DNA from: an uncultured virus (IMG/VR IMGVR_UViG_3300011438_000001)
Lineage: Duplodnaviria > Heunggongvirae > Uroviricota > Caudoviricetes
Strand: one strand, 5' to 3'
DNA: 64,000 nucleotides
Virus record (IMG/VR): IMGVR_UViG_3300011438_000001
In this document: piece after piece, positions 1-64,000 of the stretch
Layout of the letters: every line of letters starts with the position of its first letter
Numbering within the stretch: the stretch's first letter is position 1
The notes under the pieces: model-generated
Database searches by the model: none
What the model was told of the DNA's origin: nothing
The model's input: only the letters and a program-made list of their open reading frames with translations
Made by a program: the position numbers and the translations under genes

Positions 1-16
1 CATTTCATGGGCATCA

Positions 17-301
17 TCAGCTCGGCCTCTCTTTCTTTTCATTCTCCACCAAGCTTCCTGCCCGGTGGATCGTCACCAGATACTCAACGTCCTGGGGCGG
101 CTGATCCGCCCGGGGCATCGTCACCACCGTGTCGATCTGGACCTCATCGTTGTCCTGGATGATGCCGCGCTTCACGAGCATCTGGCCGATCAGATCCAGG
201 ACGACCTTGTGCGAGACCCGGATTGAAGGAGCAAGCTGCTCGACATCCAGCTGCTGGTCGAGCAACTCAGAACGGCGGTGGTGACGATGTTGTTGGGACA
301 T
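17..301 (-). CDS. hypothetical protein
   Basis: 94 aa ORF directly downstream of 317..922 on the same strand. Confidence 0.6.
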   Translation of the reverse strand: MSQQHRHHRRSELLDQQLDVEQLAPSIRVSHKVVLDLIGQMLVKRGIIQDNDEVQIDTVVTMPRADQPPQDVEYLVTIHRAGSLVENEKKERPS

Positions 302-316
302 TTTTGTTTCCAGTCT

Positions 317-922
317 CTAGCCTCGATTGGCAGTAGCAAGCTGCCGCATCTCTTCCTCGCTCATGGCCAGCTCCGTCGGAGTCCAGCCCCGCGCTACGAT
401 CGCAGCCTTCGCCGCCGCCCGCTTCTCATCCTTCTTCTTTTTAGCCCAGCGAGCCTTCTGCGCAGCGGCTACCGCGGCTCGGCCGGCATCGGAGAGATGG
501 GATTTCTTTTTGGCATCCTTGACCTTGGCCAACGCCACAACCCGTGGATTCTTGGCAACCTTCTTGCTCCCAGCCGGCCGGCCGCGCTTGGCCTTCTTGA
601 CTGGCGCCAGCGGCTCACCCACGTCCAGCCGGCCCACAAAATCCTCGACGTTCTTCAGCGCCACCACCTCATCGAGCATCTGCGCATCGGCATGCTCGTC
701 CATCATCTGATCTTCAATGATCAGCATGGCCTTGTGGATCGCCTTGGCCTTCTCGCAAGCTTTGTCGTATTGGCGAGAGAGATGCGCGAAGAGCACCTGG
801 GCGCCAACGGCAGAGACAGGCTCGCCGGCGATGGGCATGGTGAGGGTTGGAAGCAGGCCAGCCGACCCAACAAGGACAGCGTTAACGTCGATCGTCGGCT
901 TTTTCTTAGCAGCAAATTTCAT
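317..922 (-). CDS. basic putative DNA-binding protein (AT-hook-like KRGRP; SDAGRAAVAAAQKARWAKK motif)
   Basis: Lys/Ala-rich C-terminal half; GGAGA RBS and a sigma70-like promoter upstream. Confidence 0.6.
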   Translation of the reverse strand: MKFAAKKKPTIDVNAVLVGSAGLLPTLTMPIAGEPVSAVGAQVLFAHLSRQYDKACEKAKAIHKAMLIIEDQMMDEHADAQMLDEVVALKNVEDFVGRLDVGEPLAPVKKAKRGRPAGSKKVAKNPRVVALAKVKDAKKKSHLSDAGRAAVAAAQKARWAKKKKDEKRAAAKAAIVARGWTPTELAMSEEEMRQLATANRG

Positions 923-961
923 GGTTTGATTCTCCAGTTTCCAGCATGGAAAATTCCTATG

Positions 962-999
962 CTTGTCAGATCTTACAAGCCTTTGGGGCGATAAGTCAA
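962..999 (-). promoter_or_regulatory. sigma70-like promoter TTGACT-18-TAAGAT overlapped by palindromic operator CTTGTCAGATCTTACAAG (962-979)
   Basis: read directly; 1 mismatch to the perfect 18-bp palindrome. Confidence 0.65.
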
Positions 1000-1007
1000 G
1001 AGCAAAT

Positions 1008-1205
1008 TCAAAGCTTCACCCGCTCGCCCGTGCATAGCACCGTCAGATAAGGCTGGCCCATGAACAGCAATGTCCTCTCCATTGGGTGGTCGTAGTATTC
1101 CCGGCAGCAGATCGGGCAGAAGCACTCACCACTGGCCCGCATGACGGGCTCCCAGATGTGGTCCTGGATCTGCACCAATCGCCTTGATGGGCGCATGCTA
1201 CGCAA
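1008..1205 (-). CDS. small Cys-rich hypothetical protein (CPIC)
   Basis: start overlaps the end of the polymerase gene; CxxC motif. Confidence 0.55.
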   Translation of the reverse strand: MRSMRPSRRLVQIQDHIWEPVMRASGECFCPICCREYYDHPMERTLLFMGQPYLTVLCTGERVKL

Positions 1206-4200
1206 CCTTTTTCATCTCAGCCCAGTTCCTCCCGACCATCACCTCGACCTCGCATCGCAACCCCTCCTGCGCAACTCTATTCACCAGGATCGGGCTCCGC
1301 GCCTCCATCATCGTCTTCACATCCGCAATGCACTCATCACTTCTGCTCCACTTGCAAATAAAAAACAACGCATCGTGCAGGTCGTTGGCGAAACCGTATC
1401 GATCCATCATCCCCTTGTCGTCCATGGCGATCATGCGCAATTTCTTGTGGCAGAAGGCATCGTTGGCCGGTCGATACGCAATGGACGATTCTGAATCCTC
1501 GCCCCACTCCTTCTTGTATTTCTGCCCATCGTTGCCGACCCGCACATCGTCACTGTATTTTGGATCGTAATTATCCGCCACTCGTTGCCAGTGATAAACG
1601 TCCCAGAACCAGCGGTGGCACCCGTGCATGGACCGCAACTTCTTATTCTCGAAAGCTTCCTCTCTAGCATGGTCTTGAAATGCAAACACGGCCGGGAAAA
1701 GTTCCTTGATCTGCCGGCGCACGCTCCCGGCATCCTTCCTGCTCGAATAAGAATCCGGATTCATCTGCCACATCTTGAAATCGCCTAGGCCAAAGCCAAT
1801 CCCCAGGATCGCCGGCTTGGCCTTCTTGTTGCGAATCCAGTTGAAAGTCTTGCCGCCATGCTCGGTCCACAGATGCGTTCCTCCAGTGGTCTTATCTGAA
1901 TTCCACCACTTTAGAATCTGCAGCAATTCCTTATCTTGACGTTGGGCCATCTCGCCCCATTTTTCAAAACCTGGAACTTTGAGCAGATGCCCTGCGACGA
2001 ACGAATGGATGTCCCCTGCGGCCAGCCACATATACTCTGCGCACTCCGCTTCGAATCCCAGAGTCAAGGCATGGTAAGCACGGTAGTCGGCCTCTAGCAA
2101 AACATATCCAGGAGGGGCTTCTATGGACCCGCGCCATGCCTTGGCGATGTCGCCATGCTTAGGAGCGTTTTGAATATTAGGCCCGCGGCTGGAGAGTTGA
2201 TGCGTTGCGGGGGCATGGGTGAAGGTCGTGTGGGTCCAGCCGATTTCAAACCAGCGGCGTTTCAATTCTTCATAGGAGAACTGCTGCGCCAAGTCATGAT
2301 GAGCAGAGTCCCAATGAACCGCCGCCACCTTGGGGGTCCAGCCCCCCGTCGCAGTCTTCACCTTGAACCACCCAACCGGGGTCACCTCCTGGGCTCGCCA
2401 GTCCTTCAGCTCTACTCCCCCTGGCTCTGGCCCGCCCGGGACGATCGTGGTCTCATTCGACAACGGCCACATATACGTAGATCTAATCTTGGAATACTGG
2501 CGATATTCCAGGCAGTCTACAAACAGCCCGTCTTTGTATTTCTTGCCTAGCTTAACTAATGCTTCCTTTCCTGTTGTAGGTTTGCGGGTCTTGAGATCCT
2601 TGGGGATTTCATAACCGCGGGTCTGCATGTAGGCAAGTAATTGCTTAGACGAATTGGGATTGAAAGGCTGAACCCGGCACCACCTTAGGATTTTCTGGAT
2701 CTTAGCGAGACCGGAACCGGCCACGGTTTGTGCCGACGCTTGTGCAGTACCGGCCCCAGCCATTTGACTTTCAGGCCATCCATGGGCCATGTAATATTCA
2801 ATTTGTTGCTGCCCGGGGGCATCATTCCCCGCGGGAGTGTCTCGTCCGGAAACCGGCTTGGTGGACTTGGTGGATTTTCCAACCGGCTTTCCGTCGGCTC
2901 CAACTGCGACTTCGAACCATCGCTGCTCCCAGATCTCTCCAGGTCCGAGAGCAGCTGGAGGGCATGCGGGAGTTGGCGGGCGAACTCCGACTCGCTTCTC
3001 GACAACAGATAGCTCGCCAGTTTCAAGGCTCTTGATTCTTCGTTTGACAATTTTCCCTTCCTTTCCCGGGGTTGCTTCAACCCCATGGATCATCTTCAAT
3101 GCCGTTGCATCATTCGCATATCCATCCTTAGGTTGGACTAGTGTCCTCATCCCAACCGGAACCTTCTCCTGCAGTTTTTCAAGCACCTCCGCCTGGACCT
3201 TTTCAATCTCCAGATCCAGCACCTTCTGCTTTCTTCTGTTCTGTGGGATCCCACGTTGCTCCGCCCCTTCCAGAATGCTCGAGAGTCTATAAACGTGTGT
3301 GTTGTAACTCTCCCAAACGCCGGCATGGTGGAGCGCATCCACCAATCCAGGGACAATCTCGGCCGGCGCCGTCACATCACATGCGCCATAGAATTCTGGA
3401 TCGCTATCGCTCAGATGTTTCCAGGGCGCATAATGCTGGGCAAAAAAGCTGGCGATGAACTGCAATCCTCTGGGCAGATCCGGTTGCCACGCATGCCACA
3501 TCCACATGATGTCGTGAGATCTGGCGCCTGGAGTCCCGGCTGGACCGTGGGTGAAGCCGGCCTCCGCCAGCAATGGGTCGTCAAAGTGCCAACAGTTGAC
3601 TCCATATCTTGGATTGCTCAGCCGCATGAGCTTCTTGCTCCAGCCGATGAACGGCTCTACAAAATCCAGCACCACCGCGACGTTCTTTCTTATGCAGAAT
3701 TGAATCTGCTTGATCCTCGTTTGTCTAATCTCGTGGTTGGGCTCCTCCAGAATCGTCTCGACGTCTGTTGCTGATTCTGCATTCTCATCCTGGAAATGGC
3801 TTGCCCCAATTATAAGAACCCGACCATCCCCTGCCGCCCTGATCTCTCCCTCCTCGACCTCTACGGATTCTTCCGTCTCGATGTCGTAATAGATATGCAG
3901 GTGGGGATTGGAACGTGCATCCCGGTAGACCCCATCCAGGGTTTGGGGATCGGGATTATGAAGCACCCGGATCTGCGGCCTAATCCCCGCAAGAGGCACA
4001 TCGCTAGCGCCCCCCTCAGCCTTCGTTCTTGTGGCCCATCGTACTGCATTCGAAATATCATGTCGTAGAACTCCTGTTAATGAAGGCTTGCCCCTTGCCA
4101 AGTAAGATGGGTGGAAGGTCGGCATCACCGGGATGGGGGATCCGTCAGGCCTTTTATAGCGAAGGGATTCGGTTAGGAACCCGCGGATGTTGGAGACGCC

Positions 4201-4683
4201 GGTCTTCTTTCCAACCAATCCCGTTTGATTGCGCGTTGCCACTCCACCTAAGCTCATGATCAACCTTGGTTGCGTCTGCTGGACTACGAAATCCACATAG
4301 GATCTGCAGCAATGAACCGCATCCATTTCCCATGGCGCCCCCTCCAGCCAGTTGTTCATCGGCTGACAGTTGACCGTGTTGAACATCCAGAAGCCGTCTC
4401 GATTCAACCCTTGGCCTTGAATGGCGCGGGTCCAGACTCCGCCGGCTGCGGCAGTTGGCCTCAACGGAAGGCCATCTCTTGCTTCTGCTTCTCCAAGAGA
4501 CTCGGCAATGGCTAGGATCCCGTAATGACCGGCTCCATCCAGCCATGCGAATCCCCTGCCCTTCTGCGCCTCGGGGCGATCGGAGTTGGGGCCGATCGTG
4601 CATCGAGAACACGGGGAGGGGACTGGCAATGATCCAGCTGGAGCAAGTGGATCCTGCCATACGAGTGGCTTAGGCTTGAACAT
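1198..4683 (-). CDS. polA: family A DNA polymerase with N-terminal uracil-DNA-glycosylase (family 4)-like domain and 3'-5' exonuclease
   Basis: UDG-like CSRC, AESLGEAE, FNTVNC, TFHPS; Exo I YDIET, Exo II NCWHFD, Exo III YGACD; polymerase motifs LSSRGPNIQN, EADY, RNKKAK...GFG, LHDA. Confidence 0.93.
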   Translation of the reverse strand: MFKPKPLVWQDPLAPAGSLPVPSPCSRCTIGPNSDRPEAQKGRGFAWLDGAGHYGILAIAESLGEAEARDGLPLRPTAAAGGVWTRAIQGQGLNRDGFWMFNTVNCQPMNNWLEGAPWEMDAVHCCRSYVDFVVQQTQPRLIMSLGGVATRNQTGLVGKKTGVSNIRGFLTESLRYKRPDGSPIPVMPTFHPSYLARGKPSLTGVLRHDISNAVRWATRTKAEGGASDVPLAGIRPQIRVLHNPDPQTLDGVYRDARSNPHLHIYYDIETEESVEVEEGEIRAAGDGRVLIIGASHFQDENAESATDVETILEEPNHEIRQTRIKQIQFCIRKNVAVVLDFVEPFIGWSKKLMRLSNPRYGVNCWHFDDPLLAEAGFTHGPAGTPGARSHDIMWMWHAWQPDLPRGLQFIASFFAQHYAPWKHLSDSDPEFYGACDVTAPAEIVPGLVDALHHAGVWESYNTHVYRLSSILEGAEQRGIPQNRRKQKVLDLEIEKVQAEVLEKLQEKVPVGMRTLVQPKDGYANDATALKMIHGVEATPGKEGKIVKRRIKSLETGELSVVEKRVGVRPPTPACPPAALGPGEIWEQRWFEVAVGADGKPVGKSTKSTKPVSGRDTPAGNDAPGQQQIEYYMAHGWPESQMAGAGTAQASAQTVAGSGLAKIQKILRWCRVQPFNPNSSKQLLAYMQTRGYEIPKDLKTRKPTTGKEALVKLGKKYKDGLFVDCLEYRQYSKIRSTYMWPLSNETTIVPGGPEPGGVELKDWRAQEVTPVGWFKVKTATGGWTPKVAAVHWDSAHHDLAQQFSYEELKRRWFEIGWTHTTFTHAPATHQLSSRGPNIQNAPKHGDIAKAWRGSIEAPPGYVLLEADYRAYHALTLGFEAECAEYMWLAAGDIHSFVAGHLLKVPGFEKWGEMAQRQDKELLQILKWWNSDKTTGGTHLWTEHGGKTFNWIRNKKAKPAILGIGFGLGDFKMWQMNPDSYSSRKDAGSVRRQIKELFPAVFAFQDHAREEAFENKKLRSMHGCHRWFWDVYHWQRVADNYDPKYSDDVRVGNDGQKYKKEWGEDSESSIAYRPANDAFCHKKLRMIAMDDKGMMDRYGFANDLHDALFFICKWSRSDECIADVKTMMEARSPILVNRVAQEGLRCEVEVMVGRNWAEMKKVA

Positions 4684-4690
4684 CTGTTAT

Positions 4691-5029
4691 TTAAACATCA
4701 ACGGAGGCCGTCTGCCCAAGGGGAGCATGTCTGCCCAAATGCCAGCCTAAAGGCAGCAACGAGAAAACGCACCAGCCATCCTGGATTCCAAACTGGCCAC
4801 CGTGCAGGACATGACCGATTTCGAAATGCAGCTCATGCATAGCTTCACGGCCACTTCCAACCGGCGCCGGCTCTACTATCCACGGCTCTCCACCCCCATA
4901 AGTTCGCATCAAGACAACATGGTCGCCCTCTTGGAACCCGCGATCGTCGCGCCTGCCCTCAAATGTCTTCTCACCCCGCGCCACAGCATCGAAATAGACC
5001 GGCCAGCACTTGAGTTTGTGTGTTGTCAT
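4691..5029 (-). CDS. DUF3850/ASCH-like domain protein
   Basis: HKLKCWPVYFDAVARGEKTFEGRRDDRGFQEGD is typical of this family. Confidence 0.8.
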   Translation of the reverse strand: MTTHKLKCWPVYFDAVARGEKTFEGRRDDRGFQEGDHVVLMRTYGGGEPWIVEPAPVGSGREAMHELHFEIGHVLHGGQFGIQDGWCVFSLLPLGWHLGRHAPLGQTASVDV

Positions 5030-5037
5030 TTGAAACC

Positions 5038-5520
5038 TCAACCAACCCCAGGATATTTAAAAGCCGCCATCACCTTGCTCATCACCCGGTAATGCCGGCA
5101 ATACTCATCCCATCCAACGCTGGTGATCCAGAATCTTTCCCCATCCCGCCCTTCCACCTCGCCGTCGATCAACGGCAATTTGTAAAGCCAGCCCTTCTCC
5201 AGCAGATTCTTCAAGGTCAAATCAACCGCTGACCTTCTTGGAGGCAGGATGTTGGGATCCCCGCCAACTAACAGCCACTCGACCTTCTTGGTAATTCTCG
5301 AGATCGTAGCCAGCCCTGCTGAGCAACTGAGCATCGACTGGATGATGGTGAATTCGAACGAGCCCAGCATCCGGTTGGACGATGCACGGTTGCGCGTGGT
5401 GGCCGGCGAGTAGGCTGGCGCCGCATCGTTGGGCGCGATCGGATCCACCCAGTTGGCTGGGTCAGCCAGTGGACTGACCCCGCCGATGTTGCGCCCGGTT
5501 GGGTCTTGTGGATCAGCCAT
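5038..5520 (-). CDS. PadR-like winged-helix transcription regulator
   Basis: LGSFEFTII...AVDLTLKNLLEKGWL...RFWITSVG resembles the PadR pattern. Confidence 0.55.
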   Translation of the reverse strand: MADPQDPTGRNIGGVSPLADPANWVDPIAPNDAAPAYSPATTRNRASSNRMLGSFEFTIIQSMLSCSAGLATISRITKKVEWLLVGGDPNILPPRRSAVDLTLKNLLEKGWLYKLPLIDGEVEGRDGERFWITSVGWDEYCRHYRVMSKVMAAFKYPGVG

Positions 5521-5668
5521 TGTCCACCTTCCCCTCCACCTTCCCCTCTACCTTCCCCTCCAGGTAAATGCGGCGCAGCAGGGCTTCCAACTCCGCCACT
5601 CGCCGCTTTGCAGCAGCAAGTTGATCGCGAAGTTCATTGACTTCCATCGGAGAGTTTCTCCAGGGCAT
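5513..5668 (-). CDS. small coiled-coil hypothetical protein (51 aa, not in the ORF track)
   Basis: MPWRNSPMEVNELRDQLAAAKRRVAELEALLRRIYLEGKVEGKVEGKVDNG; GGAGA RBS upstream; fills the gap between neighbours. Confidence 0.55.
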   Translation of the reverse strand: MPWRNSPMEVNELRDQLAAAKRRVAELEALLRRIYLEGKVEGKVEGKVDNG

Positions 5669-5702
5669 CGTTATTCTCCCTTCCTACCCGCGAAGCTCAA
5701 GC

Positions 5703-7214
5703 TCAAAGCCATGGGATCACCCGCTGATCGATCTTCGTCCGTCTTGCCAGCACATCCGGACTGCCGACCAGCCTCGTCCCTTGTGCCGTCCTGCACCTGG
5801 AAGCCGCAACGTACATCATCCCGGGCTCGCCGATGAACGCCGACGTCACCATGTCGATCTGGACTCTGTCTAGGGTCAGCCCTTGCGACCTATGCACCGT
5901 GGTCGCCCAGGCCAATCTAACCGGCGCGTAGAAGATCATCCCGACGACCCAGCTCTCCGTCGCCTTGTTCCACCACGCCGTCTTGCCTTGCCGCATGGCG
6001 CCAGTCCCATGATCAACCGCCCAGGTGGCCTCCCACAATTCCTTGGTCGTCATCCCGCGGGGATCGAACTTGGGCCAGTCATTCTTACTGACCTTCTCAA
6101 ATTCACTGGGTGGAGAACTTTGCTCGATGAACCGCATTAGCATGGGGACTTCCACGACCTGACCCGTTCGATGCAGTTTGATCTGCAATGATCCGGTCTC
6201 GCCGAATCCAACAAGAATCCCGCAATCCCCATTGACGTAGCTAAAGTCTGGCAATTTATTCGCCAGGATCATGACCAATGCCCCGACCTTCACCTGCAAT
6301 TGATCTGGAATTTGATCCCATCCCTTAGGCTGGTTCGGCCCCAGCGCCCCACGGTTATGCCAGCGATAGCTTGGAATGCCGAATGTCTGGCCTTCCAGGC
6401 TGGTCAGCATCACAAAATTGTGCTGATCCGCATTCTTATTCGTCGCCATGATCGTCGTGCCGGCGAACCGCTCATCGATCGTGTGCGCCCATTCCACCTG
6501 GGTCTTCATCATGCGATCCCGCGCCTCCAGCCCATCCCCGCGCCTCAATGCTGCGAGTGCCGCCAGGAATTCCGGATCCGTCTGGCGATAGATATGGGTC
6601 AATTTGGTCGTGTGGCCTTCTGCCTGGAAGAATCGCCAGCAATCCGCTTGGAAGGCGAACTTTGCAGAGCTTGGATCTTTGTCATCCGGCACCGGCGGGA
6701 GTTGGTTCCAATCTCCACAAACGATCAGACTCATCGGCTTGTTATCCCCACGATTCCCAGCCTGCCTCAGCCCTTCATGGACGATGTCCAATGCGGGCGC
6801 ACAGAACATGGAGATCTCATCAAGGACGAGAAATTCCTTGCCGGCTTTCATATGGGCAAGCAAGGTTCGCACCAGCCGGCCGCTGATCAAAGCTTGCCGT
6901 AGAGACGGCAGGTTGGAGAACTTGAGAGCAGTGTGGATCGTCGTCACTCCCGTGCCCATGTTCACCGCGGCGATGCCGGTGCTGGCAGTGAATAGAAATT
7001 TCTCCGGTGACCTTTCGACATACCCGCGCAGGATGGTGGTCTTGCCAGATCCTGCCGGCCCAAGGATCGCAAAGCACGGGACTTCAGAATCCTGCACTTC
7101 ATGAACGATTTGATCTTGATCTTCGGCATCGCCAAGATCATCAAAGGGAGTCTCGAGTTTGGGATCCTCGAGCGGCTCGACCTTGTCTAGAATTTCGGGA
7201 TCGGCTGGGGCCAT
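5703..7214 (-). CDS. Pif1-like SF1B DNA helicase
   Basis: GPAGSGKT, TASTGIAAVN, DEISM, GDWNQLPPV, YRQ, TVHRSQGLTL, YVAASR; start chosen after AGGAG RBS. Confidence 0.9.
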   Translation of the reverse strand: MAPADPEILDKVEPLEDPKLETPFDDLGDAEDQDQIVHEVQDSEVPCFAILGPAGSGKTTILRGYVERSPEKFLFTASTGIAAVNMGTGVTTIHTALKFSNLPSLRQALISGRLVRTLLAHMKAGKEFLVLDEISMFCAPALDIVHEGLRQAGNRGDNKPMSLIVCGDWNQLPPVPDDKDPSSAKFAFQADCWRFFQAEGHTTKLTHIYRQTDPEFLAALAALRRGDGLEARDRMMKTQVEWAHTIDERFAGTTIMATNKNADQHNFVMLTSLEGQTFGIPSYRWHNRGALGPNQPKGWDQIPDQLQVKVGALVMILANKLPDFSYVNGDCGILVGFGETGSLQIKLHRTGQVVEVPMLMRFIEQSSPPSEFEKVSKNDWPKFDPRGMTTKELWEATWAVDHGTGAMRQGKTAWWNKATESWVVGMIFYAPVRLAWATTVHRSQGLTLDRVQIDMVTSAFIGEPGMMYVAASRCRTAQGTRLVGSPDVLARRTKIDQRVIPWL

Positions 7215-7361
7215 GTCTTTCTCTCCTATCTTGATTTCATAATAAAAATCGGGCAGCGCCCCTGACATCCACAACTGCGGAGAAGGTAGAGGAATGCGCT
7301 GCCCGTTAAGTTAAGGATCGCCGCTGGTAGGCTGCGATCGTTCCATCATGGTGAGAGGCTC

Positions 7362-8150
7362 TTATCGAACCGGCCACGGGGGGAGACCGGCGATGTTGGG
7401 CATCGGCGGCGGCATTCCCGCGGGCATCGGGGGAGGCGGAGGAGCGGTTGCGACAGGCGGCGCCACCTGGGCAGGGGCTAGGCCGGCAGGCAGATTAGGC
7501 GCCTGCCCAGGGTGCGGAATCTGCCCGATCCCCGGCGCCCCATTGGCCCCGGCGACGTCCACTTGCGCAGCAGGCGCTGGCGGCAACACGGCCGGCGGCG
7601 GCAGGGGCGGAGGAGGAGCAGCAGGCTGCGGCAGCGGCATCGTGAGCACCGCAGCTGGAGCAACCTGCGGGGGCGGCATCGGTGGAGGCGGCGGGGGCGG
7701 AGGTCCACCCATAGGAGCAGGAGCTTCAGCAACCGCATTCGCCCTGGCAGCAGCCGGGGGCCGGCCACGTCGGGCAGGCACGGGCCCAACCGGGCGATCG
7801 TCAGCTTGATGAGCAGCCTGGGTAGCGGCCGCATAGGCCTCGTTAGCAATCCGCTCAGCAGCAGCCTTCTCAGCAGCAGCCTTCTCTGCGTGAAAAGCTT
7901 TGTAATCCGTTCGCTCCATGATCGTCGGCTCTGCTGCCTGCAGTGATCCTGCAAGTGATCCTGCAAGTGATCCTGCAGCTACCGCTTCAGCCGCCAATCT
8001 TGCCTGCATCGCCTGCACAAAGAGCGCAAAGGCCAGCTGCATTTCCACCGACGACGTATACGGATCAGCCAGCCATTGCATCAGCGCCAGCACCGGCCTG
8101 GGAATCATCTCACTGGCCATCTTATCGAGAGCTTGTTTGTTGAGTATCAT
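7362..8150 (-). CDS. hypothetical protein with polyproline/Ala low-complexity C-terminus
   Basis: 262 aa ORF inside the replication cluster. Confidence 0.6.
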   Translation of the reverse strand: MILNKQALDKMASEMIPRPVLALMQWLADPYTSSVEMQLAFALFVQAMQARLAAEAVAAGSLAGSLAGSLQAAEPTIMERTDYKAFHAEKAAAEKAAAERIANEAYAAATQAAHQADDRPVGPVPARRGRPPAAARANAVAEAPAPMGGPPPPPPPPMPPPQVAPAAVLTMPLPQPAAPPPPLPPPAVLPPAPAAQVDVAGANGAPGIGQIPHPGQAPNLPAGLAPAQVAPPVATAPPPPPMPAGMPPPMPNIAGLPPWPVR

Positions 8151-8235
8151 GTTGTTTGTTGTCTCAATTCTTTCTCACCACTTACCAAAGAAAGGGGGAG
8201 CTGGTCCAAACTCCAGCTCCCCTTCTTCCTGGCGA

Positions 8236-9222
8236 TTAGCGAGCCCCCGGGAACGGCGGGGTAAACCCACCAGGACCGCCTGGACCACCGGGCGCACCGT
8301 TGACCGGCCCGCCGATCCCGGCCGGCAACCCCGCCCCGCCGCCGACCGCCTGATTAGCCGCAACCTGCGCAGGCGCGAGCCACGCTTCAACGTCCCAATT
8401 CACCTGCATGGGCAGGCTCATGGTGACCTTCTGACCCTGGCCATTCACGACCGAGAAGTTGCCGGTCGGCAGCGGAATCCACTTCCCGCTCCCGTCCTGC
8501 GTGGCGCACCGTCGATGGCCACGAAGCGACTTGCGATCCTTGAAGCTTTCCTCCAAGGTCTGGCCTTCCCAATCGATCCGGCCCCAGACCGTCGGCTTCT
8601 TGGCCAGCTCAGCCTGGAGATAGGCGATCTTTTGAAACGGGTTAGCCCCTTGGAGCTTGCTCCCCTTGATCGCCTTGTAGAGATCGTCAACGGCGGAAGT
8701 CTGCGCTGACTCCATGACCAGCGTGTTGACGTAATGCTTCCGCTTCCGGCCGGTGTCTTCACCATCGGCGATCTCGATCTCGATCACCAGCTGGGCAAAG
8801 ATGCGCTCGGGCTTGCCTTTAGCCACATTCGCTTCGGTGTGCTTCCACTCGCCAAAATAAGTGGCGCCCTTGTGTTGGAAGGTCGGGCAATCGGATGCAA
8901 GAGCAACCGTGAAGCGGCGGTCACCGGGCTGCGGCGGATCGGGGCGGTCTGCCAAGCTCGAATTCTCATCGACCATTTCCGGCGCCATGGTTTCGATGTC
9001 GAAGCTGGCGAGGTTGACGAGGTTCTTCTTGGCCTCCGCATTAGCGGCCTGGGGCGGAACCGGTGCGCTCAATGGCACGGGGCCACCACCGGGGAATCCA
9101 CCGGCCGGCGCGACGTTGGTAGGCGCCGCTTGAGAAGGGGCAACCGGGGCTACTGGCGCAGCCTGTTGCGGGGCGTTGGGAAACCCAGCGGGGAATCCTG
9201 GAGGGAACGGTCCTGCTGACAT
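8236..9222 (-). CDS. putative single-stranded DNA-binding protein (DUF669-like) with Pro/Gly-rich tails
   Basis: position after the Sak4-like ATPase; beta-rich core IEIEIADGEDTGRK; AGGAG RBS. Confidence 0.5.
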   Translation of the reverse strand: MSAGPFPPGFPAGFPNAPQQAAPVAPVAPSQAAPTNVAPAGGFPGGGPVPLSAPVPPQAANAEAKKNLVNLASFDIETMAPEMVDENSSLADRPDPPQPGDRRFTVALASDCPTFQHKGATYFGEWKHTEANVAKGKPERIFAQLVIEIEIADGEDTGRKRKHYVNTLVMESAQTSAVDDLYKAIKGSKLQGANPFQKIAYLQAELAKKPTVWGRIDWEGQTLEESFKDRKSLRGHRRCATQDGSGKWIPLPTGNFSVVNGQGQKVTMSLPMQVNWDVEAWLAPAQVAANQAVGGGAGLPAGIGGPVNGAPGGPGGPGGFTPPFPGAR

Positions 9223-9344
9223 TGTCTATTTCTCCTAAGTTGAAATTTCGGAAGTTGGTTCTGAAAGTTAATTGCCAAACCCGGCAAGGTGACTTAGGTC
9301 TTGGTTATGGGCCAGGGCCAATGCGATTGGTGGAGCCAACCATG

Positions 9345-9373
9345 CTTGTCAGATCTTGTCAGATCGTATCAGA
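9345..9373. promoter_or_regulatory. tandem operator half-sites CTTGTCAGAT x2 plus a degenerate third, upstream of the putative SSB
   Basis: read directly in the intergenic region. Confidence 0.55.
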
Positions 9374-9400
9374 GGGTTGATTGGAAGTCAACCCTAAAGT

Positions 9401-10657
9401 TTAGGCGGTTGGAATAGCCGGCGGTGGCGGGACCGTTGCGGCGGCTGGAGGCTCAGGCGTGGCCTCCACCGGCTGTGGTGGTTGTGGCGGGACTGCCGGC
9501 AGCAGCACCCATGGTTGCGGGCCATTAGTCGTAGGTGGTGCAGCAGCCACCATTGCCGGTGCTGCCGCCAATGCTTTGCTCTCGCGAATCTTCTGTGCCC
9601 ATTCCGCCAGCTTGTTGCTGCCAGCTGCCAGGATCCTCGCTCGTTCCTCAACGTAATGGACGATCCTATCTCCTGCACTCAAATTCAAATAGCCATGCGG
9701 CCACTTCTTTAGAATCTGATGCGTCGGGGATAGCCCACCATCCGGCCCGGGCATCGAGCTAAGCCGCAACGTCGCCGGCCAGTGCAGCCCGGGGATGTCC
9801 ATGCTGGGATGCGGGACAAACCATGCAAGGCGGATCATCTCTTCCCCGCCAGTCGGCTTGCCGTCAGCGCCATTGATGGGCACTTTATAGACTTCGATAT
9901 GGAACATGTCTTGCAACAACGGCTTCAATTGGTCAGTGGCAGCAGATCCAACGACCTTTGGTCCCAGCGTCGTGGCCTTAGTCGTCTGGTCCTGCCCCTT
10001 GCTTTCATGGGTCGAGAAGCAGACCATCTCCACCGGCAGGGCCGACAGTTGGGTCATCATATTCAAGATGAACTGCTGGGCGTTGCCATAGTGCGCTTGG
10101 CCCGGGTTGGCGAATCGCTCGATCCCATCGCCATTGCGAGCCTGCCCATCAATACTGTACTCCGTCCATTGCCCCACCGTCTCTTGAGCAACCTTTCTCC
10201 CACTCGTAGTATGGTCGCCCAGCAGCACCGTTCCCAACGTTGATGGACCTTCGAAGAAGTACCCGCTGACCTTGGAGAGATCATTGGTCCATTCGGTTCC
10301 ATCTTCTAACTTAGCCGTGATGCCGGCTGGGATTAGAAAATCCCGCATGGTTCCGTCGGCCATTCGATAAGGGATATATCGTCCCGCCGGTCTGATGTGC
10401 GCAGGCGGTCCCCAGCTGCCCCGGGCGATCGCCGCGGCCAGGGCATGGATGGTCTTGCCGCTGCCGATCATGGGAAAGAAGTCGATGATGCCGGCTTGAA
10501 TATCCTCATGCAGGATTTCAACACCGACAAGATCCGTTGCCGCCCATCGCACCGGCTTGCCCGTCCTGGCGAATAGCCATCTTGCAACCCATAGCAGCTC
10601 ACTCGTTTTCCAGGTGACGCCACCACCTTCTCCATACAAAGTCAACGTGTGGGGCAT
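9401..10657 (-). CDS. AAA_24/Sak4-like ATPase-fold recombination protein with atypical Walker motifs
   Basis: N-terminal LYGEGGGVTWKTS, FFEGPST, HYGNAQ, STHE...LGPKVVG; synteny with SSB and nuclease. Confidence 0.6.
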   Translation of the reverse strand: MPHTLTLYGEGGGVTWKTSELLWVARWLFARTGKPVRWAATDLVGVEILHEDIQAGIIDFFPMIGSGKTIHALAAAIARGSWGPPAHIRPAGRYIPYRMADGTMRDFLIPAGITAKLEDGTEWTNDLSKVSGYFFEGPSTLGTVLLGDHTTSGRKVAQETVGQWTEYSIDGQARNGDGIERFANPGQAHYGNAQQFILNMMTQLSALPVEMVCFSTHESKGQDQTTKATTLGPKVVGSAATDQLKPLLQDMFHIEVYKVPINGADGKPTGGEEMIRLAWFVPHPSMDIPGLHWPATLRLSSMPGPDGGLSPTHQILKKWPHGYLNLSAGDRIVHYVEERARILAAGSNKLAEWAQKIRESKALAAAPAMVAAAPPTTNGPQPWVLLPAVPPQPPQPVEATPEPPAAATVPPPPAIPTA

Positions 10658-10920
10658 CCGGTTTGGACCTCCCCAATCTTGCCAATCTTGCCGTTCATTT
10701 CATTCCCCTTTCTATTCCCCTTCTGTCTAGCTTTCCAATTCTGACTATGCCGATTCTGCTGCTCGGCGCATGAGGCGCAAAGCATTTTCCCCTTGCGCTC
10801 ATCCTCGACCGCCAGCCCGCAGACCTTGCACAAACCTAGCTCCCGCCGCTTGGCCCGCAGGCGCTGTTGATAAGCCCGTTGATAGACTTTGTACTGCAGC
10901 GAGTCATGAGGTAGTGCCAT
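10642..10920 (-). CDS. zinc-finger protein (CKVC...CASC)
   Basis: two CxxC motifs flanked by basic helices. Confidence 0.6.
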   Translation of the reverse strand: MALPHDSLQYKVYQRAYQQRLRAKRRELGLCKVCGLAVEDERKGKMLCASCAEQQNRHSQNWKARQKGNRKGNEMNGKIGKIGEVQTGCPTR

Positions 10921-10926
10921 AGGATT

Positions 10927-11505
10927 TTATAGCCGGCGCCAAAGCAGCAGGAACAAAACGGCAAGCGTGGCGCCCATGACCAACAGGCTGTTGGGCTCAG
11001 GCGTCTCGCTCTGCTGCTCGGGCGTCCCTAGAATAGAAGTCCAGACATACGGGATGCCATCGCTGTTGCGACTGCCATCGCCAGAAAGCAGATGGACTCC
11101 TAATGTTTTAACCCACTGATCAAAGACCACCTCTACGCCGGCAACATAATTAAAAGTCGCCGATGGATTGGCTGGATCAACCCAGCCCGCCTGCCCTTGC
11201 ACCCCCAGCGAATTGTCATAAGCCGTCACGTTGAAGAGCAATTCGGCAAGGAAGGTTCCATCCGCCTTGAAGGTTGCTTTTAGACAAGGCTCGTTGAAAT
11301 CGTTGTCCCCGCCTGGGATGACGTCACCAAAGTTGTCATTCCCGCAGACCATCCAGGTTTGCCCGCTGAAGGGAATGACAGAGCGGCCGATCCCCGGTCC
11401 CGTCACCAACGTGCCGTCCGGATTCGCCACGGGAATGGTCACAGCATTTGCAGTTGCAGTTGCGACTAACGCAACCACTGAAATCAGGAGCATCTTTTTC
11501 ATCAT
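10927..11505 (-). CDS. secreted PEP-CTERM sorting-domain protein
   Basis: signal peptide MKKMLLISVVALVATATANA; C-terminal TPEP, TM helix and WRR. Confidence 0.8.
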   Translation of the reverse strand: MMKKMLLISVVALVATATANAVTIPVANPDGTLVTGPGIGRSVIPFSGQTWMVCGNDNFGDVIPGGDNDFNEPCLKATFKADGTFLAELLFNVTAYDNSLGVQGQAGWVDPANPSATFNYVAGVEVVFDQWVKTLGVHLLSGDGSRNSDGIPYVWTSILGTPEQQSETPEPNSLLVMGATLAVLFLLLWRRL

Positions 11506-11538
11506 TGAGTCTTTATTCCCTTCGCCTTTTCAAATTCC

Positions 11539-13131
11539 CTAACCTTCAATCTGCACGAGCTTATCATGGTGCGGCTCAGCCCACTCGAGCTTTCCATCCT
11601 GCACAAACCCCATCGCACCCATTGCCTTGCTCCCGGTGTGACATAGCCCCCACATGGGACAATCATCGCCATACCAGTCGTTGCACTTCTTTCGATTCTG
11701 CGGGAACTGCTCATCCAACGTCGCCTCGACTAACTTCGCAGTCTCATCATCAACCCCGCTTGCCCCTTGCATGATCATCTGGCTGAGCGTGCCGGCCAGC
11801 TCCCACTTGCCGACCATTTCCCCCTCACCAATGCTGGCCTGCCGCCACCACCTATGGATCTCATCCGTCGCTCTAGCAATAGGCTCGGTGAAGTGGAATA
11901 GGTTGTCTAAAGGATTCCCCCAGGCCTGCATCAACTCAGGCTGGACCCGTCCATAATGAAGATCCTCTACCCATCCTTTAACCCCGCCCGGGTAATCCCA
12001 AACGTTGAACTTAGTCCAGCTGGGGCCAAGCGCCCCCATCCCGGTCTTGCTCTTAGCAGGATCTTTAGGGCTCAAATTAAACCAGCTCCAAGCATAGTTG
12101 GTGATCTTCCCAACCACGCCATCCACATCCTTCTTCCATCCACCCAGCAATGGCGAGTCGGTGACCTTCCATCCCAAGCTCTTATCCATGTCCCGCTTGC
12201 CCTTCATGGCGATCATCATCATGACGCCGGCGATCTGCTGGCCTGGGTGGTGGGTCTCCCATCCGATGATTTCGGCAACCCCTTGGTTGTCGATCTGATA
12301 TCCCTTGATGGCCTTTGGATAGGGTTTGTCGCCACTGCTGGTTTTGAAATTGCCCAGCAGAATCCGCTGGAAGAACTTATCCCAGAGCAGGATGTCGGCT
12401 TTGCTTTGCAGAACTCTCTCCACATGAGGCAACGGATCCGGCCGGCCGGGAAGGTTCACCACGTCCAGTTTCGTGGGGTAATCCTTCTCGATCTCGAGAA
12501 CGTCATAAGCTTCCAGGAAGAATGGCTTGATGCGCAGATCCCATGCCCTGATCATCGCTTCCAACAAACAGACCTGCTCGCGCATGGTCCAGTTGTTTCT
12601 TGCTCTCGCAAAAGCCTGCGCCTCGGATTCCTGCACGTCAGCTGGACGGGAGAATGGACTGGCTGGCAGATCCTCAAACCCAGGCGGGAGTTGCGTCTGC
12701 GCCTGCCCAGCATCCGGCGCGATCCCACGAAACCCGCTCGGCCCGGCAAAGGTCTTGACCTCCACCATCTCCGTTCCCGTGCCGCTCCCCTCCCCCGCAA
12801 CCACCGCGGCGAGGCCTCGCTTATTCGCCTCCCTCCAATATGCTGACATGCGCTCCGCCACCACGCCTTCGATCTCCCGGCCCCGCAGCAGATCCTCTAC
12901 GCCTTCATGGAAGTGCGTGCCCATCAAGGTGTACATCGAAGGACGGCCACTGCGCAATCCGCCCCAGTGGATCTTCCCATTGGGATGCTCAGGCGATGGG
13001 CCGAATTTGAATCCCCGGGCGAATTCATAACTCCAGAATCGATGGCGCATGCAGGCTTGTCGAGACTCGATGGCAGATCGAGACATCGTGTAGGGAATGC
13101 CTGGGTTGAAGGATGAGTTGGTGGGGCTCAT
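11539..13131 (-). CDS. PD-(D/E)XK (Cas4/RecB-like) nuclease
   Basis: N-terminal ACMRH...GTHFH, LEIEK, KADIL, NFKT, C-terminal CxxxxxxxCxxxxxC. Confidence 0.7.
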   Translation of the reverse strand: MSPTNSSFNPGIPYTMSRSAIESRQACMRHRFWSYEFARGFKFGPSPEHPNGKIHWGGLRSGRPSMYTLMGTHFHEGVEDLLRGREIEGVVAERMSAYWREANKRGLAAVVAGEGSGTGTEMVEVKTFAGPSGFRGIAPDAGQAQTQLPPGFEDLPASPFSRPADVQESEAQAFARARNNWTMREQVCLLEAMIRAWDLRIKPFFLEAYDVLEIEKDYPTKLDVVNLPGRPDPLPHVERVLQSKADILLWDKFFQRILLGNFKTSSGDKPYPKAIKGYQIDNQGVAEIIGWETHHPGQQIAGVMMMIAMKGKRDMDKSLGWKVTDSPLLGGWKKDVDGVVGKITNYAWSWFNLSPKDPAKSKTGMGALGPSWTKFNVWDYPGGVKGWVEDLHYGRVQPELMQAWGNPLDNLFHFTEPIARATDEIHRWWRQASIGEGEMVGKWELAGTLSQMIMQGASGVDDETAKLVEATLDEQFPQNRKKCNDWYGDDCPMWGLCHTGSKAMGAMGFVQDGKLEWAEPHHDKLVQIEG

Positions 13132-13133
13132 GG

Positions 13134-13328
13134 CTAGACCTCCTCCTCTAACCACTCCACAATGCCGGTCTCGGCAAGGACCAACTGATCCCCTGGCTGC
13201 ACTTCGTATTTCAGTTCCAGCAGAGCCTTAGCTGTGTAGTCTTTGCCCTGCATTTTGGAATATTGCGTGACCCGCCCTTCCACCTCGATGACAAAGCTAT
13301 CGCCGACACGTAGATCGTCTCGCATCAT
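13134..13328 (-). CDS. hypothetical protein
   Basis: compact ORF in operon context with RBS. Confidence 0.55.
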   Translation of the reverse strand: MMRDDLRVGDSFVIEVEGRVTQYSKMQGKDYTAKALLELKYEVQPGDQLVLAETGIVEWLEEEV

Positions 13329-13357
13329 TTTGATTTCCCCTAGTCCTTTGAAATTAA

Positions 13358-13858
13358 CTAACCAACCACCGTCGGCATCCCCGGAAACATCGCCGGATCG
13401 GCGTCGTCAATCCTGGTCCCGACAGGAATCTTATGGATCTTCCTAAGCTCCTCGCATCTCAACATGACCCATCGATCATAACCTTGGATCAGTCCATCCA
13501 GCCCGACAATAAAGCATTTCGAAAGCGACCCTGCCGCCCGCACTTCCCGGTTCATGCATTCCATGAACTGCAAGAAGGCGCCGGCTTCCATCAAGGTCGT
13601 CCCTTGATTATGCCAATAGGATGGATTAGCCCCATGCTCATCAAAGTCTGGCGCCTCAAAAGCTCCAGTCTCGAGTCGCCTTATCAACAGCGGAGATGCC
13701 CATTGAATCTGCACCCAGACATGTGGCTGCTTTGGATCGGCGCTGGCAATCGAGACTGCCAGCCTAAGCCACAACCTGGGAGGTGGGAAGTTGTAAGCTT
13801 GGACAACGCCCATTGCTGCGGTCATATCCGCTGATTGGTCCTGTTGATCCTGCGGCAT
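13358..13858 (-). CDS. hypothetical protein
   Basis: 166 aa ORF in operon context. Confidence 0.6.
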   Translation of the reverse strand: MPQDQQDQSADMTAAMGVVQAYNFPPPRLWLRLAVSIASADPKQPHVWVQIQWASPLLIRRLETGAFEAPDFDEHGANPSYWHNQGTTLMEAGAFLQFMECMNREVRAAGSLSKCFIVGLDGLIQGYDRWVMLRCEELRKIHKIPVGTRIDDADPAMFPGMPTVVG

Positions 13859-13861
13859 AAC

Positions 13862-14194
13862 CTATTCGGCGCTCCCCATTCTCTTCAGTTCGTCCATCGC
13901 TTCGATCGACGTTGCTTCAATCGACATGCCGGCCATCTCAGAGAATCTTTCCTCATTCCCAACCCCATTGACGTCCAGCCCGTGCTTCCTCACCACATCC
14001 AACAGATCCCGCCGGAACGCCACGTACCTGTCAAAGTTCCACCCCTCCGGAAACCTCAATAAGATCGTGGCATCCTCGGCGATTGGCTTGCGCTGCCGCA
14101 TAGCAGCACTCCAATATCGAATGAGCAACGCTCCCTTATCCGCCTCGAATGGGGCAAGGGGCGAGTCGGAAACCTTAGCTTTTGTCGCGGCCAT
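13862..14194 (-). CDS. hypothetical protein
   Basis: 110 aa ORF, first gene of the leftward unit at the 14.2 kb divergence. Confidence 0.6.
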   Translation of the reverse strand: MAATKAKVSDSPLAPFEADKGALLIRYWSAAMRQRKPIAEDATILLRFPEGWNFDRYVAFRRDLLDVVRKHGLDVNGVGNEERFSEMAGMSIEATSIEAMDELKRMGSAE

Positions 14195-14213
14195 TTCGTT
14201 TCTTATTCCCTAC

Positions 14214-14287
14214 CTGACCAGATCGATGTTTCCCATCTGACCAGATCATGCTAACATTATTGCGGTGAGCTTGCAAGATCTGACAAG
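14214..14287. promoter_or_regulatory. divergent control region: CTGACCAGATC x2, extended -10 TGcTAACAT (14249-14257), operator CTTGCAAGATCTGACAAG (14270-14287)
   Basis: read directly. Confidence 0.55.
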
Positions 14288-15194
14288 AACTAAACAGCGG
14301 CTTCTCCATCGTGTTTTAGAAAACAACGGTGAGCTTGGGGTCAGGGGCGTCGGCGTGGACGAATCCTTCCAGGCTCTCACCAAAGAACTGGCTTTGATTC
14401 CAGCTCCTCCCAGACCTCCTGTCTCGACCCTCCCACCTGCTCTCGAGATTCTCGCCACCCATCCCGACCGCCCTGCCATCCTACACCAAATCCAATCCGG
14501 CGTCCCGTTGTCGCAAATCTACGCAGCCTTTTCCGGAGCCAATGGCCTCGCCTGCACGTTGCAGGAGCTTGCGCAATTGCGAAACCAAGCCTTGCCGCAG
14601 ATGCTAGCCGCTCGACGCGCTCGCCTCGCCGGGTTGCAAATCGCCCGCGATCGCCTCAACCACCTTGCAGAACAAGAGATCCTGCGCGGCCTCTCCCGCA
14701 CCACTGCCGCCTTTGAAGCCCTTCCCGCCGGCGAGGAACCTTCGCGGGGCCTATTCATGGCCCATCAGAAGTACATCGCCCATGCCATGCAGATGATCAG
14801 CCAGCTGGCTGAGGACGAGCAGCGGATCGGCGAGACGGATCTGGCCAACCGGGCCAGGGCGGGCGTCGTGAAATTGCAGATTGCGTCGAAGGAAAAGATC
14901 GCCATGGCTGCTATCGAAGCCAGGATTGCTGATGGCGAAGGCGATGCATTCTCGCCCAACAACCTCCCAGCATCCCAGCGATTTGGTGCAATCGCGGGCG
15001 CGGTTGGTGGCGCCGCGGGAGCAATCGCCGGCGCCGCGGCTGGAGCTGGGATGGTAGCAGGGCTGATTCAAGATTCCCGGTCGGCCGGCGGGCAGCGCCA
15101 GACCCATGTGCTGCCGATGAGAGAGGTCGAGAGGGTCGAGGATTGCGTGAGCGTGCCGAGACTGCCGGCTGGGGTTATGGAGCAACTAGGATGA
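14265..15194 (+). CDS. helical protein with possible HTH (terminase small subunit-like or regulator)
   Basis: HPDRPAILHQIQSGVPLSQI...TLQELAQLR segment followed by coiled coils; GTG start. Confidence 0.45.
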   Translation: MSLQDLTRTKQRLLHRVLENNGELGVRGVGVDESFQALTKELALIPAPPRPPVSTLPPALEILATHPDRPAILHQIQSGVPLSQIYAAFSGANGLACTLQELAQLRNQALPQMLAARRARLAGLQIARDRLNHLAEQEILRGLSRTTAAFEALPAGEEPSRGLFMAHQKYIAHAMQMISQLAEDEQRIGETDLANRARAGVVKLQIASKEKIAMAAIEARIADGEGDAFSPNNLPASQRFGAIAGAVGGAAGAIAGAAAGAGMVAGLIQDSRSAGGQRQTHVLPMREVERVEDCVSVPRLPAGVMEQLG

Positions 15195-15469
15195 CAAGCA
15201 AAGAGATCAAAGAATTTCTTGTCGAGAACAACGACGATGAGATGCTGTTTGCCGATGGCTTTGAAGATGCCCTCATCGGCACAGTAAGTGGAGCCTGCCG
15301 GCAAGTCGTCGCCTGCTACGACTATCAAAAGTGCATCGACATTCTGATGTCTCGAGACAAGATGGACGAGGAAGAAGCTGAGGAATGGATGAGCTTCAAC
15401 GTTATCGGAGCTTACGTCGGCGAGTATACGCCCCTGTTCCTTTACGATTTGCGGAACCAGGATCGTTAG
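15191..15469 (+). CDS. conserved phage hypothetical protein (ADGFEDALIG...FNVIGAYVGEYTP)
   Basis: motif familiar from many phages; ATGA overlap with the upstream gene. Confidence 0.75.
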   Translation: MTSKEIKEFLVENNDDEMLFADGFEDALIGTVSGACRQVVACYDYQKCIDILMSRDKMDEEEAEEWMSFNVIGAYVGEYTPLFLYDLRNQDR

Positions 15470-15656
15470 CCTTTCGACTCTCCTCCAGGGTCTTTGCGAT
15501 CTGGCGGTTCGCCGCTTCCACAAATTCGTCAATAGGCTCCCAGTCCGTTTCGATGTCGGCCATAGCTTCTTTCAACTTCGAACAGTTGAAATTGTGAAGA
15601 GCCGTCGATACAACTTCCAGCCCGCACAACTTGCAGCGTTCCATAATCTTTTGATT

Positions 15657-15890
15657 CTAAGACCGGCGATCCACAAACCGATAGAACAACCCCAGCACCA
15701 GCGCCCCCAAATACCCAACCACTCCGATCACTACCGCCACGACCGCTGCCGCCACCACCACCAGCGGCACAAACAACATCGGCAGCTTGTCCAGCAGCCG
15801 GCAGACGTAGTCTTGATTCTCGTCCATCTTGGTTCCTTCCATCTTGCTCGCCATTTCCATTTCCATCTTGCTCTCCATCTTGATTTCTAA
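15657..15890 (-). CDS. small membrane protein
   Basis: long hydrophobic segment; start uncertain. Confidence 0.4.
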   Translation of the reverse strand, partial: LEIKMESKMEMEMASKMEGTKMDENQDYVCRLLDKLPMLFVPLVVVAAAVVAVVIGVVGYLGALVLGLFYRFVDRRS

Positions 15891-16258
15891 TCCCGATCCC
15901 ACAACTGCGTCTCCCCGATCGTCGCCAGCATCCCAACATGCTCGATGCTGGTGATGAACGCACTCTCCCACCATAAGGGGTCGTATCGTTCCATGACAAT
16001 CTTCTTGACCCCGATCCTCGACGGACCGGCTTGGCTGACGTAGATCACCTGCTCGGTATCTTCCCTTGGATTACATCGTATGTGCCGGATGGTGACCCGA
16101 AAGAGTTGCAGTATGCCAGTGTCGATCAGGGTCTGGGCCAGTGACACGGCTTCCGATATCTTAGCCTCCGCTTTGAAGACTTCCGCCAATGTTTTGCCCC
16201 GGGCATTGCCTTCAAGATCGCCCAAAACGTCTTCAGTTCCCGATCTAAAATTGCTCAT
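15887..16258 (-). CDS. hypothetical protein
   Basis: 123 aa ORF with RBS. Confidence 0.55.
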   Translation of the reverse strand: MSNFRSGTEDVLGDLEGNARGKTLAEVFKAEAKISEAVSLAQTLIDTGILQLFRVTIRHIRCNPREDTEQVIYVSQAGPSRIGVKKIVMERYDPLWWESAFITSIEHVGMLATIGETQLWDRD

Positions 16259-16273
16259 GATTCCTTCCCAACC

Positions 16274-16603
16274 TTAACCTTTCCCCACGATTCTCAATGC
16301 TCTCTGCCGCGCCTCGCGATCCGCCCGCTCTTCACTCCGCATCTCGCCCTGCAGTTCTTTCAGCAGCAACTCGACCATGGACCTTTGCTCCCGCCTCTGC
16401 CTCCAGGCCGCTTTCCAATCCGGCCCCAGCAGCGCAGCCTCCAATTCCTTCTCGGTCTCCTTGTCGGTCCAGCCCGGGGCAACAGCCGCGTCTCTAGCAG
16501 ATTGCAGGAACGACGCGACGTTGGCCAGCACGGTGTCCTGGTCCTGCTTCAACCTGGAATGGAGCCACTGCAACTGCAAGGTCGTCAGTTTAATTACGTG
16601 CAT
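16274..16603 (-). CDS. hypothetical coiled-coil protein
   Basis: strong AGGAGG RBS. Confidence 0.6.
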   Translation of the reverse strand: MHVIKLTTLQLQWLHSRLKQDQDTVLANVASFLQSARDAAVAPGWTDKETEKELEAALLGPDWKAAWRQRREQRSMVELLLKELQGEMRSEERADREARQRALRIVGKG

Positions 16604-16621
16604 CTTGATTCTCTCCTCCTT

Positions 16622-16894
16622 CTAATCATCATCGGAATTGAACGAGCCATACTGATTCCCGTTGGCCCAACGGTCCCAGCTGCTGCCCCGACTGCGATAC
16701 CCCTTAGACCGTCTCCTTGCCCCTGGCATCGCCTGCAACGCCAAGGCTAGAGCTTGCTCATCATTCTCATCCCAAGGTCCAACCAGCCCCAGCTCTGATC
16801 CTTCCATGGCACTCTTGCGGCGGAGGAAATAATGCGCCACCCGATTGGGATGGAACTTAGGTTTCGATTTGCAATGCGGCCGGCAATCTACCAT
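16622..16894 (-). CDS. hypothetical protein
   Basis: operon context; start uncertain. Confidence 0.4.
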   Translation of the reverse strand: MVDCRPHCKSKPKFHPNRVAHYFLRRKSAMEGSELGLVGPWDENDEQALALALQAMPGARRRSKGYRSRGSSWDRWANGNQYGSFNSDDD

Positions 16895-17157
16895 CAGATT
16901 TGTGCCTTCTTCCCCTCCCCTTCCGCCTCCCCTTCCGCCTCCTCCAATGCCTTCTCAAGCTTGCGAGATGCCATTGCAACTTCAGCCTCCATCAGCGCCA
17001 AGCTATCCTTGGCAACCTTCAACTCCGCTTCGCACCGTTCGACCTGCCGTATGCAAGCCGCCATGTGAGAACGCACCTGCGCCCGTACTTCAGCCGCCCG
17101 CTGGATCTTATCCAGGATTGCTGGGTTCTTCATAACGTAAATCGAAGCCTCCTTCAT
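16894..17157 (-). CDS. coiled-coil hypothetical protein
   Basis: follows the UvrD-like gene; GGAGG RBS. Confidence 0.6.
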   Translation of the reverse strand: MKEASIYVMKNPAILDKIQRAAEVRAQVRSHMAACIRQVERCEAELKVAKDSLALMEAEVAMASRKLEKALEEAEGEAEGEGKKAQI

Positions 17158-17160
17158 AAC

Positions 17161-19266
17161 TTAAATCGAAACCTCCCACAATTCATTCTTCGTCCTAGTC
17201 GTCGCCACATACTGCAGCCAGTCTTCCTGTTCCTTCTCCCAATCCAGCTTGGCCCATTTCACCGGGCAGGTTTCTGCCCTGCCCCAGAGCACCACCAACT
17301 CCCACTCCAGCCCCTTGGACTTATGGAAGCTGCTCAACGTGACCGCATTGGGCCTTTCTCCACTTCCCTCGACCGCATCGGCTTGGTCACTAAAAATTCG
17401 CTCGATCTCTTCCTGCAGCAGGTCGATCGGCACTTCGGCTTCATCCCCTTCCTCCTTCGCTTCCGCCAAGTAATCCTCTTCATACCGGGCCAGCACATTC
17501 TGCGCGATCGTCATCAGGCAATCGACAGAGTCTCGAATCATTCCGATCTCCCCTGACCGGCCAGCCTTCTGCATCTTAGCCTCTTCACGACTCCACCATT
17601 GTTCTAGCTTCTCCACAAATTGCTGAACCGTGCCAACCTTGAACCTGCCGGCCAGCGCCAACAGTTTCTTCCCAATATCCCGACCTTCGATCCGCGCTGG
17701 AATCCCCATCAGCATCAACTTGTAGTAGATGCCTGCTAATGGTGCATTCAACCTGCACAAGATCGCCTTCTCGCCATGCTTGGTTGCCTCCCATGCGGCA
17801 TGTGCAGCCAGCAGATCCGGGTTAGGCGGCTCTCCCTTGGCTGCGACCATAGACTTTCCAGCGGCGTACCAGAACTGCCCCTGGCGCATGTTTCGAATCT
17901 CACCATCCCTTGCTTCATCCGCCGCTTCAAATTCCGGCGCCCACTTCTTCGCCAACGCCACCACCTTCTTAGGGCATCGCCTTGTGATGCTCAGCGGCAG
18001 CATCGTGGGCATCAGCTCCAACCTGGGCTCCTCGTCCTGCACCGGCACTCGCGCATCTTCCCAGCCGTTCTCGATGATCGTCTGCCGGCCAACAGCTAAC
18101 GCAAGGTTCTTCATGCTCTGGGAATCCGCCCCCGTGAATCCAAAGATCGCCTGATGCTTATCCCCGACGATCACCAATTTCCCAATCCCGGGCTTCATCA
18201 TTCTCAACAAGACTTCCCGCTTAATCACATTAAGATCCTGCGCCTCGTCGCCTAGCACCCAATCGAACTGGGGAAATTCCGGAGCACCAAATTTCCCATC
18301 CGCCCATGGGCAATCCTGCAAGGTTAGGGGGAGATAAATCATCTCGGTGAAGGTGATGGAGTCCAACATGCGATCCTTCCCAATCACCAGCTGGGCCAGT
18401 TTAATGACGTCCCGCTCCACCTTCTGGCTCTTGAATCTCACGTCGAAATGCTTCATGATCCTCAGCCATGGCGCGACGTCATCGAACTTCTCTCTCGCCT
18501 CTTGGCTAACCCCGCATAGGTTGAGGCCAATTCCAAACTGCATCACCATGTCGATCAGCCAAGCGACAACGCCAACGCCCCCAATTTCCTTTTCAACCAA
18601 CGTGGCCTCTGCCCTTCTCCCGGGCAAGGGCTTCCGCTCCCATGGCTTCTGTCCCTTGGTTGGGGGTCCATAAATCAGCAGATCCAGAGCCTTCTCCCAT
18701 TTCCTTTCATCGAGCATCGGCGGGTTCAGCCGCACCTGCCTGCACCATCTCAACAAACTCTGCCAGCAGAGTGAATGCACGGTCGATGCTTCGACCAATC
18801 CACCGGCCCCAGCCCATCCACCATTGGTCTGTTTGCCATAGCAACGCGCCAACCGAATCGGCTCGAGCTTCCTCGAGATCTCCCGCGCAATCGGCTTGGC
18901 AAACGCGCCAAACCAGACATCTCCCGGCATGTGCTCTTCAATCCCCCGCAACATAGTCGAGGTCTTGCCGGTCCCGGCCAGCGCCCCAACGATCAGCACG
19001 CGATCATAGAGCGGCCAGGGATAGACCATAGTGCCGGCGTGGTGACCGCCCCAGTCAACAGCGTTGGCGGTGCGGTGCTTGCACCAGTCGAAGATGTCTT
19101 GCTGTTGGGAGGATGGAGCCCAACGTTCTTGGACGAGCTGCGCCTCGGCTTCGTTTGTCAGGCGATGGACCTCGGGCCAGGGCTCTATTGCCGGCACTGG
19201 GGCATCGTCCCTGACCATCCCCTCAATCAATCGATCCAACTCTTCCCCGTCAATTCGCTTAGCCAT
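17161..19266 (-). CDS. UvrD/Rep-like SF1A helicase
   Basis: ALAGTGKT, STVHS, DEAQD, VGDKHQAIFGFTGA, HKSKGLEW, YVATTR. Confidence 0.9.
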   Translation of the reverse strand: MAKRIDGEELDRLIEGMVRDDAPVPAIEPWPEVHRLTNEAEAQLVQERWAPSSQQQDIFDWCKHRTANAVDWGGHHAGTMVYPWPLYDRVLIVGALAGTGKTSTMLRGIEEHMPGDVWFGAFAKPIAREISRKLEPIRLARCYGKQTNGGWAGAGGLVEASTVHSLCWQSLLRWCRQVRLNPPMLDERKWEKALDLLIYGPPTKGQKPWERKPLPGRRAEATLVEKEIGGVGVVAWLIDMVMQFGIGLNLCGVSQEAREKFDDVAPWLRIMKHFDVRFKSQKVERDVIKLAQLVIGKDRMLDSITFTEMIYLPLTLQDCPWADGKFGAPEFPQFDWVLGDEAQDLNVIKREVLLRMMKPGIGKLVIVGDKHQAIFGFTGADSQSMKNLALAVGRQTIIENGWEDARVPVQDEEPRLELMPTMLPLSITRRCPKKVVALAKKWAPEFEAADEARDGEIRNMRQGQFWYAAGKSMVAAKGEPPNPDLLAAHAAWEATKHGEKAILCRLNAPLAGIYYKLMLMGIPARIEGRDIGKKLLALAGRFKVGTVQQFVEKLEQWWSREEAKMQKAGRSGEIGMIRDSVDCLMTIAQNVLARYEEDYLAEAKEEGDEAEVPIDLLQEEIERIFSDQADAVEGSGERPNAVTLSSFHKSKGLEWELVVLWGRAETCPVKWAKLDWEKEQEDWLQYVATTRTKNELWEVSI

Positions 19267-19282
19267 CCTTATTTCCCCTTCC

Positions 19283-19468
19283 TCAACCTTGAACCATCAT
19301 CGAAAACACGATGCAGATAATCGCGCCGACCACCAGCCCCAAAACAACCGCCATTATTGACCCAATCGTAATTCCTGGCGGATCTTCAATCTCCTTGGCC
19401 CGCAGCTTTTGATACTCCGCCCATTTTTGATACTCCGCCCATTCAGCATCGTCGATTCTCTTGGCCAT
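19283..19468 (-). CDS. small membrane protein
   Basis: one C-terminal TM helix. Confidence 0.55.
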   Translation of the reverse strand: MAKRIDDAEWAEYQKWAEYQKLRAKEIEDPPGITIGSIMAVVLGLVVGAIICIVFSMMVQG

Positions 19469-19469
19469 C

Positions 19470-19880
19470 TTATTTCTCCCGCTCCCGCTTCCCCAACTCC
19501 ACCAGCATCTTCACCGCCGCCCCGACCGCCGCCATCCCCAACCCACCAAACCCGACCATCACCAGCGTCAGCACGACCGACATCCTGGCCACTCGCTCAT
19601 TAGGCTGGTTGAAAATCCCGCCCTCGCCATATCCGGTCAGGTCTTTAATCAAGACCCATCCGAATGGGGCATAAACAACCGCCATCGTTATAAACGCACC
19701 GGCCAGCAGCCCCTTGGCCAGTGCTTCCGCCAAGCGATGCCACTCGGGCTCGACCGGCTCTCTAAGGTCGATAGGTGGTGCAAGGTGAGCTTGGGTATCG
19801 TAACGAGTATCGATTCGGCCCCAGCGATAAGGCGGCGGGTCGGGGCGGTCCCAGATCTTCCAGCGATCCCAGATTTTCAT
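19470..19880 (-). CDS. membrane protein (2 TM)
   Basis: two hydrophobic helices. Confidence 0.55.
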   Translation of the reverse strand: MKIWDRWKIWDRPDPPPYRWGRIDTRYDTQAHLAPPIDLREPVEPEWHRLAEALAKGLLAGAFITMAVVYAPFGWVLIKDLTGYGEGGIFNQPNERVARMSVVLTLVMVGFGGLGMAAVGAAVKMLVELGKREREK

Positions 19881-20176
19881 TTCTTGCCTGCCTTTCCCCT
19901 TATCAACTCCCGCTTCTCCCGGCGCGTCAGCCCCGACAGACGCTGCCCGTTGTGATGGTCATACATTGTCTCCGCCGCCTTGCGTACATCAACCGCCCCG
20001 GCATTGTGCGCGGCAAACAAGCAGTTCTGCCACAGCGGCAGATCACCATGCGCCTGCTTGTCATACCACGTCCAGCAACTGATGTCGTCCGGACGTTGGA
20101 GTTCAATGGTCTTTGCGTCGAGCATGTTGGTGATCAAAGCGCACCTCCTGCCCTTCCCCAGCCCTCGGGCTCCCAT
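19877..20176 (-). CDS. hypothetical protein
   Basis: ATGA overlap with the downstream gene. Confidence 0.5.
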   Translation of the reverse strand: MGARGLGKGRRCALITNMLDAKTIELQRPDDISCWTWYDKQAHGDLPLWQNCLFAAHNAGAVDVRKAAETMYDHHNGQRLSGLTRREKRELIRGKAGKK

Positions 20177-20484
20177 CCGTTCTTGTCATCCTTCTGCCAG
20201 TCCCTGCCGGCAATCGCCGTTGGAACCCCGCCATCAAAAAAGAAGATCGTCTTCAAGCCCAGGTCATGGTGCTCCTGCGCCTGCAGTTCTTGCGCTTCCA
20301 GATCAAGCTCCTCCTGGTCCCAGTCATCATCTGCATCACTATTCAGCGCAGCCATCAGCGGCGCCATCCCGACCCGCACCGGCGAGCCATGCTCATTCTT
20401 TGGAACCACCGCCCCACCTGGAATGGGATTGTAAACTGCGCGTCTATAGGCCGACTTTAAAAACCGTGAGTGTCGAACGTCCAT
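20134..20484 (-). CDS. acidic hypothetical protein
   Basis: AAAGGAG RBS, promoter directly upstream. Confidence 0.55.
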   Translation of the reverse strand: MDVRHSRFLKSAYRRAVYNPIPGGAVVPKNEHGSPVRVGMAPLMAALNSDADDDWDQEELDLEAQELQAQEHHDLGLKTIFFFDGGVPTAIAGRDWQKDDKNGWEPEGWGRAGGAL

Positions 20485-20522
20485 CTTCAAATCTCCTTTC
20501 AACTGTCCCGTTGGTTCGATCA

Positions 20523-20552
20523 AGCATACCAGTTCTTGCTAGAACTGACAAG
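20523..20552 (-). promoter_or_regulatory. promoter TTGTCA-17-TATGCT overlapping operator CTTGCTAGAACTGACAAG (20535-20552)
   Basis: read directly. Confidence 0.6.
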
Positions 20553-20553
20553 C

Positions 20554-20601
20554 AAAAAGGGGGCAGGAATTCTGGCCTCTCGACCAATCCCCTGCCCCCT
20601 T
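20554..20601 (-). terminator. intrinsic terminator (AAGGGGGCAGG / CCTGCCCCCTT plus U-tract)
   Basis: GC stem followed by a T run on the minus strand. Confidence 0.7.
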
Positions 20602-20614
20602 GCTTCTTGCCCTT

Positions 20615-21130
20615 CTAAAGATTGGGCCATGCCTGCGGATCGCAGATATCGCAACTCTCGCCAGCCGGCAGGTTGGAGCAGTCATGATCCGGCCACCGCT
20701 GCCCCTGCATCTCACAAGCAGAATCATGCTCGTCCCCGTACCACGACCGGTCGTCGCAGGTGCATTCGGGCTCATAATCATCCTCATCTTTGTCTTTGGG
20801 AGCCCCTAGGACGACCGGCATCCGCCCCTTCTCATCGGCCAGCACCATCTCTTCCCCAACGACCCCGGGCAGCACGCAGATCGCCACGCCCAGCCGCGCA
20901 TCGAGCATCATATCGCTGATTGCTTCCTCGGCATCTCTTCCTTTAACCGTGATGGCCAGCACGCGGCCCCAGTTGTCCAATCCAATCCCAGTCCACTTGA
21001 CCCGGTTCTTGCTCGAGAAATCACGACCTCGCGCCGGCTGGCGGATGTAGCGGGTCAGCGGCCGGCCGTCTGCCCCTAGCGGCTCAGTGCCCTTCTTAGG
21101 CCTTCCTGGTCCACGTTTCACGATTGTCAC
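20615..21130 (-). CDS. hypothetical protein with AT-hook-like KRGPGRPKK and Cys/Asp-rich tail
   Basis: motifs in translation; GGAGG RBS. Confidence 0.55.
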   Translation of the reverse strand: MTIVKRGPGRPKKGTEPLGADGRPLTRYIRQPARGRDFSSKNRVKWTGIGLDNWGRVLAITVKGRDAEEAISDMMLDARLGVAICVLPGVVGEEMVLADEKGRMPVVLGAPKDKDEDDYEPECTCDDRSWYGDEHDSACEMQGQRWPDHDCSNLPAGESCDICDPQAWPNL

Positions 21131-21369
21131 GATTGCACCTCCCTTACTACCGACCTTACCGACCTTGCCGACCCATCCCCAACGGGAGGCAAATCCCGCC
21201 AGTAAACTTCTTTCCTCCGTTCAAACTCCGCCAGTGCATCCGCCTTGGCCAGCAGCCATCCCGCCACCTTCATGCAGTGGTAGCGGGATTGCAGCATGAT
21301 GACGAATGCACCAATGGCCGTGATGAGAATGAGGGTTGATGCGTTGCTGAGGAATTCCAGGAGCATCAC
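21127..21369 (-). CDS. small membrane protein
   Basis: N-terminal TM helix. Confidence 0.5.
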   Translation of the reverse strand: MMLLEFLSNASTLILITAIGAFVIMLQSRYHCMKVAGWLLAKADALAEFERRKEVYWRDLPPVGDGSARSVRSVVREVQS

Positions 21370-22031
21370 TTCACCGCCTGCGCAGCAGCCCAGATGGCCG
21401 CAGCATCTGCCCTCACCTCAGCCTTCGCGCAGCATGCGGGGCAAAGCTCATAGCCATCCCCGCCCCAATCCGCCTTGTCCTTGGGATCGATCTCGACCTT
21501 CCCGCATTCCTGGCAGGTGTAGATCTTGGCTTCAATATCACCAACCCACAACCAAGCCTGCACATAAGCTCCGTCGTCGTCCCCAAACGAGACAACCGCG
21601 TTGTCATCAACCTCTAACTCCCCTTCCTTGCCACTAACCTCATCCTTCGCCGCTTGGCGATAAGCCGCTGCCAACTCCCCGTCCTGGTCCCCGCCGCCCA
21701 CGATCGCAACATCCGTTGCCGCGCCGACCCACCTTGCGATCCGCGCCGTCGCCGTCTCCGGTCCCTCATCCGCCGCAGCATATCCTGCAACGTCTTTCAA
21801 CATAAACCCCCGCGCCTCTGCCGCCATGATCACGTCGATCACAAAGTCTTGAAACTCTGTCCCATCAGCCTTGGCATAAAGCGCATAAGCCGCCTCGGCA
21901 TGGTTGATGTGGTCCTGCCGCGAGGGGAAGACCCCGCAGGTTTTGTCCCCGGGGCATTTCGGATTCGAGCAAGTGACCTTGTCATGAGCCCACTTGATCG
22001 TTGATTTTCCAGCCGTCCATTTGTTGATCAT
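21366..22031 (-). CDS. hypothetical protein with Zn-finger-like CxxC pairs
   Basis: GELEVDDNAVVS...GAYVQAW motif seen in other phages; CQEC/CPAC. Confidence 0.6.
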   Translation of the reverse strand: MINKWTAGKSTIKWAHDKVTCSNPKCPGDKTCGVFPSRQDHINHAEAAYALYAKADGTEFQDFVIDVIMAAEARGFMLKDVAGYAAADEGPETATARIARWVGAATDVAIVGGGDQDGELAAAYRQAAKDEVSGKEGELEVDDNAVVSFGDDDGAYVQAWLWVGDIEAKIYTCQECGKVEIDPKDKADWGGDGYELCPACCAKAEVRADAAAIWAAAQAVK

Positions 22032-22228
22032 GACTCCACCTCCTCGGTGAGCCCGGCCTCTTTGCGCTCGATGGTAGCTTCCACCACTCGCCACTCACGC
22101 ACCGCCATCCAACGCCCCGCCAAGTTGGCTCCTGCTTCCTCGGCTGCTTCATGCGTGTCGTACACCAGGGCATTCGAGCACCACTTCCCCGATGAATCGG
22201 CGATCACTTCCACCTTAAACTTCTTCAT
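22028..22228 (-). CDS. conserved phage hypothetical protein (KVEVIADSSGKWCSNAL)
   Basis: familiar small phage family; RBS and promoter upstream. Confidence 0.7.
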   Translation of the reverse strand: MKKFKVEVIADSSGKWCSNALVYDTHEAAEEAGANLAGRWMAVREWRVVEATIERKEAGLTEEVES

Positions 22229-22263
22229 TTCGTTCCCCTTTCTTAAATTTTCCAGCCATCCCA

Positions 22264-22293
22264 ACTATACGCTTGCCAACTCTGACAAGCAAT
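22264..22293 (-). promoter_or_regulatory. promoter TTGCTT-17-TATAGT with operator CTTGCCAACTCTGACAAG (22272-22289)
   Basis: read directly. Confidence 0.6.
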
Positions 22294-22330
22294 AGGTTGG
22301 GCAATAAAATATCACACTTCCTGCGAATTT

Positions 22331-22528
22331 TTATTTCGCCTGATCATAAGGCGAAATAACAACCGGCTCGTTATGCGGCCTGATCGTCGCGATCCCCAGG
22401 CTATTCGCCTTGACCTTGCAGACCTTGCCGCAGCTTGGGCAGTGGACCCATCTCCTGACGTTCTCATAAGACGAGATCGTCATCGGGCCTGCGCAATTGC
22501 ACTGGCGTTTCGCTGGGGTCGAGGTCAT
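22331..22528 (-). CDS. small Zn-ribbon protein (CPSC)
   Basis: Cys motifs; ATGA overlap. Confidence 0.5.
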   Translation of the reverse strand: MTSTPAKRQCNCAGPMTISSYENVRRWVHCPSCGKVCKVKANSLGIATIRPHNEPVVISPYDQAK

Positions 22529-22737
22529 GACTTAACCCTCACTTCCCCAAGGTCCAGCCCCGGAGCCCTCTCCCCTTCCAGCTGGCTCACCACAGCCGTT
22601 GCGGTCGGCACTTGCCCCGCGCCGACCGGCGGCTTGGCCGGCGGCTTGGCATCGACCATCGCGAAGATAGACCGCAGCCGGTCCATGTCGGTCTTTACTG
22701 CTTTCAAGATCGTCATTCGAATTCGTTCCCCTTTCAC
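22525..22737 (-). CDS. hypothetical protein
   Basis: operon context. Confidence 0.45.
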   Translation of the reverse strand: MKGERIRMTILKAVKTDMDRLRSIFAMVDAKPPAKPPVGAGQVPTATAVVSQLEGERAPGLDLGEVRVKS

Positions 22738-22791
22738 TTGAGCCCATCGACCATCCCCGCTGGCCGATGAGCCCCTTGAAAGTCCGGAGCC

Positions 22792-23103
22792 CTATTGCCC
22801 CGGCTCTACCGTCTCGCCTTCCTCCTGCGCTCTCACCTTGGCCAACTGCTCAGCCACTTCGTACCAGGACGTCGCCAACCCGGTAAAGATCCGATGCAGG
22901 CTTTTGTTTCCCAACTGCAGGCAGATGAGCGCCACCTGATTGCATGAATCCGCCTTGTTCATGGCGCATTCCGGATCGATATCTTCGCCACCTTTGCGCA
23001 CGAACTTAACGTACTCCTCCTGGTCAGCCGCGCCCCATTCAAAGGCGGTTGTCATGGCGTCCAACTGATCAAAGCTCAGTTCCAAAACCGTTGGTTTGTA
23101 CAT
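22792..23103 (-). CDS. hypothetical protein
   Basis: AAAGGAG RBS. Confidence 0.6.
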   Translation of the reverse strand: MYKPTVLELSFDQLDAMTTAFEWGAADQEEYVKFVRKGGEDIDPECAMNKADSCNQVALICLQLGNKSLHRIFTGLATSWYEVAEQLAKVRAQEEGETVEPGQ

Positions 23104-23130
23104 CAGCTTTTTGCTCCTTTCAAAATTCCC

Positions 23131-23328
23131 CTAGTCCCCGATATCGACCTGCGCCACCAACGAGGTCCAGTGCTTCTCACCTTCCCGCTGGTAATAAATC
23201 CGGATATCCCGTGTCGCGAATAGGATATTCAGCGACGACGCCACCTCATGGGCCTTCGCCGATGGAACCCCGCGCAGCACATAATCCAAGTCTTCCCCGG
23301 TTGACCTTCTAATCACAACTTTTGCCAT
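23131..23328 (-). CDS. hypothetical protein
   Basis: AAAGGGG RBS. Confidence 0.55.
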   Translation of the reverse strand: MAKVVIRRSTGEDLDYVLRGVPSAKAHEVASSLNILFATRDIRIYYQREGEKHWTSLVAQVDIGD

Positions 23329-23448
23329 TGCTCAATTCCCCTTTCAAAATCTCGAGCCTGCAATCCGCAGAATTCTCGAGTGCGATCTACTCGCATTTGA
23401 ACCGGCTCGCCTGCGCATGCCGGTCCCTTGCGATTATTCCGCCATCAC

Positions 23449-23919
23449 CTATCCCTTGCTCGCCACTCGCGCATCCATCTCGCGTATCATCCGCTCGCGC
23501 TGAATGAACCGATCGCCTGCCTTGCTCTGCAGGCTCCTGCAGTGCGGCTCCCCGCTATCCAAGCTCGCCTGATGTTGCTCTTTGGGCTCCCCGCACATCT
23601 GGCACGTTGCTAGCCCATCCGGACCCGCCGTTGCAAGCTCCATCAGCTTGGCTGCAATCTCGCGCAACTCCCGCCTCCAAGCCGCCCCAGTCGCATCGTG
23701 CCCGGTCAGCGCCATGTCGCGAGACTTCGCGAGCAACGCCTGCACAGCGCACCGGATCGCCCCCCTAGTCCTGCGCACCGGCCGTTGCTTAACGTCCCCC
23801 AGCATGTGCCCCAGCGTTTCTGGAAGCAACCCATCGCTGGAGTAATAAAGCTCGTTCCATTCTCCCGTGGTGAAATGCACGGGATCGATCGTGACCAACT
23901 TAGCCTTTGCCATTTTCAT
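23449..23919 (-). CDS. hypothetical protein
   Basis: ATGA overlap with the upstream ORF. Confidence 0.55.
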   Translation of the reverse strand: MKMAKAKLVTIDPVHFTTGEWNELYYSSDGLLPETLGHMLGDVKQRPVRRTRGAIRCAVQALLAKSRDMALTGHDATGAAWRRELREIAAKLMELATAGPDGLATCQMCGEPKEQHQASLDSGEPHCRSLQSKAGDRFIQRERMIREMDARVASKG

Positions 23920-24185
23920 ACCAACCTTTCCATCTTCGCTTCGTTGTTTTCGGTGTAGTGCCGCTCGACTTTGTTTGCCCCATGCGAGAGCGCCCATTTG
24001 ACCGCTTCCTCAACCGTGCCGACCCATGCCCCGCCGATGAAATAAACACCGTGCCATTCCAGCAGTTCGACATAGACCCGGCTTGGGTCTATCCAGGTGT
24101 AGACTACGGCGTTTCGGGCTCCTTTGGCCAGCTTATAAGGCGTTGGCTCACCGACCCGCCGCAACGCTTCCATTGCTTTTGCCAT
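23916..24185 (-). CDS. hypothetical protein
   Basis: RBS and operon context. Confidence 0.5.
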   Translation of the reverse strand: MAKAMEALRRVGEPTPYKLAKGARNAVVYTWIDPSRVYVELLEWHGVYFIGGAWVGTVEEAVKWALSHGANKVERHYTENNEAKMERLV

Positions 24186-24189
24186 CGGC

Positions 24190-24477
24190 CTAAATCCCCC
24201 CTTCTTTCCGAATCTCGGCAAGGTTCATTGCCATCGCCCATTTCAACATCGCGCCTGCGAGCTTAACAGGCGATTCAAACGTCCCCAGCAGCCGCAGCCG
24301 ACCGCTGTTTATCAAAGCGACCCGGCTGGCAGGAACCACTTCATTGGCTCCACAGAGCCACGCCACGCCCCCGCCGCCGCCATCGCCTTCCGCCCCGACC
24401 CACACGGTTATGGGAAACTCCCGCCGCGCTATCTCATTGGCTTTTGCCAGCAACTTAGGATTCATCATTTGGAACAA
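24190..24477 (-). CDS. hypothetical protein
   Basis: AAGGAG RBS. Confidence 0.5.
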   Translation of the reverse strand: MFQMMNPKLLAKANEIARREFPITVWVGAEGDGGGGGVAWLCGANEVVPASRVALINSGRLRLLGTFESPVKLAGAMLKWAMAMNLAEIRKEGGI

Positions 24478-24746
24478 AGCTCCTTTATCCGCAACTTGAC
24501 CGCTTTGGCAACCGGTCCCCGATAGCTGAACGCCTGCCCCAGGAACCGCAGGCCAATATGCCGACCGTATTCCTGGTAATACTGCTGGTCGAACGAGTCC
24601 ATCTCCAGCAGCGCCTGCAGATAAGGCACAGCGCCGAAATAAACCTTGCCGCCCCAGTCGGCTTTGACAATCGCGCCCAACGTCGCCGGGCTCTCAGCCC
24701 GGGCAATATGCTGCAGCAGTTCGTTAGTCACTTCAAGTTTTGCCAT
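24465..24746 (-). CDS. conserved phage early hypothetical protein (YFGAVPYL motif)
   Basis: DW..VYFGAVPYL.A...FL..A..YRG..A..VK pattern seen in many phages. Confidence 0.7.
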   Translation of the reverse strand: MAKLEVTNELLQHIARAESPATLGAIVKADWGGKVYFGAVPYLQALLEMDSFDQQYYQEYGRHIGLRFLGQAFSYRGPVAKAVKLRIKELCSK

Positions 24747-25002
24747 TTGACTATTCCCCTTTGCTCTAGAATTCCAACTTTGGGAAAATATCCCGGCATG
24801 CCGACCGACCTTTGCTAGTCGGCATGCTGCGATGCTTTCACTAATCGAACCACTCAAACCGCAACGGGATCGATGGGGGCAGTTTGTGATACTCCCGCTC
24901 AGATGCGATATGCATAAAATCCACCATATCGCCGAATAGATGCGCAGTCAGCCGCTTGTGATCAATCCGCCTAATTTGTCTCAGCATTTTGAACCCCCAA
25001 AG

Positions 25003-25236
25003 CTATTCGCCATGCTCGGCAATCCGGATAAGCTCCGCCATTTCCCGCGCCTGATTCAACGCATATTCCGCCTCTTCAGGCGAGAATCCCAACTTGGCGA
25101 GCTTAGCCCTTATCCGCCGATTTGCGCCTCGCTGAATCCGCCTTGCATGGCCACCATCGCGCCTATGCGCCCATCGGTCGATTCCACTGTTCACAGTCTC
25201 AATATATTCATCTTGCAGGCCGATTAGATTATGCAT
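25003..25236 (-). CDS. hypothetical protein
   Basis: GAGG RBS; overlap with the upstream ORF. Confidence 0.5.
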   Translation of the reverse strand: MHNLIGLQDEYIETVNSGIDRWAHRRDGGHARRIQRGANRRIRAKLAKLGFSPEEAEYALNQAREMAELIRIAEHGE

Positions 25237-25522
25237 TTGCGACCTCGTTTTCCTTCGATTCAACCACCTGACGGACCATGTGCAAATCAGACATTCCAAG
25301 CCCGAAATTTGTGCCATGGCGAGTAACCAACGCGAGCGCAAATGCTCGCCACGCTCGCCAAACGCGATCGCCAGCCGACCGTTCTAGCACGTCTGTTTCA
25401 ACGTCCACATGGACATGCGCAGTCCCTTCACATCGAACATGCAAACCTGCGTCTCGGAACTTTTCCGCCATCGATTGGACCAACGTCGGCCCGACATAAA
25501 CTCTCAGATGCCATCGGAACAT
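25229..25522 (-). CDS. hypothetical protein
   Basis: AGGGG RBS. Confidence 0.5.
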   Translation of the reverse strand: MFRWHLRVYVGPTLVQSMAEKFRDAGLHVRCEGTAHVHVDVETDVLERSAGDRVWRAWRAFALALVTRHGTNFGLGMSDLHMVRQVVESKENEVANA

Positions 25523-25624
25523 TGTTTTTCCCCTATTCAAATTTGCGACATGATCGCATTTGGAACGAGCCCATCACACTAGGGCTCGTTCCCTTGCTAT
25601 CTCGCCACCTATCGCCGCCCCACG

Positions 25625-26332
25625 CTATGAGAGCACAACAAACGGGCTCGCGATCGCCTTTTTCGCAGGCCCCTTTGCGCGCAGGCCGACCACGCATCCA
25701 ACCGGATCTAGAAACCTTGCGTCATGCTCGTCTCCGTCAATAACCGGATAGCCATTCCACATCGCAGGCAATGGCGAGCCTTTCTTGACCATGAAGACGA
25801 CCGAAACATTGACGCCATGCTTCAAACAATCCATAGCGTCTTGAAAATTCTCGCCAGAGTACGAAAACGTGATGTGATAATTGGCTCGCCTGCGCAACCA
25901 TGGGCGTTCAATTTTCGTATAGTCATAAAATTGCAAGTCTGGATTCTCTTTAGCTAATTGCATTGCGACATCAGGCCGATCGGAAGTTCCGTTGAATCGC
26001 ACGGCAGGCCTGCGCTTGTTTCGCTTGGCTCGCCTGCGCAAGGATTTAATATCCCGTCTCGCCTGCGTCATGAATCCGTCTCTATCCTCAAAGAACCATT
26101 TGGTCTTAGCGATTCGCGCTACCTGCGTGCTATTGAAAGCACCACGGCCTGCTTTGTTAAGACAGAATTTTGTGCAACCAACAGTGCGCCTAACGCACAT
26201 CTCATATCCCGATGAATCCGCAGGCGCAAGGTAGCAAATGCCTGTTTCGATACCCAATGGCTCGCCTTTGATCGTCTTTGCGTCGCCAGCGAAGCGCAGA
26301 ACGGTCCGTCTCTTTAATGGAGGTTTTCCCAT
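25625..26332 (-). CDS. GP88-like (radical-SAM-related) phage protein
   Basis: YLAPA..SG..MC...T.GC...CL..AGRG, AVRFNGTSD, QFYDYTK, YHITFSYS, IDGDEHDARFLDP, VGLRAKG. Confidence 0.8.
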   Translation of the reverse strand: MGKPPLKRRTVLRFAGDAKTIKGEPLGIETGICYLAPADSSGYEMCVRRTVGCTKFCLNKAGRGAFNSTQVARIAKTKWFFEDRDGFMTQARRDIKSLRRRAKRNKRRPAVRFNGTSDRPDVAMQLAKENPDLQFYDYTKIERPWLRRRANYHITFSYSGENFQDAMDCLKHGVNVSVVFMVKKGSPLPAMWNGYPVIDGDEHDARFLDPVGCVVGLRAKGPAKKAIASPFVVLS

Positions 26333-26421
26333 TTCATTCCCCTATAGCCTGATTTTCATTTCGCAGTAGGCTATGCTGCGCGATGGGCTCGCCGATCGCC
26401 TGCGCAGGCGAGCCCATTTCA

Positions 26422-26715
26422 CTATCCTAGGGATTGCACGTCATCCGATCGCATCGGGTAATGTTCCATGGCAATATCGCCATCGCGAAACATCGTTACA
26501 GATTCTCCGCTCGCCTTTGTTTTTGAATCGTCGGAAAGTTCGCAGTAGCAAGCGTAAACATATCCTGCTACGGTCGGATTCGATCCGGAATAAACGAGCC
26601 CGATGTTTCCGCAGTAGACTTCATACGTCGGGCTCGTTAGGTCAATTCGAGACGGAGCGAGCGATTCATACGGTCGGTCGGGCTCGCCTGCGCGATTAAT
26701 TCGAACGTTTTTCAT
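26422..26715 (-). CDS. conserved phage hypothetical protein (YEV..GNIG.VYSG)
   Basis: familiar motif; first gene after the leftward early promoter. Confidence 0.6.
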   Translation of the reverse strand: MKNVRINRAGEPDRPYESLAPSRIDLTSPTYEVYCGNIGLVYSGSNPTVAGYVYACYCELSDDSKTKASGESVTMFRDGDIAMEHYPMRSDDVQSLG

Positions 26716-26748
26716 CTTCTTTCCCCTTTTTCCCTTAGGTCTTTATCT

Positions 26749-26787
26749 ATCTGACATAATCATAATGCGCCTTTACTTTGCAGTCTA
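26749..26787 (-). promoter_or_regulatory. putative early promoter TAGACT-17-TATGAT with operator half-site ATCTGACATAAT
   Basis: read on the minus strand upstream of the left-arm genes. Confidence 0.5.
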
Positions 26788-26934
26788 CAATACCCCCATT
26801 TGTGGGGGGTCTCAGTTAGACGCCCATCTAACTGTTATGGATAAGTAGTAATGTTTGCATAGACTTGCGGAGAACAGTTTGATGGTCATCTAAGTGTTGG
26901 TTCAAAATAAAATATAGGCGATGGCGATATTTTT

Positions 26935-27427
26935 TAAAGCAGGCGATCGCCGATGGGCTCGCAGGCCGACCGATCGCCTGCGTAATTGGAAGCTTAGTGT
27001 ACAAATGACACTTTGACTGGTAGCAAATTTGACTGGTAGCAAAGGTTTGGCTATGGGCTCGCCTGCGATCGCCTGCGCGAGCATGAGAGGATAGCAGGCC
27101 TGCGCGAGCCCATCGGCGATGGGTCGGCCTGCGCATGGGTCGGCCTGCGCAATGGCGAGCCCGTCGGCCTGCGATCGCCTGCGCGAGCATGGTAGCAGGC
27201 GAGCATGACCTAAAGATTAGATGGGGGTAGAATCTGCAACACCACGTCTCGTTATCTCTAAACAATACGCTAGTATGGAAACCCATAAAGGCGCAATTGT
27301 CGCAATTGTCCAATGCCGACAATGTCCAATTGCGCGAGCCCGGTAAATGGGCTCGCATGCTTCCATAGGCTATAAGATGCGACAATGGCGAGCCCGGGCT
27401 CGCATGCGACCGACACCCCCCCCCCCC
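26935..27427. repeat. non-coding motif-dense array (GCCTGCG/CGCAGGC, GGGCTCG, CGATCG), a 16-bp tandem repeat at 27012-27043, ending in a C12 run (27416-27427)
   Basis: read directly. Confidence 0.75.
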
Positions 27428-27679
27428 TTGCATTTCTCGAGCCCAGCAACACGACCAACCCCCACCACCCCCTTTTTCCTGTGGGGCCCCCGCTCGTCGC
27501 GGGGGCGGATTGCTTAATTCCCCCCTATTCGACAAAGACCTAATCCCATTTCCCCGCCTAAACTTTAGGTTTCTAATTCCCGTTGGCAAAATTCCCCAGG
27601 GTCCACCCCCTTCTCGGCCGGCAATTCAGCCCCGGTTGTCTCCATTAAATGCCTTCTAAATGCCCCGGTTGCCCCAATT

Positions 27680-28080
27680 CAACCATTTTGGGTCATTTAA
27701 ATCGCCTTGGAACCATTTTTGGGTCCAACTTTTGCCTCGGGTCCAACTTTGGGTCCAACTTCTCGATTCCCGCTAACCTATTGAAATAAAGGAGTGGGTC
27801 CAATGGGTCCAACTGGTCCCACTCTAATCTACTATTTCAAATCCAGAAGGGATGAAAAACTTACAAGAGTTCTAATATCGCGCACACGCATACGCGAAGA
27901 TAGAGGGATGGAGGGGGAATAACACTAAAGATTAGGTGGAGATCTCCTGGAGAATCCCTGCAGGGGTCAAAAGTGGGTGGACCAGTTGGACCCATTGGAC
28001 CCAGTCTTTGTTTTCTTGGGGATAGCGGGAATGACTAAGTTGGACCCAGGCTGGGGAGAAGTTGGACCTTGGACCCAAGA
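27680..28080. repeat. putative replication origin: GGGTCCAA(CT) iterons in mirrored orientation with a perfect 25-bp inverted repeat (27795-27819 / 27979-28003)
   Basis: repeats read directly; adjacent to the 3' end of the D5-like helicase. Confidence 0.65.
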
Positions 28081-28207
28081 GGCCCAAACGCCAAAACGCC
28101 GGCCGCTTTGTGGCTCAAATTGGTGGGGAAACCAATCTGGGAAGCGGCCGGCGCTGGTGGCGAACTCGGGGAACGAGTATCGGGACTCACGATCGGCAGA
28201 TTGAAGT

Positions 28208-29992
28208 TTAGACGACTGGTGGCGGCAATGTCAAGAGGGGATCTTCACCGGGCTTTGGCGCCCCAGGGACATCGGCAATGGCAACGTCTATGACGTAGTC
28301 TACGTCTACGCCGGCGCCATCGGCATCATCCTCATCGTCATCCACCTCCCTAGCCGCCTCATCGACCACCGCGGGGAGCAGATGGGGCCAGATAGCCCAT
28401 CCTCGCGCCCTGGGAGCCTCTCTGGGCTCGTTGCTTGGCCTGGGGCGCACGATGACGAACGCCGCTGGCGCGTTCGCCTTGAGCCATTTGGTGAGGAATG
28501 CCATGGATTGTGGCGCCCGCCGGTTCTCCTTGCACCACTTGAGGTAGAAATCGTAGACCCAGACTTTGTCTTTGAACCAGGAGGCATGCCAGCCAGGATG
28601 GGTGACATGGGATTTCTGTGGTTGGGGCTCCTCGACCTCCAGATGCCGGCAGATCTGGGTGATCATGTCGTGGTGGACGTCGCGGAGCTGGCGGAATTCG
28701 GTGCTGGCGGAGGCGATGGAGGCGGGAGAGGAGAATTTACGGGCGAATTGGAGCTGGCGGAGGGCTTGGACGCCGCGGATCAATGCTCCAGAACGGGATT
28801 GGGGCGTTAGGAGCCGCTCGAGGATGGAAGATTGGGCGCCGGCGGCGCGGGGGAGGGGGGAATGTGCGCCATTTGCCCCGTTTTTGGCCCCATTTTGCGC
28901 GCCGCCGTCGGAAACGGGCTTGAAATTGGCCAAAAACGGGACAATCAGCAGGCGCCGGAAGAATCCATGGGTGACGTCCTTGGAATCGGGCAATTCGTTG
29001 CCGCTGAGGAGCAATCTGCAGAACGGTTTGAAGTCGAAAGCCTTCTCGCCTTTGTTTTCGGCGCGGATTCCATCGCCACCCGTGATCTTTTTCAAGGGCG
29101 CAACCGACTTCCACCGGCCGATCTCCACGTCGGTGTCAACGTTCAGCAATTTTCCTTCAAGTCCAGCTGCCGCAAAGCGATTCTCGGAGATGTCGGGAAC
29201 GGAAATTCTTGAAACGTTGCTGTTGCCAAGCAGCCCGCAGAGGGCTTCTATGAACGTCGACTTTCCATTGCTCCCTGAACCGCTAAGGAATGGAATTTCT
29301 TGAATATCCGGGTTTGGGACCAGACATGAGCCGATGATTTCGTAAGCAAATTGGACGGCATCGGCCGGGAAGAGCGAGAGGATGAAGTTGTCCCATTCGA
29401 CCGTTGGGGCAGATGGATCCCATTGAATTGGCAGCTGGATGGTGGAGAGCCATCCAGGTGAATGGTCGAGCATCATCAGGGATCGCAGGTCTAAAATTCC
29501 ATTCTCGAGGTTGATCAGGTGGGAGGGGGGCGCCGGCCAGAGCATTGGCTGGCCGATCTGCAGGTAGGAAACCAAACGGTTGGCTTGGTCAGGTCTCCAC
29601 AATTCTGAGAGCCTGTGCTGGACCAGGAAGCTCTTGAACCAGCCGTGGATCCATTGGGCGGCTTTTGGGACATATCGCCCCTGCTCATAGCGGAAGAGCT
29701 GGTCGTCGGGGCCGATTGCGAAATGTTGCTCGCGAGCAAGAATCCCCGCGGCATGAGCAAAGATCGCATTCGCTTGCGACGGACCTTTGTCTTGTGTAGA
29801 TCGCTTGGCCGGTTTTGTCTCAACCGCCTTCTCGACTGTCGGTTTTGCCTCAACCGCCGGTGTCGTCACGACCACGGTCGTTACTTCTATTTCATCCACT
29901 GGTCTGATCGGTAATGCTGCCACCTTAGCTCCCGTTTCCCCTTGTTCCCCAATCACTTCTGCTCCTGTTGCCCTCTTCCCTTGAGGGAGCAA
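28208..29992 (-). CDS. D5/P4-family SF3 helicase (phage/plasmid primase C-terminal domain), no primase domain evident
   Basis: LINLENGILDL, GSGSNGKSTF, LKKITGGD, SGNELP, GFFRRLLIVPF. Confidence 0.88.
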   Translation of the reverse strand: MLPQGKRATGAEVIGEQGETGAKVAALPIRPVDEIEVTTVVVTTPAVEAKPTVEKAVETKPAKRSTQDKGPSQANAIFAHAAGILAREQHFAIGPDDQLFRYEQGRYVPKAAQWIHGWFKSFLVQHRLSELWRPDQANRLVSYLQIGQPMLWPAPPSHLINLENGILDLRSLMMLDHSPGWLSTIQLPIQWDPSAPTVEWDNFILSLFPADAVQFAYEIIGSCLVPNPDIQEIPFLSGSGSNGKSTFIEALCGLLGNSNVSRISVPDISENRFAAAGLEGKLLNVDTDVEIGRWKSVAPLKKITGGDGIRAENKGEKAFDFKPFCRLLLSGNELPDSKDVTHGFFRRLLIVPFLANFKPVSDGGAQNGAKNGANGAHSPLPRAAGAQSSILERLLTPQSRSGALIRGVQALRQLQFARKFSSPASIASASTEFRQLRDVHHDMITQICRHLEVEEPQPQKSHVTHPGWHASWFKDKVWVYDFYLKWCKENRRAPQSMAFLTKWLKANAPAAFVIVRPRPSNEPREAPRARGWAIWPHLLPAVVDEAAREVDDDEDDADGAGVDVDYVIDVAIADVPGAPKPGEDPLLTLPPPVV

Positions 29993-30029
29993 TCATGATA
30001 GGCTAGCGGGCTAGAGGTTGTTGCGGCCG

Positions 30030-30089
30030 CTTGCCAGAACTGACATGATCGCAGACCTGATGATATGCCATCTTGCGAAATCCAGCAAG
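30030..30089 (-). promoter_or_regulatory. operator CTTGCCAGAACTGACATG (30030-30047) and leftward promoter TTGCTG-17-TATCAT
   Basis: read directly at the divergence between the replication and late arms. Confidence 0.5.
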
Positions 30090-30145
30090 CCTTTTTGCCG
30101 CTTTCCGTAAAATTGCCGACATGGTATCGTAACGCCAGAAGGGGA

Positions 30146-30883
30146 ATGAAGTCTATGAAGAATCGCTTGTTGCACTTTGGGACGCTCGGGGGATCGTTAG
30201 TCCTGGTCATCCTGGCCGGCGCCACAATAGGCTGGCGGGCCGCGGAGTGGATCTCCCTTCCAATCCCTGTTGTGCAAGCCCAGGAGTCGTTGCAGTATCT
30301 CCCCGACGGTCCATCCCGCTATGCCTACGACGACCGGTTCTTTTACGATGGGTCGTCGCAGCTGGAATATGAATGCATCGCCCCGTCTTCCGGAAACTAC
30401 CTGACCGTATTTGGCCGGCCGGGAGCCACATCCCAACCAACCTTGCCTGGAGGGGGCGCCGCTCCAACCCTCACCTCCATTACCGTCACGTCCAATGTCG
30501 CGATCGCTATTGTCTCTGGCGGTCATGGGTTTGGGGATGGATCGGTTGGGCATGGTTTAGGAACATTAATTGCCGTGCGGGGGGCAACTGTCTCGCCGGC
30601 GCTCAACTCCGGGGCCAGCTCCTGCCCGGCGTCCACCGGATGCTACAGCATAAGCTCCATCATCTCCGCCGACGCTTTCTCCTTTGCGACCGTAGGCGTT
30701 GCGAATGGTCCTTACACAGAGTCTAGCCTCTATATCTCCACCACCAGCGCCCGCGAAACGCTGGCGATTTGGAGCATTACGAAACACTGGACCGTCGCGG
30801 GGCTGTTTCGACGGAGAGCCCCGGCACAGCAGAATGTCGCGATGAACAAGGTCTGCGCGAACCGGGCGAGTTATTTCCAATAG
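30146..30883 (+). CDS. exported protein with a small beta-barrel (FCCH-like) module
   Basis: N-terminal hydrophobic helix ending VQAQ; ITVTSNVAIA..GHGF..G..IAVRGAT. Confidence 0.6.
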   Translation: MKSMKNRLLHFGTLGGSLVLVILAGATIGWRAAEWISLPIPVVQAQESLQYLPDGPSRYAYDDRFFYDGSSQLEYECIAPSSGNYLTVFGRPGATSQPTLPGGGAAPTLTSITVTSNVAIAIVSGGHGFGDGSVGHGLGTLIAVRGATVSPALNSGASSCPASTGCYSISSIISADAFSFATVGVANGPYTESSLYISTTSARETLAIWSITKHWTVAGLFRRRAPAQQNVAMNKVCANRASYFQ

Positions 30884-30934
30884 GGCTGGGCTAAAGCCCA
30901 CCACCATCCCCATGATCCCCATGAAAAAGGACTT

Positions 30935-31957
30935 ATGAAAATCCTCAAGATCCTCCTAATCCCCCTAGCCATGGGCATGGCTTTTGCCCAACAAAAAACA
31001 GTCGTCGAACCCGACTGCTCCTCTGACTTTGTCTTAGTGGCAGCAGGCTCCTCCCCCACCTTCGACAACAAGCGCATGGGCGCCTGCATGTATTGGGTGG
31101 TGCAATACGAAAACACACCATCCACTGGTGCATTTACTGCCCTGACGATGACCTTCCAATCGGCGCCGGCAACGGGATCGCAAGGTCAGACGGCCGGCAC
31201 CTGGATCACCTTCGCCGGGACCACTCGAGATGGCGCGAATCCAATGACCAGCACGACGTCTACTTATTCAAGCTTCGTCGGCTACAATCCATTTGTTCGC
31301 GTGACTCTAAGTGGAATCACCGGCACCGGCGGGGCGGTTATAGGAAAGATTAGGGGATGGCGCCGCGAATCTGCAGGCGCCTCGGCTGGTGGCGTAGCAG
31401 GCGTCTCTTCCATCAACGGCACGGCTTTGCAAATTGCAGCATCCGCATCAACCGGCGCGGTTGTCTTGAGTATCCCCACAAACCCTACCCTGCCCGGGAC
31501 GACGACCGGAACGTTCTCGGGCAACCTGACCGGCAACGTCACGGGCAACGTCACGGGCGCCGTGACTGGCAATGCTTCAACGGCAACCGCGCTAGCCGCC
31601 AATCCAGCTGATTGCTCCGCCGGCGATGTCGCAATCACCATTGCCGCTTCTGGAGCATTGACCTGCACCCCGCAATATTTTTTTCAAGGGGCCGACACGG
31701 GCGGGGATGACACTTACGTTCTTGCCCCTACAAACTTCCCCGCAGCCTACGTCACCGGACTGATGGTCACGATCCTGGTGACGACAGGAAACACCGGTGG
31801 GGCCACCCTGGATTGCGGCCCTGGTGCAAAAGCCATCAAGCTCCCCGACGGCACCACCGATCCCACGACCGGCGACATCCCCGCTTTGAGCCTTCAACGG
31901 TTTCGTTATGATTCCACGGCCAACGCCGCTGCCGGCGCCTGGATAATGTTTCTCTAA
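30935..31957 (+). CDS. signal-peptide-bearing tail-fibre-like protein
   Basis: MKILKILLIPLAMGMAFA|Q; GNLTGNVTGNVTG..GNASTATALA shaft motif; C-terminal fibre domain. Confidence 0.7.
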   Translation: MKILKILLIPLAMGMAFAQQKTVVEPDCSSDFVLVAAGSSPTFDNKRMGACMYWVVQYENTPSTGAFTALTMTFQSAPATGSQGQTAGTWITFAGTTRDGANPMTSTTSTYSSFVGYNPFVRVTLSGITGTGGAVIGKIRGWRRESAGASAGGVAGVSSINGTALQIAASASTGAVVLSIPTNPTLPGTTTGTFSGNLTGNVTGNVTGAVTGNASTATALAANPADCSAGDVAITIAASGALTCTPQYFFQGADTGGDDTYVLAPTNFPAAYVTGLMVTILVTTGNTGGATLDCGPGAKAIKLPDGTTDPTTGDIPALSLQRFRYDSTANAAAGAWIMFL

Positions 31958-31965
31958 GGAATGTA

Positions 31966-33840
31966 ATGACGATAATCCAACGTCTTCTTTTGCTTCCGCC
32001 CTTGCTCCTGCTCTCCGCGATTCCAATCCTGGCCCAAAATATCTACGTCTACAACCCCTTCACGCGCAAGCTGGACGCCGTCAACCCGGGCGGCGGCACC
32101 CCCATCACCGGCGGCGCCTGCCCCGCTGGTCAATATTCCACCGGCATTCAAGCCCTCGTGGGCGTTCCAACATGCTCTCAAGTGGCATTCACCCAGCTTA
32201 GCGGCTCAGCCACTAAAGCCCAGCAATTCGTCGCGACCGTCTATAACGACCAATCCAATTCCTGGGTCACCGGGACGCAATCCTTCGCCGATGCGATCGC
32301 GATCGTTTTAAAGACCGGCCCAGCCTATGCCCCGACCGTCTCTGGCCATGTCGGCTATGATTCGACGGCCAACGATTACGTCGGCGGGGTCAATGGAACG
32401 TCCTTTAGATTTGCCCGTCGCGCCGCCGGCACTCCTACTGTCGGCCATTGCGTCCAATGGGGCGCTGGCGGAACATTGGACACCGCGGGGGCGATTTGTG
32501 GCTCTGGCGGCGGCGGGGGCGGGATCACGACCCTCAATGGGCTGACTCCGGTGACGCAATTGTTTGCAAAAGTGGACGACACCAACGTCACTTTGAATAT
32601 TGGCTCGGCAACCGCCACGCACACCTTCACCTTGGGCTGGACCGGCCGGCTCTCCGCCGCCCGATCGCATGCCGATGCAGTTTATAATTCGCAGGTCAAT
32701 GCTTACGTTGCCGGGATGAAGCAATCCTTTGCTTCAAATGGCACCAGCGCAGCCCTTCGCCTTGTCCCATTCGCCGGCGCCCCTTCCTCCCTTCAGGAAG
32801 GCGACATGTATTACGACGACGTTTCCCACTCGATGAAGTGCGTCGAGGATGCCGTCCCGACGGCCAAGGATTGCGTCTTTTCTGGAGTGCATGACCCAGG
32901 CGGGAATGGCGTTGTCATCCGCACCTCGCCTACCACCACGACTTTCAATGTCGGGTCGGCCAACAGGATCATGCGCTGGGTGACAACCACGACAGTCGGC
33001 GATTCGAACCTCGGCCAAAATGCCTCGACCGGCGCCCTCGAAAATCTAAAAGGCACCAGCGACCCCGCCACCGTTGTCGCATCCGGCGGCACTCCGGTCT
33101 TCAATCTCTCCACCTCGGATTCCCAAGACCACACCCTGACCTCCAACATCACCTTCACCTTCTCCAATCCGCCCGCGGCCCCGGCCGGCGCCAAGTTCAT
33201 CCGGATGATCTGGCGCCAGAACGGCACCGGCGGCTGGACGATCACTTGTCCTGGAACGGTCTTCAACTGCATCCAACCGGATCCGACGCCAAATGCCGTC
33301 ACCATTCAAATCCTGCAATTTGACGGGACCAATTATGCCGTTATTGCTTCAACGTGCGTTGCTACTTGTGCAAGTGGCTACACCGATTGGTATGGGAAGA
33401 CGACCGGGCATGTCTCGTGGGGGGTCAGGGACGTCACCGGAACGCCGGCGGATGTGGATGTTCCTTCAGCGGATCCTACTGCTGCTGGTTATGTGCTTAA
33501 AGTAACCCAGGCCGGCAGCGGCGCCACGCCTACCCAATTGGGATGGGGGCCGGGGCCGCAGTTCTGCGCCGGCACCGACACCGGCGGGGATGACACTTAT
33601 GTTATTTCTTGCCCCAATTTCCCAGCCGCCTACGCCCTGGATCTAACGATCAGGCTCACCGTTGCCACAGTAAACACTGGTGCGACAACCCTTGATGCCG
33701 GGCTGGGGGCGAAGGCTATCAAATTGGGGGATGGCACGACTGATCCAACTACTGGAGATCTGCCGGCTGGATCCACCAGACTTTTGCGTTACGACCCCGC
33801 GGCCAATTCCGCGGCCGGTGCTTGGCTTTTGAGCTTTTGA
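31966..33840 (+). CDS. signal-peptide-bearing tail-fibre-like protein
   Basis: MTIIQRLLLLPPLLLLSAIPILA|Q; YNPFTRKLD, ITTLNGLT and QNGTGGWTIT fibre motifs; Cys pairs. Confidence 0.7.
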   Translation: MTIIQRLLLLPPLLLLSAIPILAQNIYVYNPFTRKLDAVNPGGGTPITGGACPAGQYSTGIQALVGVPTCSQVAFTQLSGSATKAQQFVATVYNDQSNSWVTGTQSFADAIAIVLKTGPAYAPTVSGHVGYDSTANDYVGGVNGTSFRFARRAAGTPTVGHCVQWGAGGTLDTAGAICGSGGGGGGITTLNGLTPVTQLFAKVDDTNVTLNIGSATATHTFTLGWTGRLSAARSHADAVYNSQVNAYVAGMKQSFASNGTSAALRLVPFAGAPSSLQEGDMYYDDVSHSMKCVEDAVPTAKDCVFSGVHDPGGNGVVIRTSPTTTTFNVGSANRIMRWVTTTTVGDSNLGQNASTGALENLKGTSDPATVVASGGTPVFNLSTSDSQDHTLTSNITFTFSNPPAAPAGAKFIRMIWRQNGTGGWTITCPGTVFNCIQPDPTPNAVTIQILQFDGTNYAVIASTCVATCASGYTDWYGKTTGHVSWGVRDVTGTPADVDVPSADPTAAGYVLKVTQAGSGATPTQLGWGPGPQFCAGTDTGGDDTYVISCPNFPAAYALDLTIRLTVATVNTGATTLDAGLGAKAIKLGDGTTDPTTGDLPAGSTRLLRYDPAANSAAGAWLLSF

Positions 33841-33864
33841 GCTTTTGACATTCTAGAAACGGGA

Positions 33865-34803
33865 ATGAAAATGGGAATGAAAATGAATCTACGACTTATT
33901 CCTTGCCTTCTGATCCTCTGGGCAATGACCTCGCCGGCACTGGCCCAAAAGGCTCGCGTCCAGCGCACCGTCTGGTCTGACGCCACCCAAACGGCCGGCA
34001 CCGGGGACGCCATCACGCTTGCGCCGTCGCCAGCCCTTGCCGCCCTAACTGATCTCGACACGGTCCCGCCAACCCTCACCTGCTTTGTTGCAGAAGCCGT
34101 CAACACCACCACGGTGACGGTGGCGATTAGTGGCCTGACCGCCAAGCCGCTTTACAAAATGAACGGGGCGATCACGACTGCTCTCGCCGCCAACGATCTG
34201 CGCGTCGGCCAAACGGTCTGCTTCGTCCGTTACGTCACCGGCGATGCATTCCAAATGACCACCCAGCTCGGCAACGCGACGGCCGGTGCTTCGACGCCTC
34301 CTCCGATTTACTTTAGGGCTGCTAAGTGCGTCAACGGGTCGGGAGGCCCGGGCATGAACTTGCCGCTCACACTGGCCCCGGCGCCCGATTGCATCCCAGG
34401 CACCAATATCTTGAGTGGTGAACTCACCTTCCCTGATCTGGATGGCGAGTATAGCGTGCAGGATAGCTTCAAGGTTCCGACAGGATCCAGCGGCCCCACG
34501 GCCGTTAACATCAAATGGAGATCCGCCGGCAACAGCGGCAGCGTCGTGTGGCAGATCGCCGGCATTTGTATAGCAGACGACGAAACGATGGATCCGGCGT
34601 TTGCGACGGCGCAAGCCACCACAGATGCCATTAAGGCTACTCCCAATGAGGTAAACGATGCCCAGATTCCTTCACTGACCGTTACGTCATGTGCCGCAGG
34701 TGAGATCTACTTCTTCCGATTCTTCAGGGATAGAAACCATGCCTCGGATTCGATCACCAGCACCACCACCGTGAAGCTGTTGTCGCTAGAGTTTGTCTTC
34801 TAG
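33865..34803 (+). CDS. signal-peptide-bearing fibre/receptor-binding-like protein
   Basis: LIPCLLILWAMTSPALA|Q; N-terminal fibre domain and C-terminal beta-sandwich; start may be 33883. Confidence 0.65.
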   Translation: MKMGMKMNLRLIPCLLILWAMTSPALAQKARVQRTVWSDATQTAGTGDAITLAPSPALAALTDLDTVPPTLTCFVAEAVNTTTVTVAISGLTAKPLYKMNGAITTALAANDLRVGQTVCFVRYVTGDAFQMTTQLGNATAGASTPPPIYFRAAKCVNGSGGPGMNLPLTLAPAPDCIPGTNILSGELTFPDLDGEYSVQDSFKVPTGSSGPTAVNIKWRSAGNSGSVVWQIAGICIADDETMDPAFATAQATTDAIKATPNEVNDAQIPSLTVTSCAAGEIYFFRFFRDRNHASDSITSTTTVKLLSLEFVF

Positions 34804-34814
34804 GAAGGGGGCGC

Positions 34815-35570
34815 ATGTCAATGGGCCAATTAATGTTGAAACAACTTATCGCTGCGGTGCTGTTGATCTGCAACATGAGCACCCCCGCCCACGGTTCCAT
34901 TCAGTTCAACGCCACCGGCGAGCGGTTGTCGGATAGCACTCCAACCAACCTAGACTTAACAGCCTTTACACTGTGCGCCTGGGTTTATGTGGACACGTCA
35001 CCGGCGGTGGCCGGGTACATTTTTAACGTTCAAGTGGGAGCTGGTGGGCACTCGCTGCTCAATATCACATCCACCAATCAAGTGGTTGGAACCAGAACCA
35101 CCAGCAGCACCGCACGCTCTTCCACCTCCACTGGAACATTGACTGCCGCCACTTGGTATTTTGTCTGCTCCACCTATGACGGGGCAGGATCGGCCCCCAA
35201 AGTATTCATCTCCAGCGGCTCTAGCGTCAACACGGTCATGACGGAAGTCTCCTACGCCAGCCAAACAGCCGGCACCGGGACTGATGTCACAACCCCCACC
35301 AACACGCTCATCGGCAATACTTCCGCCTTCAATCGAACCTTCCTTGGGCGGATCGCCGAAGTCTGGGTTTACACGGTGGAGCTGACGACTGCGCAAATGA
35401 ACAGCTTGGCTCGGGGCTACCCAATTGCCGGGGCCGTTTGCCACGTTCCGCTTACAAAGAAAAACACCCCCTCCGCGGATACTAGCGGCTCTGGCAACTC
35501 ATATGCGTGGTCTACCGGCCCCACTTACGGGGAGCATGCGCCGGTTGCGCCAAGCTTTGGCTGGTGGTAG
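34815..35570 (+). CDS. secreted LamG/concanavalin A-like lectin domain protein
   Basis: FTLCAWVY, WYFVCSTYDG, FLGRIAEVWVY..ELT; signal peptide. Confidence 0.8.
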   Translation: MSMGQLMLKQLIAAVLLICNMSTPAHGSIQFNATGERLSDSTPTNLDLTAFTLCAWVYVDTSPAVAGYIFNVQVGAGGHSLLNITSTNQVVGTRTTSSTARSSTSTGTLTAATWYFVCSTYDGAGSAPKVFISSGSSVNTVMTEVSYASQTAGTGTDVTTPTNTLIGNTSAFNRTFLGRIAEVWVYTVELTTAQMNSLARGYPIAGAVCHVPLTKKNTPSADTSGSGNSYAWSTGPTYGEHAPVAPSFGWW

Positions 35571-35596
35571 ATCTCGACAATAGCAAATTGGCAAAC

Positions 35597-38500
35597 ATGA
35601 AAATCCTTCCAGTCCTGGTTCTAATGGCCGTTCCGCTTCCGCTCTCCGCAGTAGATATCTACCTCCGCACTCATGACAACAAAAACTGCCGCGTCATCGG
35701 CGCCACCTTTGCCACTCCCATCGTCGTCACCTGCGCCGCAGCCCACAACATGGCCGCTGGCGACCGTGTCTGGTTCAGCAACATCGCAGGCAACTTCGCC
35801 ACCAACGGCCTGCGTTACGTAGAAATCCCTTCCGCCACGACCTTGCGCCTTTATTCCGACGCTGCCATGACGGTTCCCGTCATAGGAAGCGGCACCTGGA
35901 TCAACGGCAACAACGGCGCAAACGCAGGCGGTTATCAAATCGCCGGCGTAGTCGCGCCCTACACTTTGCAACCCAGCCCGCGCATCAGCTGGAATCCTGC
36001 CGGGGAGATGATTGAATTCGGAGCCTCCGTCGAAAATGGCCTGTTGGTCAACATCTCCGACAGCAGCACAACGGCCACTGCAACCTACAGCCGCGCCCAT
36101 GGGCTCGCCGTCGGCAACCGAATTTGCATCTTCGGCGCCACCGACCCCGACCTGAATTGCTCCAGCACCGCCGGCACCTCCGTCTATTTCACCATCACCG
36201 CAGTCCCATCCCCAACCACCATTCAATGGGTCACCGCATCGGTAACCGACGCCGTCTACAACAACACCAACCTGACCATCTCCTCCTGGGCGCAAGGCGG
36301 CAACCCGGCCTGGATAGCCGTCAACAGCTTCCGGTCCTTCCTGACCGGCGGCTCCCCTCCTGCCTACACTCTTGGCAGGCGGGATTACCAAAAGGAGACT
36401 GCGTCCAGTCTGGCCACCATCTGCTACCTCAACCGTTCCGACACCGAAGCCTGCACCATCGCTGAGCACGCTATCAACAACCCGCAAACCGGCTGGCATA
36501 ACGGCGGATGCGATGAAACCATCGCCAACTGCGGAGACGACGCGGGCGATTACGCCAGCATTGGTGGGGAACACCTTGCCTACATTTATGACTTGATGAA
36601 AAACACCAGCTATCTCGACGCTGGTGAGAAGACCGCCTTTCGCAACGCCATGCTCAACGACCTGGGCGACTCTTGCACCAAGCTCGTCCCGGCCATTGGG
36701 GCCGGTTCTATTTCAGTGGTCGGAAACGAAGCGGTCAATGGTCTCCTGACCGGCACGGGCACCAACTTCCTCACTTCGGTAACGGTGGGATCGATCCTGG
36801 TTGCCCGGTACAATCCCGCCGATCCTATTTCTGCGGCCGAGACGATTCATGTCAACGCGGTGATCGATAATGAGCACCTGACGGTCAACACCTCCACCTC
36901 TGTGCCAAACACGGCTAATCCCATGGGACTTTATTCCATCATCGATCCGCGCACTTCGACCTCCTGCGGCCTCTGGTGGTTTTTGAAGCATCACAACGGC
37001 ACTCCACTCGCTCATCCAATCTACTATCCCCCGGTCGGCGGCTACACCCTTAGCGAGGCAGTTGATCCCATCAACAACATGACCCAGTCGAAGCTGCATA
37101 TCGCGATCCTGTTTGGCCTAGCCATGGCCGATGAGGATCCCCGGGCAGCGATTCTCCTCTCGGACGCCAGCGTCTGGTGGATGGACTACATGCAGCCCAC
37201 TCAGCGCGGCCAATACACGGGCATGACCCAAGGCGGCAATAATTATTACTTTGCCCGTGTGGCTTACATGGCCGTGGATATTCCAACGTTTTGGCGGAAC
37301 GGTTTCGTCGGTGGCCCGGACTGGACTGGCGCCGGTTATATCAAGCCCTTCCAGGACGCATTTAGATTTTTATGGCATCCAAACGCCGCAGTGGGCACGA
37401 GGAATTGGTGCGTCTGGGCATTCGGCGCCGATGCCGACGGAACTGCATGCTGGAACGGCATGGGCGGGCACATGATCAGCTTCCCCGCTAGTTCTAGAAT
37501 TTCTCCAGCGTCGGCAGAGACATCAAAGTTCATGTATTGGTATAACAACGTTGCCGGTTTCAACGCCAGCACCATCAGCGCCGGCAACAGTTACCAAGCC
37601 AACAACATCTTCAAGCGTCAGCCTCCGAATCCCAACGTGGCCACCACCAATTACCTCAGCGACCCCACCCAACGGCTATTTCGTGTGGCGGCATCCGACT
37701 TAACTTGGTGTACGGAAGTGGGCAGCACTATCCCATGCCCGCCAACCGGGTCGTCTGGAATGGCTTATATGTTCAGCCGCTCGGGCTGGACCAGCACAAC
37801 CGACTCCGCGGTTAGTTATTCATCTGCGAGTTTCTATAGCGATCACGACACCCGACGAGCGGGAGATTACTGCATTGTGAAGGGGAATGGACTAATCTGC
37901 GGGGATAGCTATGCGGTCGCGCAATCCCTGGGCAATATGGGCAATAATGCGTCATTTGGCAGGATGAATATGTATTTGTTTGGGGGGCTTACCACCAACC
38001 AGGGGCAGACGGGCGTCATCAACGGCAATGTCCAGGTGCAGCATTACCATGCGCCAATTTTGAGATGGGCCGGCGGGGCAAATAATGATGGCAGGAGCGA
38101 TTCGGCATTTGCTTATGTCCTCTCCAATCTCGCCACCACATGGCAGAGCGGCCTGACCCGTCAGCACCGTGCGTTGCTGCATTACAAACGTTCCGGCAAA
38201 CAAGAGCACGTTATCGTCTGGGATGACGTGCTGCGCACCGCCGCCGGGACGATTGAATATTTCGCCCACTTTGTCCAGGACGGCGAGAGCGGCGAAGGGA
38301 CAACAAGTTGCCCCAGTGGCGACACCACCTGCGCCTCCGTCAACACCTCCAAGCAGGTTAATACTGCCACGGCCGGGTCGGCGCAATCGGTCGTTACCAA
38401 ATTCTTTGCCCCGACCGGCTCGAATATGTTCCTCCAGGTGAACGCCGCGGATGGTTCATATTCCGGCGGTCTCAACCATACCTACCGCGTCACGAGGTGC

Positions 38501-39472
38501 GGCGGAACTTCATCCTGCGGATCCGTCACAGCCCTGGAGACCTTCACTGCCCATCAAGTCTCGTCGGGCGCGGTGACTACGTCTAGCTTGACGGAACTTA
38601 ATCCTTCCGCTGATTGGTCTGGCGCTCAATACACCGACCTGACCTACCTGCATGCGCGGGGCGGCAGCACCTTCACCTCCGTTCCATCATTTACAACATC
38701 CGCCACCACAGACATAATTGCCGCCGGCCTCACCCCAGCCACCTATGAGGTGCGCCTTGGGGGCGTAGCGGTCAGCGGCTGCACCGCCATCGTTGTGATC
38801 ACCGGGGACAACACGATCTACTGCCCAGACGTCGGGGCAGGGGCCATAACCATCGTCCAGAACGGCGCCGGCCCCGATCCCATCATCATCACCACCACAA
38901 CATTGCCCGACGGCACCCAAGCCGTTCCCTATTCGCAAGCATTAACGCTCACCGGCGGGACTCCCGCTTATAATTGCTCCATCATCAGCGGATCGCTGCC
39001 TGTTGGCCTCTCGATTTCCGTCGCAACGATCTCAGGCACACCCTCCAGCTTTGGCCTCTCGTCCTTCACGGTCTCCTGCACGGATAGTTTAGGCGCCACG
39101 CCCGACACTGCAGCCCTGACCATCAACATCATCTCCTCGGGAAGCCCCATCAACATCACTACGACCACCTTGCTGGATGGAACTCAAGGGGCAGCGTATT
39201 CGCAAACGCTCACCATCACCGGCGGGACTCCTCCTTACAATTGCTCGATTATCAGTGGTGCATTGCCCACCGGCCTGTCGATCTCGGTGGCGACGATCAG
39301 CGGAACGCCCAGCAGCGCCGGCTTGTCGTCATTTACGGTCTCCTGCACTGATTCGGTTGCCGGCACGCCCGACACTGCAGCACTGACGATCCTGGTCAAC
39401 CTGCCGGCTGCGTCTGGAGCCGGTGGACTGCGGCGTGGAGGGAAACAAGTCCAGGGCGGGAAGGTCTTCTAA
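35597..39472 (+). CDS. secreted multidomain protein: FCCH-like barrels, heparinase II/III-like lyase region and two putative Ig domains
   Basis: MKILPVLVLMAVPLPLSA signal; SRSGW...DH....GDYCI; two ITTTTL.DGTQ..YSQ.LT.TGGTP.Y repeats. Confidence 0.65.
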   Translation: MKILPVLVLMAVPLPLSAVDIYLRTHDNKNCRVIGATFATPIVVTCAAAHNMAAGDRVWFSNIAGNFATNGLRYVEIPSATTLRLYSDAAMTVPVIGSGTWINGNNGANAGGYQIAGVVAPYTLQPSPRISWNPAGEMIEFGASVENGLLVNISDSSTTATATYSRAHGLAVGNRICIFGATDPDLNCSSTAGTSVYFTITAVPSPTTIQWVTASVTDAVYNNTNLTISSWAQGGNPAWIAVNSFRSFLTGGSPPAYTLGRRDYQKETASSLATICYLNRSDTEACTIAEHAINNPQTGWHNGGCDETIANCGDDAGDYASIGGEHLAYIYDLMKNTSYLDAGEKTAFRNAMLNDLGDSCTKLVPAIGAGSISVVGNEAVNGLLTGTGTNFLTSVTVGSILVARYNPADPISAAETIHVNAVIDNEHLTVNTSTSVPNTANPMGLYSIIDPRTSTSCGLWWFLKHHNGTPLAHPIYYPPVGGYTLSEAVDPINNMTQSKLHIAILFGLAMADEDPRAAILLSDASVWWMDYMQPTQRGQYTGMTQGGNNYYFARVAYMAVDIPTFWRNGFVGGPDWTGAGYIKPFQDAFRFLWHPNAAVGTRNWCVWAFGADADGTACWNGMGGHMISFPASSRISPASAETSKFMYWYNNVAGFNASTISAGNSYQANNIFKRQPPNPNVATTNYLSDPTQRLFRVAASDLTWCTEVGSTIPCPPTGSSGMAYMFSRSGWTSTTDSAVSYSSASFYSDHDTRRAGDYCIVKGNGLICGDSYAVAQSLGNMGNNASFGRMNMYLFGGLTTNQGQTGVINGNVQVQHYHAPILRWAGGANNDGRSDSAFAYVLSNLATTWQSGLTRQHRALLHYKRSGKQEHVIVWDDVLRTAAGTIEYFAHFVQDGESGEGTTSCPSGDTTCASVNTSKQVNTATAGSAQSVVTKFFAPTGSNMFLQVNAADGSYSGGLNHTYRVTRCGGTSSCGSVTALETFTAHQVSSGAVTTSSLTELNPSADWSGAQYTDLTYLHARGGSTFTSVPSFTTSATTDIIAAGLTPATYEVRLGGVAVSGCTAIVVITGDNTIYCPDVGAGAITIVQNGAGPDPIIITTTTLPDGTQAVPYSQALTLTGGTPAYNCSIISGSLPVGLSISVATISGTPSSFGLSSFTVSCTDSLGATPDTAALTINIISSGSPINITTTTLLDGTQGAAYSQTLTITGGTPPYNCSIISGALPTGLSISVATISGTPSSAGLSSFTVSCTDSVAGTPDTAALTILVNLPAASGAGGLRRGGKQVQGGKVF

Positions 39473-39475
39473 AGG

Positions 39476-42022
39476 ATGGCCAGAAGGCGAACGGCACGGC
39501 AGACTCCAGCGACTGGTCTAGCCGTCCCGCAGGAGCAACTCTTTGAAGCCGCGGCGCAGGCGCACCAGCTTCGCCAATCGACTTTGGAAGCATTGGGAGG
39601 TGGGGGCTCCGCCGGCCCCAATGATGGATCTACTCCTGCTTATGTTCAAGCTCCAGAAATTGGAGCCCCCAAATGGGAAGCCCTCCCCTGCCGCGCCGTT
39701 TATCTCGCCATCAAGAACCACGGCCGCTATTCGTTGCAACACGTTGCGGCGCAGCAAATCGCCAACGACGCATTGACCGCTTATATCTATGGCCAATCCT
39801 GGGCGGATCCTCTTTACCGTCCCAGCCCGCAGATGCGCGTTGCATATAGAAAGGAATTCGAAATTGGCATGGGCGGGGCAAAGGGCGGGGCGAAGACGTT
39901 CCTCCTGCCGATGTGGATGACCTGGGGCAATCCATGGTTGCCGGAATATGAGGACGGCCGGTTGATCCTCCATCGCCGGTCCTATCTCTACCATCCCAAT
40001 TTTATTGGCCTGATCCTGCGCCGCAACCAAGTCGATATGGTGGAGATCATTCAAAAGTCCAAGGACATCTTTGGGCTCTTTGGAGGTTATTATTCCACCG
40101 CAGACTCCACCTACCGTTTTCCTAATGGCGGCATGGTCGGGTTCGGGCATATTGCGGATAAGAATTCTTACAAAAAATACTTTGGCCGCAACATCACCAA
40201 ACTCGCCATCGATGAATTGGTGCAGGTTGAGGAATTGAAAACCTATGAGCAGATCAAATCCTGCGTCCGTTCAGCCTATCCAGACCTTCGCGCCCAAATT
40301 CTCTGCACCTTCAACCCCAAGGGCGGGCCGGGCGTTGCCTGGGTCTTTGATTACTACATAGAGCCTAAACAGAGGCATCCTACGGAAAAGGATGTGTTGA
40401 TCCCCATTCTAGGGAGCGATGGGTTGCCTATAAAAGCATTCGACGGGGCCGGCCGGGCGACTTATCCAGAGCCATCCATCAAGGCCAAGGTCGATATGAA
40501 GATGGTCTATGCACGGCTTGGCGTGGAGGCGCCGGCCGGGACCAGCGATTCACTAGATAGATGCTTTATTCCAGCGTTTGTCACCGACAATCCATATCTT
40601 CTAGATGATCCCACCTACGTCAAATCCCTTGCCTCTCTAGACGAGGACGATAGAGATGCGTATTTATTTGGCAAATGGGAGATGGGCGGCGGGGCTTACT
40701 TTGCGAATTTTCGTCCCATGCGTTTAGAACATGAACCAGAGAATGCTTGTCATGTTGTGAAGGGACTAGGGCAATTCCATGTCCCTGGTGGGAGGCTTGA
40801 TTCCCTAGGCCGGGAGATTGACCTAACCGACAAGAAGATCTTGTCTCGACCTATCTCCTTCTGGTGGGATCGCGACATCGGCGGGGACTGGGGATTCGGC
40901 CATGAGGCAGCTTTCTATTGGGGGGCGCAGAATCCATCCACCCATCAAATCGACGTTTATCGCGAGAGGGTCTTTCATGAGACCATGCCGGAATCGGTCG
41001 GCTTTGAAGTCGGGAGAGAATCTGCGCAGGAGTTGAGAGAGCATCCTGCCCATCGCATGAATCTTTGGCTAGGTGGAGACGTTGAGGAGAATAGATCAGG
41101 TGGTGGCCGGCAGATCATCGAGCTGATCGCCGCGGGGATCCGCCAAGCGATCGGGCCTAACATGGTCCACATGCCGGATTATGTAGCGGCGCAAATTGCG
41201 CGAGCCCAGCGCGGCCGGGAGATGGAACGTGATTTTGCCTCAGCTGCGCAGATGCCCAATGGGCAGGAGGCTTCACCAATTGATTGGCTGGATCCAGAAT
41301 CGCTTCGCCAAGTGAAGTTGCAACGGGCTAGTGGAATCATCATCCGTCGTGCGCTAAGCGACCGGGTTATTGGGTGGCAATTGTGCCGATCCATGATGCG
41401 ATGGGCTCCGATTGTTCCATTTGATTCGCAGCAGTTCGATGCCAACGTTGCCCTCTCTACGCTCTTTAGTGGGATGGGATCTGGCGGGGGATCCTACGAA
41501 TTCAACCAGTATATGAACGAGATGGCCAAGCAGCGTCTGGAGGTTCTTCCACGACTGCAGATCTGGGATAACTGCGTGCGGTTGATTCAAGCCATTCCTC
41601 TAGCTAAGAAGGATGAGCGGCATCCGGACGTCGTTGACAAGACGCATTTCCGCGGGATGGACCTTCTAGACGCTTGGCGATACTTATTGATGGGGATGAA
41701 TGAGAGAAAGGTCGGGGAGAAGGAGCCGTTGGAGGTGGCGATCGAGCGGGAATTTGAACTCAACCTGCATAAATCTGAGCAAAGAACCGGCAAGGGAATG
41801 GACATCAACCAGATGATCCAGATGCGAGCCTTCATCGAGAGCGACATGCGCCGGCAGCGGGGGAAGGACAAAGGGATGCCGGTGGAGAATTTGATTGCCG
41901 CCAGGGGGAATGGCGCTGGAGCTACGGCAGTCAGCCGGCAGCTGGCGGCGCGAGCCCGCGTGCAGCAGATGTTGAAGGGGCAGTTGGGGCCGAATCTACA
42001 ATCCGACTGGCGGCGGGGTTAG
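39476..42022 (+). CDS. terL: terminase large subunit
   Basis: GGAKGGAKT Walker A, AIDE Walker B, TFNP.GG.G..WV, nuclease GGDWGF and DLLDAWRY. Confidence 0.9.
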   Translation: MARRRTARQTPATGLAVPQEQLFEAAAQAHQLRQSTLEALGGGGSAGPNDGSTPAYVQAPEIGAPKWEALPCRAVYLAIKNHGRYSLQHVAAQQIANDALTAYIYGQSWADPLYRPSPQMRVAYRKEFEIGMGGAKGGAKTFLLPMWMTWGNPWLPEYEDGRLILHRRSYLYHPNFIGLILRRNQVDMVEIIQKSKDIFGLFGGYYSTADSTYRFPNGGMVGFGHIADKNSYKKYFGRNITKLAIDELVQVEELKTYEQIKSCVRSAYPDLRAQILCTFNPKGGPGVAWVFDYYIEPKQRHPTEKDVLIPILGSDGLPIKAFDGAGRATYPEPSIKAKVDMKMVYARLGVEAPAGTSDSLDRCFIPAFVTDNPYLLDDPTYVKSLASLDEDDRDAYLFGKWEMGGGAYFANFRPMRLEHEPENACHVVKGLGQFHVPGGRLDSLGREIDLTDKKILSRPISFWWDRDIGGDWGFGHEAAFYWGAQNPSTHQIDVYRERVFHETMPESVGFEVGRESAQELREHPAHRMNLWLGGDVEENRSGGGRQIIELIAAGIRQAIGPNMVHMPDYVAAQIARAQRGREMERDFASAAQMPNGQEASPIDWLDPESLRQVKLQRASGIIIRRALSDRVIGWQLCRSMMRWAPIVPFDSQQFDANVALSTLFSGMGSGGGSYEFNQYMNEMAKQRLEVLPRLQIWDNCVRLIQAIPLAKKDERHPDVVDKTHFRGMDLLDAWRYLLMGMNERKVGEKEPLEVAIEREFELNLHKSEQRTGKGMDINQMIQMRAFIESDMRRQRGKDKGMPVENLIAARGNGAGATAVSRQLAARARVQQMLKGQLGPNLQSDWRRG

Positions 42023-42044
42023 GGAAGGGGTAGGATAGAAAGCA

Positions 42045-42488
42045 ATGCCGATCAAAGATTTGCGACCATCGTCGCAAGAATTTCGAATGGCGCAGGAGAG
42101 GGTTGCAGAACTCGAAGCGATGTTCCATCAAGCCCTCCAGCGGGCGATCTTCGCAGAAGCCTCTCGAGATGCTGCCCTGGAGACGAATTCGAAATTGTGG
42201 GATCTGTTGAAAGCGAATGTTGAAGCAAAGCCGGTTGCTCCTGTGGTTGCCGTTGCTCCGCCTCCAGTGCTCCCGCAGGCGCCCAACCTCATGGCCAAGG
42301 GAACATCGCCTGCTCTTGCCCCCAAGCCTCCTGCCCCACCAGATTCCCATCCGACCATGATCGACCGGCTGGCCAGCCAGATGGTTCTGCAGGACCACAC
42401 CCGGCGGGACTGGCCGCATGATGTTGCGTTGCAAGCCGCCAATGATCAGCTCTTCCTTCCTGTTGTTCCATCCATCGAGACCAACTAA
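42045..42488 (+). CDS. hypothetical coiled-coil/Pro-rich protein
   Basis: ORF between terminase and portal. Confidence 0.6.
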   Translation: MPIKDLRPSSQEFRMAQERVAELEAMFHQALQRAIFAEASRDAALETNSKLWDLLKANVEAKPVAPVVAVAPPPVLPQAPNLMAKGTSPALAPKPPAPPDSHPTMIDRLASQMVLQDHTRRDWPHDVALQAANDQLFLPVVPSIETN

Positions 42489-42500
42489 TTTGAGAAAACA

Positions 42501-45218
42501 ATGATCCCCATCCTTCCGCCCGCCAACCTCCGCGGTTCCGGACCTGCGTCCTCCAACGGAAGGATCGATCCCTCGCAGCTCTGGGAGAATCAAACTTTTA
42601 GATCAGTCCTCTCCAAATTCCTGCACCATGTCGTCGTCGAGATGGCGATGTCTCCTGCGGATCGCGCATTCGTCCAAGCCAATGCTTTGATTAATAACGC
42701 ATATTACCGTGGGAGACAGTATCTCGACATGCTCACCAGTGGGACTGGATCTGGAACTTACCAGACGACCATGAACGCCGGCGGGGCTGAGTCGGTTCGT
42801 CTTGCCACGACATCCTCCACTTCGTTTGGGACCACTCAAGACCTGCTCATCAATTATCAACTCCCTATCTTCCAGGGGGACGTTGATAAATATTTGTCGG
42901 TCCTTGGAACGCGATCCCCCAACGCTCAGGGGCTTTATGATGTCCCGGGGGATCCTAAAGCCACCCAGGTCCAGCGGCTGGCCAATCGACTGGTCCCATA
43001 TATGAAGAAGGCCTTCAATGTGGATCAGAATCATGCGGATTTGATCTTGCAACGCGCATTAAGCGGGCCGGTCTGGGGCGGAGTCTTTGTCCAACGTTTT
43101 AACAACAAGGCAGGGGGAGCAGCTGGCGCTCCCAACGACCCTCAAACCTTCAAAGGGACGATCCAAAAACCGCAAGGCGAGGTCTCATGGAACTGCCCCA
43201 AATGCGGGACTTCGAATTCCCAGGCGGATGTCATCGAGATGCAAGGCCGATGCTTGCAATGCGGCAATCTGTTGTCTCACCAGGATATGCAGCAGCCTGA
43301 CCTTGCCAATGCAGATTTCTCCGCCACGACCATGGGTGGTCCCCCCGCCGGCGCTGACCCAAATTCCCGTTGGCTCACCACCTACATCCAAGGTTCAGTG
43401 ACGTTAGTGGAAGTTCCATATTGGTGCAAGGATCCTGAGTCTTATCCGTGGGTCCACTTTGCCCAGGAGCAGGATCGCTGGTCGTTGTTGGCAAAGTACA
43501 AAAGAGCTGGATTCAACATCGACCCCGACAAGGTCAACTTCATGGGGCGCCAAGCTCTTGGCCCTGGCATCGGCGCCATCCATCAAGGCCAATCGCATCG
43601 GTTCCTTCAAACCCCCCGCGCCGGCATTGCGGCCAGTGCAGATCTCTCCACCAGTTCTATGGGCGCCATGGGGACCAATCATTCCGGTTATCCCACTCGC
43701 AACTACTGGCGGGAGGAACAAATCTGGGTCCACCCGGATCTCTACTCCTGGTTTGATGATTCGTCTAATGATCCCACTGGGGAGGTTGGCGCCTACTTCA
43801 AAGAGAATTTCCACCGTGGGGCAAGGCAATGCTTCGTCAATTCCATTCCCGTGGCGACTTTCGACGAAACGCCATCTGAACATTGGTATCAAGTTCCCGG
43901 GCCTTCAGAGGGCGCCTACTACGATGCAACGTTCACTTGCTATCGCGAAATCATCGACGCGATCAATGTTGTCGTGGACCAAGCCGTTCGGGTCATCCAA
44001 CATGCAACTGGGGAAGTTTTCTTCGACGGGGAGCTAATTAGTGAAGATCGTCTAAAGTCCCTCCCCCCTTCCATCGCCCGGTGGATTCCCGTCGTGATGT
44101 CCAAAGAGGAAACGCTTTCCAATTTCATCCATAAGGTGCAAGGTGCAGAACTACCGGAACAATTACCAAAGCTTTTGGAAATGCTCGTCTCCCTTGCTCG
44201 TGAGGCAGTGGGGATCACCCCTGCTCTCTTTGGCGCTGGCCCAGGGGACGAGACGGCCAGGGCCGCAGAAATTCGCCGCACCCAAGCCCTTGCCCAATTC
44301 AACCCAACATGGCAGGCAGTTAGAAAATTCTGGGCCGAGATCTACCGTCGTGGGGCGCGGCTCATAGCTCGCAACGCCGGCCAGGATGGAGCATTGTGGA
44401 CCCGCTCTGCAATGCTGAATCCGGAAGCTTCACCAATCATCCTCAAGAGGATCAAAATTCTCTTGGATGAAAACTGGTCCTACTTCACAGAAGAAGCAGT
44501 TCCTTTGTCTCCAGGTGCTCGACGAAACTGGATTGAAGATGTCCTGCGCCAGACTCCCCCCGAAGTGCTTGCGGCCATGGGCATGATCAACCCCGCGACT
44601 GGAGAAGCACGGCCGCAAAATCTAAACCTCATTAAGGAGGTGGTCCAGCTCGACGATTGGTGGCTTCCGTCTTATAACGCCTATCAAAGAATTCACGACA
44701 TGATCGGGCGGATCGTTGCCGGCGAAGGGGACCAGATGATGGTTGCGGATCCGATGTTGATTCCTCCCCCGCTGGTGGTGGAGATCATGAGCGACTGGCT
44801 GATTTCCGATGCCGGTGCAGATTTAGAGATCGACAATCCCGCGGCATGGCAGGAAGTCCGGATGGCGATCGACGAGTGGGCTTCGTTAATCCCACCGCCG
44901 GTTCCGTTGGGGCCAGACGGCCAGCCGCTCCCGCCACCTCCTCCTGGCGAGGAGGGGATGCCGCCTGGGGAACCGATGCCCCCAGAAGAGGGGATGCCTC
45001 CTGGTGGACCATCACCTCCGCAGATGATGATGCCTCCTGGGGGCGGTCCCGACCCCAACATGCTCCAGCCGCCGGTTGAAGGGGAAGGTGGGCTCGGCGC
45101 AGAGCTGCCGCCCCAAGAATTGCTCGACCCTGAGATGATGGCCGCGCAGATCGGGCAATTGCCGGGGCAGTTCGTAGATCTGGCTGAGCCGCCGCCCAAC
45201 AACCTGCGGCCGATGTAG
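42501..45218 (+). CDS. portal protein (podovirus-like) with Zn-ribbon insertion and Pro-rich tail
   Basis: size and position; AREAVGITPALFG...ETARAAEIRRTQA matches the portal pattern; CPKC/CLQC. Confidence 0.8.
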   Translation: MIPILPPANLRGSGPASSNGRIDPSQLWENQTFRSVLSKFLHHVVVEMAMSPADRAFVQANALINNAYYRGRQYLDMLTSGTGSGTYQTTMNAGGAESVRLATTSSTSFGTTQDLLINYQLPIFQGDVDKYLSVLGTRSPNAQGLYDVPGDPKATQVQRLANRLVPYMKKAFNVDQNHADLILQRALSGPVWGGVFVQRFNNKAGGAAGAPNDPQTFKGTIQKPQGEVSWNCPKCGTSNSQADVIEMQGRCLQCGNLLSHQDMQQPDLANADFSATTMGGPPAGADPNSRWLTTYIQGSVTLVEVPYWCKDPESYPWVHFAQEQDRWSLLAKYKRAGFNIDPDKVNFMGRQALGPGIGAIHQGQSHRFLQTPRAGIAASADLSTSSMGAMGTNHSGYPTRNYWREEQIWVHPDLYSWFDDSSNDPTGEVGAYFKENFHRGARQCFVNSIPVATFDETPSEHWYQVPGPSEGAYYDATFTCYREIIDAINVVVDQAVRVIQHATGEVFFDGELISEDRLKSLPPSIARWIPVVMSKEETLSNFIHKVQGAELPEQLPKLLEMLVSLAREAVGITPALFGAGPGDETARAAEIRRTQALAQFNPTWQAVRKFWAEIYRRGARLIARNAGQDGALWTRSAMLNPEASPIILKRIKILLDENWSYFTEEAVPLSPGARRNWIEDVLRQTPPEVLAAMGMINPATGEARPQNLNLIKEVVQLDDWWLPSYNAYQRIHDMIGRIVAGEGDQMMVADPMLIPPPLVVEIMSDWLISDAGADLEIDNPAAWQEVRMAIDEWASLIPPPVPLGPDGQPLPPPPPGEEGMPPGEPMPPEEGMPPGGPSPPQMMMPPGGGPDPNMLQPPVEGEGGLGAELPPQELLDPEMMAAQIGQLPGQFVDLAEPPPNNLRPM

Positions 45219-45225
45219 AATTGCG

Positions 45226-45255
45226 CTAGAAAGATCTGACAAGATCTGATAAGCT
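45226..45255 (+). promoter_or_regulatory. promoter TAGAAA-17-TAAGCT with operator repeats (AGATCTGACAAGATCTGATAAG) in the spacer
   Basis: read directly. Confidence 0.6.
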
Positions 45256-45266
45256 GTGGTTTCATC

Positions 45267-45524
45267 ATGTCTCAATTGAACATCAACACCGTCACTGGAG
45301 AATCCCCCGAAATCGCCGCCTTCGTCGATGACATCTTCGAATATCACAAGTGGGATGACGCCAAAGTCGCCAAGGGCAAGCTCGTGCGCGAGGCTCTTGC
45401 GCATGCCGTGAAGATCATCATCGCTAACGTTCCGCCTAGTCCTGATCGATCTGTTGCAATTCGCAAGATTCGTGACGCTCGAATGGACTGCAATTCGGCG
45501 ATCACGCATGATGGGAAATTCTAA
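45267..45524 (+). CDS. Acb2/Tad1-like hairpin domain protein (candidate cyclic-nucleotide sponge)
   Basis: IFEYH...VRE......I...VPPSPDRSVAIRKIRDARMDCNSAI matches the family pattern. Confidence 0.65.
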   Translation: MSQLNINTVTGESPEIAAFVDDIFEYHKWDDAKVAKGKLVREALAHAVKIIIANVPPSPDRSVAIRKIRDARMDCNSAITHDGKF

Positions 45525-47585
45525 ATGATTCGTCCACTCTCCTTCTCCTTTGCCTCGCTATTGGATCCTGCTCCTGTTGCTGGTGGTGGCGCAGGGGCGC
45601 CGGCTGAACCCACTCGTATGGGCACCCCTGGCGCAGACCAGTCCATCCCAACCGGCGGGACCGTCGGTGGCAACATCGCCAACGCAATCAAACAAGGGAT
45701 GGCGATGGTTCAAGCCGTAGGAGCAGCTGCTGCTCCAGCCCCTGCAGGGATCGCCGGGATGGATGGAACGACTCCAGTTGCGCTTGCCCCAACTCCTGCT
45801 GCTGTACCTGCGACGGTGCAGCCTCCTCTTGGCGCCCCAAATCTCACTCCTGCCGGGGCGCCGGCCGTGCCTGCCCAACCCGCTGCCGTCCCTCCTGGAA
45901 CTGGTCAGGGATCTCCTTCCTCGGGCCAGCCTCCAGCCGGCAGCGGAGTGGCAGGTTCGGAGCCGCCGGCGGCACCTGCTGGTGTCTCAACCGCACCTCC
46001 TGCTACTCCACCAGCCCCTGAGCCTTTTGTTGGATTGACCGACGATGAATTGCTGGCGGCTGCATCGACTCCGATCGGAACTCCGCCAGCCTCCGGGGAA
46101 GCACCCGCGCCAGTACCAGGAGCCGACCCCGCGACGGCTGCTGCCACTGCTGGCGCCTCGGCCCCCGGAGCTGCACCGACCATCCAACCCGCCACCTTCA
46201 CCGGCCTTTCCCCGGACGAAAATACGCAGCTCAACAACCTCGTTCAACGGGTCGTCACCGCGGGCTCCCCCACCGACACTGGAATTCTCGAGACGATGCT
46301 CCTGCGCTCGTCCCGCGGCCAGCGCATGCTGGAATCTTTCAAGACGATCCAGGCTCTGGAAGCCCCGCCCAACCCCGATGGCTCAGGTGGGCTCGGCTAC
46401 GCTCCAGCCCCGGATGAAATCCGCCAATGGCAAGCTGACCATGACTATACCGAAAGATTAGTCGATCGATTCAACACCGGCACGGCAGAATCCACGCAGG
46501 AATTCTGGCAGATGATCCTCGGCCGGGATCCCGAATCCACCTTGTCGCGAAACCCAGGCGCCCGTGCGGTTTTCGAGAACCTTCCCCAACTGGCTGAACG
46601 TTCCCCAGCTCTCCGCCAAGCGATCGCCGCACCTATCGAGCACCAACTTATCTCCACCATGCACGACTTTGTGCAACGGCTTCCTGGTGGGGCTATCGGC
46701 ACCCCAGAGAATGAAGCCAAGGAAGCAATGATCTGGGCGATCAACGCTCTCAACTCTCGAGTCTTTGGCCGGCAGGAAATTGCAAGGGAGGCTTTTTATG
46801 CGGCGGGTCCGATGCTGCCCAAGATGGGTACAAATCGCAGCGTGGGAGCTGGAGCTGCTTCTAATGCACCAGCAGCCCCAAATGGTGTTCCCAATGGTGC
46901 TGCAACCGAAGATCCCAACTCCGAAGTCGCCCGGCTCCGCGCCCGGGTCGAAGCCGCTGATCGCGTTGCTTTCAATAACGCCGTCGCCCGCATCGCCGTT
47001 CCATTTGAAACCGCCCAAGCCAATCTTACCGCCACTGTAGTCTCGAAAGCATTAGGAGCCCTACGTGCCGTTCGCGATCCTGGCGACTTTGCCCTCATCC
47101 AAGACAAATTCCTGGCAGAGCTTCAACCTTCCGTTGAATCCCTCCCGGCCTACCAAGCCCTCGATCGCGACATCGCTAAGGCCTTGCAGCAGAACGCCAG
47201 ATCTGGTAAACTTCCCGTGACTGTCGAGCAATCGTTGCTCAAACGGTATGGTCGAATCGTGCAATCGGTGATTGCGCGAAAGGCTGACGGGTTCGTCAAG
47301 CAGCATTTTCGGCCGTTCAATGGCCAGCAGGCGCAGCCGGTGGGTTCTCCTGCTTCAGTGAATGGTGGAAATGCAGCCGCAGCCCCGATGCCGGCGGCAA
47401 TGGGTCTGCCAAGCCAGGGGGCTGGGCGACCTGGGGTTGGTGTTGCTCCAACTGGACAACCAGGGCAGCAGCAGCAAACTGCACCGCCTCCTAATCCTTC
47501 AGGCGCCAACCGTCCAGGCACGACCGCTTCCAGGATCACTGATCGAATTAAGGCGGCAACATCGGGCCAATTTGCCCAAGGTTAG
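45525..47585 (+). CDS. capsid scaffolding protein (putative)
   Basis: directly before the MCP; Pro/Ala-rich disordered ends around a helical core. Confidence 0.65.
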   Translation: MIRPLSFSFASLLDPAPVAGGGAGAPAEPTRMGTPGADQSIPTGGTVGGNIANAIKQGMAMVQAVGAAAAPAPAGIAGMDGTTPVALAPTPAAVPATVQPPLGAPNLTPAGAPAVPAQPAAVPPGTGQGSPSSGQPPAGSGVAGSEPPAAPAGVSTAPPATPPAPEPFVGLTDDELLAAASTPIGTPPASGEAPAPVPGADPATAAATAGASAPGAAPTIQPATFTGLSPDENTQLNNLVQRVVTAGSPTDTGILETMLLRSSRGQRMLESFKTIQALEAPPNPDGSGGLGYAPAPDEIRQWQADHDYTERLVDRFNTGTAESTQEFWQMILGRDPESTLSRNPGARAVFENLPQLAERSPALRQAIAAPIEHQLISTMHDFVQRLPGGAIGTPENEAKEAMIWAINALNSRVFGRQEIAREAFYAAGPMLPKMGTNRSVGAGAASNAPAAPNGVPNGAATEDPNSEVARLRARVEAADRVAFNNAVARIAVPFETAQANLTATVVSKALGALRAVRDPGDFALIQDKFLAELQPSVESLPAYQALDRDIAKALQQNARSGKLPVTVEQSLLKRYGRIVQSVIARKADGFVKQHFRPFNGQQAQPVGSPASVNGGNAAAAPMPAAMGLPSQGAGRPGVGVAPTGQPGQQQQTAPPPNPSGANRPGTTASRITDRIKAATSGQFAQG

Positions 47586-47665
47586 TTTGGCGATTCCACG
47601 TCCTTCGCTAGATTGATCCGGTAGGTGGGCTGGTTGTTGCAACCAGAAAAAGGAACCCACCACCA

Positions 47666-49060
47666 ATGGCCACAGACGTCAGAGACGTTCTTGCATCTCA
47701 AATCGAGTATGTCAACAAGAACATCCAGCATATGTATGAGGAAGGCTCGCAGGTTTGCGACCTAGTCCTTCAGAACCTCCCCGCCCACACCATCAACCGC
47801 CGGCTCGGCCGCTTGATCGTCCAGCAATATCGCGGCGGCAACTGGGGCAAGATGTCGGCCAACGGGACCGGCAACTACGGCCAGGGCACCGGCAACAAGC
47901 AATATGAGCTGAAGTTCGGCGCCTTCTATGCCAAGCGCAACTTCCGCTTCAACGATGAAGTTCGCGACACCACGCAGGGCAACCCGCAAGCGGTTGTTGA
48001 CATCGTCGCAGAGCAGATCGGCGGCGCGATGGCGGATTGCCTCATCGACGACGACGTGGCGTTTCATCAAAGCGGAACTGGCGTCATCTCCTCCCCCACC
48101 AGCCTCCCGGCCGCAACCGGCGCGGGCACTGCTTCGACCACCATCACCTTTGCCGGCGCCACCGACTACTGGGGGATTTCGATGTTCCGCCAGGGCATGT
48201 GCATCGAGTTCTGGTCGCAGGATCTGACAACGAAACGGACCACCTACGCCGATGCGACATTGCCGCTGATCATCGAAGACATCGACTATGCCAACAAGGC
48301 GATCAAGCTGAACCAAGCGGTCACGATCAACCCGGCTGGTTCGCAGGACGTCGCTGTTATTCCAGACATGGATGCGTATGGTCCCTCCACTCTGACCATC
48401 GGCTCCAGCACTTGGCCCGACAACACCGTCGCCGGCGGCTTGTCCGGTGACACCTTCCGCCATGGCATGGATTATGCCCTGTCGGTCAACACGTCGGATT
48501 ACTACCTGGGGCAGCTCAAATCCTCGAAACTTCAACTCCTCTCCAACCGGGTCAATGCCAGCACCGCCTCCCTTTCCTGGAGCCACGGTCGCCAACTGGA
48601 CGATCAGATCCTTACTCGTTCCAGCGACGACAAGCCGGATCATATCGGTCTCGCCAGCCTCGCCCAGGTGAAGGCCATTGAAGATCTCGGCGTCAACCTC
48701 ACCGAATATCGCCTGCAAGGCGGCGGTCTCCAAACCCCCGCCGACCTGATCGCCTACGATCGCAAGTACGGCACGCCCGTGCAATATTGCGGCAAGGCGA
48801 TCTACCGCGACAAACGCCTGAAGAAGGACCGGATCAACTACCTCGACAAGACCACTTGGTTCCGCGCCCAGTTCTTTGAGCGTGGCTTCCTCGACGGTGG
48901 CGACTCGGGCAAGTATCTGTTCCGCGGCCGCATTCCTTCGACGGCTCGCCTCGCAACGTGGCTCGAGTTCATCATCCGCGACTGCTTCGACTTCGTCTGC
49001 AGCTCGCCGATGCGCAACGGCTACATCGATAGCCTTGCGGTTGAAGCCGCTTATGTCTAG
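47666..49060 (+). CDS. major capsid protein
   Basis: 464 aa after the scaffold; strong AAGGA RBS; strongly biased codon use; followed by a terminator. Confidence 0.8.
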   Translation: MATDVRDVLASQIEYVNKNIQHMYEEGSQVCDLVLQNLPAHTINRRLGRLIVQQYRGGNWGKMSANGTGNYGQGTGNKQYELKFGAFYAKRNFRFNDEVRDTTQGNPQAVVDIVAEQIGGAMADCLIDDDVAFHQSGTGVISSPTSLPAATGAGTASTTITFAGATDYWGISMFRQGMCIEFWSQDLTTKRTTYADATLPLIIEDIDYANKAIKLNQAVTINPAGSQDVAVIPDMDAYGPSTLTIGSSTWPDNTVAGGLSGDTFRHGMDYALSVNTSDYYLGQLKSSKLQLLSNRVNASTASLSWSHGRQLDDQILTRSSDDKPDHIGLASLAQVKAIEDLGVNLTEYRLQGGGLQTPADLIAYDRKYGTPVQYCGKAIYRDKRLKKDRINYLDKTTWFRAQFFERGFLDGGDSGKYLFRGRIPSTARLATWLEFIIRDCFDFVCSSPMRNGYIDSLAVEAAYV

Positions 49061-49120
49061 AATCTAGACAAGGCAATCAACGATCGATTCTCTGGTTGAT
49101 TCTCCTTCAGTTGAGAGCAT

Positions 49121-49162
49121 TGGGCAGGTTCACATCTCCTCCGATGGGCCTGCCCATTTTTT
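49121..49162 (+). terminator. intrinsic terminator after the MCP
   Basis: TGGGCAGG...CCTGCCCA followed by TTTTTT. Confidence 0.75.
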
Positions 49163-49166
49163 GCTG

Positions 49167-49195
49167 TTGACTTTGCTTGCCAGATCTGCCAAGCT
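49167..49195 (+). promoter_or_regulatory. promoter TTGACT-17-CAAGCT with operator CTTGCCAGATCTGCCAAG (49176-49193)
   Basis: read directly. Confidence 0.6.
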
Positions 49196-49200
49196 TCTAC

Positions 49201-49295
49201 AAAGCCTTGTAAGATGGGGCTGGGTCGCAGCTTAGCACTTTAGGGCCGTGCTTACCTCCGCGCTGCCGTTGGGTTACTCAGCCCCTAGAGGCTTT
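49201..49295 (+). ncRNA. candidate structured RNA or 5' leader (95-nt rod-like hairpin)
   Basis: four nested helices read directly; begins at the predicted TSS. Confidence 0.4.
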
Positions 49296-49314
49296 GCAGT
49301 TTTGACGAAAATTC

Positions 49315-50163
49315 ATGAGCACAATCGCTGGACCGACGAAATTCCGATCCCCTTCCTTTATCTCTACCCGCACGGGCCGGCGGTCCCCACCCGTCCTTTC
49401 CACGGTGCAGCAGAGAGAGCTGGACAAATCCAACCGCGAACTGGAGATCCAGGGGGGCCATGCGGCGGAAGGCGCGATCCTATTGCGCTGGCTGCACTGT
49501 CTCGATGAGAAGTTTTATCACCCCATGTGCCTGCGCCATGAGGACGGGGCATTTATTTACGATTACCAATGCCAATGCGGCGTTAATATTCGCCACGAGG
49601 ATCACGTAGAAGGTTGCTCCAAGACCTTGCTTCCAGTGAACCGGATCCAGTGGCGCAACGTCGTCTCGCAATGGCTTGGCAAGACTACTTCCACCACCAG
49701 ACCAATCTGGGTCGGCCTTTACAACGGAGATGGTTCTCGAGTAGAGAACCAATATGTTCTCGCACGATGGCTTGCTCCAATGCCTGATGGCTTTGCTCAG
49801 CCAGGAGCCCATAGCGAATTCTACGCCAAGGGCTGCTGGGAGCCGGTCAGCTCCGCCTCCTATCCCGTCGCAACTCCTCCAGGTGAAATCCCCGCGATGG
49901 CCACGACCCGCTACGTCATCTCGACCATCCTGGCTGATGAACGGCGCCGTCTCCAACGGCATGGTGAAGACTCCGCCGTCATGGAGACGATGCGGGAATT
50001 GCACAAAGACACCACCATGCGCCGGATCATTCAAGAGAAGATCAAGGAAGGCAGCAGCGTGATGGGCGGGCTTCCAGGGAAGCGCGGGAATGAAGTGAGC
50101 TGGCCGGTTAGGGCAATGGCCGGGACGGTGTTGCAATCGACGACGCTGGAGGAGAAGAGCTGA
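49315..50163 (+). CDS. hypothetical protein
   Basis: 282 aa ORF in the late operon. Confidence 0.6.
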   Translation: MSTIAGPTKFRSPSFISTRTGRRSPPVLSTVQQRELDKSNRELEIQGGHAAEGAILLRWLHCLDEKFYHPMCLRHEDGAFIYDYQCQCGVNIRHEDHVEGCSKTLLPVNRIQWRNVVSQWLGKTTSTTRPIWVGLYNGDGSRVENQYVLARWLAPMPDGFAQPGAHSEFYAKGCWEPVSSASYPVATPPGEIPAMATTRYVISTILADERRRLQRHGEDSAVMETMRELHKDTTMRRIIQEKIKEGSSVMGGLPGKRGNEVSWPVRAMAGTVLQSTTLEEKS

Positions 50164-50387
50164 TGTTTGCCATGACCGTCGATGGGCTGGCCCGTTGCTA
50201 CAGCATCATGCAAATCGATCATGAACAGGCGCGGGTCTCCTTCACACGCAGGGCTGACCACAATACAAAGACGATCACTATTGACGGTTTTTGTATCCCC
50301 CTTGCGGATGTCGACCATCCCGAAAAGTGGATCGATCGCATCCCCGAAATCGAAATAATTCTAGAGAAAGAATCTAAAGAATCATGA
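50163..50387 (+). CDS. hypothetical protein
   Basis: TGATG and ATGA overlaps on both sides. Confidence 0.55.
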   Translation: MFAMTVDGLARCYSIMQIDHEQARVSFTRRADHNTKTITIDGFCIPLADVDHPEKWIDRIPEIEIILEKESKES

Positions 50388-51421
50388 ACCTCCTCGCCAA
50401 CATGCGGGCTCTTCAACAGGCCCAGACCGCGACCTACCTCCCCACTGGCGGCATTGCTGGTGGCCCAACCGCCCCGCCCCCGCCCGAAGTCCAGGTCCGG
50501 ATCCACAACTCCCCGGCGATCTGGCAGCTCGGCCAGCCGATGCTGGCGCCTTACAACATGGATGGCTCCCCTGCCCCAACAGAAGGCCTCATTCCCTCTC
50601 TCAACCAAGTCCATGGCCTGCTGGTCGAGCACCCCGCCGGCGGCTCCCCGCGGCTCCCCAACCGCGATCCCCGCCCTTATATCGTGATCTGCTCGGTCTA
50701 TCCTGCTCCACTAGCCAGCGAGCCATTCCACCAGATCCATTCCATCCCTCGCTTCTTCTTCGAAGCCGTCCCCCGCGGGCAATTCCGCTCGATGCGCATC
50801 TACCAGTCCAAAACGGTCCAGCGTGATCTAACGATAGAAGACGAAGCCCATGGCATTTTCGACACCGACATGCGAGCCCTGGGGAACGACATCATCCGCC
50901 ACGTTGCCCAAGGGATGCCCGGGTCTAGAGAAGGCACCTGCCAGCCCGGGGTCATGATGCTCCCTGGGGACGTTCCGACCTGGGAAGAATTCCAGTTGAT
51001 GCGGGCGATGCAACTGGAATGGTTCAGGGCTCGTGTCAAGGAAGCCGACGGTTGGCATGCCAAGGCTGAAGCTGGGCTGAAACCTGAAGGCATGGTCTCG
51101 CGTTGGCATCACGAAGCCCTTGAAGCATTAGGCGACTTCGACCCGTCCCGCCATCGCTGGTATCAGGAGATCAAGGAGACGGCGTTGAAGCAGTGCATGG
51201 CCTGCGGCCGGTCGATGCCGGCGGTTGCGGCCGTTCACTCCCCGTCAACCGGTGGATGCGGGCAGAATCTTCTTGCTTTCTACCGGGAATCGATGTTCTC
51301 GGCGGATGAAGTTAAAGTCATCGACCCGGTGCTGGCGCCTCGTTACGAGAGCATTCTGCAGCGATTGGCTGCAACTTACGGCCAAGGGGCTGGACCGGCG
51401 GCGGTTGGCCAGCCGATCTAG
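50384..51421 (+). CDS. hypothetical protein with C-terminal CMAC Zn-finger-like motif
   Basis: 345 aa ORF. Confidence 0.6.
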   Translation: MNLLANMRALQQAQTATYLPTGGIAGGPTAPPPPEVQVRIHNSPAIWQLGQPMLAPYNMDGSPAPTEGLIPSLNQVHGLLVEHPAGGSPRLPNRDPRPYIVICSVYPAPLASEPFHQIHSIPRFFFEAVPRGQFRSMRIYQSKTVQRDLTIEDEAHGIFDTDMRALGNDIIRHVAQGMPGSREGTCQPGVMMLPGDVPTWEEFQLMRAMQLEWFRARVKEADGWHAKAEAGLKPEGMVSRWHHEALEALGDFDPSRHRWYQEIKETALKQCMACGRSMPAVAAVHSPSTGGCGQNLLAFYRESMFSADEVKVIDPVLAPRYESILQRLAATYGQGAGPAAVGQPI

Positions 51422-51456
51422 CCAATTTGGTGGAAGGGAGTAAGCTATAGAGGATC

Positions 51457-52542
51457 ATGTCGTCAACCTTCATTGGTCCCGATCCGCCTCTCTCGGCCGC
51501 GGCAACTTCAGCCGGCGCCCCAGACCCTTTCTCAACCTCCCTTCCCACCTCCCTCTCCGTCTACCGCGCCGCCCGCGCCCTTCTCGGCGACGACCATTCC
51601 CTCGACGGCGCCGACCTTGACGACGGTGGCGAGCGGTGGAATAATGCGACTCTACGTCCCCATCTCTCCAAAGCCCTACGCGACCTCCATGCCTATTGCA
51701 CCGCTCAAGCGATCCCCTGGACGCGCAAGACCCAGTTCGTCCACTGGGGGCCTTATACTAAAAATCTACCGCCCCAGCTCTACGGCTTGATCGACATGGC
51801 CATCCCGATCGACATCGGGAGTCGTCCGGTCGTCCCTGTCAACAAAATCAAGATCTCCTCGATCGCCCTCTCGACCGGCCCCGCAGGAGCAACAGAAGGG
51901 GTTGCGAAAATAACCCCGGAGGTCGTCCCGCATCCTTTCCGCACCGGTTACCCCGTCACCATCTCTGGCGTCAGGGGATTTCCATCCCTCATCAACGATC
52001 TCTGGATGGTCGTTAACGACGAGCCTGAGGATGGTTCAATAACCGATGCGCCTTCCCACTTCTTCATCAATGGTTGCCCGGCGCGGCCATCGCAATCCAT
52101 TGCCCCCGATTCTTACTACGCCAAAGCCTATGCTTATTGGTCCCAGGACCGGTTCATCAAGGTGGATCAGAAGGACGAGGAGACCATGCGGGCTTATGCG
52201 ATGCGAGTTCCCGCACCCCAACCTTATGGGTGGCATTGGAGAAACTCGACCCTTGAACTGACCCCGACCAACGTCGAAGTTCAGCTCGCCATCACCTACT
52301 ATTGCTCCTCGACTCTCCCCACGTCTATCTACGAGAATATCGGCATCGAGAATTCCACCGACTATCTCGCCTCCATAACGGCTGCAGGAGCAATGGGTCC
52401 GATCTCCCCATCTCTTGCCGGCGACCACATGGCCCAGGCGATGGAGTCTTTAAAACTCCTGCGCAATCCTCAAGTGCGCCAGAAGCAGATGCTACCAATC
52501 GACCGGCCGTCGCAATACCCGGCCCGCCGGCATAAATTTTAG
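51457..52542 (+). CDS. head-tail adaptor/tail tubular A-like protein with inserted FCCH-like barrel
   Basis: RAARALLGD...WNNATLRPHLSKA; WHWRNSTLELTP; PHPFRTGYPVTISGV insert. Confidence 0.6.
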   Translation: MSSTFIGPDPPLSAAATSAGAPDPFSTSLPTSLSVYRAARALLGDDHSLDGADLDDGGERWNNATLRPHLSKALRDLHAYCTAQAIPWTRKTQFVHWGPYTKNLPPQLYGLIDMAIPIDIGSRPVVPVNKIKISSIALSTGPAGATEGVAKITPEVVPHPFRTGYPVTISGVRGFPSLINDLWMVVNDEPEDGSITDAPSHFFINGCPARPSQSIAPDSYYAKAYAYWSQDRFIKVDQKDEETMRAYAMRVPAPQPYGWHWRNSTLELTPTNVEVQLAITYYCSSTLPTSIYENIGIENSTDYLASITAAGAMGPISPSLAGDHMAQAMESLKLLRNPQVRQKQMLPIDRPSQYPARRHKF

Positions 52543-52622
52543 AATCGCCATGAATTTAGGGCTCTAGGATGTCATGGAAAAAGCAATGGTGTTGCAACAG
52601 ATTCTTTGTTAAGCTTAGCCGC

Positions 52623-52934
52623 ATGACCGGACTTGAAGCCCTCAAACTCCGCCAGAAGATCGAGCGAACCGTGCTCGGTCTAAAGCATGCGGTCCAGCGG
52701 GCCGAATTTTCGAGAAAGGAAGAAATGGCAGACGTAAATCAGGAAATCGAAGACTTCTTGACCCAGATGGACGCCGCAACCACCGCGGTTGCAAGTCGCA
52801 TCGAGGCAATCCTGGCTGGCGTGTCGCTAACCCCGGAGACCCGGGCGCGGCTGGCTACTGAGCTGGCTGACCTGCGGGCGCTGGCTGCGGATCCAACCAA
52901 CCCGGTTCCGCCTCCGTCCAACCCCAGCGTTTAG
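52623..52934 (+). CDS. coiled-coil hypothetical protein (alternative start 52725)
   Basis: extended -10 eight bases before 52623; RBS before 52725. Confidence 0.55.
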   Translation: MTGLEALKLRQKIERTVLGLKHAVQRAEFSRKEEMADVNQEIEDFLTQMDAATTAVASRIEAILAGVSLTPETRARLATELADLRALAADPTNPVPPPSNPSV

Positions 52935-53041
52935 TTGGGGATCTATGCAATCCGTTCAGGGGCGGGTTCTGAAGTTCCAACCCCCGCCCCAACCCATTCT
53001 CCAGATCACTCCACTTCGATCGAAACGAAAGGATCTAAACC

Positions 53042-53359
53042 ATGGCTCAAGCCATTACCGTCCTCGGCGCCAAATACGGTGCATCCGGCGGCATCGATTT
53101 CCAGATCGTCCTGACCGCCGACACCTACACGATCACCACCGGCATCAACGTCATCGTCCTTCCTTATCTCTCCCAACTTTCCTGGGAGAACATCTCCATC
53201 ATCCTGGGCAGCTCATCCCTGGGCCACTCTGTTGTTGCATCCAAATCGGCCACCAGAGGCACCATCAACATCCGGCTGTGGAACGCCGCAGTCGAAGAAG
53301 CAACTGGTGCGCTGACCGGCACCATCAAGTTGCAATGCACGATTCGGCCGAAACGCTAG
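53042..53359 (+). CDS. small beta-rich virion-like protein
   Basis: AAAGGA RBS; MAQAITV start. Confidence 0.55.
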   Translation: MAQAITVLGAKYGASGGIDFQIVLTADTYTITTGINVIVLPYLSQLSWENISIILGSSSLGHSVVASKSATRGTINIRLWNAAVEEATGALTGTIKLQCTIRPKR

Positions 53360-53535
53360 TGCTTTCAAAAGCACTAGTGTCTTAGCCAAACCCTTTGTGC
53401 CAACCGCTGCTAGGTCATGAGCCCCAGCAGCGGCACACAAACCTGGGGAAAGGGGTCCACTCACCACCCGTGGACAGCGGCGCGTGCTCGGCCCCGTTCC
53501 TCTTGTTTTCGTCAACTCCCTTGGAGGAAATCAAA

Positions 53536-54267
53536 ATGAAGTTCAGCAAGCGTCTCCTGACGGTTCTAGCCGTCAGCATTCTCTCTTCTTTGGCGTCCTT
53601 GCCTCTGCAAGCCACCGCTCTCTCAACTCTCATCCCCGGTGGCGTCATCACTGACGGCCCCATCACCTATTCCGACTTCACCTTCACCCGCACCTGCCAG
53701 CCGGCCTTGACAGGTCTATGTGCGCCCCTGGACGCTTCCGGCCTGGATGTTTCGCTGATCGCGGGTGGGATCCAGATCGCCGGCGGAATTTCCGTCACCT
53801 CCCCCACTGGCACTCTAGTGGTCGGTGATTTTCTAATCGGCTTCACCTACACCGGTCCTTCGCCGGTCACCGACGTCGGCCTCGCCTTCAACGGCTCCAC
53901 CCAAGGCAACGGATCCTTCGCCCAGGTTGTCGAATCGATCATCGTCAACCAAACCGTCGAGGCGCAATTGGAGGTGAACGCGCCGCTTGGTCCATGGTCA
54001 ACCACCCTGCATCTGGACGATCCCCTCAAGTCATTCGACGTGATCAAGGATATTCAATTGGGCGCCTTTGAGTCCAATGGGTTCCTGGCGCTCTCGACAA
54101 TCTCGTTCGTTCATCAGTACTACTTCGCCCCAACCATCGACCCCCGGTGCGTCGGCGACCAGTGTCCGGATGTCCCAGAGCCCAGCACTTTTGCGCTGAT
54201 CGGCCTGGGGTTGGTCGGCGCCGGCGTCTTTAGACTGGCTCGACATAACGATTCCGTTGGGAGATAA
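53536..54267 (+). CDS. secreted PEP-CTERM sorting-domain protein
   Basis: signal peptide ending LQA; C-terminal VPEPSTFALIGLGLVGAGVFRLAR; GGAGG RBS. Confidence 0.88.
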   Translation: MKFSKRLLTVLAVSILSSLASLPLQATALSTLIPGGVITDGPITYSDFTFTRTCQPALTGLCAPLDASGLDVSLIAGGIQIAGGISVTSPTGTLVVGDFLIGFTYTGPSPVTDVGLAFNGSTQGNGSFAQVVESIIVNQTVEAQLEVNAPLGPWSTTLHLDDPLKSFDVIKDIQLGAFESNGFLALSTISFVHQYYFAPTIDPRCVGDQCPDVPEPSTFALIGLGLVGAGVFRLARHNDSVGR

Positions 54268-54339
54268 TATCCCCAACCGTTCGTAGTCTTTGTCTTCGTA
54301 ATCCAATAGGGATCGGGGACTGCGCGGTTCGAAGCAAAA

Positions 54340-56565
54340 ATGGAAGAACAACTTCGCATCCTCGAATCAGCTCAGTCCCAATCCCTCACCGATTTCACTG
54401 GCGCCTCTCTGATGGCCGACGACCGGCAGGGCGCGATGGAATCCCTGAACGTCGTCTTCGCCGAGAAGACCGTACAGACCCGCCCGGGCTTCACGCCGTT
54501 CTTCACTCCTGGTCCATCTGCCTCCCTCTTGACCGCTGGCCCCCGTCGGATCAACACGCTGATCCCATGGGATGCGCAATCCAGCGCCAACCGGCTCCTC
54601 TACCTCTGGATGGATCCCCCCACCGGCGGGCCTAAAGTCGTCTCGCGAACCCTCGATGGACTTGCCGCCGATGACGAATGGGAACTCGCCACGATGCCGG
54701 CTGACACCTCGGCCATCACTGCTGCGTTTCTGGGTGGCCGGGTCTTCTTTGCCGGCGTCGGCGGCGGTCCTTACGGAACGTCTGGAGGATATGTCTGGGA
54801 CGGCAACATCGTCTCTGGCTTCCCATCCGTTGACCCACTCTTTCAACGACCCTTTCTAACTTCTGAACTCTCCCTTGGCGTTGTGGCAACCGCCGTCGCC
54901 CCGGGCGAATACCCACTGACCGCCGGCGACCACGCGATCGCCGTCGTCGTCACGACCCGCAACGGCCACGCGACAGGCGTCTCGCCGACCGACACAACGT
55001 TTGTGGTCGTCCCATTGATCTTCACCGCAGACGGCGTCAGTGCCTACACCCTGACGGCCACGCCCGCCAGCACATGGCCGACCTGGGCTTACTCCATCCA
55101 AGCTGTGATGTCGCCCATCACCAATCTAGAAAAGCTTTACTATGTTCCGCAGGGGCTCTATCAAGTCCTGATTGCTTTTGGGACATCCTCCCCAGCGACG
55201 ATGCACATCGCCATCACCGACTCGGAACTCCAGGGGACCGGCACCGCCACCGCCCGCGAAGTCGAGGATCTTTCCCAGCAGTTGAGAATCTCGATCGCCA
55301 ACCAGCCGCCGATCTATCCTGCTCTCATTCGCGAAGGCCCCGACGGCCGGATGGCTTATCTATCCCTAGTCTCCAACGACCTGCTCGACATCCAATCAGC
55401 GGTCTTTATCTCCGACCCCAACCATCCACAGACGATGACTTACGATCGCAACATGATCCAGCTGAAGGGATTTCGCAAAATCTCCAGCATGGTCTGGTTC
55501 GGCAATACCCTGGTGATGTTTGGGCCTAACTCGACAACCTTGCGTCTTGCCACTGGCGATTTCCCTGTTGAATGGCCGGCAGAAGAGGGGATCGACGGCG
55601 GGATCGGCACTCCATTCATCTATGGTGTGACCAGCGATTCCTCCCGTGGTTATTTACTGGTGGCTCATAAATCTGGCCTGCACAAATTTGCCGGCAACGC
55701 TTACGATCGTATTCCTTTGTCCCAGCGCCAGGGACGGCACGATTGGGACGCCATCAATTGGGCGGCACCTACTGCTGCCCTGGAGATCCACGAGATCGTC
55801 GATCTTTGTTTGATCGTTGTCAAGGCACCAATCATCGAGCCTGGGCTTGCTTTGCCCACGGTCGCCACGCATCTGCTCGTCTGGGATTATTCAGACGGGA
55901 TGGACCCCTACCGGATTAGATATTCGGCTTTTAAGATTGGTGCTCCCAATGGCGCCGGCATCAATGGTGGACCGGATATGGGAATCGGCGGAATCGCTTT
56001 TGGGCTTGATTCCTCATCTGCCCGCAAATCACTTTGGATCGCCCGCGGGGATGCGGCTTCTGTTGTTTCAAGATGGCTTGATGCAAATCTCGATAATGAC
56101 CCCGCAATTCTGGGCGAGGATGATGTCTCGGCCAACCATAACTTCTATCTCGACGGCGTCAACACCGACGGGACCGGCATTCCGTTTCTTTCCTCCTACA
56201 CCACTAAGAAATTTCTATCTCCAGTGGGACTGGCCGATTGGATCGCCACAAAATTCTGCCTGCGGGGCGGGCCGATCACGACAGTCGATGGAAGCCCCAT
56301 TGGAAAGACATGGCTCTATGCGGTCGCCTGGGCCGGCAGCTTTGCCAATGGTCCATCGGCCCGCCCGACGGTTGTTGCCCTGCGATCGTTCATCAACACG
56401 GCCCAGACTTCTCTAAAGGACTCCTGGCCATTCCGCCTCATCAACCTTCCAAAGAGCGAAACTTTCTCGCTCAAGGTCTCCAACGGGCGGGTTGCCAAGG
56501 CATGGTGGAAGATGACGACAGAGGTGAAGGTCTGGTTCAATCCCTGGGGCAGAGGGGGGAGCTAG
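54340..56565 (+). CDS. tail nozzle / tail tubular B-like beta-propeller protein
   Basis: SLNVVF...VQTRPGF start, VFISDP.HP, GGIGT; size and position before the fibre. Confidence 0.65.
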   Translation: MEEQLRILESAQSQSLTDFTGASLMADDRQGAMESLNVVFAEKTVQTRPGFTPFFTPGPSASLLTAGPRRINTLIPWDAQSSANRLLYLWMDPPTGGPKVVSRTLDGLAADDEWELATMPADTSAITAAFLGGRVFFAGVGGGPYGTSGGYVWDGNIVSGFPSVDPLFQRPFLTSELSLGVVATAVAPGEYPLTAGDHAIAVVVTTRNGHATGVSPTDTTFVVVPLIFTADGVSAYTLTATPASTWPTWAYSIQAVMSPITNLEKLYYVPQGLYQVLIAFGTSSPATMHIAITDSELQGTGTATAREVEDLSQQLRISIANQPPIYPALIREGPDGRMAYLSLVSNDLLDIQSAVFISDPNHPQTMTYDRNMIQLKGFRKISSMVWFGNTLVMFGPNSTTLRLATGDFPVEWPAEEGIDGGIGTPFIYGVTSDSSRGYLLVAHKSGLHKFAGNAYDRIPLSQRQGRHDWDAINWAAPTAALEIHEIVDLCLIVVKAPIIEPGLALPTVATHLLVWDYSDGMDPYRIRYSAFKIGAPNGAGINGGPDMGIGGIAFGLDSSSARKSLWIARGDAASVVSRWLDANLDNDPAILGEDDVSANHNFYLDGVNTDGTGIPFLSSYTTKKFLSPVGLADWIATKFCLRGGPITTVDGSPIGKTWLYAVAWAGSFANGPSARPTVVALRSFINTAQTSLKDSWPFRLINLPKSETFSLKVSNGRVAKAWWKMTTEVKVWFNPWGRGGS

Positions 56566-56571
56566 AAACCA

Positions 56572-57138
56572 ATGCCAGTTCTTGACCTAGCCCGCGAGAT
56601 TCGGCAGCTGGCGGTTGATCCGGGGGCTGGCGAGCCCCGCGGCAATGTGGATGGCCTGGGCAATGGCAACGGCCGGCAGGGTCCACGTCCCCCTGCCGGC
56701 AACGGAGCATCTAATGGCCCCCCTGCCGGGCAGCGCCACGCCAACGATCCCAACTCGGTTCGCATCCTGCTCTTTCAAGCCCTGCGCAAGATGCAAGCCT
56801 GGGCGAATGCTCCAGAGGCTGTTGTCGCAGCAACAACCGCAACTGCCGCCCCAACTCCATCCACCGTCCAAGTCGTCCAGGACGTCTTCCTGGTTGCCTC
56901 AACCCTCACCACGGTCGTGCCGGCCGCAGCCGCAACCGAAGGCGCATCCCTTGATGTCTTTGTACGCCAGCCCCTGACCGGCACCCCAGGATCGGTGGCG
57001 TTTAATAGTGGATTTAGATTGACGCCATCCAACATTGCGCAGACCTTGGGAAGCTGGAGCGTCTTCAGCTTTGTCGGCAAGGCAGATGGGAAGTGGTGGC
57101 TGAGGACCAACATCCGGACGGGAGTTTTTTATTCATGA
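56572..57138 (+). CDS. putative tail fibre docking/adapter protein
   Basis: between nozzle and fibre; fibre-like C-terminal domain. Confidence 0.5.
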   Translation: MPVLDLAREIRQLAVDPGAGEPRGNVDGLGNGNGRQGPRPPAGNGASNGPPAGQRHANDPNSVRILLFQALRKMQAWANAPEAVVAATTATAAPTPSTVQVVQDVFLVASTLTTVVPAAAATEGASLDVFVRQPLTGTPGSVAFNSGFRLTPSNIAQTLGSWSVFSFVGKADGKWWLRTNIRTGVFYS

Positions 57139-60100
57139 TCTTACGACTTCTGCTTGCATTGTCCATAGTGTTTGTCATTCAAGCGCAAACGGACTTGATC
57201 GCCCCCGTCACCGTGCATGCCCCAGCTGGTGATGCATCTTCCATCATCAACTCTCGTTATGAAATCAAGGATAAGGACGGCGGGGCTCTCAAATGGGTCA
57301 TGGAAGGAACATTAGGCGACCCAACGACCGGCACCACTCGTCTTTATTTTCAAGATTCCACCCCAGCCAAAATCTTACAGTTTGAACGTAAAGACACCGG
57401 CGTTTTAACGAACCGTGCCGTGCTCGACATGCACTGGATCCCGGCGATCACCGCCACCTACGACCTTGGCAAATTAACCGAAGTCTGGAACCACGCCTAC
57501 ATCGCCGAGACCCACACGACCAGCCTGCGCCCGATCATCGGATCGGATATTGAGGTTAGGGGGAATCTAATTTCTCCAGTCCTACTGAACCTTGGCAATG
57601 CAACCACCGGCCGGTGGGACACTCTTTACGTTACGAATATCGACTGCACGGGGATTTGCGGCAGCAGCTACTGGTCTAGGGATGCTTCTGGATTTATTTT
57701 CCCAACGACAACCGATGACGACGTGCGGGTCCAGAAATTGCAGCTGACCGACGACACGCTGCTCCCGTCGGTGTTCTTCATGGACATCCGCGCAGAAATA
57801 ACCACGATCTCCCCTGGCGTGCGGTTCATGGAATTTAGGGACAACGCCGGCGGGATAATGCTCAGGCTCCAGCGCCAGAACGCCAGTGCCGTTGCCAACT
57901 ACGCCATCTTCGACATGGACCTTCGTCCCCGCGTGGACGACAGTTACGACATTGGATCGGCAATCGGCGCCGTTACGACGCAACGCTGGCGGAATGCGCA
58001 TCTCTCGGGCGATCTCTTCGCGGATGAACTAGGCTCAAGCGCAGATAGGATCTCCAAACTCTGGGTGACCGACATCGATTGCTCCGGTGTCTGCCCCACG
58101 GGTTATTGGGGCCGCGATTCCGGCGCCGGTTTTATCTATCCATTAACCACTACCGACGATGTGCGGATGGAGAAGTTGGTCCTCATGGACGACAATCTCC
58201 TGCCATCAACTTTGCTCTTTGATATTCGAGCTTCTATCTCTGTCATCTCCCCGGGCGAGCGTTACTTAGCCTTTAGAGACAACGCTGGAGCTGAGATGTT
58301 GCGGTTGCAACGACAGATGGCAGGGGCGGTCGCCAACTACGCTTTGTTTGATATGGACCTTCGTCCCCTTGTCGATGATTCCTACGATATTGGATCGGCA
58401 ATTGGTGCTGCAACAACCCAGCGCTGGCGCAACGCACATTTTTCTGGCGACATCTTCGCCAATGAACTAGGCTCAAGTGCCGACCGCATTTCAAAACTGT
58501 GGGTCACCGACATCGACTGCACAGGGGCGTGCGGCTTCTGGTCCCGCAATTCCGGCAGCGGCTATATCTACCCGACCACTACGACCGATGACGTTCGAAT
58601 GGAAAAGCTCGTCCTGATGGATGACAATGCTTTGCCATCTGTCCTGACCTTCGACATTCGCGCTTCAATCTCCACGATTTCTCCAGGCGTGCGTTATATG
58701 GCCTTCAGGGACAACGCTGGTGCGGAGATGCTTCGCCTCCAGCGGCAAGAGGCGGGGGCAACCGCCAACTACGCCATCTTCTCCATGGATCTCCGTCCCG
58801 ACACCGATGATGCTCAGGACATCAGCTCAGTAGTTGGAGCCGCCTCCCTCAAGCGGTGGCGCAACGCGCAGTTCTCTGGGGCCATATCAATCTCCGACGC
58901 TACCCCAACCGTGCGCACCTCCATCACAACCGCCTCGACAACCTGGAGTGATAACGGCGGCACTTTGCAAGCCTCGGTCAACACCACGAGTGGGGCAATC
59001 ACCGGAAAGGGCGGATTCTACGCCGGCCCCAGCGTGGTGCAAGTGGTTGATGCAAATGCGCGATGGGTCGGCGCTGATATCTTCTTCGCTGCTGACAATA
59101 CTTACAACATCGGCGATGGCGGCACCGGCTCGCGTCCAGCGAACATCGGCGCTGGTTCCACGATCAATCTCTACAATGGCGCCACCGCAACGGTTCGCAC
59201 GGCAATCACGACGGCATCAACGGTTTGGAATGATGCTTCTGGAGCTTTGAAGGCTTCAGTGAACACTGCTTCGGGCGCCCTATTTGGTGAAGGTGGAATC
59301 TACGTTGGATCTGGTGTGACCAACGTCATCAACTCATCTGCCCAATGGGTGGGGCATCTCTCATCTAATGTCACCAGCACCGCAGATCTTGGGGCTGGCG
59401 GCATCTACTGGCGAGATGCTTACTTTGCTGGGACCGTCTTCGCCGCTAACCTTGGAAACTCTGGCGCTCGCATCACCAAGCTCTGGGTTACGGATATTGA
59501 CTGCTCCGGGGTTTGTCCAGGTGGCGGGCTCCCCGTAGTTGACACCACCAGCATTGTCTCGGGATCGGCTGATGGGACTAAGCTCATGCGCTTTGAAGTA
59601 GATGGGGTCTCGGCATCGACCACTCGCGTGATGACCATTCCCAACACCGACCAGATCCTGGCCGGCCGGGATGTAGACAATTCATTCTCGGCTGCACAAT
59701 CCTTTGGCAGCACGATCGGCGTCACAGGCGCGGCAACCCTGAGCAGCACGCTTGGCGTCACAGGCGCCACCACCCTCAGCAGCACGTTGAGCGTAGGCGG
59801 CAATCTCACTTTCTCGGCTGACAACACCTACAACATCGGCACGACTTCCAGCGGGCGCCCCGCCAACATCGGCGCCGTCTCGACTATCGTCCTCTACCAC
59901 ACCACCAGCTCTTCAACTGCTCGTATCTACATGGACACGACCGGCCAGACCTGGAATAACAGTTCTGGAACTCCAAAGGCTTCCATCACCAACGCCACCG
60001 GGGCAATCGTCGGCGAAGGCGGTTATTCCACGGCTGCTGGAGTTTTTGTCGACTCCAACAGCCGATGGGCCACCAACCTTGACTTCTCAAGCGACAACGT

Positions 60101-60413
60101 CTACAACATTGGTGGCACTTCATCCAACCGCCCCGCCAACGTCAACGTCGTCTCGTCCATCAACCTCTACCACACGACCAGTTCATCAACCCTGCGCACT
60201 GCGATCACCACGGCATCAACCACCTGGAATAATTCATCCGGCACAATCATGGCTTCTGTGAACACATCGTCTGGCTCGATCTCGGGGTCTGGGTTCTTCG
60301 TTGGGAGCATAGGCAGCGGGTTTGCCACCGGCCTGACGGGCACCTTTACTTCCTCCACGGCTTCCTGCACGGTTACGTTCACCGGCGGGATCGCAGTTTC
60401 GAAAACATGCTGA
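57135..60413 (+). CDS. long tail fibre-like protein with signal peptide and three ~145-aa tandem repeats
   Basis: ATGA-coupled start MILRLLLALSIVFVIQA|Q; D.YDIGS...RWRNA and DNTYNIG..RPAN fibre motifs. Confidence 0.8.
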   Translation: MILRLLLALSIVFVIQAQTDLIAPVTVHAPAGDASSIINSRYEIKDKDGGALKWVMEGTLGDPTTGTTRLYFQDSTPAKILQFERKDTGVLTNRAVLDMHWIPAITATYDLGKLTEVWNHAYIAETHTTSLRPIIGSDIEVRGNLISPVLLNLGNATTGRWDTLYVTNIDCTGICGSSYWSRDASGFIFPTTTDDDVRVQKLQLTDDTLLPSVFFMDIRAEITTISPGVRFMEFRDNAGGIMLRLQRQNASAVANYAIFDMDLRPRVDDSYDIGSAIGAVTTQRWRNAHLSGDLFADELGSSADRISKLWVTDIDCSGVCPTGYWGRDSGAGFIYPLTTTDDVRMEKLVLMDDNLLPSTLLFDIRASISVISPGERYLAFRDNAGAEMLRLQRQMAGAVANYALFDMDLRPLVDDSYDIGSAIGAATTQRWRNAHFSGDIFANELGSSADRISKLWVTDIDCTGACGFWSRNSGSGYIYPTTTTDDVRMEKLVLMDDNALPSVLTFDIRASISTISPGVRYMAFRDNAGAEMLRLQRQEAGATANYAIFSMDLRPDTDDAQDISSVVGAASLKRWRNAQFSGAISISDATPTVRTSITTASTTWSDNGGTLQASVNTTSGAITGKGGFYAGPSVVQVVDANARWVGADIFFAADNTYNIGDGGTGSRPANIGAGSTINLYNGATATVRTAITTASTVWNDASGALKASVNTASGALFGEGGIYVGSGVTNVINSSAQWVGHLSSNVTSTADLGAGGIYWRDAYFAGTVFAANLGNSGARITKLWVTDIDCSGVCPGGGLPVVDTTSIVSGSADGTKLMRFEVDGVSASTTRVMTIPNTDQILAGRDVDNSFSAAQSFGSTIGVTGAATLSSTLGVTGATTLSSTLSVGGNLTFSADNTYNIGTTSSGRPANIGAVSTIVLYHTTSSSTARIYMDTTGQTWNNSSGTPKASITNATGAIVGEGGYSTAAGVFVDSNSRWATNLDFSSDNVYNIGGTSSNRPANVNVVSSINLYHTTSSSTLRTAITTASTTWNNSSGTIMASVNTSSGSISGSGFFVGSIGSGFATGLTGTFTSSTASCTVTFTGGIAVSKTC

Positions 60414-60438
60414 TTGGATTTCTTGTGCAAAATCAGCG

Positions 60439-60468
60439 CTTGCATGATCTGACAAGATCTGGTAAGCT
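60439..60468 (+). promoter_or_regulatory. promoter TTGCAT-17-TAAGCT with operator CTTGCATGATCTGACAAG (60439-60456)
   Basis: read directly. Confidence 0.65.
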
Positions 60469-60475
60469 CCATTCC

Positions 60476-60937
60476 ATGAGGAACCTAATCTCAACCGTGC
60501 TGCTCTCAGCAGCATTGCTCTCGCCTTTGCTCTCGCCCTTGTCCTTGCCCCAAGCCCAAGCCCAGGGGTTCATCACGTCATCCACATCCGGCATTTTCAA
60601 GCTGACCATCCAGCAATATGCTTTGCCCCAAAGCATCATGCAGTTCATCCCACCCCAGCATCTTCCAACACCTGCCGACAAACGCGAGGGAGTCATCGTC
60701 TATGTTTTTGCCGCGGATGAATCGACGCCGGCCGACATGGTTGAGATCACGGTCACTTATTGGCAGGCGGGCAAGCAGTGGACGAGGATCCAGCAAGGGA
60801 GCTTTAATAAAGGCGGATGCTGGCCGGCACCTTGCAGGTCTGGAGGATCGGTCTTCTTTATTGGAGCGGTCGATCTCAAAGACGTGAAGGTCGAGGTGAA
60901 GCCGGTGGTCTGGGAGAGCAGGGAGGTTGGGGAATGA
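60476..60937 (+). CDS. secreted hypothetical protein
   Basis: signal peptide ending AQAQ; probably leaderless. Confidence 0.6.
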   Translation: MRNLISTVLLSAALLSPLLSPLSLPQAQAQGFITSSTSGIFKLTIQQYALPQSIMQFIPPQHLPTPADKREGVIVYVFAADESTPADMVEITVTYWQAGKQWTRIQQGSFNKGGCWPAPCRSGGSVFFIGAVDLKDVKVEVKPVVWESREVGE

Positions 60938-61542
60938 TTGAAGTGAAGAACCCCCTGAGGTTTGAAATCCTCTTGGGCATGAGCATTGGCTTCTTCTCTG
61001 GCTTTGCTGGCGGCAACTTTATTGGCCGTTCACAAGGCTATGCTTCTGCCCTCAAGGAGGTCAAGCAAGAAGTCGACAAGCGGTTGGATGAGCTGGCCCC
61101 TGGATCAATCCCCATCCCCAAGAACTTCAAGGGGGAGGTCACCGTCGGCGGCAAAGCCAAGCCCAAATACAAATGGGATCTCAAATCCGTTCGATGCGAA
61201 GATGACGGGAAGGCAGTCAAGCAGGTCAACACTTTTGACCTGGGCTCCACTTCCCAGCCCTCCTGGACCTTGCACCGGGACAATAGCAATGCCCCAGCAA
61301 CATACTCCCTTGACTTGGACTTCAACACTTTTGACCCGGGTTCCGCGCCCCTGTCCGTCAACGAGAACAACTTCGTTGACATCAGGGGGCTCGAATCCGT
61401 GTTGGATAACGAACCCAGCGTCAAAAATATCCAGATCAACAAACCAAAGGGAAAAGAATGCAAACAACTCATGATTGCCTTTCGAGGCTTGATTATTCAC
61501 GGCGTGGCGAGTGGAGAAACCGGATGCATATTCTCGTTTTAG
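60934..61542 (+). CDS. membrane-anchored hypothetical protein
   Basis: N-terminal TM helix; ATGA overlap. Confidence 0.55.
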   Translation: MIEVKNPLRFEILLGMSIGFFSGFAGGNFIGRSQGYASALKEVKQEVDKRLDELAPGSIPIPKNFKGEVTVGGKAKPKYKWDLKSVRCEDDGKAVKQVNTFDLGSTSQPSWTLHRDNSNAPATYSLDLDFNTFDPGSAPLSVNENNFVDIRGLESVLDNEPSVKNIQINKPKGKECKQLMIAFRGLIIHGVASGETGCIFSF

Positions 61543-62018
61543 TTCTTAGCCTGCTTGTCATACTTGCCCCGATGGCATCCTTGCTTGTGCCAACGGCAAT
61601 GGCCGAGACTCCGACTCCTGCTCCTCCGCCAGCCACCAAGGTCGTCACGACGCCAGTCTCCACCTCCATCCCCCTCACTTCGGACCAACGTCTCGCCTAT
61701 CTCGAAAAAGCTCTGGCGGCATCCAACGCCAAGCTGGAGCTTTTCTCTTTAGAAATCCGCCTCTTCCGCCTGCGGGACCAATCGCAACAAGCAATTGAAC
61801 GCTCCAGGCAGGCTGAGCAATTAGTTCAAGAGAAGCAAGACGCCAGCTTCCGCGAAGCTTATAAACCTGCCGAAGCCACCTTCCGCCAATCTGACGCAGA
61901 GTTGCAAGCCGCCACCACTGCAGCCAAGACGGCCCTCAAAGTGCCAGACGGTTGGGTGGTGTCTGCGGATGGCAAGGAGTTTAAACCGCCACCCCCACCC
62001 GCACCGCCCAAGAATTGA
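61524..62018 (+). CDS. signal-peptide coiled-coil protein (fibre chaperone- or spanin-like)
   Basis: hydrophobic N-terminus ending AMA|E; long coiled coil; Pro-rich end. Confidence 0.55.
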   Translation: MHILVLVLSLLVILAPMASLLVPTAMAETPTPAPPPATKVVTTPVSTSIPLTSDQRLAYLEKALAASNAKLELFSLEIRLFRLRDQSQQAIERSRQAEQLVQEKQDASFREAYKPAEATFRQSDAELQAATTAAKTALKVPDGWVVSADGKEFKPPPPPAPPKN

Positions 62019-62057
62019 TTTCCTCCCGAAACGAAAGGATTTAGAATCTAAACCACA

Positions 62058-63161
62058 ATGCCTCGCCAAACCATTGTTCCACCGCTCCCCTCTAGTGGAA
62101 TCGCCAACCCCAAAGATCTCTACAACGGCGATCACGAGACCCACCAAACTTCCCCACTCGCCTGGGCGAATCCGGAATTCCACGACCGCCATGCGTGGGC
62201 TTATGAAACCCTCGCCGGCGGGCAATCGACTCTCGGCCCCAACGCGCTCGTCGTCAAGGCCACGACGATCGGCTGGAATTCGGAAGAATCCGCTTCTCCC
62301 GGCGCCGCTCCTCACCGCGGCGACACCTTTGCCAAGGTCGAGATCGAAGGGACCAACGACACCGTTGGAGTCGACGGCAACCCGCCCCGCGAGATCCGTG
62401 CCTACAGCTTCGACATCATGGTCAACCCTGACTACGTCGTCAACGATCTCTATTTTGAAAAGACCGGCAAGAAGGTTCAGTCTCCAAAATACCCTGGCTA
62501 CGACGCCCGCAATCCTGCTGGCGGTCTTTCCCCGATCGGCCTCCCCTATCCCAACCATCCATGGGCGACGATCGACGGCGTTCCGTCCGACCGCTATTTC
62601 TGGCATGCCAAGACTGAGCCACTAGGTGGACCCGGTGGGCCGACCTATGAAGTCGGCGCAATCTTCGAAGCCCCTGAAGGGAACTATCAAAAGATCCGGC
62701 TGATCAAGACTCCCGGCTATGTCGAGGTCGGCGTCGGCTGGATCCCCGCGACGATGGAGGATTCCTGGGAACTGGTCTGGGTCCGGTCTGCCGGTCAATC
62801 GACGCCGTCCATGGTCACCAATCCCACGCAGGTCTTTGTCTCTGCCCCAACTCCGGTCCCGGGCGTGGACGTGACAAAGGCGAACCCGCCGGCTCCGCAC
62901 GTCAGCGAGTATGACCAGATTCGATTGCTGAGGGAGAAGCTGGAAGCCATGATGGCGGAGTTGGCCAAGCGCGAGGAGGAGCTTGCCAAAAAGACGCCAT
63001 CGCCGTTGCTGGACCCCAACACGGGAAAGCCCTTGGGTGCAGCTCCACTCCCTTTGGCGCCGGCGTCATCGACGTCACCAGCGCCGGTGTCACCAGCATC
63101 ATCACTCCCTTTAGCCCCAGCCCTGCCATCGCCGACGATCAAAGAAGTTCGCAAGAAATAG
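62058..63161 (+). CDS. hypothetical protein
   Basis: 367 aa; AAAGGA RBS. Confidence 0.6.
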   Translation: MPRQTIVPPLPSSGIANPKDLYNGDHETHQTSPLAWANPEFHDRHAWAYETLAGGQSTLGPNALVVKATTIGWNSEESASPGAAPHRGDTFAKVEIEGTNDTVGVDGNPPREIRAYSFDIMVNPDYVVNDLYFEKTGKKVQSPKYPGYDARNPAGGLSPIGLPYPNHPWATIDGVPSDRYFWHAKTEPLGGPGGPTYEVGAIFEAPEGNYQKIRLIKTPGYVEVGVGWIPATMEDSWELVWVRSAGQSTPSMVTNPTQVFVSAPTPVPGVDVTKANPPAPHVSEYDQIRLLREKLEAMMAELAKREEELAKKTPSPLLDPNTGKPLGAAPLPLAPASSTSPAPVSPASSLPLAPALPSPTIKEVRKK

Positions 63162-63163
63162 CC

Positions 63164-63598
63164 TTGGCTGCTGCGATAACCACTGCATATGAAAGGCTGG
63201 CGCGGGTATTGGGTGCTCGCGCCAGCCAACTTGCTGCCTCATCGAAAGGATCCACATCAATGCCTGAAGCCCCCCTCGGCGGTATCCCGGGCTCGCAGAT
63301 CACCGCTGCTCCCCTAACCTCCTTCCTCCAACGTTTGGGCCTGGATCTTAACGTCTCGGGAACGGCGCCGTTTGAAGTCGTCATCGGCAAAATCGTCGAC
63401 TATTTCTCCAAGAAGCGCGAGACGATGAGCATTTCAACACGGGACCGTTGGGACAATTTGGAGCTGACGATCGTCGAGAATTGGCATGATGGGATCGTGG
63501 ATTTGGTGAACAAGGGCGGGGCGAATTTTCGCAAAGTGAAAGAAGATCGACTCATCAAAGATCAAGTAGAGAAACGAGATGTTGCGAAATCGAGTTGA
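63164..63598 (+). CDS. hypothetical protein
   Basis: ORF in operon context; start uncertain. Confidence 0.5.
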   Translation: MAAAITTAYERLARVLGARASQLAASSKGSTSMPEAPLGGIPGSQITAAPLTSFLQRLGLDLNVSGTAPFEVVIGKIVDYFSKKRETMSISTRDRWDNLELTIVENWHDGIVDLVNKGGANFRKVKEDRLIKDQVEKRDVAKSS

Positions 63599-63647
63599 TG
63601 CGTGACATAATCTATCGCAGAATCTACCAGGCGAGGTTTTCTGCTTA

Positions 63648-64000
63648 ATGAGAGACTTCATTGCTGACTTCACGCTCCTTATCCAGGCGACTGCCGCCAG
63701 TGGCCAGGGGCTTATCATGGCCCTTTCCAACTGGCTGCACTGGACGGCCGAAGCTCAAGCCGTTGCCCATGTGGGGTTGGGCATCATGTCGATGTGGCAG
63801 GCGATGATCGCCAAGTCGCATATGCCCAAGGAGCAGCAGGTGCAGGCTGCTGAGTTGAGTGAGCTGCTGGCCGCATATAGAAAGAATCAAGGCCTGTCGC
63901 CGGCGCCGACCGTCACAGTTACGGTGGACGAAACGCCACCAGCCTCGCCATCTACCTCACTATCAACTTCGCCAACTTCCCCAACTTCCCCAACTTCACC
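63648..64000 (+). CDS. partial membrane protein (holin-like?), truncated by the window end
   Basis: MRDFIADFTLLIQATAASGQGLIMALSNWLHW...VAHVGLGIMSMWQAM; GAGG RBS; open to the end. Confidence 0.4.
   Translation, partial: MRDFIADFTLLIQATAASGQGLIMALSNWLHWTAEAQAVAHVGLGIMSMWQAMIAKSHMPKEQQVQAAELSELLAAYRKNQGLSPAPTVTVTVDETPPASPSTSLSTSPTSPTSPTS

Follow-up and report, generated by a model that had tools for sequence, protein, structure and literature searches.

A tightly packed gene cluster ahead of the terminase gene

The window, by which we mean the whole 64 kb stretch of DNA that was analysed, is proposed to derive from an uncultured soil phage that is tailed and virulent; no integrase was found within the 64 kb, and its relatives suggest that the phage may be short-tailed. 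The host is probably a Terriglobia-type acidobacterium, a soft assignment: three of the four genome matches of the ORF3-family motifs are Acidobacteriota MAG contigs, which may themselves be binned phage contigs. An earlier note on this DNA had described six consecutive ORFs within 30146–39472, and we recovered all six (ORF1–ORF6) with identical coordinates, co-oriented on the plus strand and tightly packed. Every one of them starts with ATG, most are preceded by a purine-rich stretch, and the intergenic gaps after ORF1 to ORF6 measure 51, 8, 24, 11, 26 and 3 nt, the last being the distance to the terminase gene. With genes packed this tightly, a start 3' of the hydrophobic segment would open large empty gaps; the suggestion that the true starts lie downstream is therefore disfavoured, the ATG codons and the packing both speaking for the starts as called.

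The large terminase subunit (TerL; 39476..42022, plus strand) was recognised by PHROG profiles phrog_979 (3.9e-27) and phrog_2 (9.7e-21), with Pfam Terminase_3 slightly below its cut-off. As its gene starts 3 nt past ORF6, the cluster forms the head of the late (structural) operon, upstream of TerL and not within the tail part. The G+C content of the cluster (0.58–0.60) is like that of the remainder of the phage. Phage phiM6 is among the closest cultured TerL matches, and TerL relatives in IMG/VR were limited to the window's own second copy; a tblastn search against cultured phages returned no match for ORF3 or the putative portal. Scanning 27.5–42.6 kb for promoters and terminators gave counts not above those in shuffled sequence.

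Domain content of the six proteins

ORF1 (30146..30883, plus strand, with a further in-frame ATG at 30155; 245 aa, 4 Cys) has a long hydrophobic N-terminus that could be a leader or a signal anchor. Its uncharged segment of about 23 residues is atypical as the h-region of a type I signal peptide, and the VQA-Q cleavage site noted earlier lies some 40 residues in, so that a signal anchor and a cleaved leader are equally likely. Pfam, PHROG and NCBIfam assign no family to the ORF1 body, and the Atlas returned no usable match.

The next three proteins, all encoded on the plus strand, share a fibre-type domain. ORF2 (30935..31957, 340 aa) carries the leader MKILKILLIPLAMGMAFA directly before QQ, and over its C-terminal 146 aa it shares 46.6% identity with ORF3; these two formed the sole paralog pair in an all-against-all BLAST of 21 window proteins. 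ORF3 (31966..33840, 624 aa, 12 Cys) has a leader with a single Arg in the n-region, followed by a conserved fibre repeat reading ...TQLFAKVDDTNVTL...HTFTLGWTG.... ORF4 (33865..34803, 312 aa, 6 Cys) has a leader ending in SPALA before QK. The string NTGA.TL..G.GAK.I, previously picked out as a tail-fibre motif, proved to belong to a real 78-residue domain: an HMM built from homologs located it in ORF2 (residues 252–327, 6e-30), ORF3 (536–610, 6e-29) and ORF4 (43–121, 1e-9).

ORF5 (34815..35570, plus strand, 251 aa) has a leader ending in STPAHG before S, and the LamG domain claimed for the cluster was found here, as a Laminin_G_3/ConA-like lectin domain at residues 43–194 scoring above the Pfam gathering threshold (PF13385; E 7.1e-13, 49.4 bits against a cut-off of 27.6). 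ORF6 (35597..39472, plus strand, 1291 aa, 26 Cys) carries the leader MKILPVLVLMAVPLPLSA directly before VD and, at about residues 1095–1270, two He_PIG Ig domains followed by a Gly/Arg-rich tail. The Ig domains, likewise anticipated, appeared as two stretches (PF05345; E 3.8e-15, 56.5 bits against 24) when the last 197 residues (1095–1291) were scanned alone, and whole-protein Pfam scans gave no He_PIG match. These domains are common to hundreds of large bacterial surface proteins.

The description of ORF6 as lyase-like stands in part. By Atlas language-model features, its N-terminal region and large body are heparinase II/III-like: the first match is Hepar_II_III_C at 0.91, a level (>=0.9) that 4–10% of shuffled proteins reach by the tool's own figures, and all ten best family-bearing matches are Hepar_II_III_C or members of its clan. 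A Pfam search of the body up to E 1 gave no family at all, lyase or other. Against PDB sequences, ORF6 matched only a decoration protein (0.19) over the Ig region, and nothing was returned for the protein at 54340–56565, for the 1092-aa fibre-like protein described below or for the ORF3 alignment.

Conservation of the export leaders

Our home-made leader rules score the charge of the n-region, look for an h-region that lacks charges and has a hydrophobic core, and apply the -3/-1 rule. The scorer flagged all six cluster ORFs and three more window proteins, whereas none of the 12 other proteins of the structural arm that were run alongside them was flagged; its control rates were 5 of 1894 for 60-residue windows taken from inside related proteins and 1 of 44 for the phiM6 ORFs. 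Small residues occupy the -3 and -1 positions in all six cluster ORFs. The Sec-type leaders described in the earlier note are thus upheld for the cluster, with ORF1 as the weak case.

Homologs largely keep the leader, a point that the earlier note had singled out for checking. A leader was seen by eye in 13 of 17 ORF3 homologs of a first set; in the larger set, 92 of 153 were flagged by rule and about 14 of the remaining 60 were judged leader-bearing by eye. Leaders persist where the mature parts have diverged to 25–45% identity, and two ORF6 homologs retain theirs, one of them full-length (P0025, 44% identity) and the other in phage L035 (60% identity). In silico, the leaders come out as genuine and conserved.

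Could the hydrophobic N-termini nevertheless be something other than export signals, whether products of mis-called starts, chance occurrences, or uncleaved segments that keep the proteins at the cytoplasmic side of the membrane or plug into the particle? The ORF1 segment is long enough for a membrane helix, the ORF3 n-region has only its one Arg, and the calls come from our own rules and not from a trained predictor. Against this, the control rates are low, leaders outlast the divergence of the mature parts, the residues at -3/-1 are small throughout, even cysteine counts go with the leader (see below), and there is no room for downstream starts; we give this alternative almost no credence. 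Mis-called starts and chance in particular were rejected on the control rates, leader conservation, cysteine parity and gene packing.

Paired cysteines accompany the leader

The mature parts of ORF1 to ORF6 contain 4, 5, 12, 6, 3 and 26 cysteines, which fall mostly into near-neighbour pairs, as had been claimed; the 12 cysteines of ORF3, for instance, make six neighbour pairs. Among ORF3 homologs, this pattern is linked to the leader. Of 93 leader-bearing members, 83 contain an even number of cysteines (binomial p 9e-16) and none lacks cysteine, compared with 24 of 38 with even numbers among clean leaderless members (Fisher p 9e-4 between the groups). A cysteine has a cysteine neighbour within 30 residues in 724 of 900 instances in leader-bearing homologs versus 103 of 180 in leaderless ones, and a CxAG...C loop occurs in 27 of 92 versus 0 of 38. 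In ORF6, 16 cysteines are invariant as eight neighbour pairs across homologs at 44–62% identity.

Large leaderless proteins nearby are poor in cysteine. The three located upstream of the ORF6 homolog in L035 (404, 853 and 1403 aa) contain none, and in the window the protein at 45525–47585 (686 aa) has none and that at 54340–56565 (741 aa) has two.

Taken together, leader conservation and leader-linked paired cysteines, including the CxAG loop and the invariant ORF6 pairs, strongly support in silico the export and oxidative folding posited in the earlier note. Sec export and oxidative folding of the cluster proteins are thus well supported at the level of sequence, and the host-recognition proteins of the cluster very probably acquire their fold beyond the cytoplasm, the compartment in which the remainder of the particle is built.

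Fibre modules and gene neighbourhoods of homologs

The 78-residue domain also occurs in bona fide leaderless tail fibres. Of 31 leaderless ORF3 homologs, 20 match a tail-fibre PHROG, 14 of them phrog_4900 ("tail protein"), and several begin with classical fibre N-termini. Leaderless fibres of phrog_4900 and phrog_28171 (for example P0226 and P0235) have the domain, with the consensus NtGAaTLnvnGlGAkaI, in common with ORF2, ORF3 and ORF4, and the fibre repeat in common with ORF3, and N-termini of the cytoplasmic type fall in the tail-fibre families phrog_1858, 6859, 2617 and 1833. They differ from the window proteins in having no leader, fewer cysteines and no parity bias. Fibre-module homology covers ORF2, ORF3 and ORF4 but not ORF1, ORF5 or ORF6, and sequence-level searches with PHROG and Pfam profiles gave no docking domain behind any of the six leaders, a point that weighs against their joining the virion.

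Leader-bearing homologs occupy positions typical of fibres in several kinds of phage: after the tape-measure and tail-tip genes in a siphovirus contig (L005), after baseplate and fibre genes in a myovirus contig (L020) and after the ejection proteins in a podo-like contig (L006). In contig L002 they stand ahead of TerL, as in the window. The phage represented by L035/L036 encodes its ORF6 homolog (60% identity) at the end of the structural operon, yet has just 2 of 21 ORFs in common with the window and is otherwise unrelated; we count this in support, as a probable case of module exchange. Two metagenome scans were made, the first without result and the second returning three weak relatives, one of which, a fibre homolog with a leader-like N-terminus, occupies the fibre slot of a siphovirus.

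These distributions bear on whether the genes might be host-derived cargo, that is, secreted carbohydrate-active enzymes or adhesins that feed the infected cell and play no part in phage structure. Many bacterial surface proteins are 40–55% identical to the He_PIG repeats of ORF6, and a protein resembling the second PEP-CTERM-like protein of the window (see below) occurs in a Terriglobia-class genome at 36% identity. Signal peptides have also been reported on 5% of 64,678 soil prophage CAZymes (PMC13507307). Outside the Ig repeats, however, the relatives of ORF6 are phage contigs only (P0023, P0025 and L035/L036), and ORF3-family motif loci were confirmed 20 times in viral contigs versus four times in genomes, the genome scan covering one genome for each of 185,579 species with patterns one residue longer than those of the viral scan. 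The phage-like G+C content and the fibre-module homology point the same way. We consider a cargo role improbable, and the idea that these are ordinary host secreted proteins, raised in the earlier note as a possible objection, was rejected on the phage-contig relatives, the excess of viral loci, the G+C content and the fibre modules. By in silico criteria, the proteins belong to phage fibre families and not to ordinary host families.

Further leader-bearing proteins in the window

Six proved too low a count: at least nine or ten proteins of the window bear leaders. A seventh fibre-like one (57135..60413, plus strand, 1092 aa), with the leader MILRLLLALSIVFVIQA directly before QT, is encoded in the tail part of the operon, outside the cluster. 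It has internal repeats, 10 cysteines in five pairs, a 45-aa stretch 63–67% identical to cyanomyovirus tail-fibre/structural proteins and a weak match to phrog_1348 (tail fiber); no relatives were found in IMG/VR. Just ahead of its gene, 56572–57138 encodes a leaderless 188-aa protein. Directly after it lies a small leader-like protein (60476..60937, plus strand; 153 aa from an internal Met, 2 Cys), whose leader is a by-eye call that the rule scorer does not reproduce.

Two others combine a leader with a C-terminal sorting feature. The protein at 53536..54267 (plus strand, 243 aa, 4 Cys) is a PEP-CTERM protein (PF07589; 6.2e-7, 29.7 bits against 20.7; TIGR02595 19.7 against a cut-off of 16), a homolog of which (43.5% identity) directly follows the ORF6 homolog in L035/L036. 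The second, PEP-CTERM-like, is encoded in the replication arm (10927..11505, minus strand, 192 aa, 2 Cys); leader and motif are present, with a Pfam PEP-CTERM score of 17.5 bits, below the cut-off of 20.7. The feature is absent from all six cluster proteins. PEP-CTERM proteins are exosortase substrates, presumably bound for the cell surface or slime. With two of them in the genome, the leader proteins of this phage need not all belong to the virion, and some may act on the cell surface; decoration of the infected cell surface, the alternative offered in the earlier note, which had missed both proteins, gains some weight.

More broadly, the cluster proteins could be exported without ever entering the particle, acting instead on the envelope or slime layer of the infected cell. 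They might cut exopolysaccharide from within for progeny escape, decorate the surface, or bind and mask receptors against loss of progeny on debris or against superinfection. Several observations fit such a role: the leaders remove the proteins from the compartment in which particles are built; the bodies of ORF6 (lyase-like by Atlas features) and ORF5 (lectin) are typical of secreted host enzymes; the PEP-CTERM proteins suggest surface or slime targeting, one of them having its homolog beside that of ORF6 in L035/L036; and the six genes are not located in the tail part of the operon. On the other side, three of the six proteins are built from tail-fibre modules, and contigs of siphoviruses, myoviruses and podoviruses have leader-bearing homologs in their fibre slots. 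Receptor masking by fibre copies needs, in addition, leaderless paralogs on the particle, and the BLAST of 21 window proteins gave only the ORF2–ORF3 pair; a leaderless fibre-like protein was not detected in the 64 kb. An envelope role in place of a virion role is possible but, in our estimate, rather unlikely.

Comparison with known systems

Phage proteins with signal peptides are known from other contexts. Lambda Lom and Bor and T5 Llp, accessory proteins of coliphage late operons, come from genes within or next to the tail genes; each is a small lipoprotein or outer-membrane protein, the product of a single gene and not fibre-related, unlike the six or more large fibre-, lectin- or enzyme-type leader proteins of the window. 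Sec-exported and SAR endolysins, such as Lys44 of Oenococcus phage fOg44, are late proteins with signal peptides that build up outside the cytoplasm ahead of lysis (PMC6116005). They are lysis enzymes, neither fibre-type or receptor-binding proteins nor virion parts, in contrast to what we propose for the window. Both groups are precedents for exported non-virion phage proteins and as such favour an envelope role.

A closer parallel is found in Cellulophaga phage phi18:3 (NC_021794, Pachyviridae), whose gp085, gp086 and gp087 bear virion, structural or tail annotations credited to "experimental MS/MS proteomics analysis". All three carry leaders, compared with 0 of 9 other MS-annotated proteins. 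As in the window, these are consecutive large leader proteins on one strand, upstream of lysis genes and TerL, and a member of the family is annotated as pectate lyase in sister phages, paralleling the lyase-like ORF6. Residues 1–118 of gp086, a stretch that takes in the leader, are 82–83% identical in Cellulophaga phages whose remainder differs. The likeness has limits: there is no sequence similarity to any window protein, the host belongs to the Bacteroidota, and the cysteines are few (0, 1 and 3), unlike in the window proteins, so that a disulfide signature is absent there. The MS/MS label could reflect co-purifying protein; taken at face value, it speaks against a purely envelope-directed role and, by analogy, offers the closest support for virion joining. 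The annotation reportedly goes back to Holmfeldt et al. 2013, and in the literature that we covered we found no remark on these leaders.

The second cultured parallel is Tunturi 1 (PP887698), a podophage of Tunturiibacter and thus of the probable host phylum of the window phage, Acidobacteriota. Its gp12–gp17 block holds a run of large late proteins with leaders and 10–32 cysteines, among them proteins annotated as "tail spike protein" and "virion structural protein" with 20–32 cysteines. The block comes after the tail gene, whereas the window cluster precedes the terminase, and in the 50 kb compared there was no sequence similarity to the window proteins. The terms "signal peptide", "tail fiber" and "tailspike" are absent from the main text of the article describing this phage (PMC11924767).

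Proposed assembly route

All virion parts of tailed phages are, by textbook account, assembled in the reducing cytoplasm, and fibres and tailspikes are classically added last, as in T4 and P22, where they can also be added in vitro. We propose, at roughly even odds (about 50%), that the six genes encode Sec-exported, disulfide-stabilised host-recognition proteins that dock on particles at lysis. ORF2–ORF4 would be fibre proteins derived from tail-fibre modules, ORF5 a LamG lectin, ORF6 a large enzyme of polysaccharide-lyase-like type that bears Ig domains, and ORF1 a membrane-anchored or exported protein. Late in infection these would pass SecYEG, signal peptidase I would cleave their leaders, and folding and oligomerisation would take place in the oxidising periplasm with the aid of the host disulfide machinery. 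Fibre-less particles in the cytoplasm would meet the exported proteins only at lysis, when the inner membrane is breached, and docking would follow. Certain of the proteins may stay off the particle altogether and instead have the envelope or slime layer as their target, a non-virion role being likeliest for the lyase and the lectin and, outside the cluster, for both PEP-CTERM proteins. That the cluster proteins join the virion we infer from fibre-domain homology, from homologs in tail-fibre slots and from the phi18:3 analogy.

A wider reading, which we hold tentatively and at somewhat less than even odds, is that many tailed phages of Acidobacteriota and other diderms assemble in two compartments, the window being one example. 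Head and tail would be built in the cytoplasm, and the host-recognition set of fibres, lectins and depolymerases would be Sec-exported, disulfide-bonded and attached at lysis. Literature searches on signal-peptide tail fibres, on acidobacterial phages with PEP-CTERM proteins and on Sec-secreted receptor-binding proteins gave no description of the phenomenon, and one paper takes the lack of signal peptides as an argument that fibre-type proteins come from phages (PMC6199706). If receptor-binding gear is routinely exported and folded oxidatively, the recognition of phage structural genes in metagenomes would change, as a signal peptide would cease to be a reason for calling a gene "host" or "auxiliary"; fibres and depolymerases of soil phages would be better expressed periplasmically with disulfides; and the view of the last assembly step and of lysis timing would change. 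The question is testable because cultured systems share the trait, namely Tunturi 1 on Tunturiibacter and phi18:3 on Cellulophaga. The siphovirus Tunturi 4 shares its host genus with Tunturi 1, and 0 of 14 of its head or tail proteins checked carry a leader, so that export is not imposed by the host.

Genome layout

The whole 64-kb window reads as a single tailed-phage genome, organized in two arms that diverge. The replication arm (1–30 kb, minus strand) carries genes for PIF1-like and UvrD-like helicases, a D5/DUF5906 primase-helicase, a GP88-family protein and, at 1198–4683 (minus strand), a 1161-aa protein in which a uracil-DNA-glycosylase-superfamily domain (residues 56–199) is joined to a family A DNA polymerase. 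The structural arm occupies the plus strand from ~30.1 kb to the window end and comprises six genes, then the large terminase (39476–42022, plus strand; phrog_979, 3.9e-27) and then large unassigned proteins and a weak match to a podovirus-type capsid (47666–49060, plus strand; NCBIfam E 2.5e-4, below cut-off). Neither a tRNA nor an integrase was found in the 64-kb window, and the closest cultured terminases, from Aeromonas phage 1233, Sinorhizobium phiM6 and Roseobacter CRP phages, are ~24–28% identical. A 25.7-kb IMG/VR contig with 100% identity across the six-gene cluster is the same phage and does not count as independent evidence.

An 85-aa ORF (45267–45524, plus strand), located between the putative portal gene and the large gene that follows, weakly matches the Acb2/Tad1 hairpin domain (E 0.0011; 19.5 bits against a cut-off of 27), and its product could be a relative of anti-CBASS/Thoeris sponges. 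The protein encoded at 61524–62018 (plus strand) has the layout of an i-spanin (N-terminal membrane helix, long coiled coil and proline-rich end) and, together with a membrane protein at ~60931–61542, may mark a lysis cassette; no match to an endolysin family was found in the vicinity.

Predicted signal peptides on six consecutive genes

The earlier note had described a run of six genes with Sec-type signal peptides (here, leaders), and this description holds. ORF1 (30146–30883), ORF2 (30935–31957), ORF3 (31966–33840), ORF4 (33865–34803), ORF5 (34815–35570) and ORF6 (35597–39472), all on the plus strand, are closely packed, with successive intergenic gaps of 51, 8, 24, 11 and 26 nt and 3 nt between ORF6 and the terminase; all six start with ATG, and most have a purine-rich stretch upstream. 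Each was flagged by a home-made rule that combines the charge of the n-region, the presence of an uncharged h-region containing a hydrophobic core, and the −3/−1 rule. Three more window proteins were flagged in addition to these six; the other 12 structural-arm proteins of the same list all remained unflagged. Over the window, the rule flagged 9 of 54 ORFs, versus 1 of 44 ORFs of at least 100 aa in phiM6, that one being a small protein beside the endolysin; as a further control, it was applied to 1894 internal 60-residue windows from related proteins and flagged 5. For ordinary phages, Table 3 of one study gives 0–2 signal peptides per genome (PMC5723332). The leader observation is confirmed, far beyond chance. 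ORF1 is atypical, and may be a signal anchor because its h-region spans ~23 residues.

Conserved leaders and paired cysteines

The leader is conserved among homologs; it was recognized by eye in 13 of the first 17 ORF3 homologs. An exhaustive HMMER search returned 800 relatives at E ≤ 0.001, and among the best 153 of these, which were analysed, 93 were flagged by rule when an internal Met start was allowed (92 at the recorded start). The 60 unflagged sequences divide into ~14 with leaders by eye, ~8 that are N-terminally cut and 38 that are clean leaderless proteins. The mature part contains an even number of cysteines in 83/93 leader-bearing relatives (binomial p 9e-16), none of which is cysteine-free, versus 24/38 clean leaderless relatives (Fisher p 9e-4). 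Likewise, 724/900 cysteines in leader-bearing relatives have another within 30 residues, versus 103/180 in leaderless ones, and a CxAG...C loop occurs in 27/92 and 0/38, respectively.

Within the window, mature ORF1–ORF6 contain 4, 5, 12, 6, 3 and 26 cysteines, a further leader-bearing 1092-aa fibre contains 10 and two PEP-CTERM proteins contain 2 and 4; seven of these nine leader proteins have even counts, the odd ones being ORF2 and ORF5. ORF6 shares 16 invariant cysteines, arranged as 8 neighbour pairs, with P0025, a full-length homolog at 44–45% identity that retains the leader, and with P0023, an N-terminally cut homolog at 62%. Large leaderless proteins encoded beside leader genes have few or no cysteines, with none at all in the product of 45525–47585 or in the 404-, 853- and 1403-aa proteins of IMG/VR contig L035. 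This association of leaders with paired cysteines is a signature of folding in an oxidising compartment. The proposal in the earlier note that ORF1–ORF6 are exported and oxidatively folded is thus well supported in silico by the conserved leaders and the even, paired cysteines of homologs.

Protein families and domains

The predicted lectin and Ig domains were both recovered: ORF5 is a Laminin_G_3 lectin (7.1e-13), and two He_PIG Ig domains (3.8e-15), which whole-protein scans did not pick up, were detected in the C-terminal 197 residues of ORF6. For the ORF6 body, no Pfam lyase family matched; its nearest Atlas neighbours are Hepar_II_III_C clusters (score 0.91, a lead only). ORF2 and ORF3 have their C-terminal 146 residues in common (46.6% identity), and an HMM built from homologs detects a 78-residue domain in ORF2 (6e-30), ORF3 (6e-29) and ORF4 (1e-9).

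Scanned against PHROGs, 20/31 clean leaderless relatives match a family. In 14 of them this is phrog_4900 ('tail protein'), and the N-terminus of several matches a tail-fibre family. Among leader-bearing relatives, 9/37 match any family, in each case tail fibre, spike or minor tail; this lower rate may arise because PHROGs were built from cultured phages. Conserved ORF3-family motifs were confirmed at 20 loci in 2.9 million viral contigs and at only 4 loci in genomes (one for each of 185,579 species), using the same patterns in both scans apart from one extra residue in those applied to genomes; three of the four genome loci are Acidobacteriota MAG contigs by title. Besides the window's own copy, the 19 viral loci include six with a leader by rule (L002, L003, L005, L006, L008 and L010), two by eye (L009 and L020), nine with none and two with no matched ORF. 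Assignment of ORF2–ORF4 to phage fibre families is supported by these sequence comparisons.

Gene context and proposed virion incorporation

Leader-bearing homologs are found in diverse phage contexts. They lie downstream of the genes for major tail, tape-measure, tail-assembly and tail-tip proteins in siphovirus-like L005. P2-like myovirus L020 has one behind its baseplate genes and a leaderless tail fibre, and podo-like L006 has three, preceded by genes for an ejection protein and a phrog_9854 protein of 1403 aa and succeeded by a holin-like gene and the endolysin. In L002, as in the window, one is immediately upstream of terminase, portal and capsid. A leader-like homolog (by eye) follows tape-measure genes in L038, a low-G+C metagenome contig. 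The L020 gene between the leader-bearing fibre homolog and the endolysin (9742–11001) has a lipoprotein-type leader (…LAAA|C).

IMG/VR contigs L035 (67 kb) and L036 encode an ORF6 homolog (60% identity over 1101 residues) with a leader and 22 cysteines but without the Ig repeats. It ends a structural operon whose preceding genes encode proteins of 404, 853 and 1403 aa (phrog_9854) and a 617-aa protein with a leader. Directly downstream comes a homolog of the window PEP-CTERM protein 53536–54267 (43.5% identity, leader and PEP-CTERM kept) and then a divergent polymerase arm. These two homologs are the only ones among 21 L035 ORFs to match any window protein. Such apparent exchange of the ORF6 module between otherwise unrelated phages is the behaviour of host-range modules.

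Cultured phages provide precedents. In Cellulophaga phage phi18:3 (NC_021794), gp085–gp087, upstream of the lysis genes and terminase, are annotated as virion, structural or tail proteins 'based on experimental MS/MS proteomics analysis'; all three are leader-bearing by rule, compared with 0/9 other MS-annotated proteins. Homologs of gp086 (4545–6902) occur in 24 Cellulophaga records and one Maribacter phage record, where they carry the label structural protein or pectate lyase. Residues 1–118 of gp086, including the leader, are 82–83% identical in phi10:1, phi19:1, phi19:3 and phi13:2, and no match to these phages was found beyond residue 118; the leader and next domain behave as a shared module, a pattern typical of conserved attachment ends. 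Tunturi 1 (PP887698), a cultured podophage that infects the acidobacterium Tunturiibacter, has a leader block, gp12–gp17, with leaders by rule on gp12, gp14 ('tail spike') and gp17 ('virion structural') and by eye on gp13 and gp16, and with 10–32 cysteines in the large proteins; the main text of its description nowhere mentions signal peptides (PMC11924767). By contrast, 0/14 head and tail proteins checked in Tunturi 4 (L033, 1–23775), a siphovirus that infects the same genus, bear a leader, which indicates that the trait is lineage-specific and not host-imposed.

The most economical reading, to which we assign a probability of about one half, is that the exported proteins would be incorporated into virions after lysis. 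Our literature search found no description of leader-bearing tail fibres, and one paper takes the absence of a signal peptide as a mark of phage origin (PMC6199706).

Other leader proteins and the host surface

The main rival explanation, a non-virion role for the exported proteins on the envelope or slime, seems less probable to us, and a mixed outcome, with some proteins in the virion and others on the envelope or slime, is plausible. Two window proteins have both a Sec-type leader and a PEP-CTERM (exosortase) sorting tail (53536–54267, plus strand; 10927–11505, minus strand). The literature search found no report of PEP-CTERM proteins in phages. A protein like one of the pair (PEP2) occurs in 1 of 301 genomes of a Terriglobia-type class (36% identity, E 2e-15), and 8 more of these genomes have matches at E ≤ 0.001, mostly to the PEP-CTERM tail. 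The additional leader proteins, including this pair, support a diderm, exosortase-bearing host and also indicate that some exported proteins of this phage are probably aimed at the cell surface.

The 1092-aa repeat fibre (57135–60413, plus strand), in the tail part of the operon, has a leader and five C-x3-C or terminal cysteine pairs; a 45-residue stretch shares 63–67% identity with fibre or structural proteins of cyanomyoviruses. The fibre gene begins within the last 4 nt of a leaderless 188-aa ORF (56572–57138) and is directly followed by one for a 153-aa protein with a leader by eye.

Follow-up and report, generated by a model that had tools for sequence, protein, structure and literature searches.

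A tail-fibre-like protein of an uncultured tailed phage that may be exported and folded in the host periplasm

Introduction

Textbooks describe the morphogenesis of tailed phages as taking place entirely in the cytoplasm, and to our knowledge assembly has been cytoplasmic in every case studied. The late operon of an uncultured tailed phage raises the question of whether a fibre could take another route, since its putative fibre gene, which lies after TerL, appears to encode an N-terminal export leader. We analysed a 64,000-nt stretch of this genome (hereafter the window), which leaves out ∼12 kb of the 76-kb contig. Our best reading is that the gene encodes a homotrimeric mosaic receptor-binding protein of the tail-fibre type, made as a Sec preprotein and not as a cytoplasmic protein. 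We put at roughly one half the probability that this product is a virion fibre which is exported, folds in the periplasm and docks at a late stage, possibly through the signal-less 188-residue protein encoded upstream.

Results

The fibre gene and its coupling to the upstream gene

The features of the locus are collected in Table 1. An earlier note on this DNA had claimed that the fibre ATG overlaps the stop of the preceding gene, and the sequence confirms this: ATG 57135-57137 and TGA 57136-57138 share an ATGA. Together with the GGGAG upstream, the overlap also supports the note's claim that the two genes are translationally coupled. In-frame GTG and TTG codons occur within the first 30 codons of the fibre gene, but the ATGA coupling, which is found again in related loci L001, L004, L028 and L030, fixes the start at 57135. 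More generally, among the 13 loci with an upstream open reading frame on the same strand, 8 show such an overlap between the start of the leader-bearing homologue and the preceding stop (L001, L003, L004, L020, L021, L023, L028 and L030).

The 188-residue upstream product, whose N-terminus is not hydrophobic, is a candidate cytoplasmic adaptor or socket. A homologue search returned no close homologues of it; its C-terminal half resembles a 215-residue open reading frame directly upstream of the L020 fibre homologue (E 2e-6), and synteny of the fibre region with L020 was seen. On the other side, the small leader-bearing protein encoded directly 3' of the fibre gene is 55% identical to the product of the open reading frame directly downstream of the L001 homologue (E 4e-42).

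Table 1. Features of the putative fibre gene and its neighbours (positions in the window)
Feature	Position	Strand	Basis or remark
Putative fibre gene	57135-60413	+	Open reading frame, 1092 aa
Shine-Dalgarno-like GGGAG	57120-57124	+	10 nt 5' of fibre ATG
Signal-less 188-aa protein, coupled to fibre gene	56572..57138	+	Open reading frame list; TGA overlaps fibre ATG
Predicted Sec/SPase I-type signal peptide, residues 1-17	57135..57185	+	n/h/c anatomy, recurring in relatives
A-type unit 1, degenerate, residues 18-175	57186..57659	+	Ends NIDCTGIC; 24% identity to unit 2
A-type unit 2, residues 176-320	57660..58094	+	Ends DIDCSGVC
A-type unit 3, residues 321-466	58095..58532	+	Ends DIDCTGAC; 74% protein identity to unit 2
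A-type unit 4, truncated, residues 467-∼584	58533..58886	+	58% identity; no Cys motif
B-type repeats 1 and 2, residues 589-772	58899..59450	+	∼90 aa each: 589-682, 683-772
A-unit terminal piece, residues 759-797	59409..59525	+	Repeats unit end only; ends DIDCSGVC
Widely shared fibre module LPVVDTTSIVSGSADGTKLMRFEVDG...TRVMTIP, residues 799-855	59529..59699	+	Alignment; PHROG phrog_13925
36-nt (12-aa) tandem repeat SSTLGVTGATTL, shaft-like	59707..59794	+	DNA self-repeats
B-type repeats 3 and 4, residues 887-1072	59793..60350	+	887-∼980, 981-∼1072
C-terminal Cys loop C1078-x13-C1092	60366..60410	+	C1092 is the last residue
Small leader-bearing protein directly 3' of fibre gene	60476..60937	+	N-terminus inspection

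A predicted Sec leader and its recurrence in relatives

The fibre protein begins MILRLLLALSIVFVIQA followed by QTD. On the criteria of n/h/c anatomy and conservation among relatives, this N-terminus reads as a Sec-type leader, in agreement with the signal peptide proposed previously: MILR would form the n-region, LLLALSIVFVI the h-region and QA the c-region, with Gln18 at +1. The leader is short (17 residues); its positive charge in the n-region is Arg4, and K/R-rich n-regions are seen in relatives as well. The h-region runs uninterrupted from L5 to I15, and it has no counterpart elsewhere, no 15-residue Kyte-Doolittle window past residue 25 of the whole protein exceeding 1.6. At the predicted cleavage site Ala17 occupies −1 and I15 occupies −3, where it is tolerated without being a preferred residue, and a lipobox cysteine sought nearby was absent. 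The Bacteroidota O-glycosylation sequon is not enriched in the protein (5 observed against 7.7 expected).

Related loci were gathered on the basis of the module at residues 799-855, which accounts for most of 736 relatives, and 153 relatives were examined with a rough heuristic rule that called a leader in 69. An [AGSC]Q dipeptide lies within residues 11-40 in 64 of these 69 as against 23 of the 84 without a leader, and Gln directly follows the predicted cleavage site in 48 of the 69, the cleavage position being a guess. That the small-residue–Gln junction is kept in otherwise unrelated leaders points to selection for signal peptidase I processing and not for a structural helix. A leader is present in all of the closest relatives, namely P0002, P0004-P0007 and the L001 and L020 open reading frames. 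Three others of the same architecture (P0003, P0008 and P0014) are apparently leaderless by their putative start calls, so a leader seems not to be obligatory. Among signal-less relatives that share the module, P0016, P0046 and P0049 have Pfam Mtd_N, the N-terminus of P0049 showing 61% identity with the Mtd protein of Bordetella phage BPP-1; P0089 has a K1-lyase C-terminus, and others belong to PHROG tail or tailspike families. Enzyme-like domains are found in some of the leader-bearing relatives, namely End_tail_spike in P0053 and a pectate-lyase-like domain in P0127.

Paired cysteines

All 10 cysteines of the fibre protein are arranged in pairs, four as C-x3-C and one as C1078...C1092. The C-terminal loop is kept in relatives P0002, P0003, P0004, P0005 and P0007, and is present in 28 of the 69 leader-bearing relatives compared with 13 of the 84 others (Fisher p 8e-4). 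Moreover, cysteine parity and density track the presence of a leader: leader-bearing relatives have an even, non-zero count in 62 of 69 cases (6 odd, 1 zero) and 1.17 Cys per 100 residues, whereas those without a leader have an even count in 37 of 84 (31 odd, 16 zero) and 0.51 Cys per 100 residues. Because the cysteines pair, disulfide formation in the periplasm appears plausible, and the combination of a leader with exclusively paired cysteines suggests that extracytoplasmic folding of this host-recognition component is probable.

A mosaic, trimeric fibre

Modelled as a homotrimer, residues 795-1092 gave an ipSAE of 0.90 (runs 0.92, 0.88 and 0.90) against 0.00 for the best control, with pLDDT ∼90 and contact agreement between runs of at least 95%; in the calibration of the score, 20 of 30 true pairs scored this high, as did 1 of 23 single chains. 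The models thus support a tight homotrimer in this region. Monomer models were poor (pLDDT 49.7 and 47.6), as expected since fibres intertwine. Direct PHROG matches are weak (phrog_1348 tail fiber, 3e-4); however, a module of the protein is common to phage proteins bearing Mtd_N, K1-lyase_C or tailspike PHROGs. The predicted trimer and the shared module bear out the original description of the product as a tail fibre, at least to the extent that it is fibre-like.

The same description gave three tandem repeats of ∼145 residues and four copies of DIDC[ST]G.C. The repeats are real, although of the copies of the A-type unit (∼146 residues) two are complete, a third is truncated and another is degenerate; likewise three motif copies are exact (residues 313, 459 and 787), whereas the fourth (168) is the variant NIDCTGIC, the motif-copy ends as a set being [D/N]IDC[ST]GxC. 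At the DNA level the motif is a four-copy family with spacings of 435, 438 and 984 nt, and units 2 and 3 are 73% identical over 288 nt at a spacing of 438 nt. Absent from the earlier note were the ∼90-residue B-type repeat, the 36-nt tandem repeat and the paired arrangement of all 10 cysteines. Cyanophage tail-fibre or structural proteins were matched by residues 850-894. Within residues 18-175 neither Pfam, PHROG nor NCBIfam gave a domain, and a Pfam search of the whole protein at E≤0.01 returned no family, hence neither Peptidase_S74 nor Mtd_N.

Operon context

The composition of the fibre gene fits that of its operon (GC 0.564, GC3 0.654; its codon usage correlates with that of the other late genes at r 0.81), and flanking promoter- or terminator-like consensus sites occurred at shuffle level only, with a consensus that may not be the host's. 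The Atlas clusters nearest to the protein are all viral. Of 14 loci examined, eight have PHROG-supported structural or lysis genes within 10 kb of the leader-bearing gene: a head protein (L020, L009 and L025), TerL (L025), central fibre J (L004, where it directly precedes the leader-bearing gene), the major tail protein (L028), TerS (L023), an internal virion protein (L024) and an endolysin (L001 and L020). A ninth locus, L003, is an IMG/VR viral contig.

Within the window, the Atlas features of the product of 54340-56565 gave a lead to PF11134 Phage_stabilise (0.95), and this product had no PHROG, Pfam or PDB sequence match and no homologues; on this Atlas lead only, it is a candidate nozzle. 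Atlas structural neighbours of a 741-residue protein, the length of this product, are mostly from Acidobacteriota. The phage itself may be a podovirus, to judge from the neighbours of TerL and the lack of recognisable long-tail genes. The window also encodes five further leader-bearing proteins at 30935-39472 and, 3 kb upstream of the fibre gene, a PEP-CTERM protein, PEP-CTERM being normally a cellular sorting class. Given those five proteins and the ∼12 kb of contig beyond the window, the 'main' fibre of the earlier note is at most a candidate for that rank. No signal-less, fibre-like alternative receptor-binding protein was recognised in the window, where most late proteins are unannotated.

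Discussion

Alternative explanations

All of the evidence for export applies equally to a fibre-like trimer that never enters the virion and instead serves the infected cell, in its periplasm, on its surface or after release, for instance in receptor masking (superinfection exclusion, or protection of progeny from debris), as an adhesin or on envelope polysaccharide. The enzyme-like domains of P0053 and P0127 speak for such a role, as do the leader proteins of Porphyromonas gingivalis phages thought to modify the envelope (available text of PMC10367356). We found no virion-docking domain in our protein, whereas signal-less relatives have Mtd_N, but the lack of a recognisable docking domain in the mature protein fits a separate adaptor just as well, and residues 18-175 may hold a docking domain of a new type. 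Set against a non-virion role are the position of the gene in the apparent fibre slot, coupled stop-to-start to structural genes in many phages and placed after fibre J in L004, its operon-like composition, the want of another recognised receptor-binding candidate among the largely unannotated late proteins of the window, and the leader-bearing proteins of Cellulophaga phage phi18:3, which by the record of that phage were detected in virions by MS/MS. On balance we regard a non-virion protein as unlikely.

An ordinary cytoplasmic fibre would be in keeping with everything generally known of tailed-phage assembly, its hydrophobic N-terminus then being a buried or membrane-tethering assembly element, or else lying ahead of a true start further downstream. 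The shortness of the leader, the three apparently leaderless relatives and the in-frame GTG and TTG codons are consistent with this, but the n/h/c anatomy and the small-residue–Gln junction are kept despite unrelated leader sequences, the cysteines follow the leader and the ATGA overlap sets the start, all of which makes a cytoplasmic fibre improbable. More improbable by far is that the gene is a moron, or a recently acquired host surface-protein gene, lying by chance in the late operon. Leader-bearing non-virion genes can indeed sit among tail genes, as lambda lom does, and the PEP-CTERM gene nearby could be taken in the same sense. However, we looked for the traits of a moron (its own promoter and terminator, by consensus sites above shuffle level, deviant composition and sporadic presence) and found none of them, the gene overlaps its upstream neighbour, its nearest clusters are viral, and leader-bearing relatives hold the same operon position in other, distant phage contigs. 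The moron reading is therefore weak, much as the earlier note had judged in calling the gene hard to dismiss as one.

A proposed pathway and its significance

We therefore return to an exported virion fibre. Translation from ATG 57135, coupled to the 188-residue gene, follows from the sequence and its conservation. The 17-residue leader would then direct the chain through SecYEG, and signal peptidase I would cut after Ala17, exposing Gln18; this step is suggested by the anatomy of the leader and the family-wide small-residue–Gln junction. In the oxidising periplasm the fibre would trimerise and form five disulfides, four as C-x3-C clasps at repeat ends and one closing the C-terminal loop, and Gln18 may cyclise to pyroglutamate. 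More speculatively, the finished fibre would meet the cytoplasm-built particle only after the envelope is breached at lysis, plausibly docking through the signal-less protein encoded just upstream. The steps up to periplasmic folding are our core claim and late docking is the least supported. We know of no published mechanism by which a tailed-phage particle could acquire a protein from the periplasm, and in the literature we found no paper describing an exported tail fibre of this kind. Tentatively, and with some doubt, we extend the proposal to a wide range of uncultured tailed phages, including short-tailed ones and long-tailed ones of the J type, which might make Sec-exported, Gln-cleaved, periplasmically disulfide-locked fibres and add them at lysis through signal-less adaptors such as the 188-residue product.

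If true, Caudoviricetes would have an assembly pathway divided between two compartments, with a late, post-lysis or envelope-associated assembly step. Infectivity would depend on the Sec, signal peptidase I and disulfide machinery of the host, the receptor-binding protein could bear a host-type N-terminal modification, and such fibres may have to be expressed in the periplasm when they are engineered or produced. The proposal would matter for annotation, since it is easy to write off a leader-bearing open reading frame of a tail module as a moron, and for host prediction, since the style of a leader reports the export rules of the host.

Comparison with known systems

The nearest signal-less counterparts are the Mtd_N fibres and tailspikes of the BPP-1 Mtd type, which are likewise trimeric and mosaic with variable distal parts; P0016, P0046 and P0049 have the central module (residues ∼790-870) in common with the window protein. 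The latter differs in having a Sec leader and A-type repeats in the place of the docking domain, and in its paired cysteines.

A leader followed by a fibre-like trimer is also found in the mosaic adhesive trimer (MAT) fibres of Bdellovibrio bacteriovorus, in which, according to the available text, a signal peptide precedes a conserved, beta-rich N-terminal domain of ∼130 residues and a mosaic, trimeric, phage-fibre-like shaft carries swappable tips (PMC10769870). The modelled beta subdomain of the A-unit weakly resembles Bd2439 and Bd2133, although the scores (Z 4.5 and 4.3) lie in the noise range, come from a low-confidence model and concern MAT C-terminal domains. MAT fibres differ in being encoded by chromosomal predator genes outside any phage operon and displayed on the predator's own surface, as that text describes them (PMC10769870), and the S74 intramolecular chaperone/protease of the MAT family is absent from the window protein (Pfam, E≤0.01).

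Gln directly after the predicted cleavage site is shared with the Q-rule signal peptidase I substrates of Bacteroidetes (PMC5837995, PMC10653852); in the Q-rule paper, the rule was tested in Bacteroidetes, Chlorobi, Spirochaetes, Chlamydiae and Cyanobacteria only. P. gingivalis phages encode Q-rule leader proteins and so offer another case of phage genes adapted to a host export pathway, but these proteins have no assigned function and are not described as fibres in the text available (PMC10367356).

Cellulophaga phage phi18:3 (NC_021794), a cultured podovirus of the Pachyviridae with a host in the Bacteroidota, offers a system in which the idea of an exported fibre could be tested directly. 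Its gp085, gp086 and gp087 begin MKNKITIIMILMSISFGYS, MKKTIYILSILLLTISGVSA and MKHTFSIVLFFILSIGLNA, respectively, each followed by Q, and thus share Sec-type leaders with Gln at +1; its record lists each of them as a virion or tail protein 'based on experimental MS/MS proteomics analysis'. Detection by MS/MS in a virion preparation is compatible with co-purifying envelope material. Like the five leader-bearing genes of the window at 30935-39472, the genes for these three proteins precede that of the large terminase and encode an aromatic last residue. The three proteins differ in having few cysteines (0, 1 and 3), and phmmer at E 0.01 gave no match between phi18:3 and the late proteins of the window, that is, no detectable sequence similarity.

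Lastly, the A-unit beta subdomain finds its best structural match in the T4 long tail fibre protein gp34 (5nxh_B), although for this model the match (Z 6.2, rmsd 4.7, 83 aligned) falls under the noise bar of Z 8. The T4 long tail fibre differs in folding in the cytoplasm with chaperones and in having no leader. T4 fibres nevertheless join otherwise complete particles, even in extracts, which makes late docking of a finished fibre physically possible.

The fibre gene and its leader

The ATG of the fibre gene overlaps the TGA of the 188-aa ORF as ATGA, a coupling that the earlier note had claimed and that is plain in the sequence, and GGGAG lies 10 nt 5' of this ATG. The claimed leader followed by Gln was likewise borne out, since the N-terminus, MILRLLLALSIVFVIQA|QTD, has n/h/c-like anatomy with a single basic residue, a hydrophobic core of 11 residues, Ala at -1 and Gln at +1. 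No lipobox was found in this leader, which is the sole hydrophobic segment in the whole protein. GC, GC3 and codon usage of the gene are those of neighbouring genes, and no promoter/terminator pair flanking it rose above shuffle level. The earlier observation on this gene is confirmed with small corrections.

Positions of features in the window (nucleotides) and in the fibre protein (residues, where stated)
Feature	Position	Strand	Remarks
1161-aa protein	1198-4683	-	N-terminal uracil-DNA-glycosylase-superfamily domain and family-A DNA polymerase
Five consecutive ORFs	30935-39472	+	immediately 5' of the large terminase
ORF sharing short segments with giant fibre-like ORFs of loci L024 and L027	31966-33840		
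Large terminase	39476-42022	+	848 aa; phrog_979, 4e-27
Presumed portal	42501-45218	+	905 aa
PEP-CTERM protein	53395-54267	+	likely start 53536; Pfam 29.7 bits, cutoff 20.7; TIGR02595 19.7, cutoff 16
741-aa protein	54340-56565		
188-aa protein	56572-57138		
Fibre protein	57135-60413	+	1092 residues encoded
First small ORF after the fibre gene	60476-60937	+	
Second small ORF after the fibre gene	61521-62018	+	product ends proline-rich, PPPPPAPPKN
A-type unit, degenerate	residues 18-175		24% identity
A-type units	residues 176-320 and 321-466		74% identity to each other
A-type unit, truncated	residues 467-584		58% identity
A-type partial	residues 759-797		unit end only
B-type units	residues 589-682, 683-772, 887-~980, 981-~1072		
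[D/N]IDC[ST]GxC	residues 168, 313, 459, 787		closes A-type units

Repeats, cysteines and fold

The body of the fibre protein consists of two repeat types, A (~146 aa) and B (~90 aa). Three tandem repeats of ~145 aa had been claimed; two stand, at 74% identity, the others being truncated, degenerate or a unit end only. Similarly, three of the four claimed copies of DIDC[ST]G.C match that expression, and the fourth, at residue 168, is the variant NIDCTGIC. All ten cysteines are paired, in four C-x3-C motifs and as C1078/C1092, the latter being the last residue. A repeat search of the DNA recovered the 438-nt repeats of the gene, which TRF on the same DNA left unreported.

AlphaFold2 monomers were poor (pLDDT 49.7 for residues 585-1092 and 47.6 for residues 18-601), with a five-strand beta subdomain at pLDDT 70-80 in each A unit. 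A trimer model of residues 795-1092 supports an intertwined homotrimer, with ipSAE values of 0.92, 0.88 and 0.90 (best control 0.00), pLDDT ~90 and ~1470 contacts, at least 95% of which agreed between runs. The model passed the mark used, which in calibration was reached by 20 of the 30 true pairs and by 1 of the 23 single chains; this calibration is rough for three copies with a custom alignment. The top match of a single fold search, T4 gp34 (Z 6.2, rmsd 4.7, 83 aligned), falls under the noise bar and is a lead only, as do two Bdellovibrio fibres (Z 4.3-4.5) under the same bar; PDB sequence searches with the fibre protein and with a profile of the shared module gave no match.

Relatives and their leaders

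An exhaustive phmmer search returned 736 relatives at E<=1e-3. Most match residues ~790-870 only, a shared module of the form LPVxDTTSIVKGSxDATKxxRFEVDG...TRVxTxP, while A-type units and the C-terminal cysteine loop are common to a minority. The closest relatives (P0002, P0004-P0007 and the ORFs of loci L001 and L020) all have leaders that are alike in anatomy, unrelated in sequence and followed by Gln. By our own crude rule, with an estimated error of about ±5 (P0033 is clearly missed and the call for P0144 is doubtful), a leader is present in 69 of 153 relatives. Among these 69 leader-bearing proteins and the remaining 84, a small residue plus Gln within residues 11-40 occurs in 64 and 23, a cysteine count that is even and above zero in 62 and 37, and the C-terminal cysteine loop in 28 and 13, respectively; cysteine density is twice as high in the leader-bearing proteins. 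Known fibre components occur in signal-less relatives: Pfam Mtd_N in P0016, P0046 and P0049, K1-lyase_C in P0089 and, among PHROG families, those for tails or tailspikes. The N-terminus of P0049 shares 61% identity with Mtd, the receptor-binding protein of Bordetella phage BPP-1. Three proteins of A-unit architecture (P0003, P0008 and P0014) have apparently leaderless starts as called.

For the pattern search a six-sequence alignment proved too diverse and a four-sequence alignment was used in its place; the scan for close relatives among viral contigs with a single fibre protein gave seven pattern matches, none of them confirmed. In tblastn of the fibre protein against 50,697 phage records, the low-complexity shaft repeat alone matched, in 12 cyanophage records.

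Loci of leader-bearing relatives

Fourteen DNA loci carrying relatives were surveyed, with ORFs called by a simple longest-ORF rule. The start of the leader-bearing gene overlaps an upstream same-strand stop in 8 of the 13 loci having such an ORF: as ATGA in L001, L004, L028 and L030, by one base in L003 and L023, by 8 nt in L020 and by 16 nt in L021. In 8 of 14 loci, phage genes with PHROG support are found no more than 10 kb from it, encoding major head protein (L020, L009, L025), terminase (L025, L023), major tail protein (L028), endolysin (L001, L020), an internal virion protein that contains a transglycosylase domain (L024) and, adjoining it on the upstream side, central tail fibre J (L004). 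L003, L009, L024 and L025 are IMG/VR viral contigs, and no decisive match was obtained for L010, L013, L016, L021 and L030. The gene order of L020 is that of the window, a ~700-aa protein, a ~200-aa protein and then the leader-bearing fibre, and the 188-aa protein has a homologue in the 215-aa protein of L020 (E 2e-6).

Two or three extra leader-bearing ORFs lie beside the fibre in L021 (4011-7050), L028 (3886-5908), L010 (4718-6310) and L003 (2899-5423), and from these sequences whole appendage modules therefore seem to carry export signals in related phage contigs. One module-bearing locus, L035, is in a MAG labelled uncultured Methanosarcinales archaeon and is probably a viral or mis-binned contig.

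Surroundings in the window

The window is a tailed-phage genome whose minus strand encodes a family-A DNA polymerase, a primase and helicases. Nearly all late genes between 42.5 and 64 kb were left without annotation by PHROG and Pfam searches, and no tRNA genes were found. The large terminase and presumed portal are unusually long. The 741-aa protein resembles a P22-type 'phage stabilisation' hub by Atlas feature search alone (0.95, a lead), and the nearest terminases are distant (<28% identity), so the labels 'nozzle', 'dock' and 'podovirus' are only plausible for this phage and its genes. PDB sequence searches gave no match for the 741-aa protein and chance-level matches only for the putative portal; word-based homologue searches with the 188-aa and 741-aa proteins found only themselves. 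BLAST of the 741-aa protein and of the 464-aa candidate capsid protein against their positional counterparts in L020 showed no similarity, and none was seen between the 188-aa protein and the corresponding upstream ORF in L010.

Immediately 5' of the 741-aa gene, within the morphogenesis operon, lies a gene whose product has a PEP-CTERM sorting motif, an exosortase signal that is normally cellular. This protein, the mostly Acidobacteriota structural neighbours of the 741-aa protein in the Atlas and the lack of enrichment of the Bacteroidota O-glycosylation sequon in the fibre protein suggest that the host is probably not a member of the Bacteroidota. The fibre gene is followed by two small leader-bearing or membrane-anchored ORFs, the first of which is leader-bearing and conserved beside the fibre (55% identity to the ORF 3' of the fibre homologue in L001); their products may be spanin-like lysis proteins or may associate with the fibre.

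All five ORFs 5' of the large terminase have Sec-type leaders, three with Gln at +1 (MGMAFA|QQ, IPILA|QN and SPALA|QK). Their products have aromatic or hydrophobic C-termini (WIMFL, WLLSF, LEFVF, FGWW and GGKVF), and one contains a Laminin_G_3 domain.

Probable export, possible virion role and known systems

We put the probability that the fibre protein is exported at roughly three in four, because the coupling fixes its start, a leader with a Gln junction runs through the family and paired cysteines track that leader. Together these are the expected trace of selection for export by Sec and for folding under oxidising conditions. Such a pattern would not result from a buried structural helix. 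Comparison with relatives gives good support to the export part of the earlier model, and sequence and modelling together describe a predicted trimer of tail-fibre type with a conserved export signal.

Membership of the exported protein in the virion would be a further step. In its favour, the leader-bearing gene takes the position of the fibre gene in several kinds of phage, the 64-kb window of the 76-kb contig holds no recognised signal-less fibre, and gp085-087 of the cultured Cellulophaga phage phi18:3, which have leaders of the same kind with Gln at +1, are virion or tail proteins by MS/MS according to the record annotation. However, the mature fibre protein has no known docking domain, we know of no published mechanism for late docking, and Sec-exported phage-like fibres serve the cell surface in Bdellovibrio (PMC10769870). 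The signal-less 188-aa protein encoded upstream would be a candidate adaptor for an exported fibre.

The Q-rule, Gln at +1 in signal peptidase I substrates, has been described in Bacteroidetes (PMC5837995, PMC10653852), and proteins of unknown function with such leaders are reported from P. gingivalis phages (PMC10367356); in the literature searched, whose coverage is incomplete, we found no description of tail fibres of tailed phages with a Sec leader. Window late proteins showed no similarity to those of phi18:3 by phmmer, and the terminase and portal, although similar in size to their phi18:3 counterparts (775 and 812 aa), have no detectable similarity to them. The layout of the five leader-bearing ORFs parallels that of phi18:3 gp085-087.
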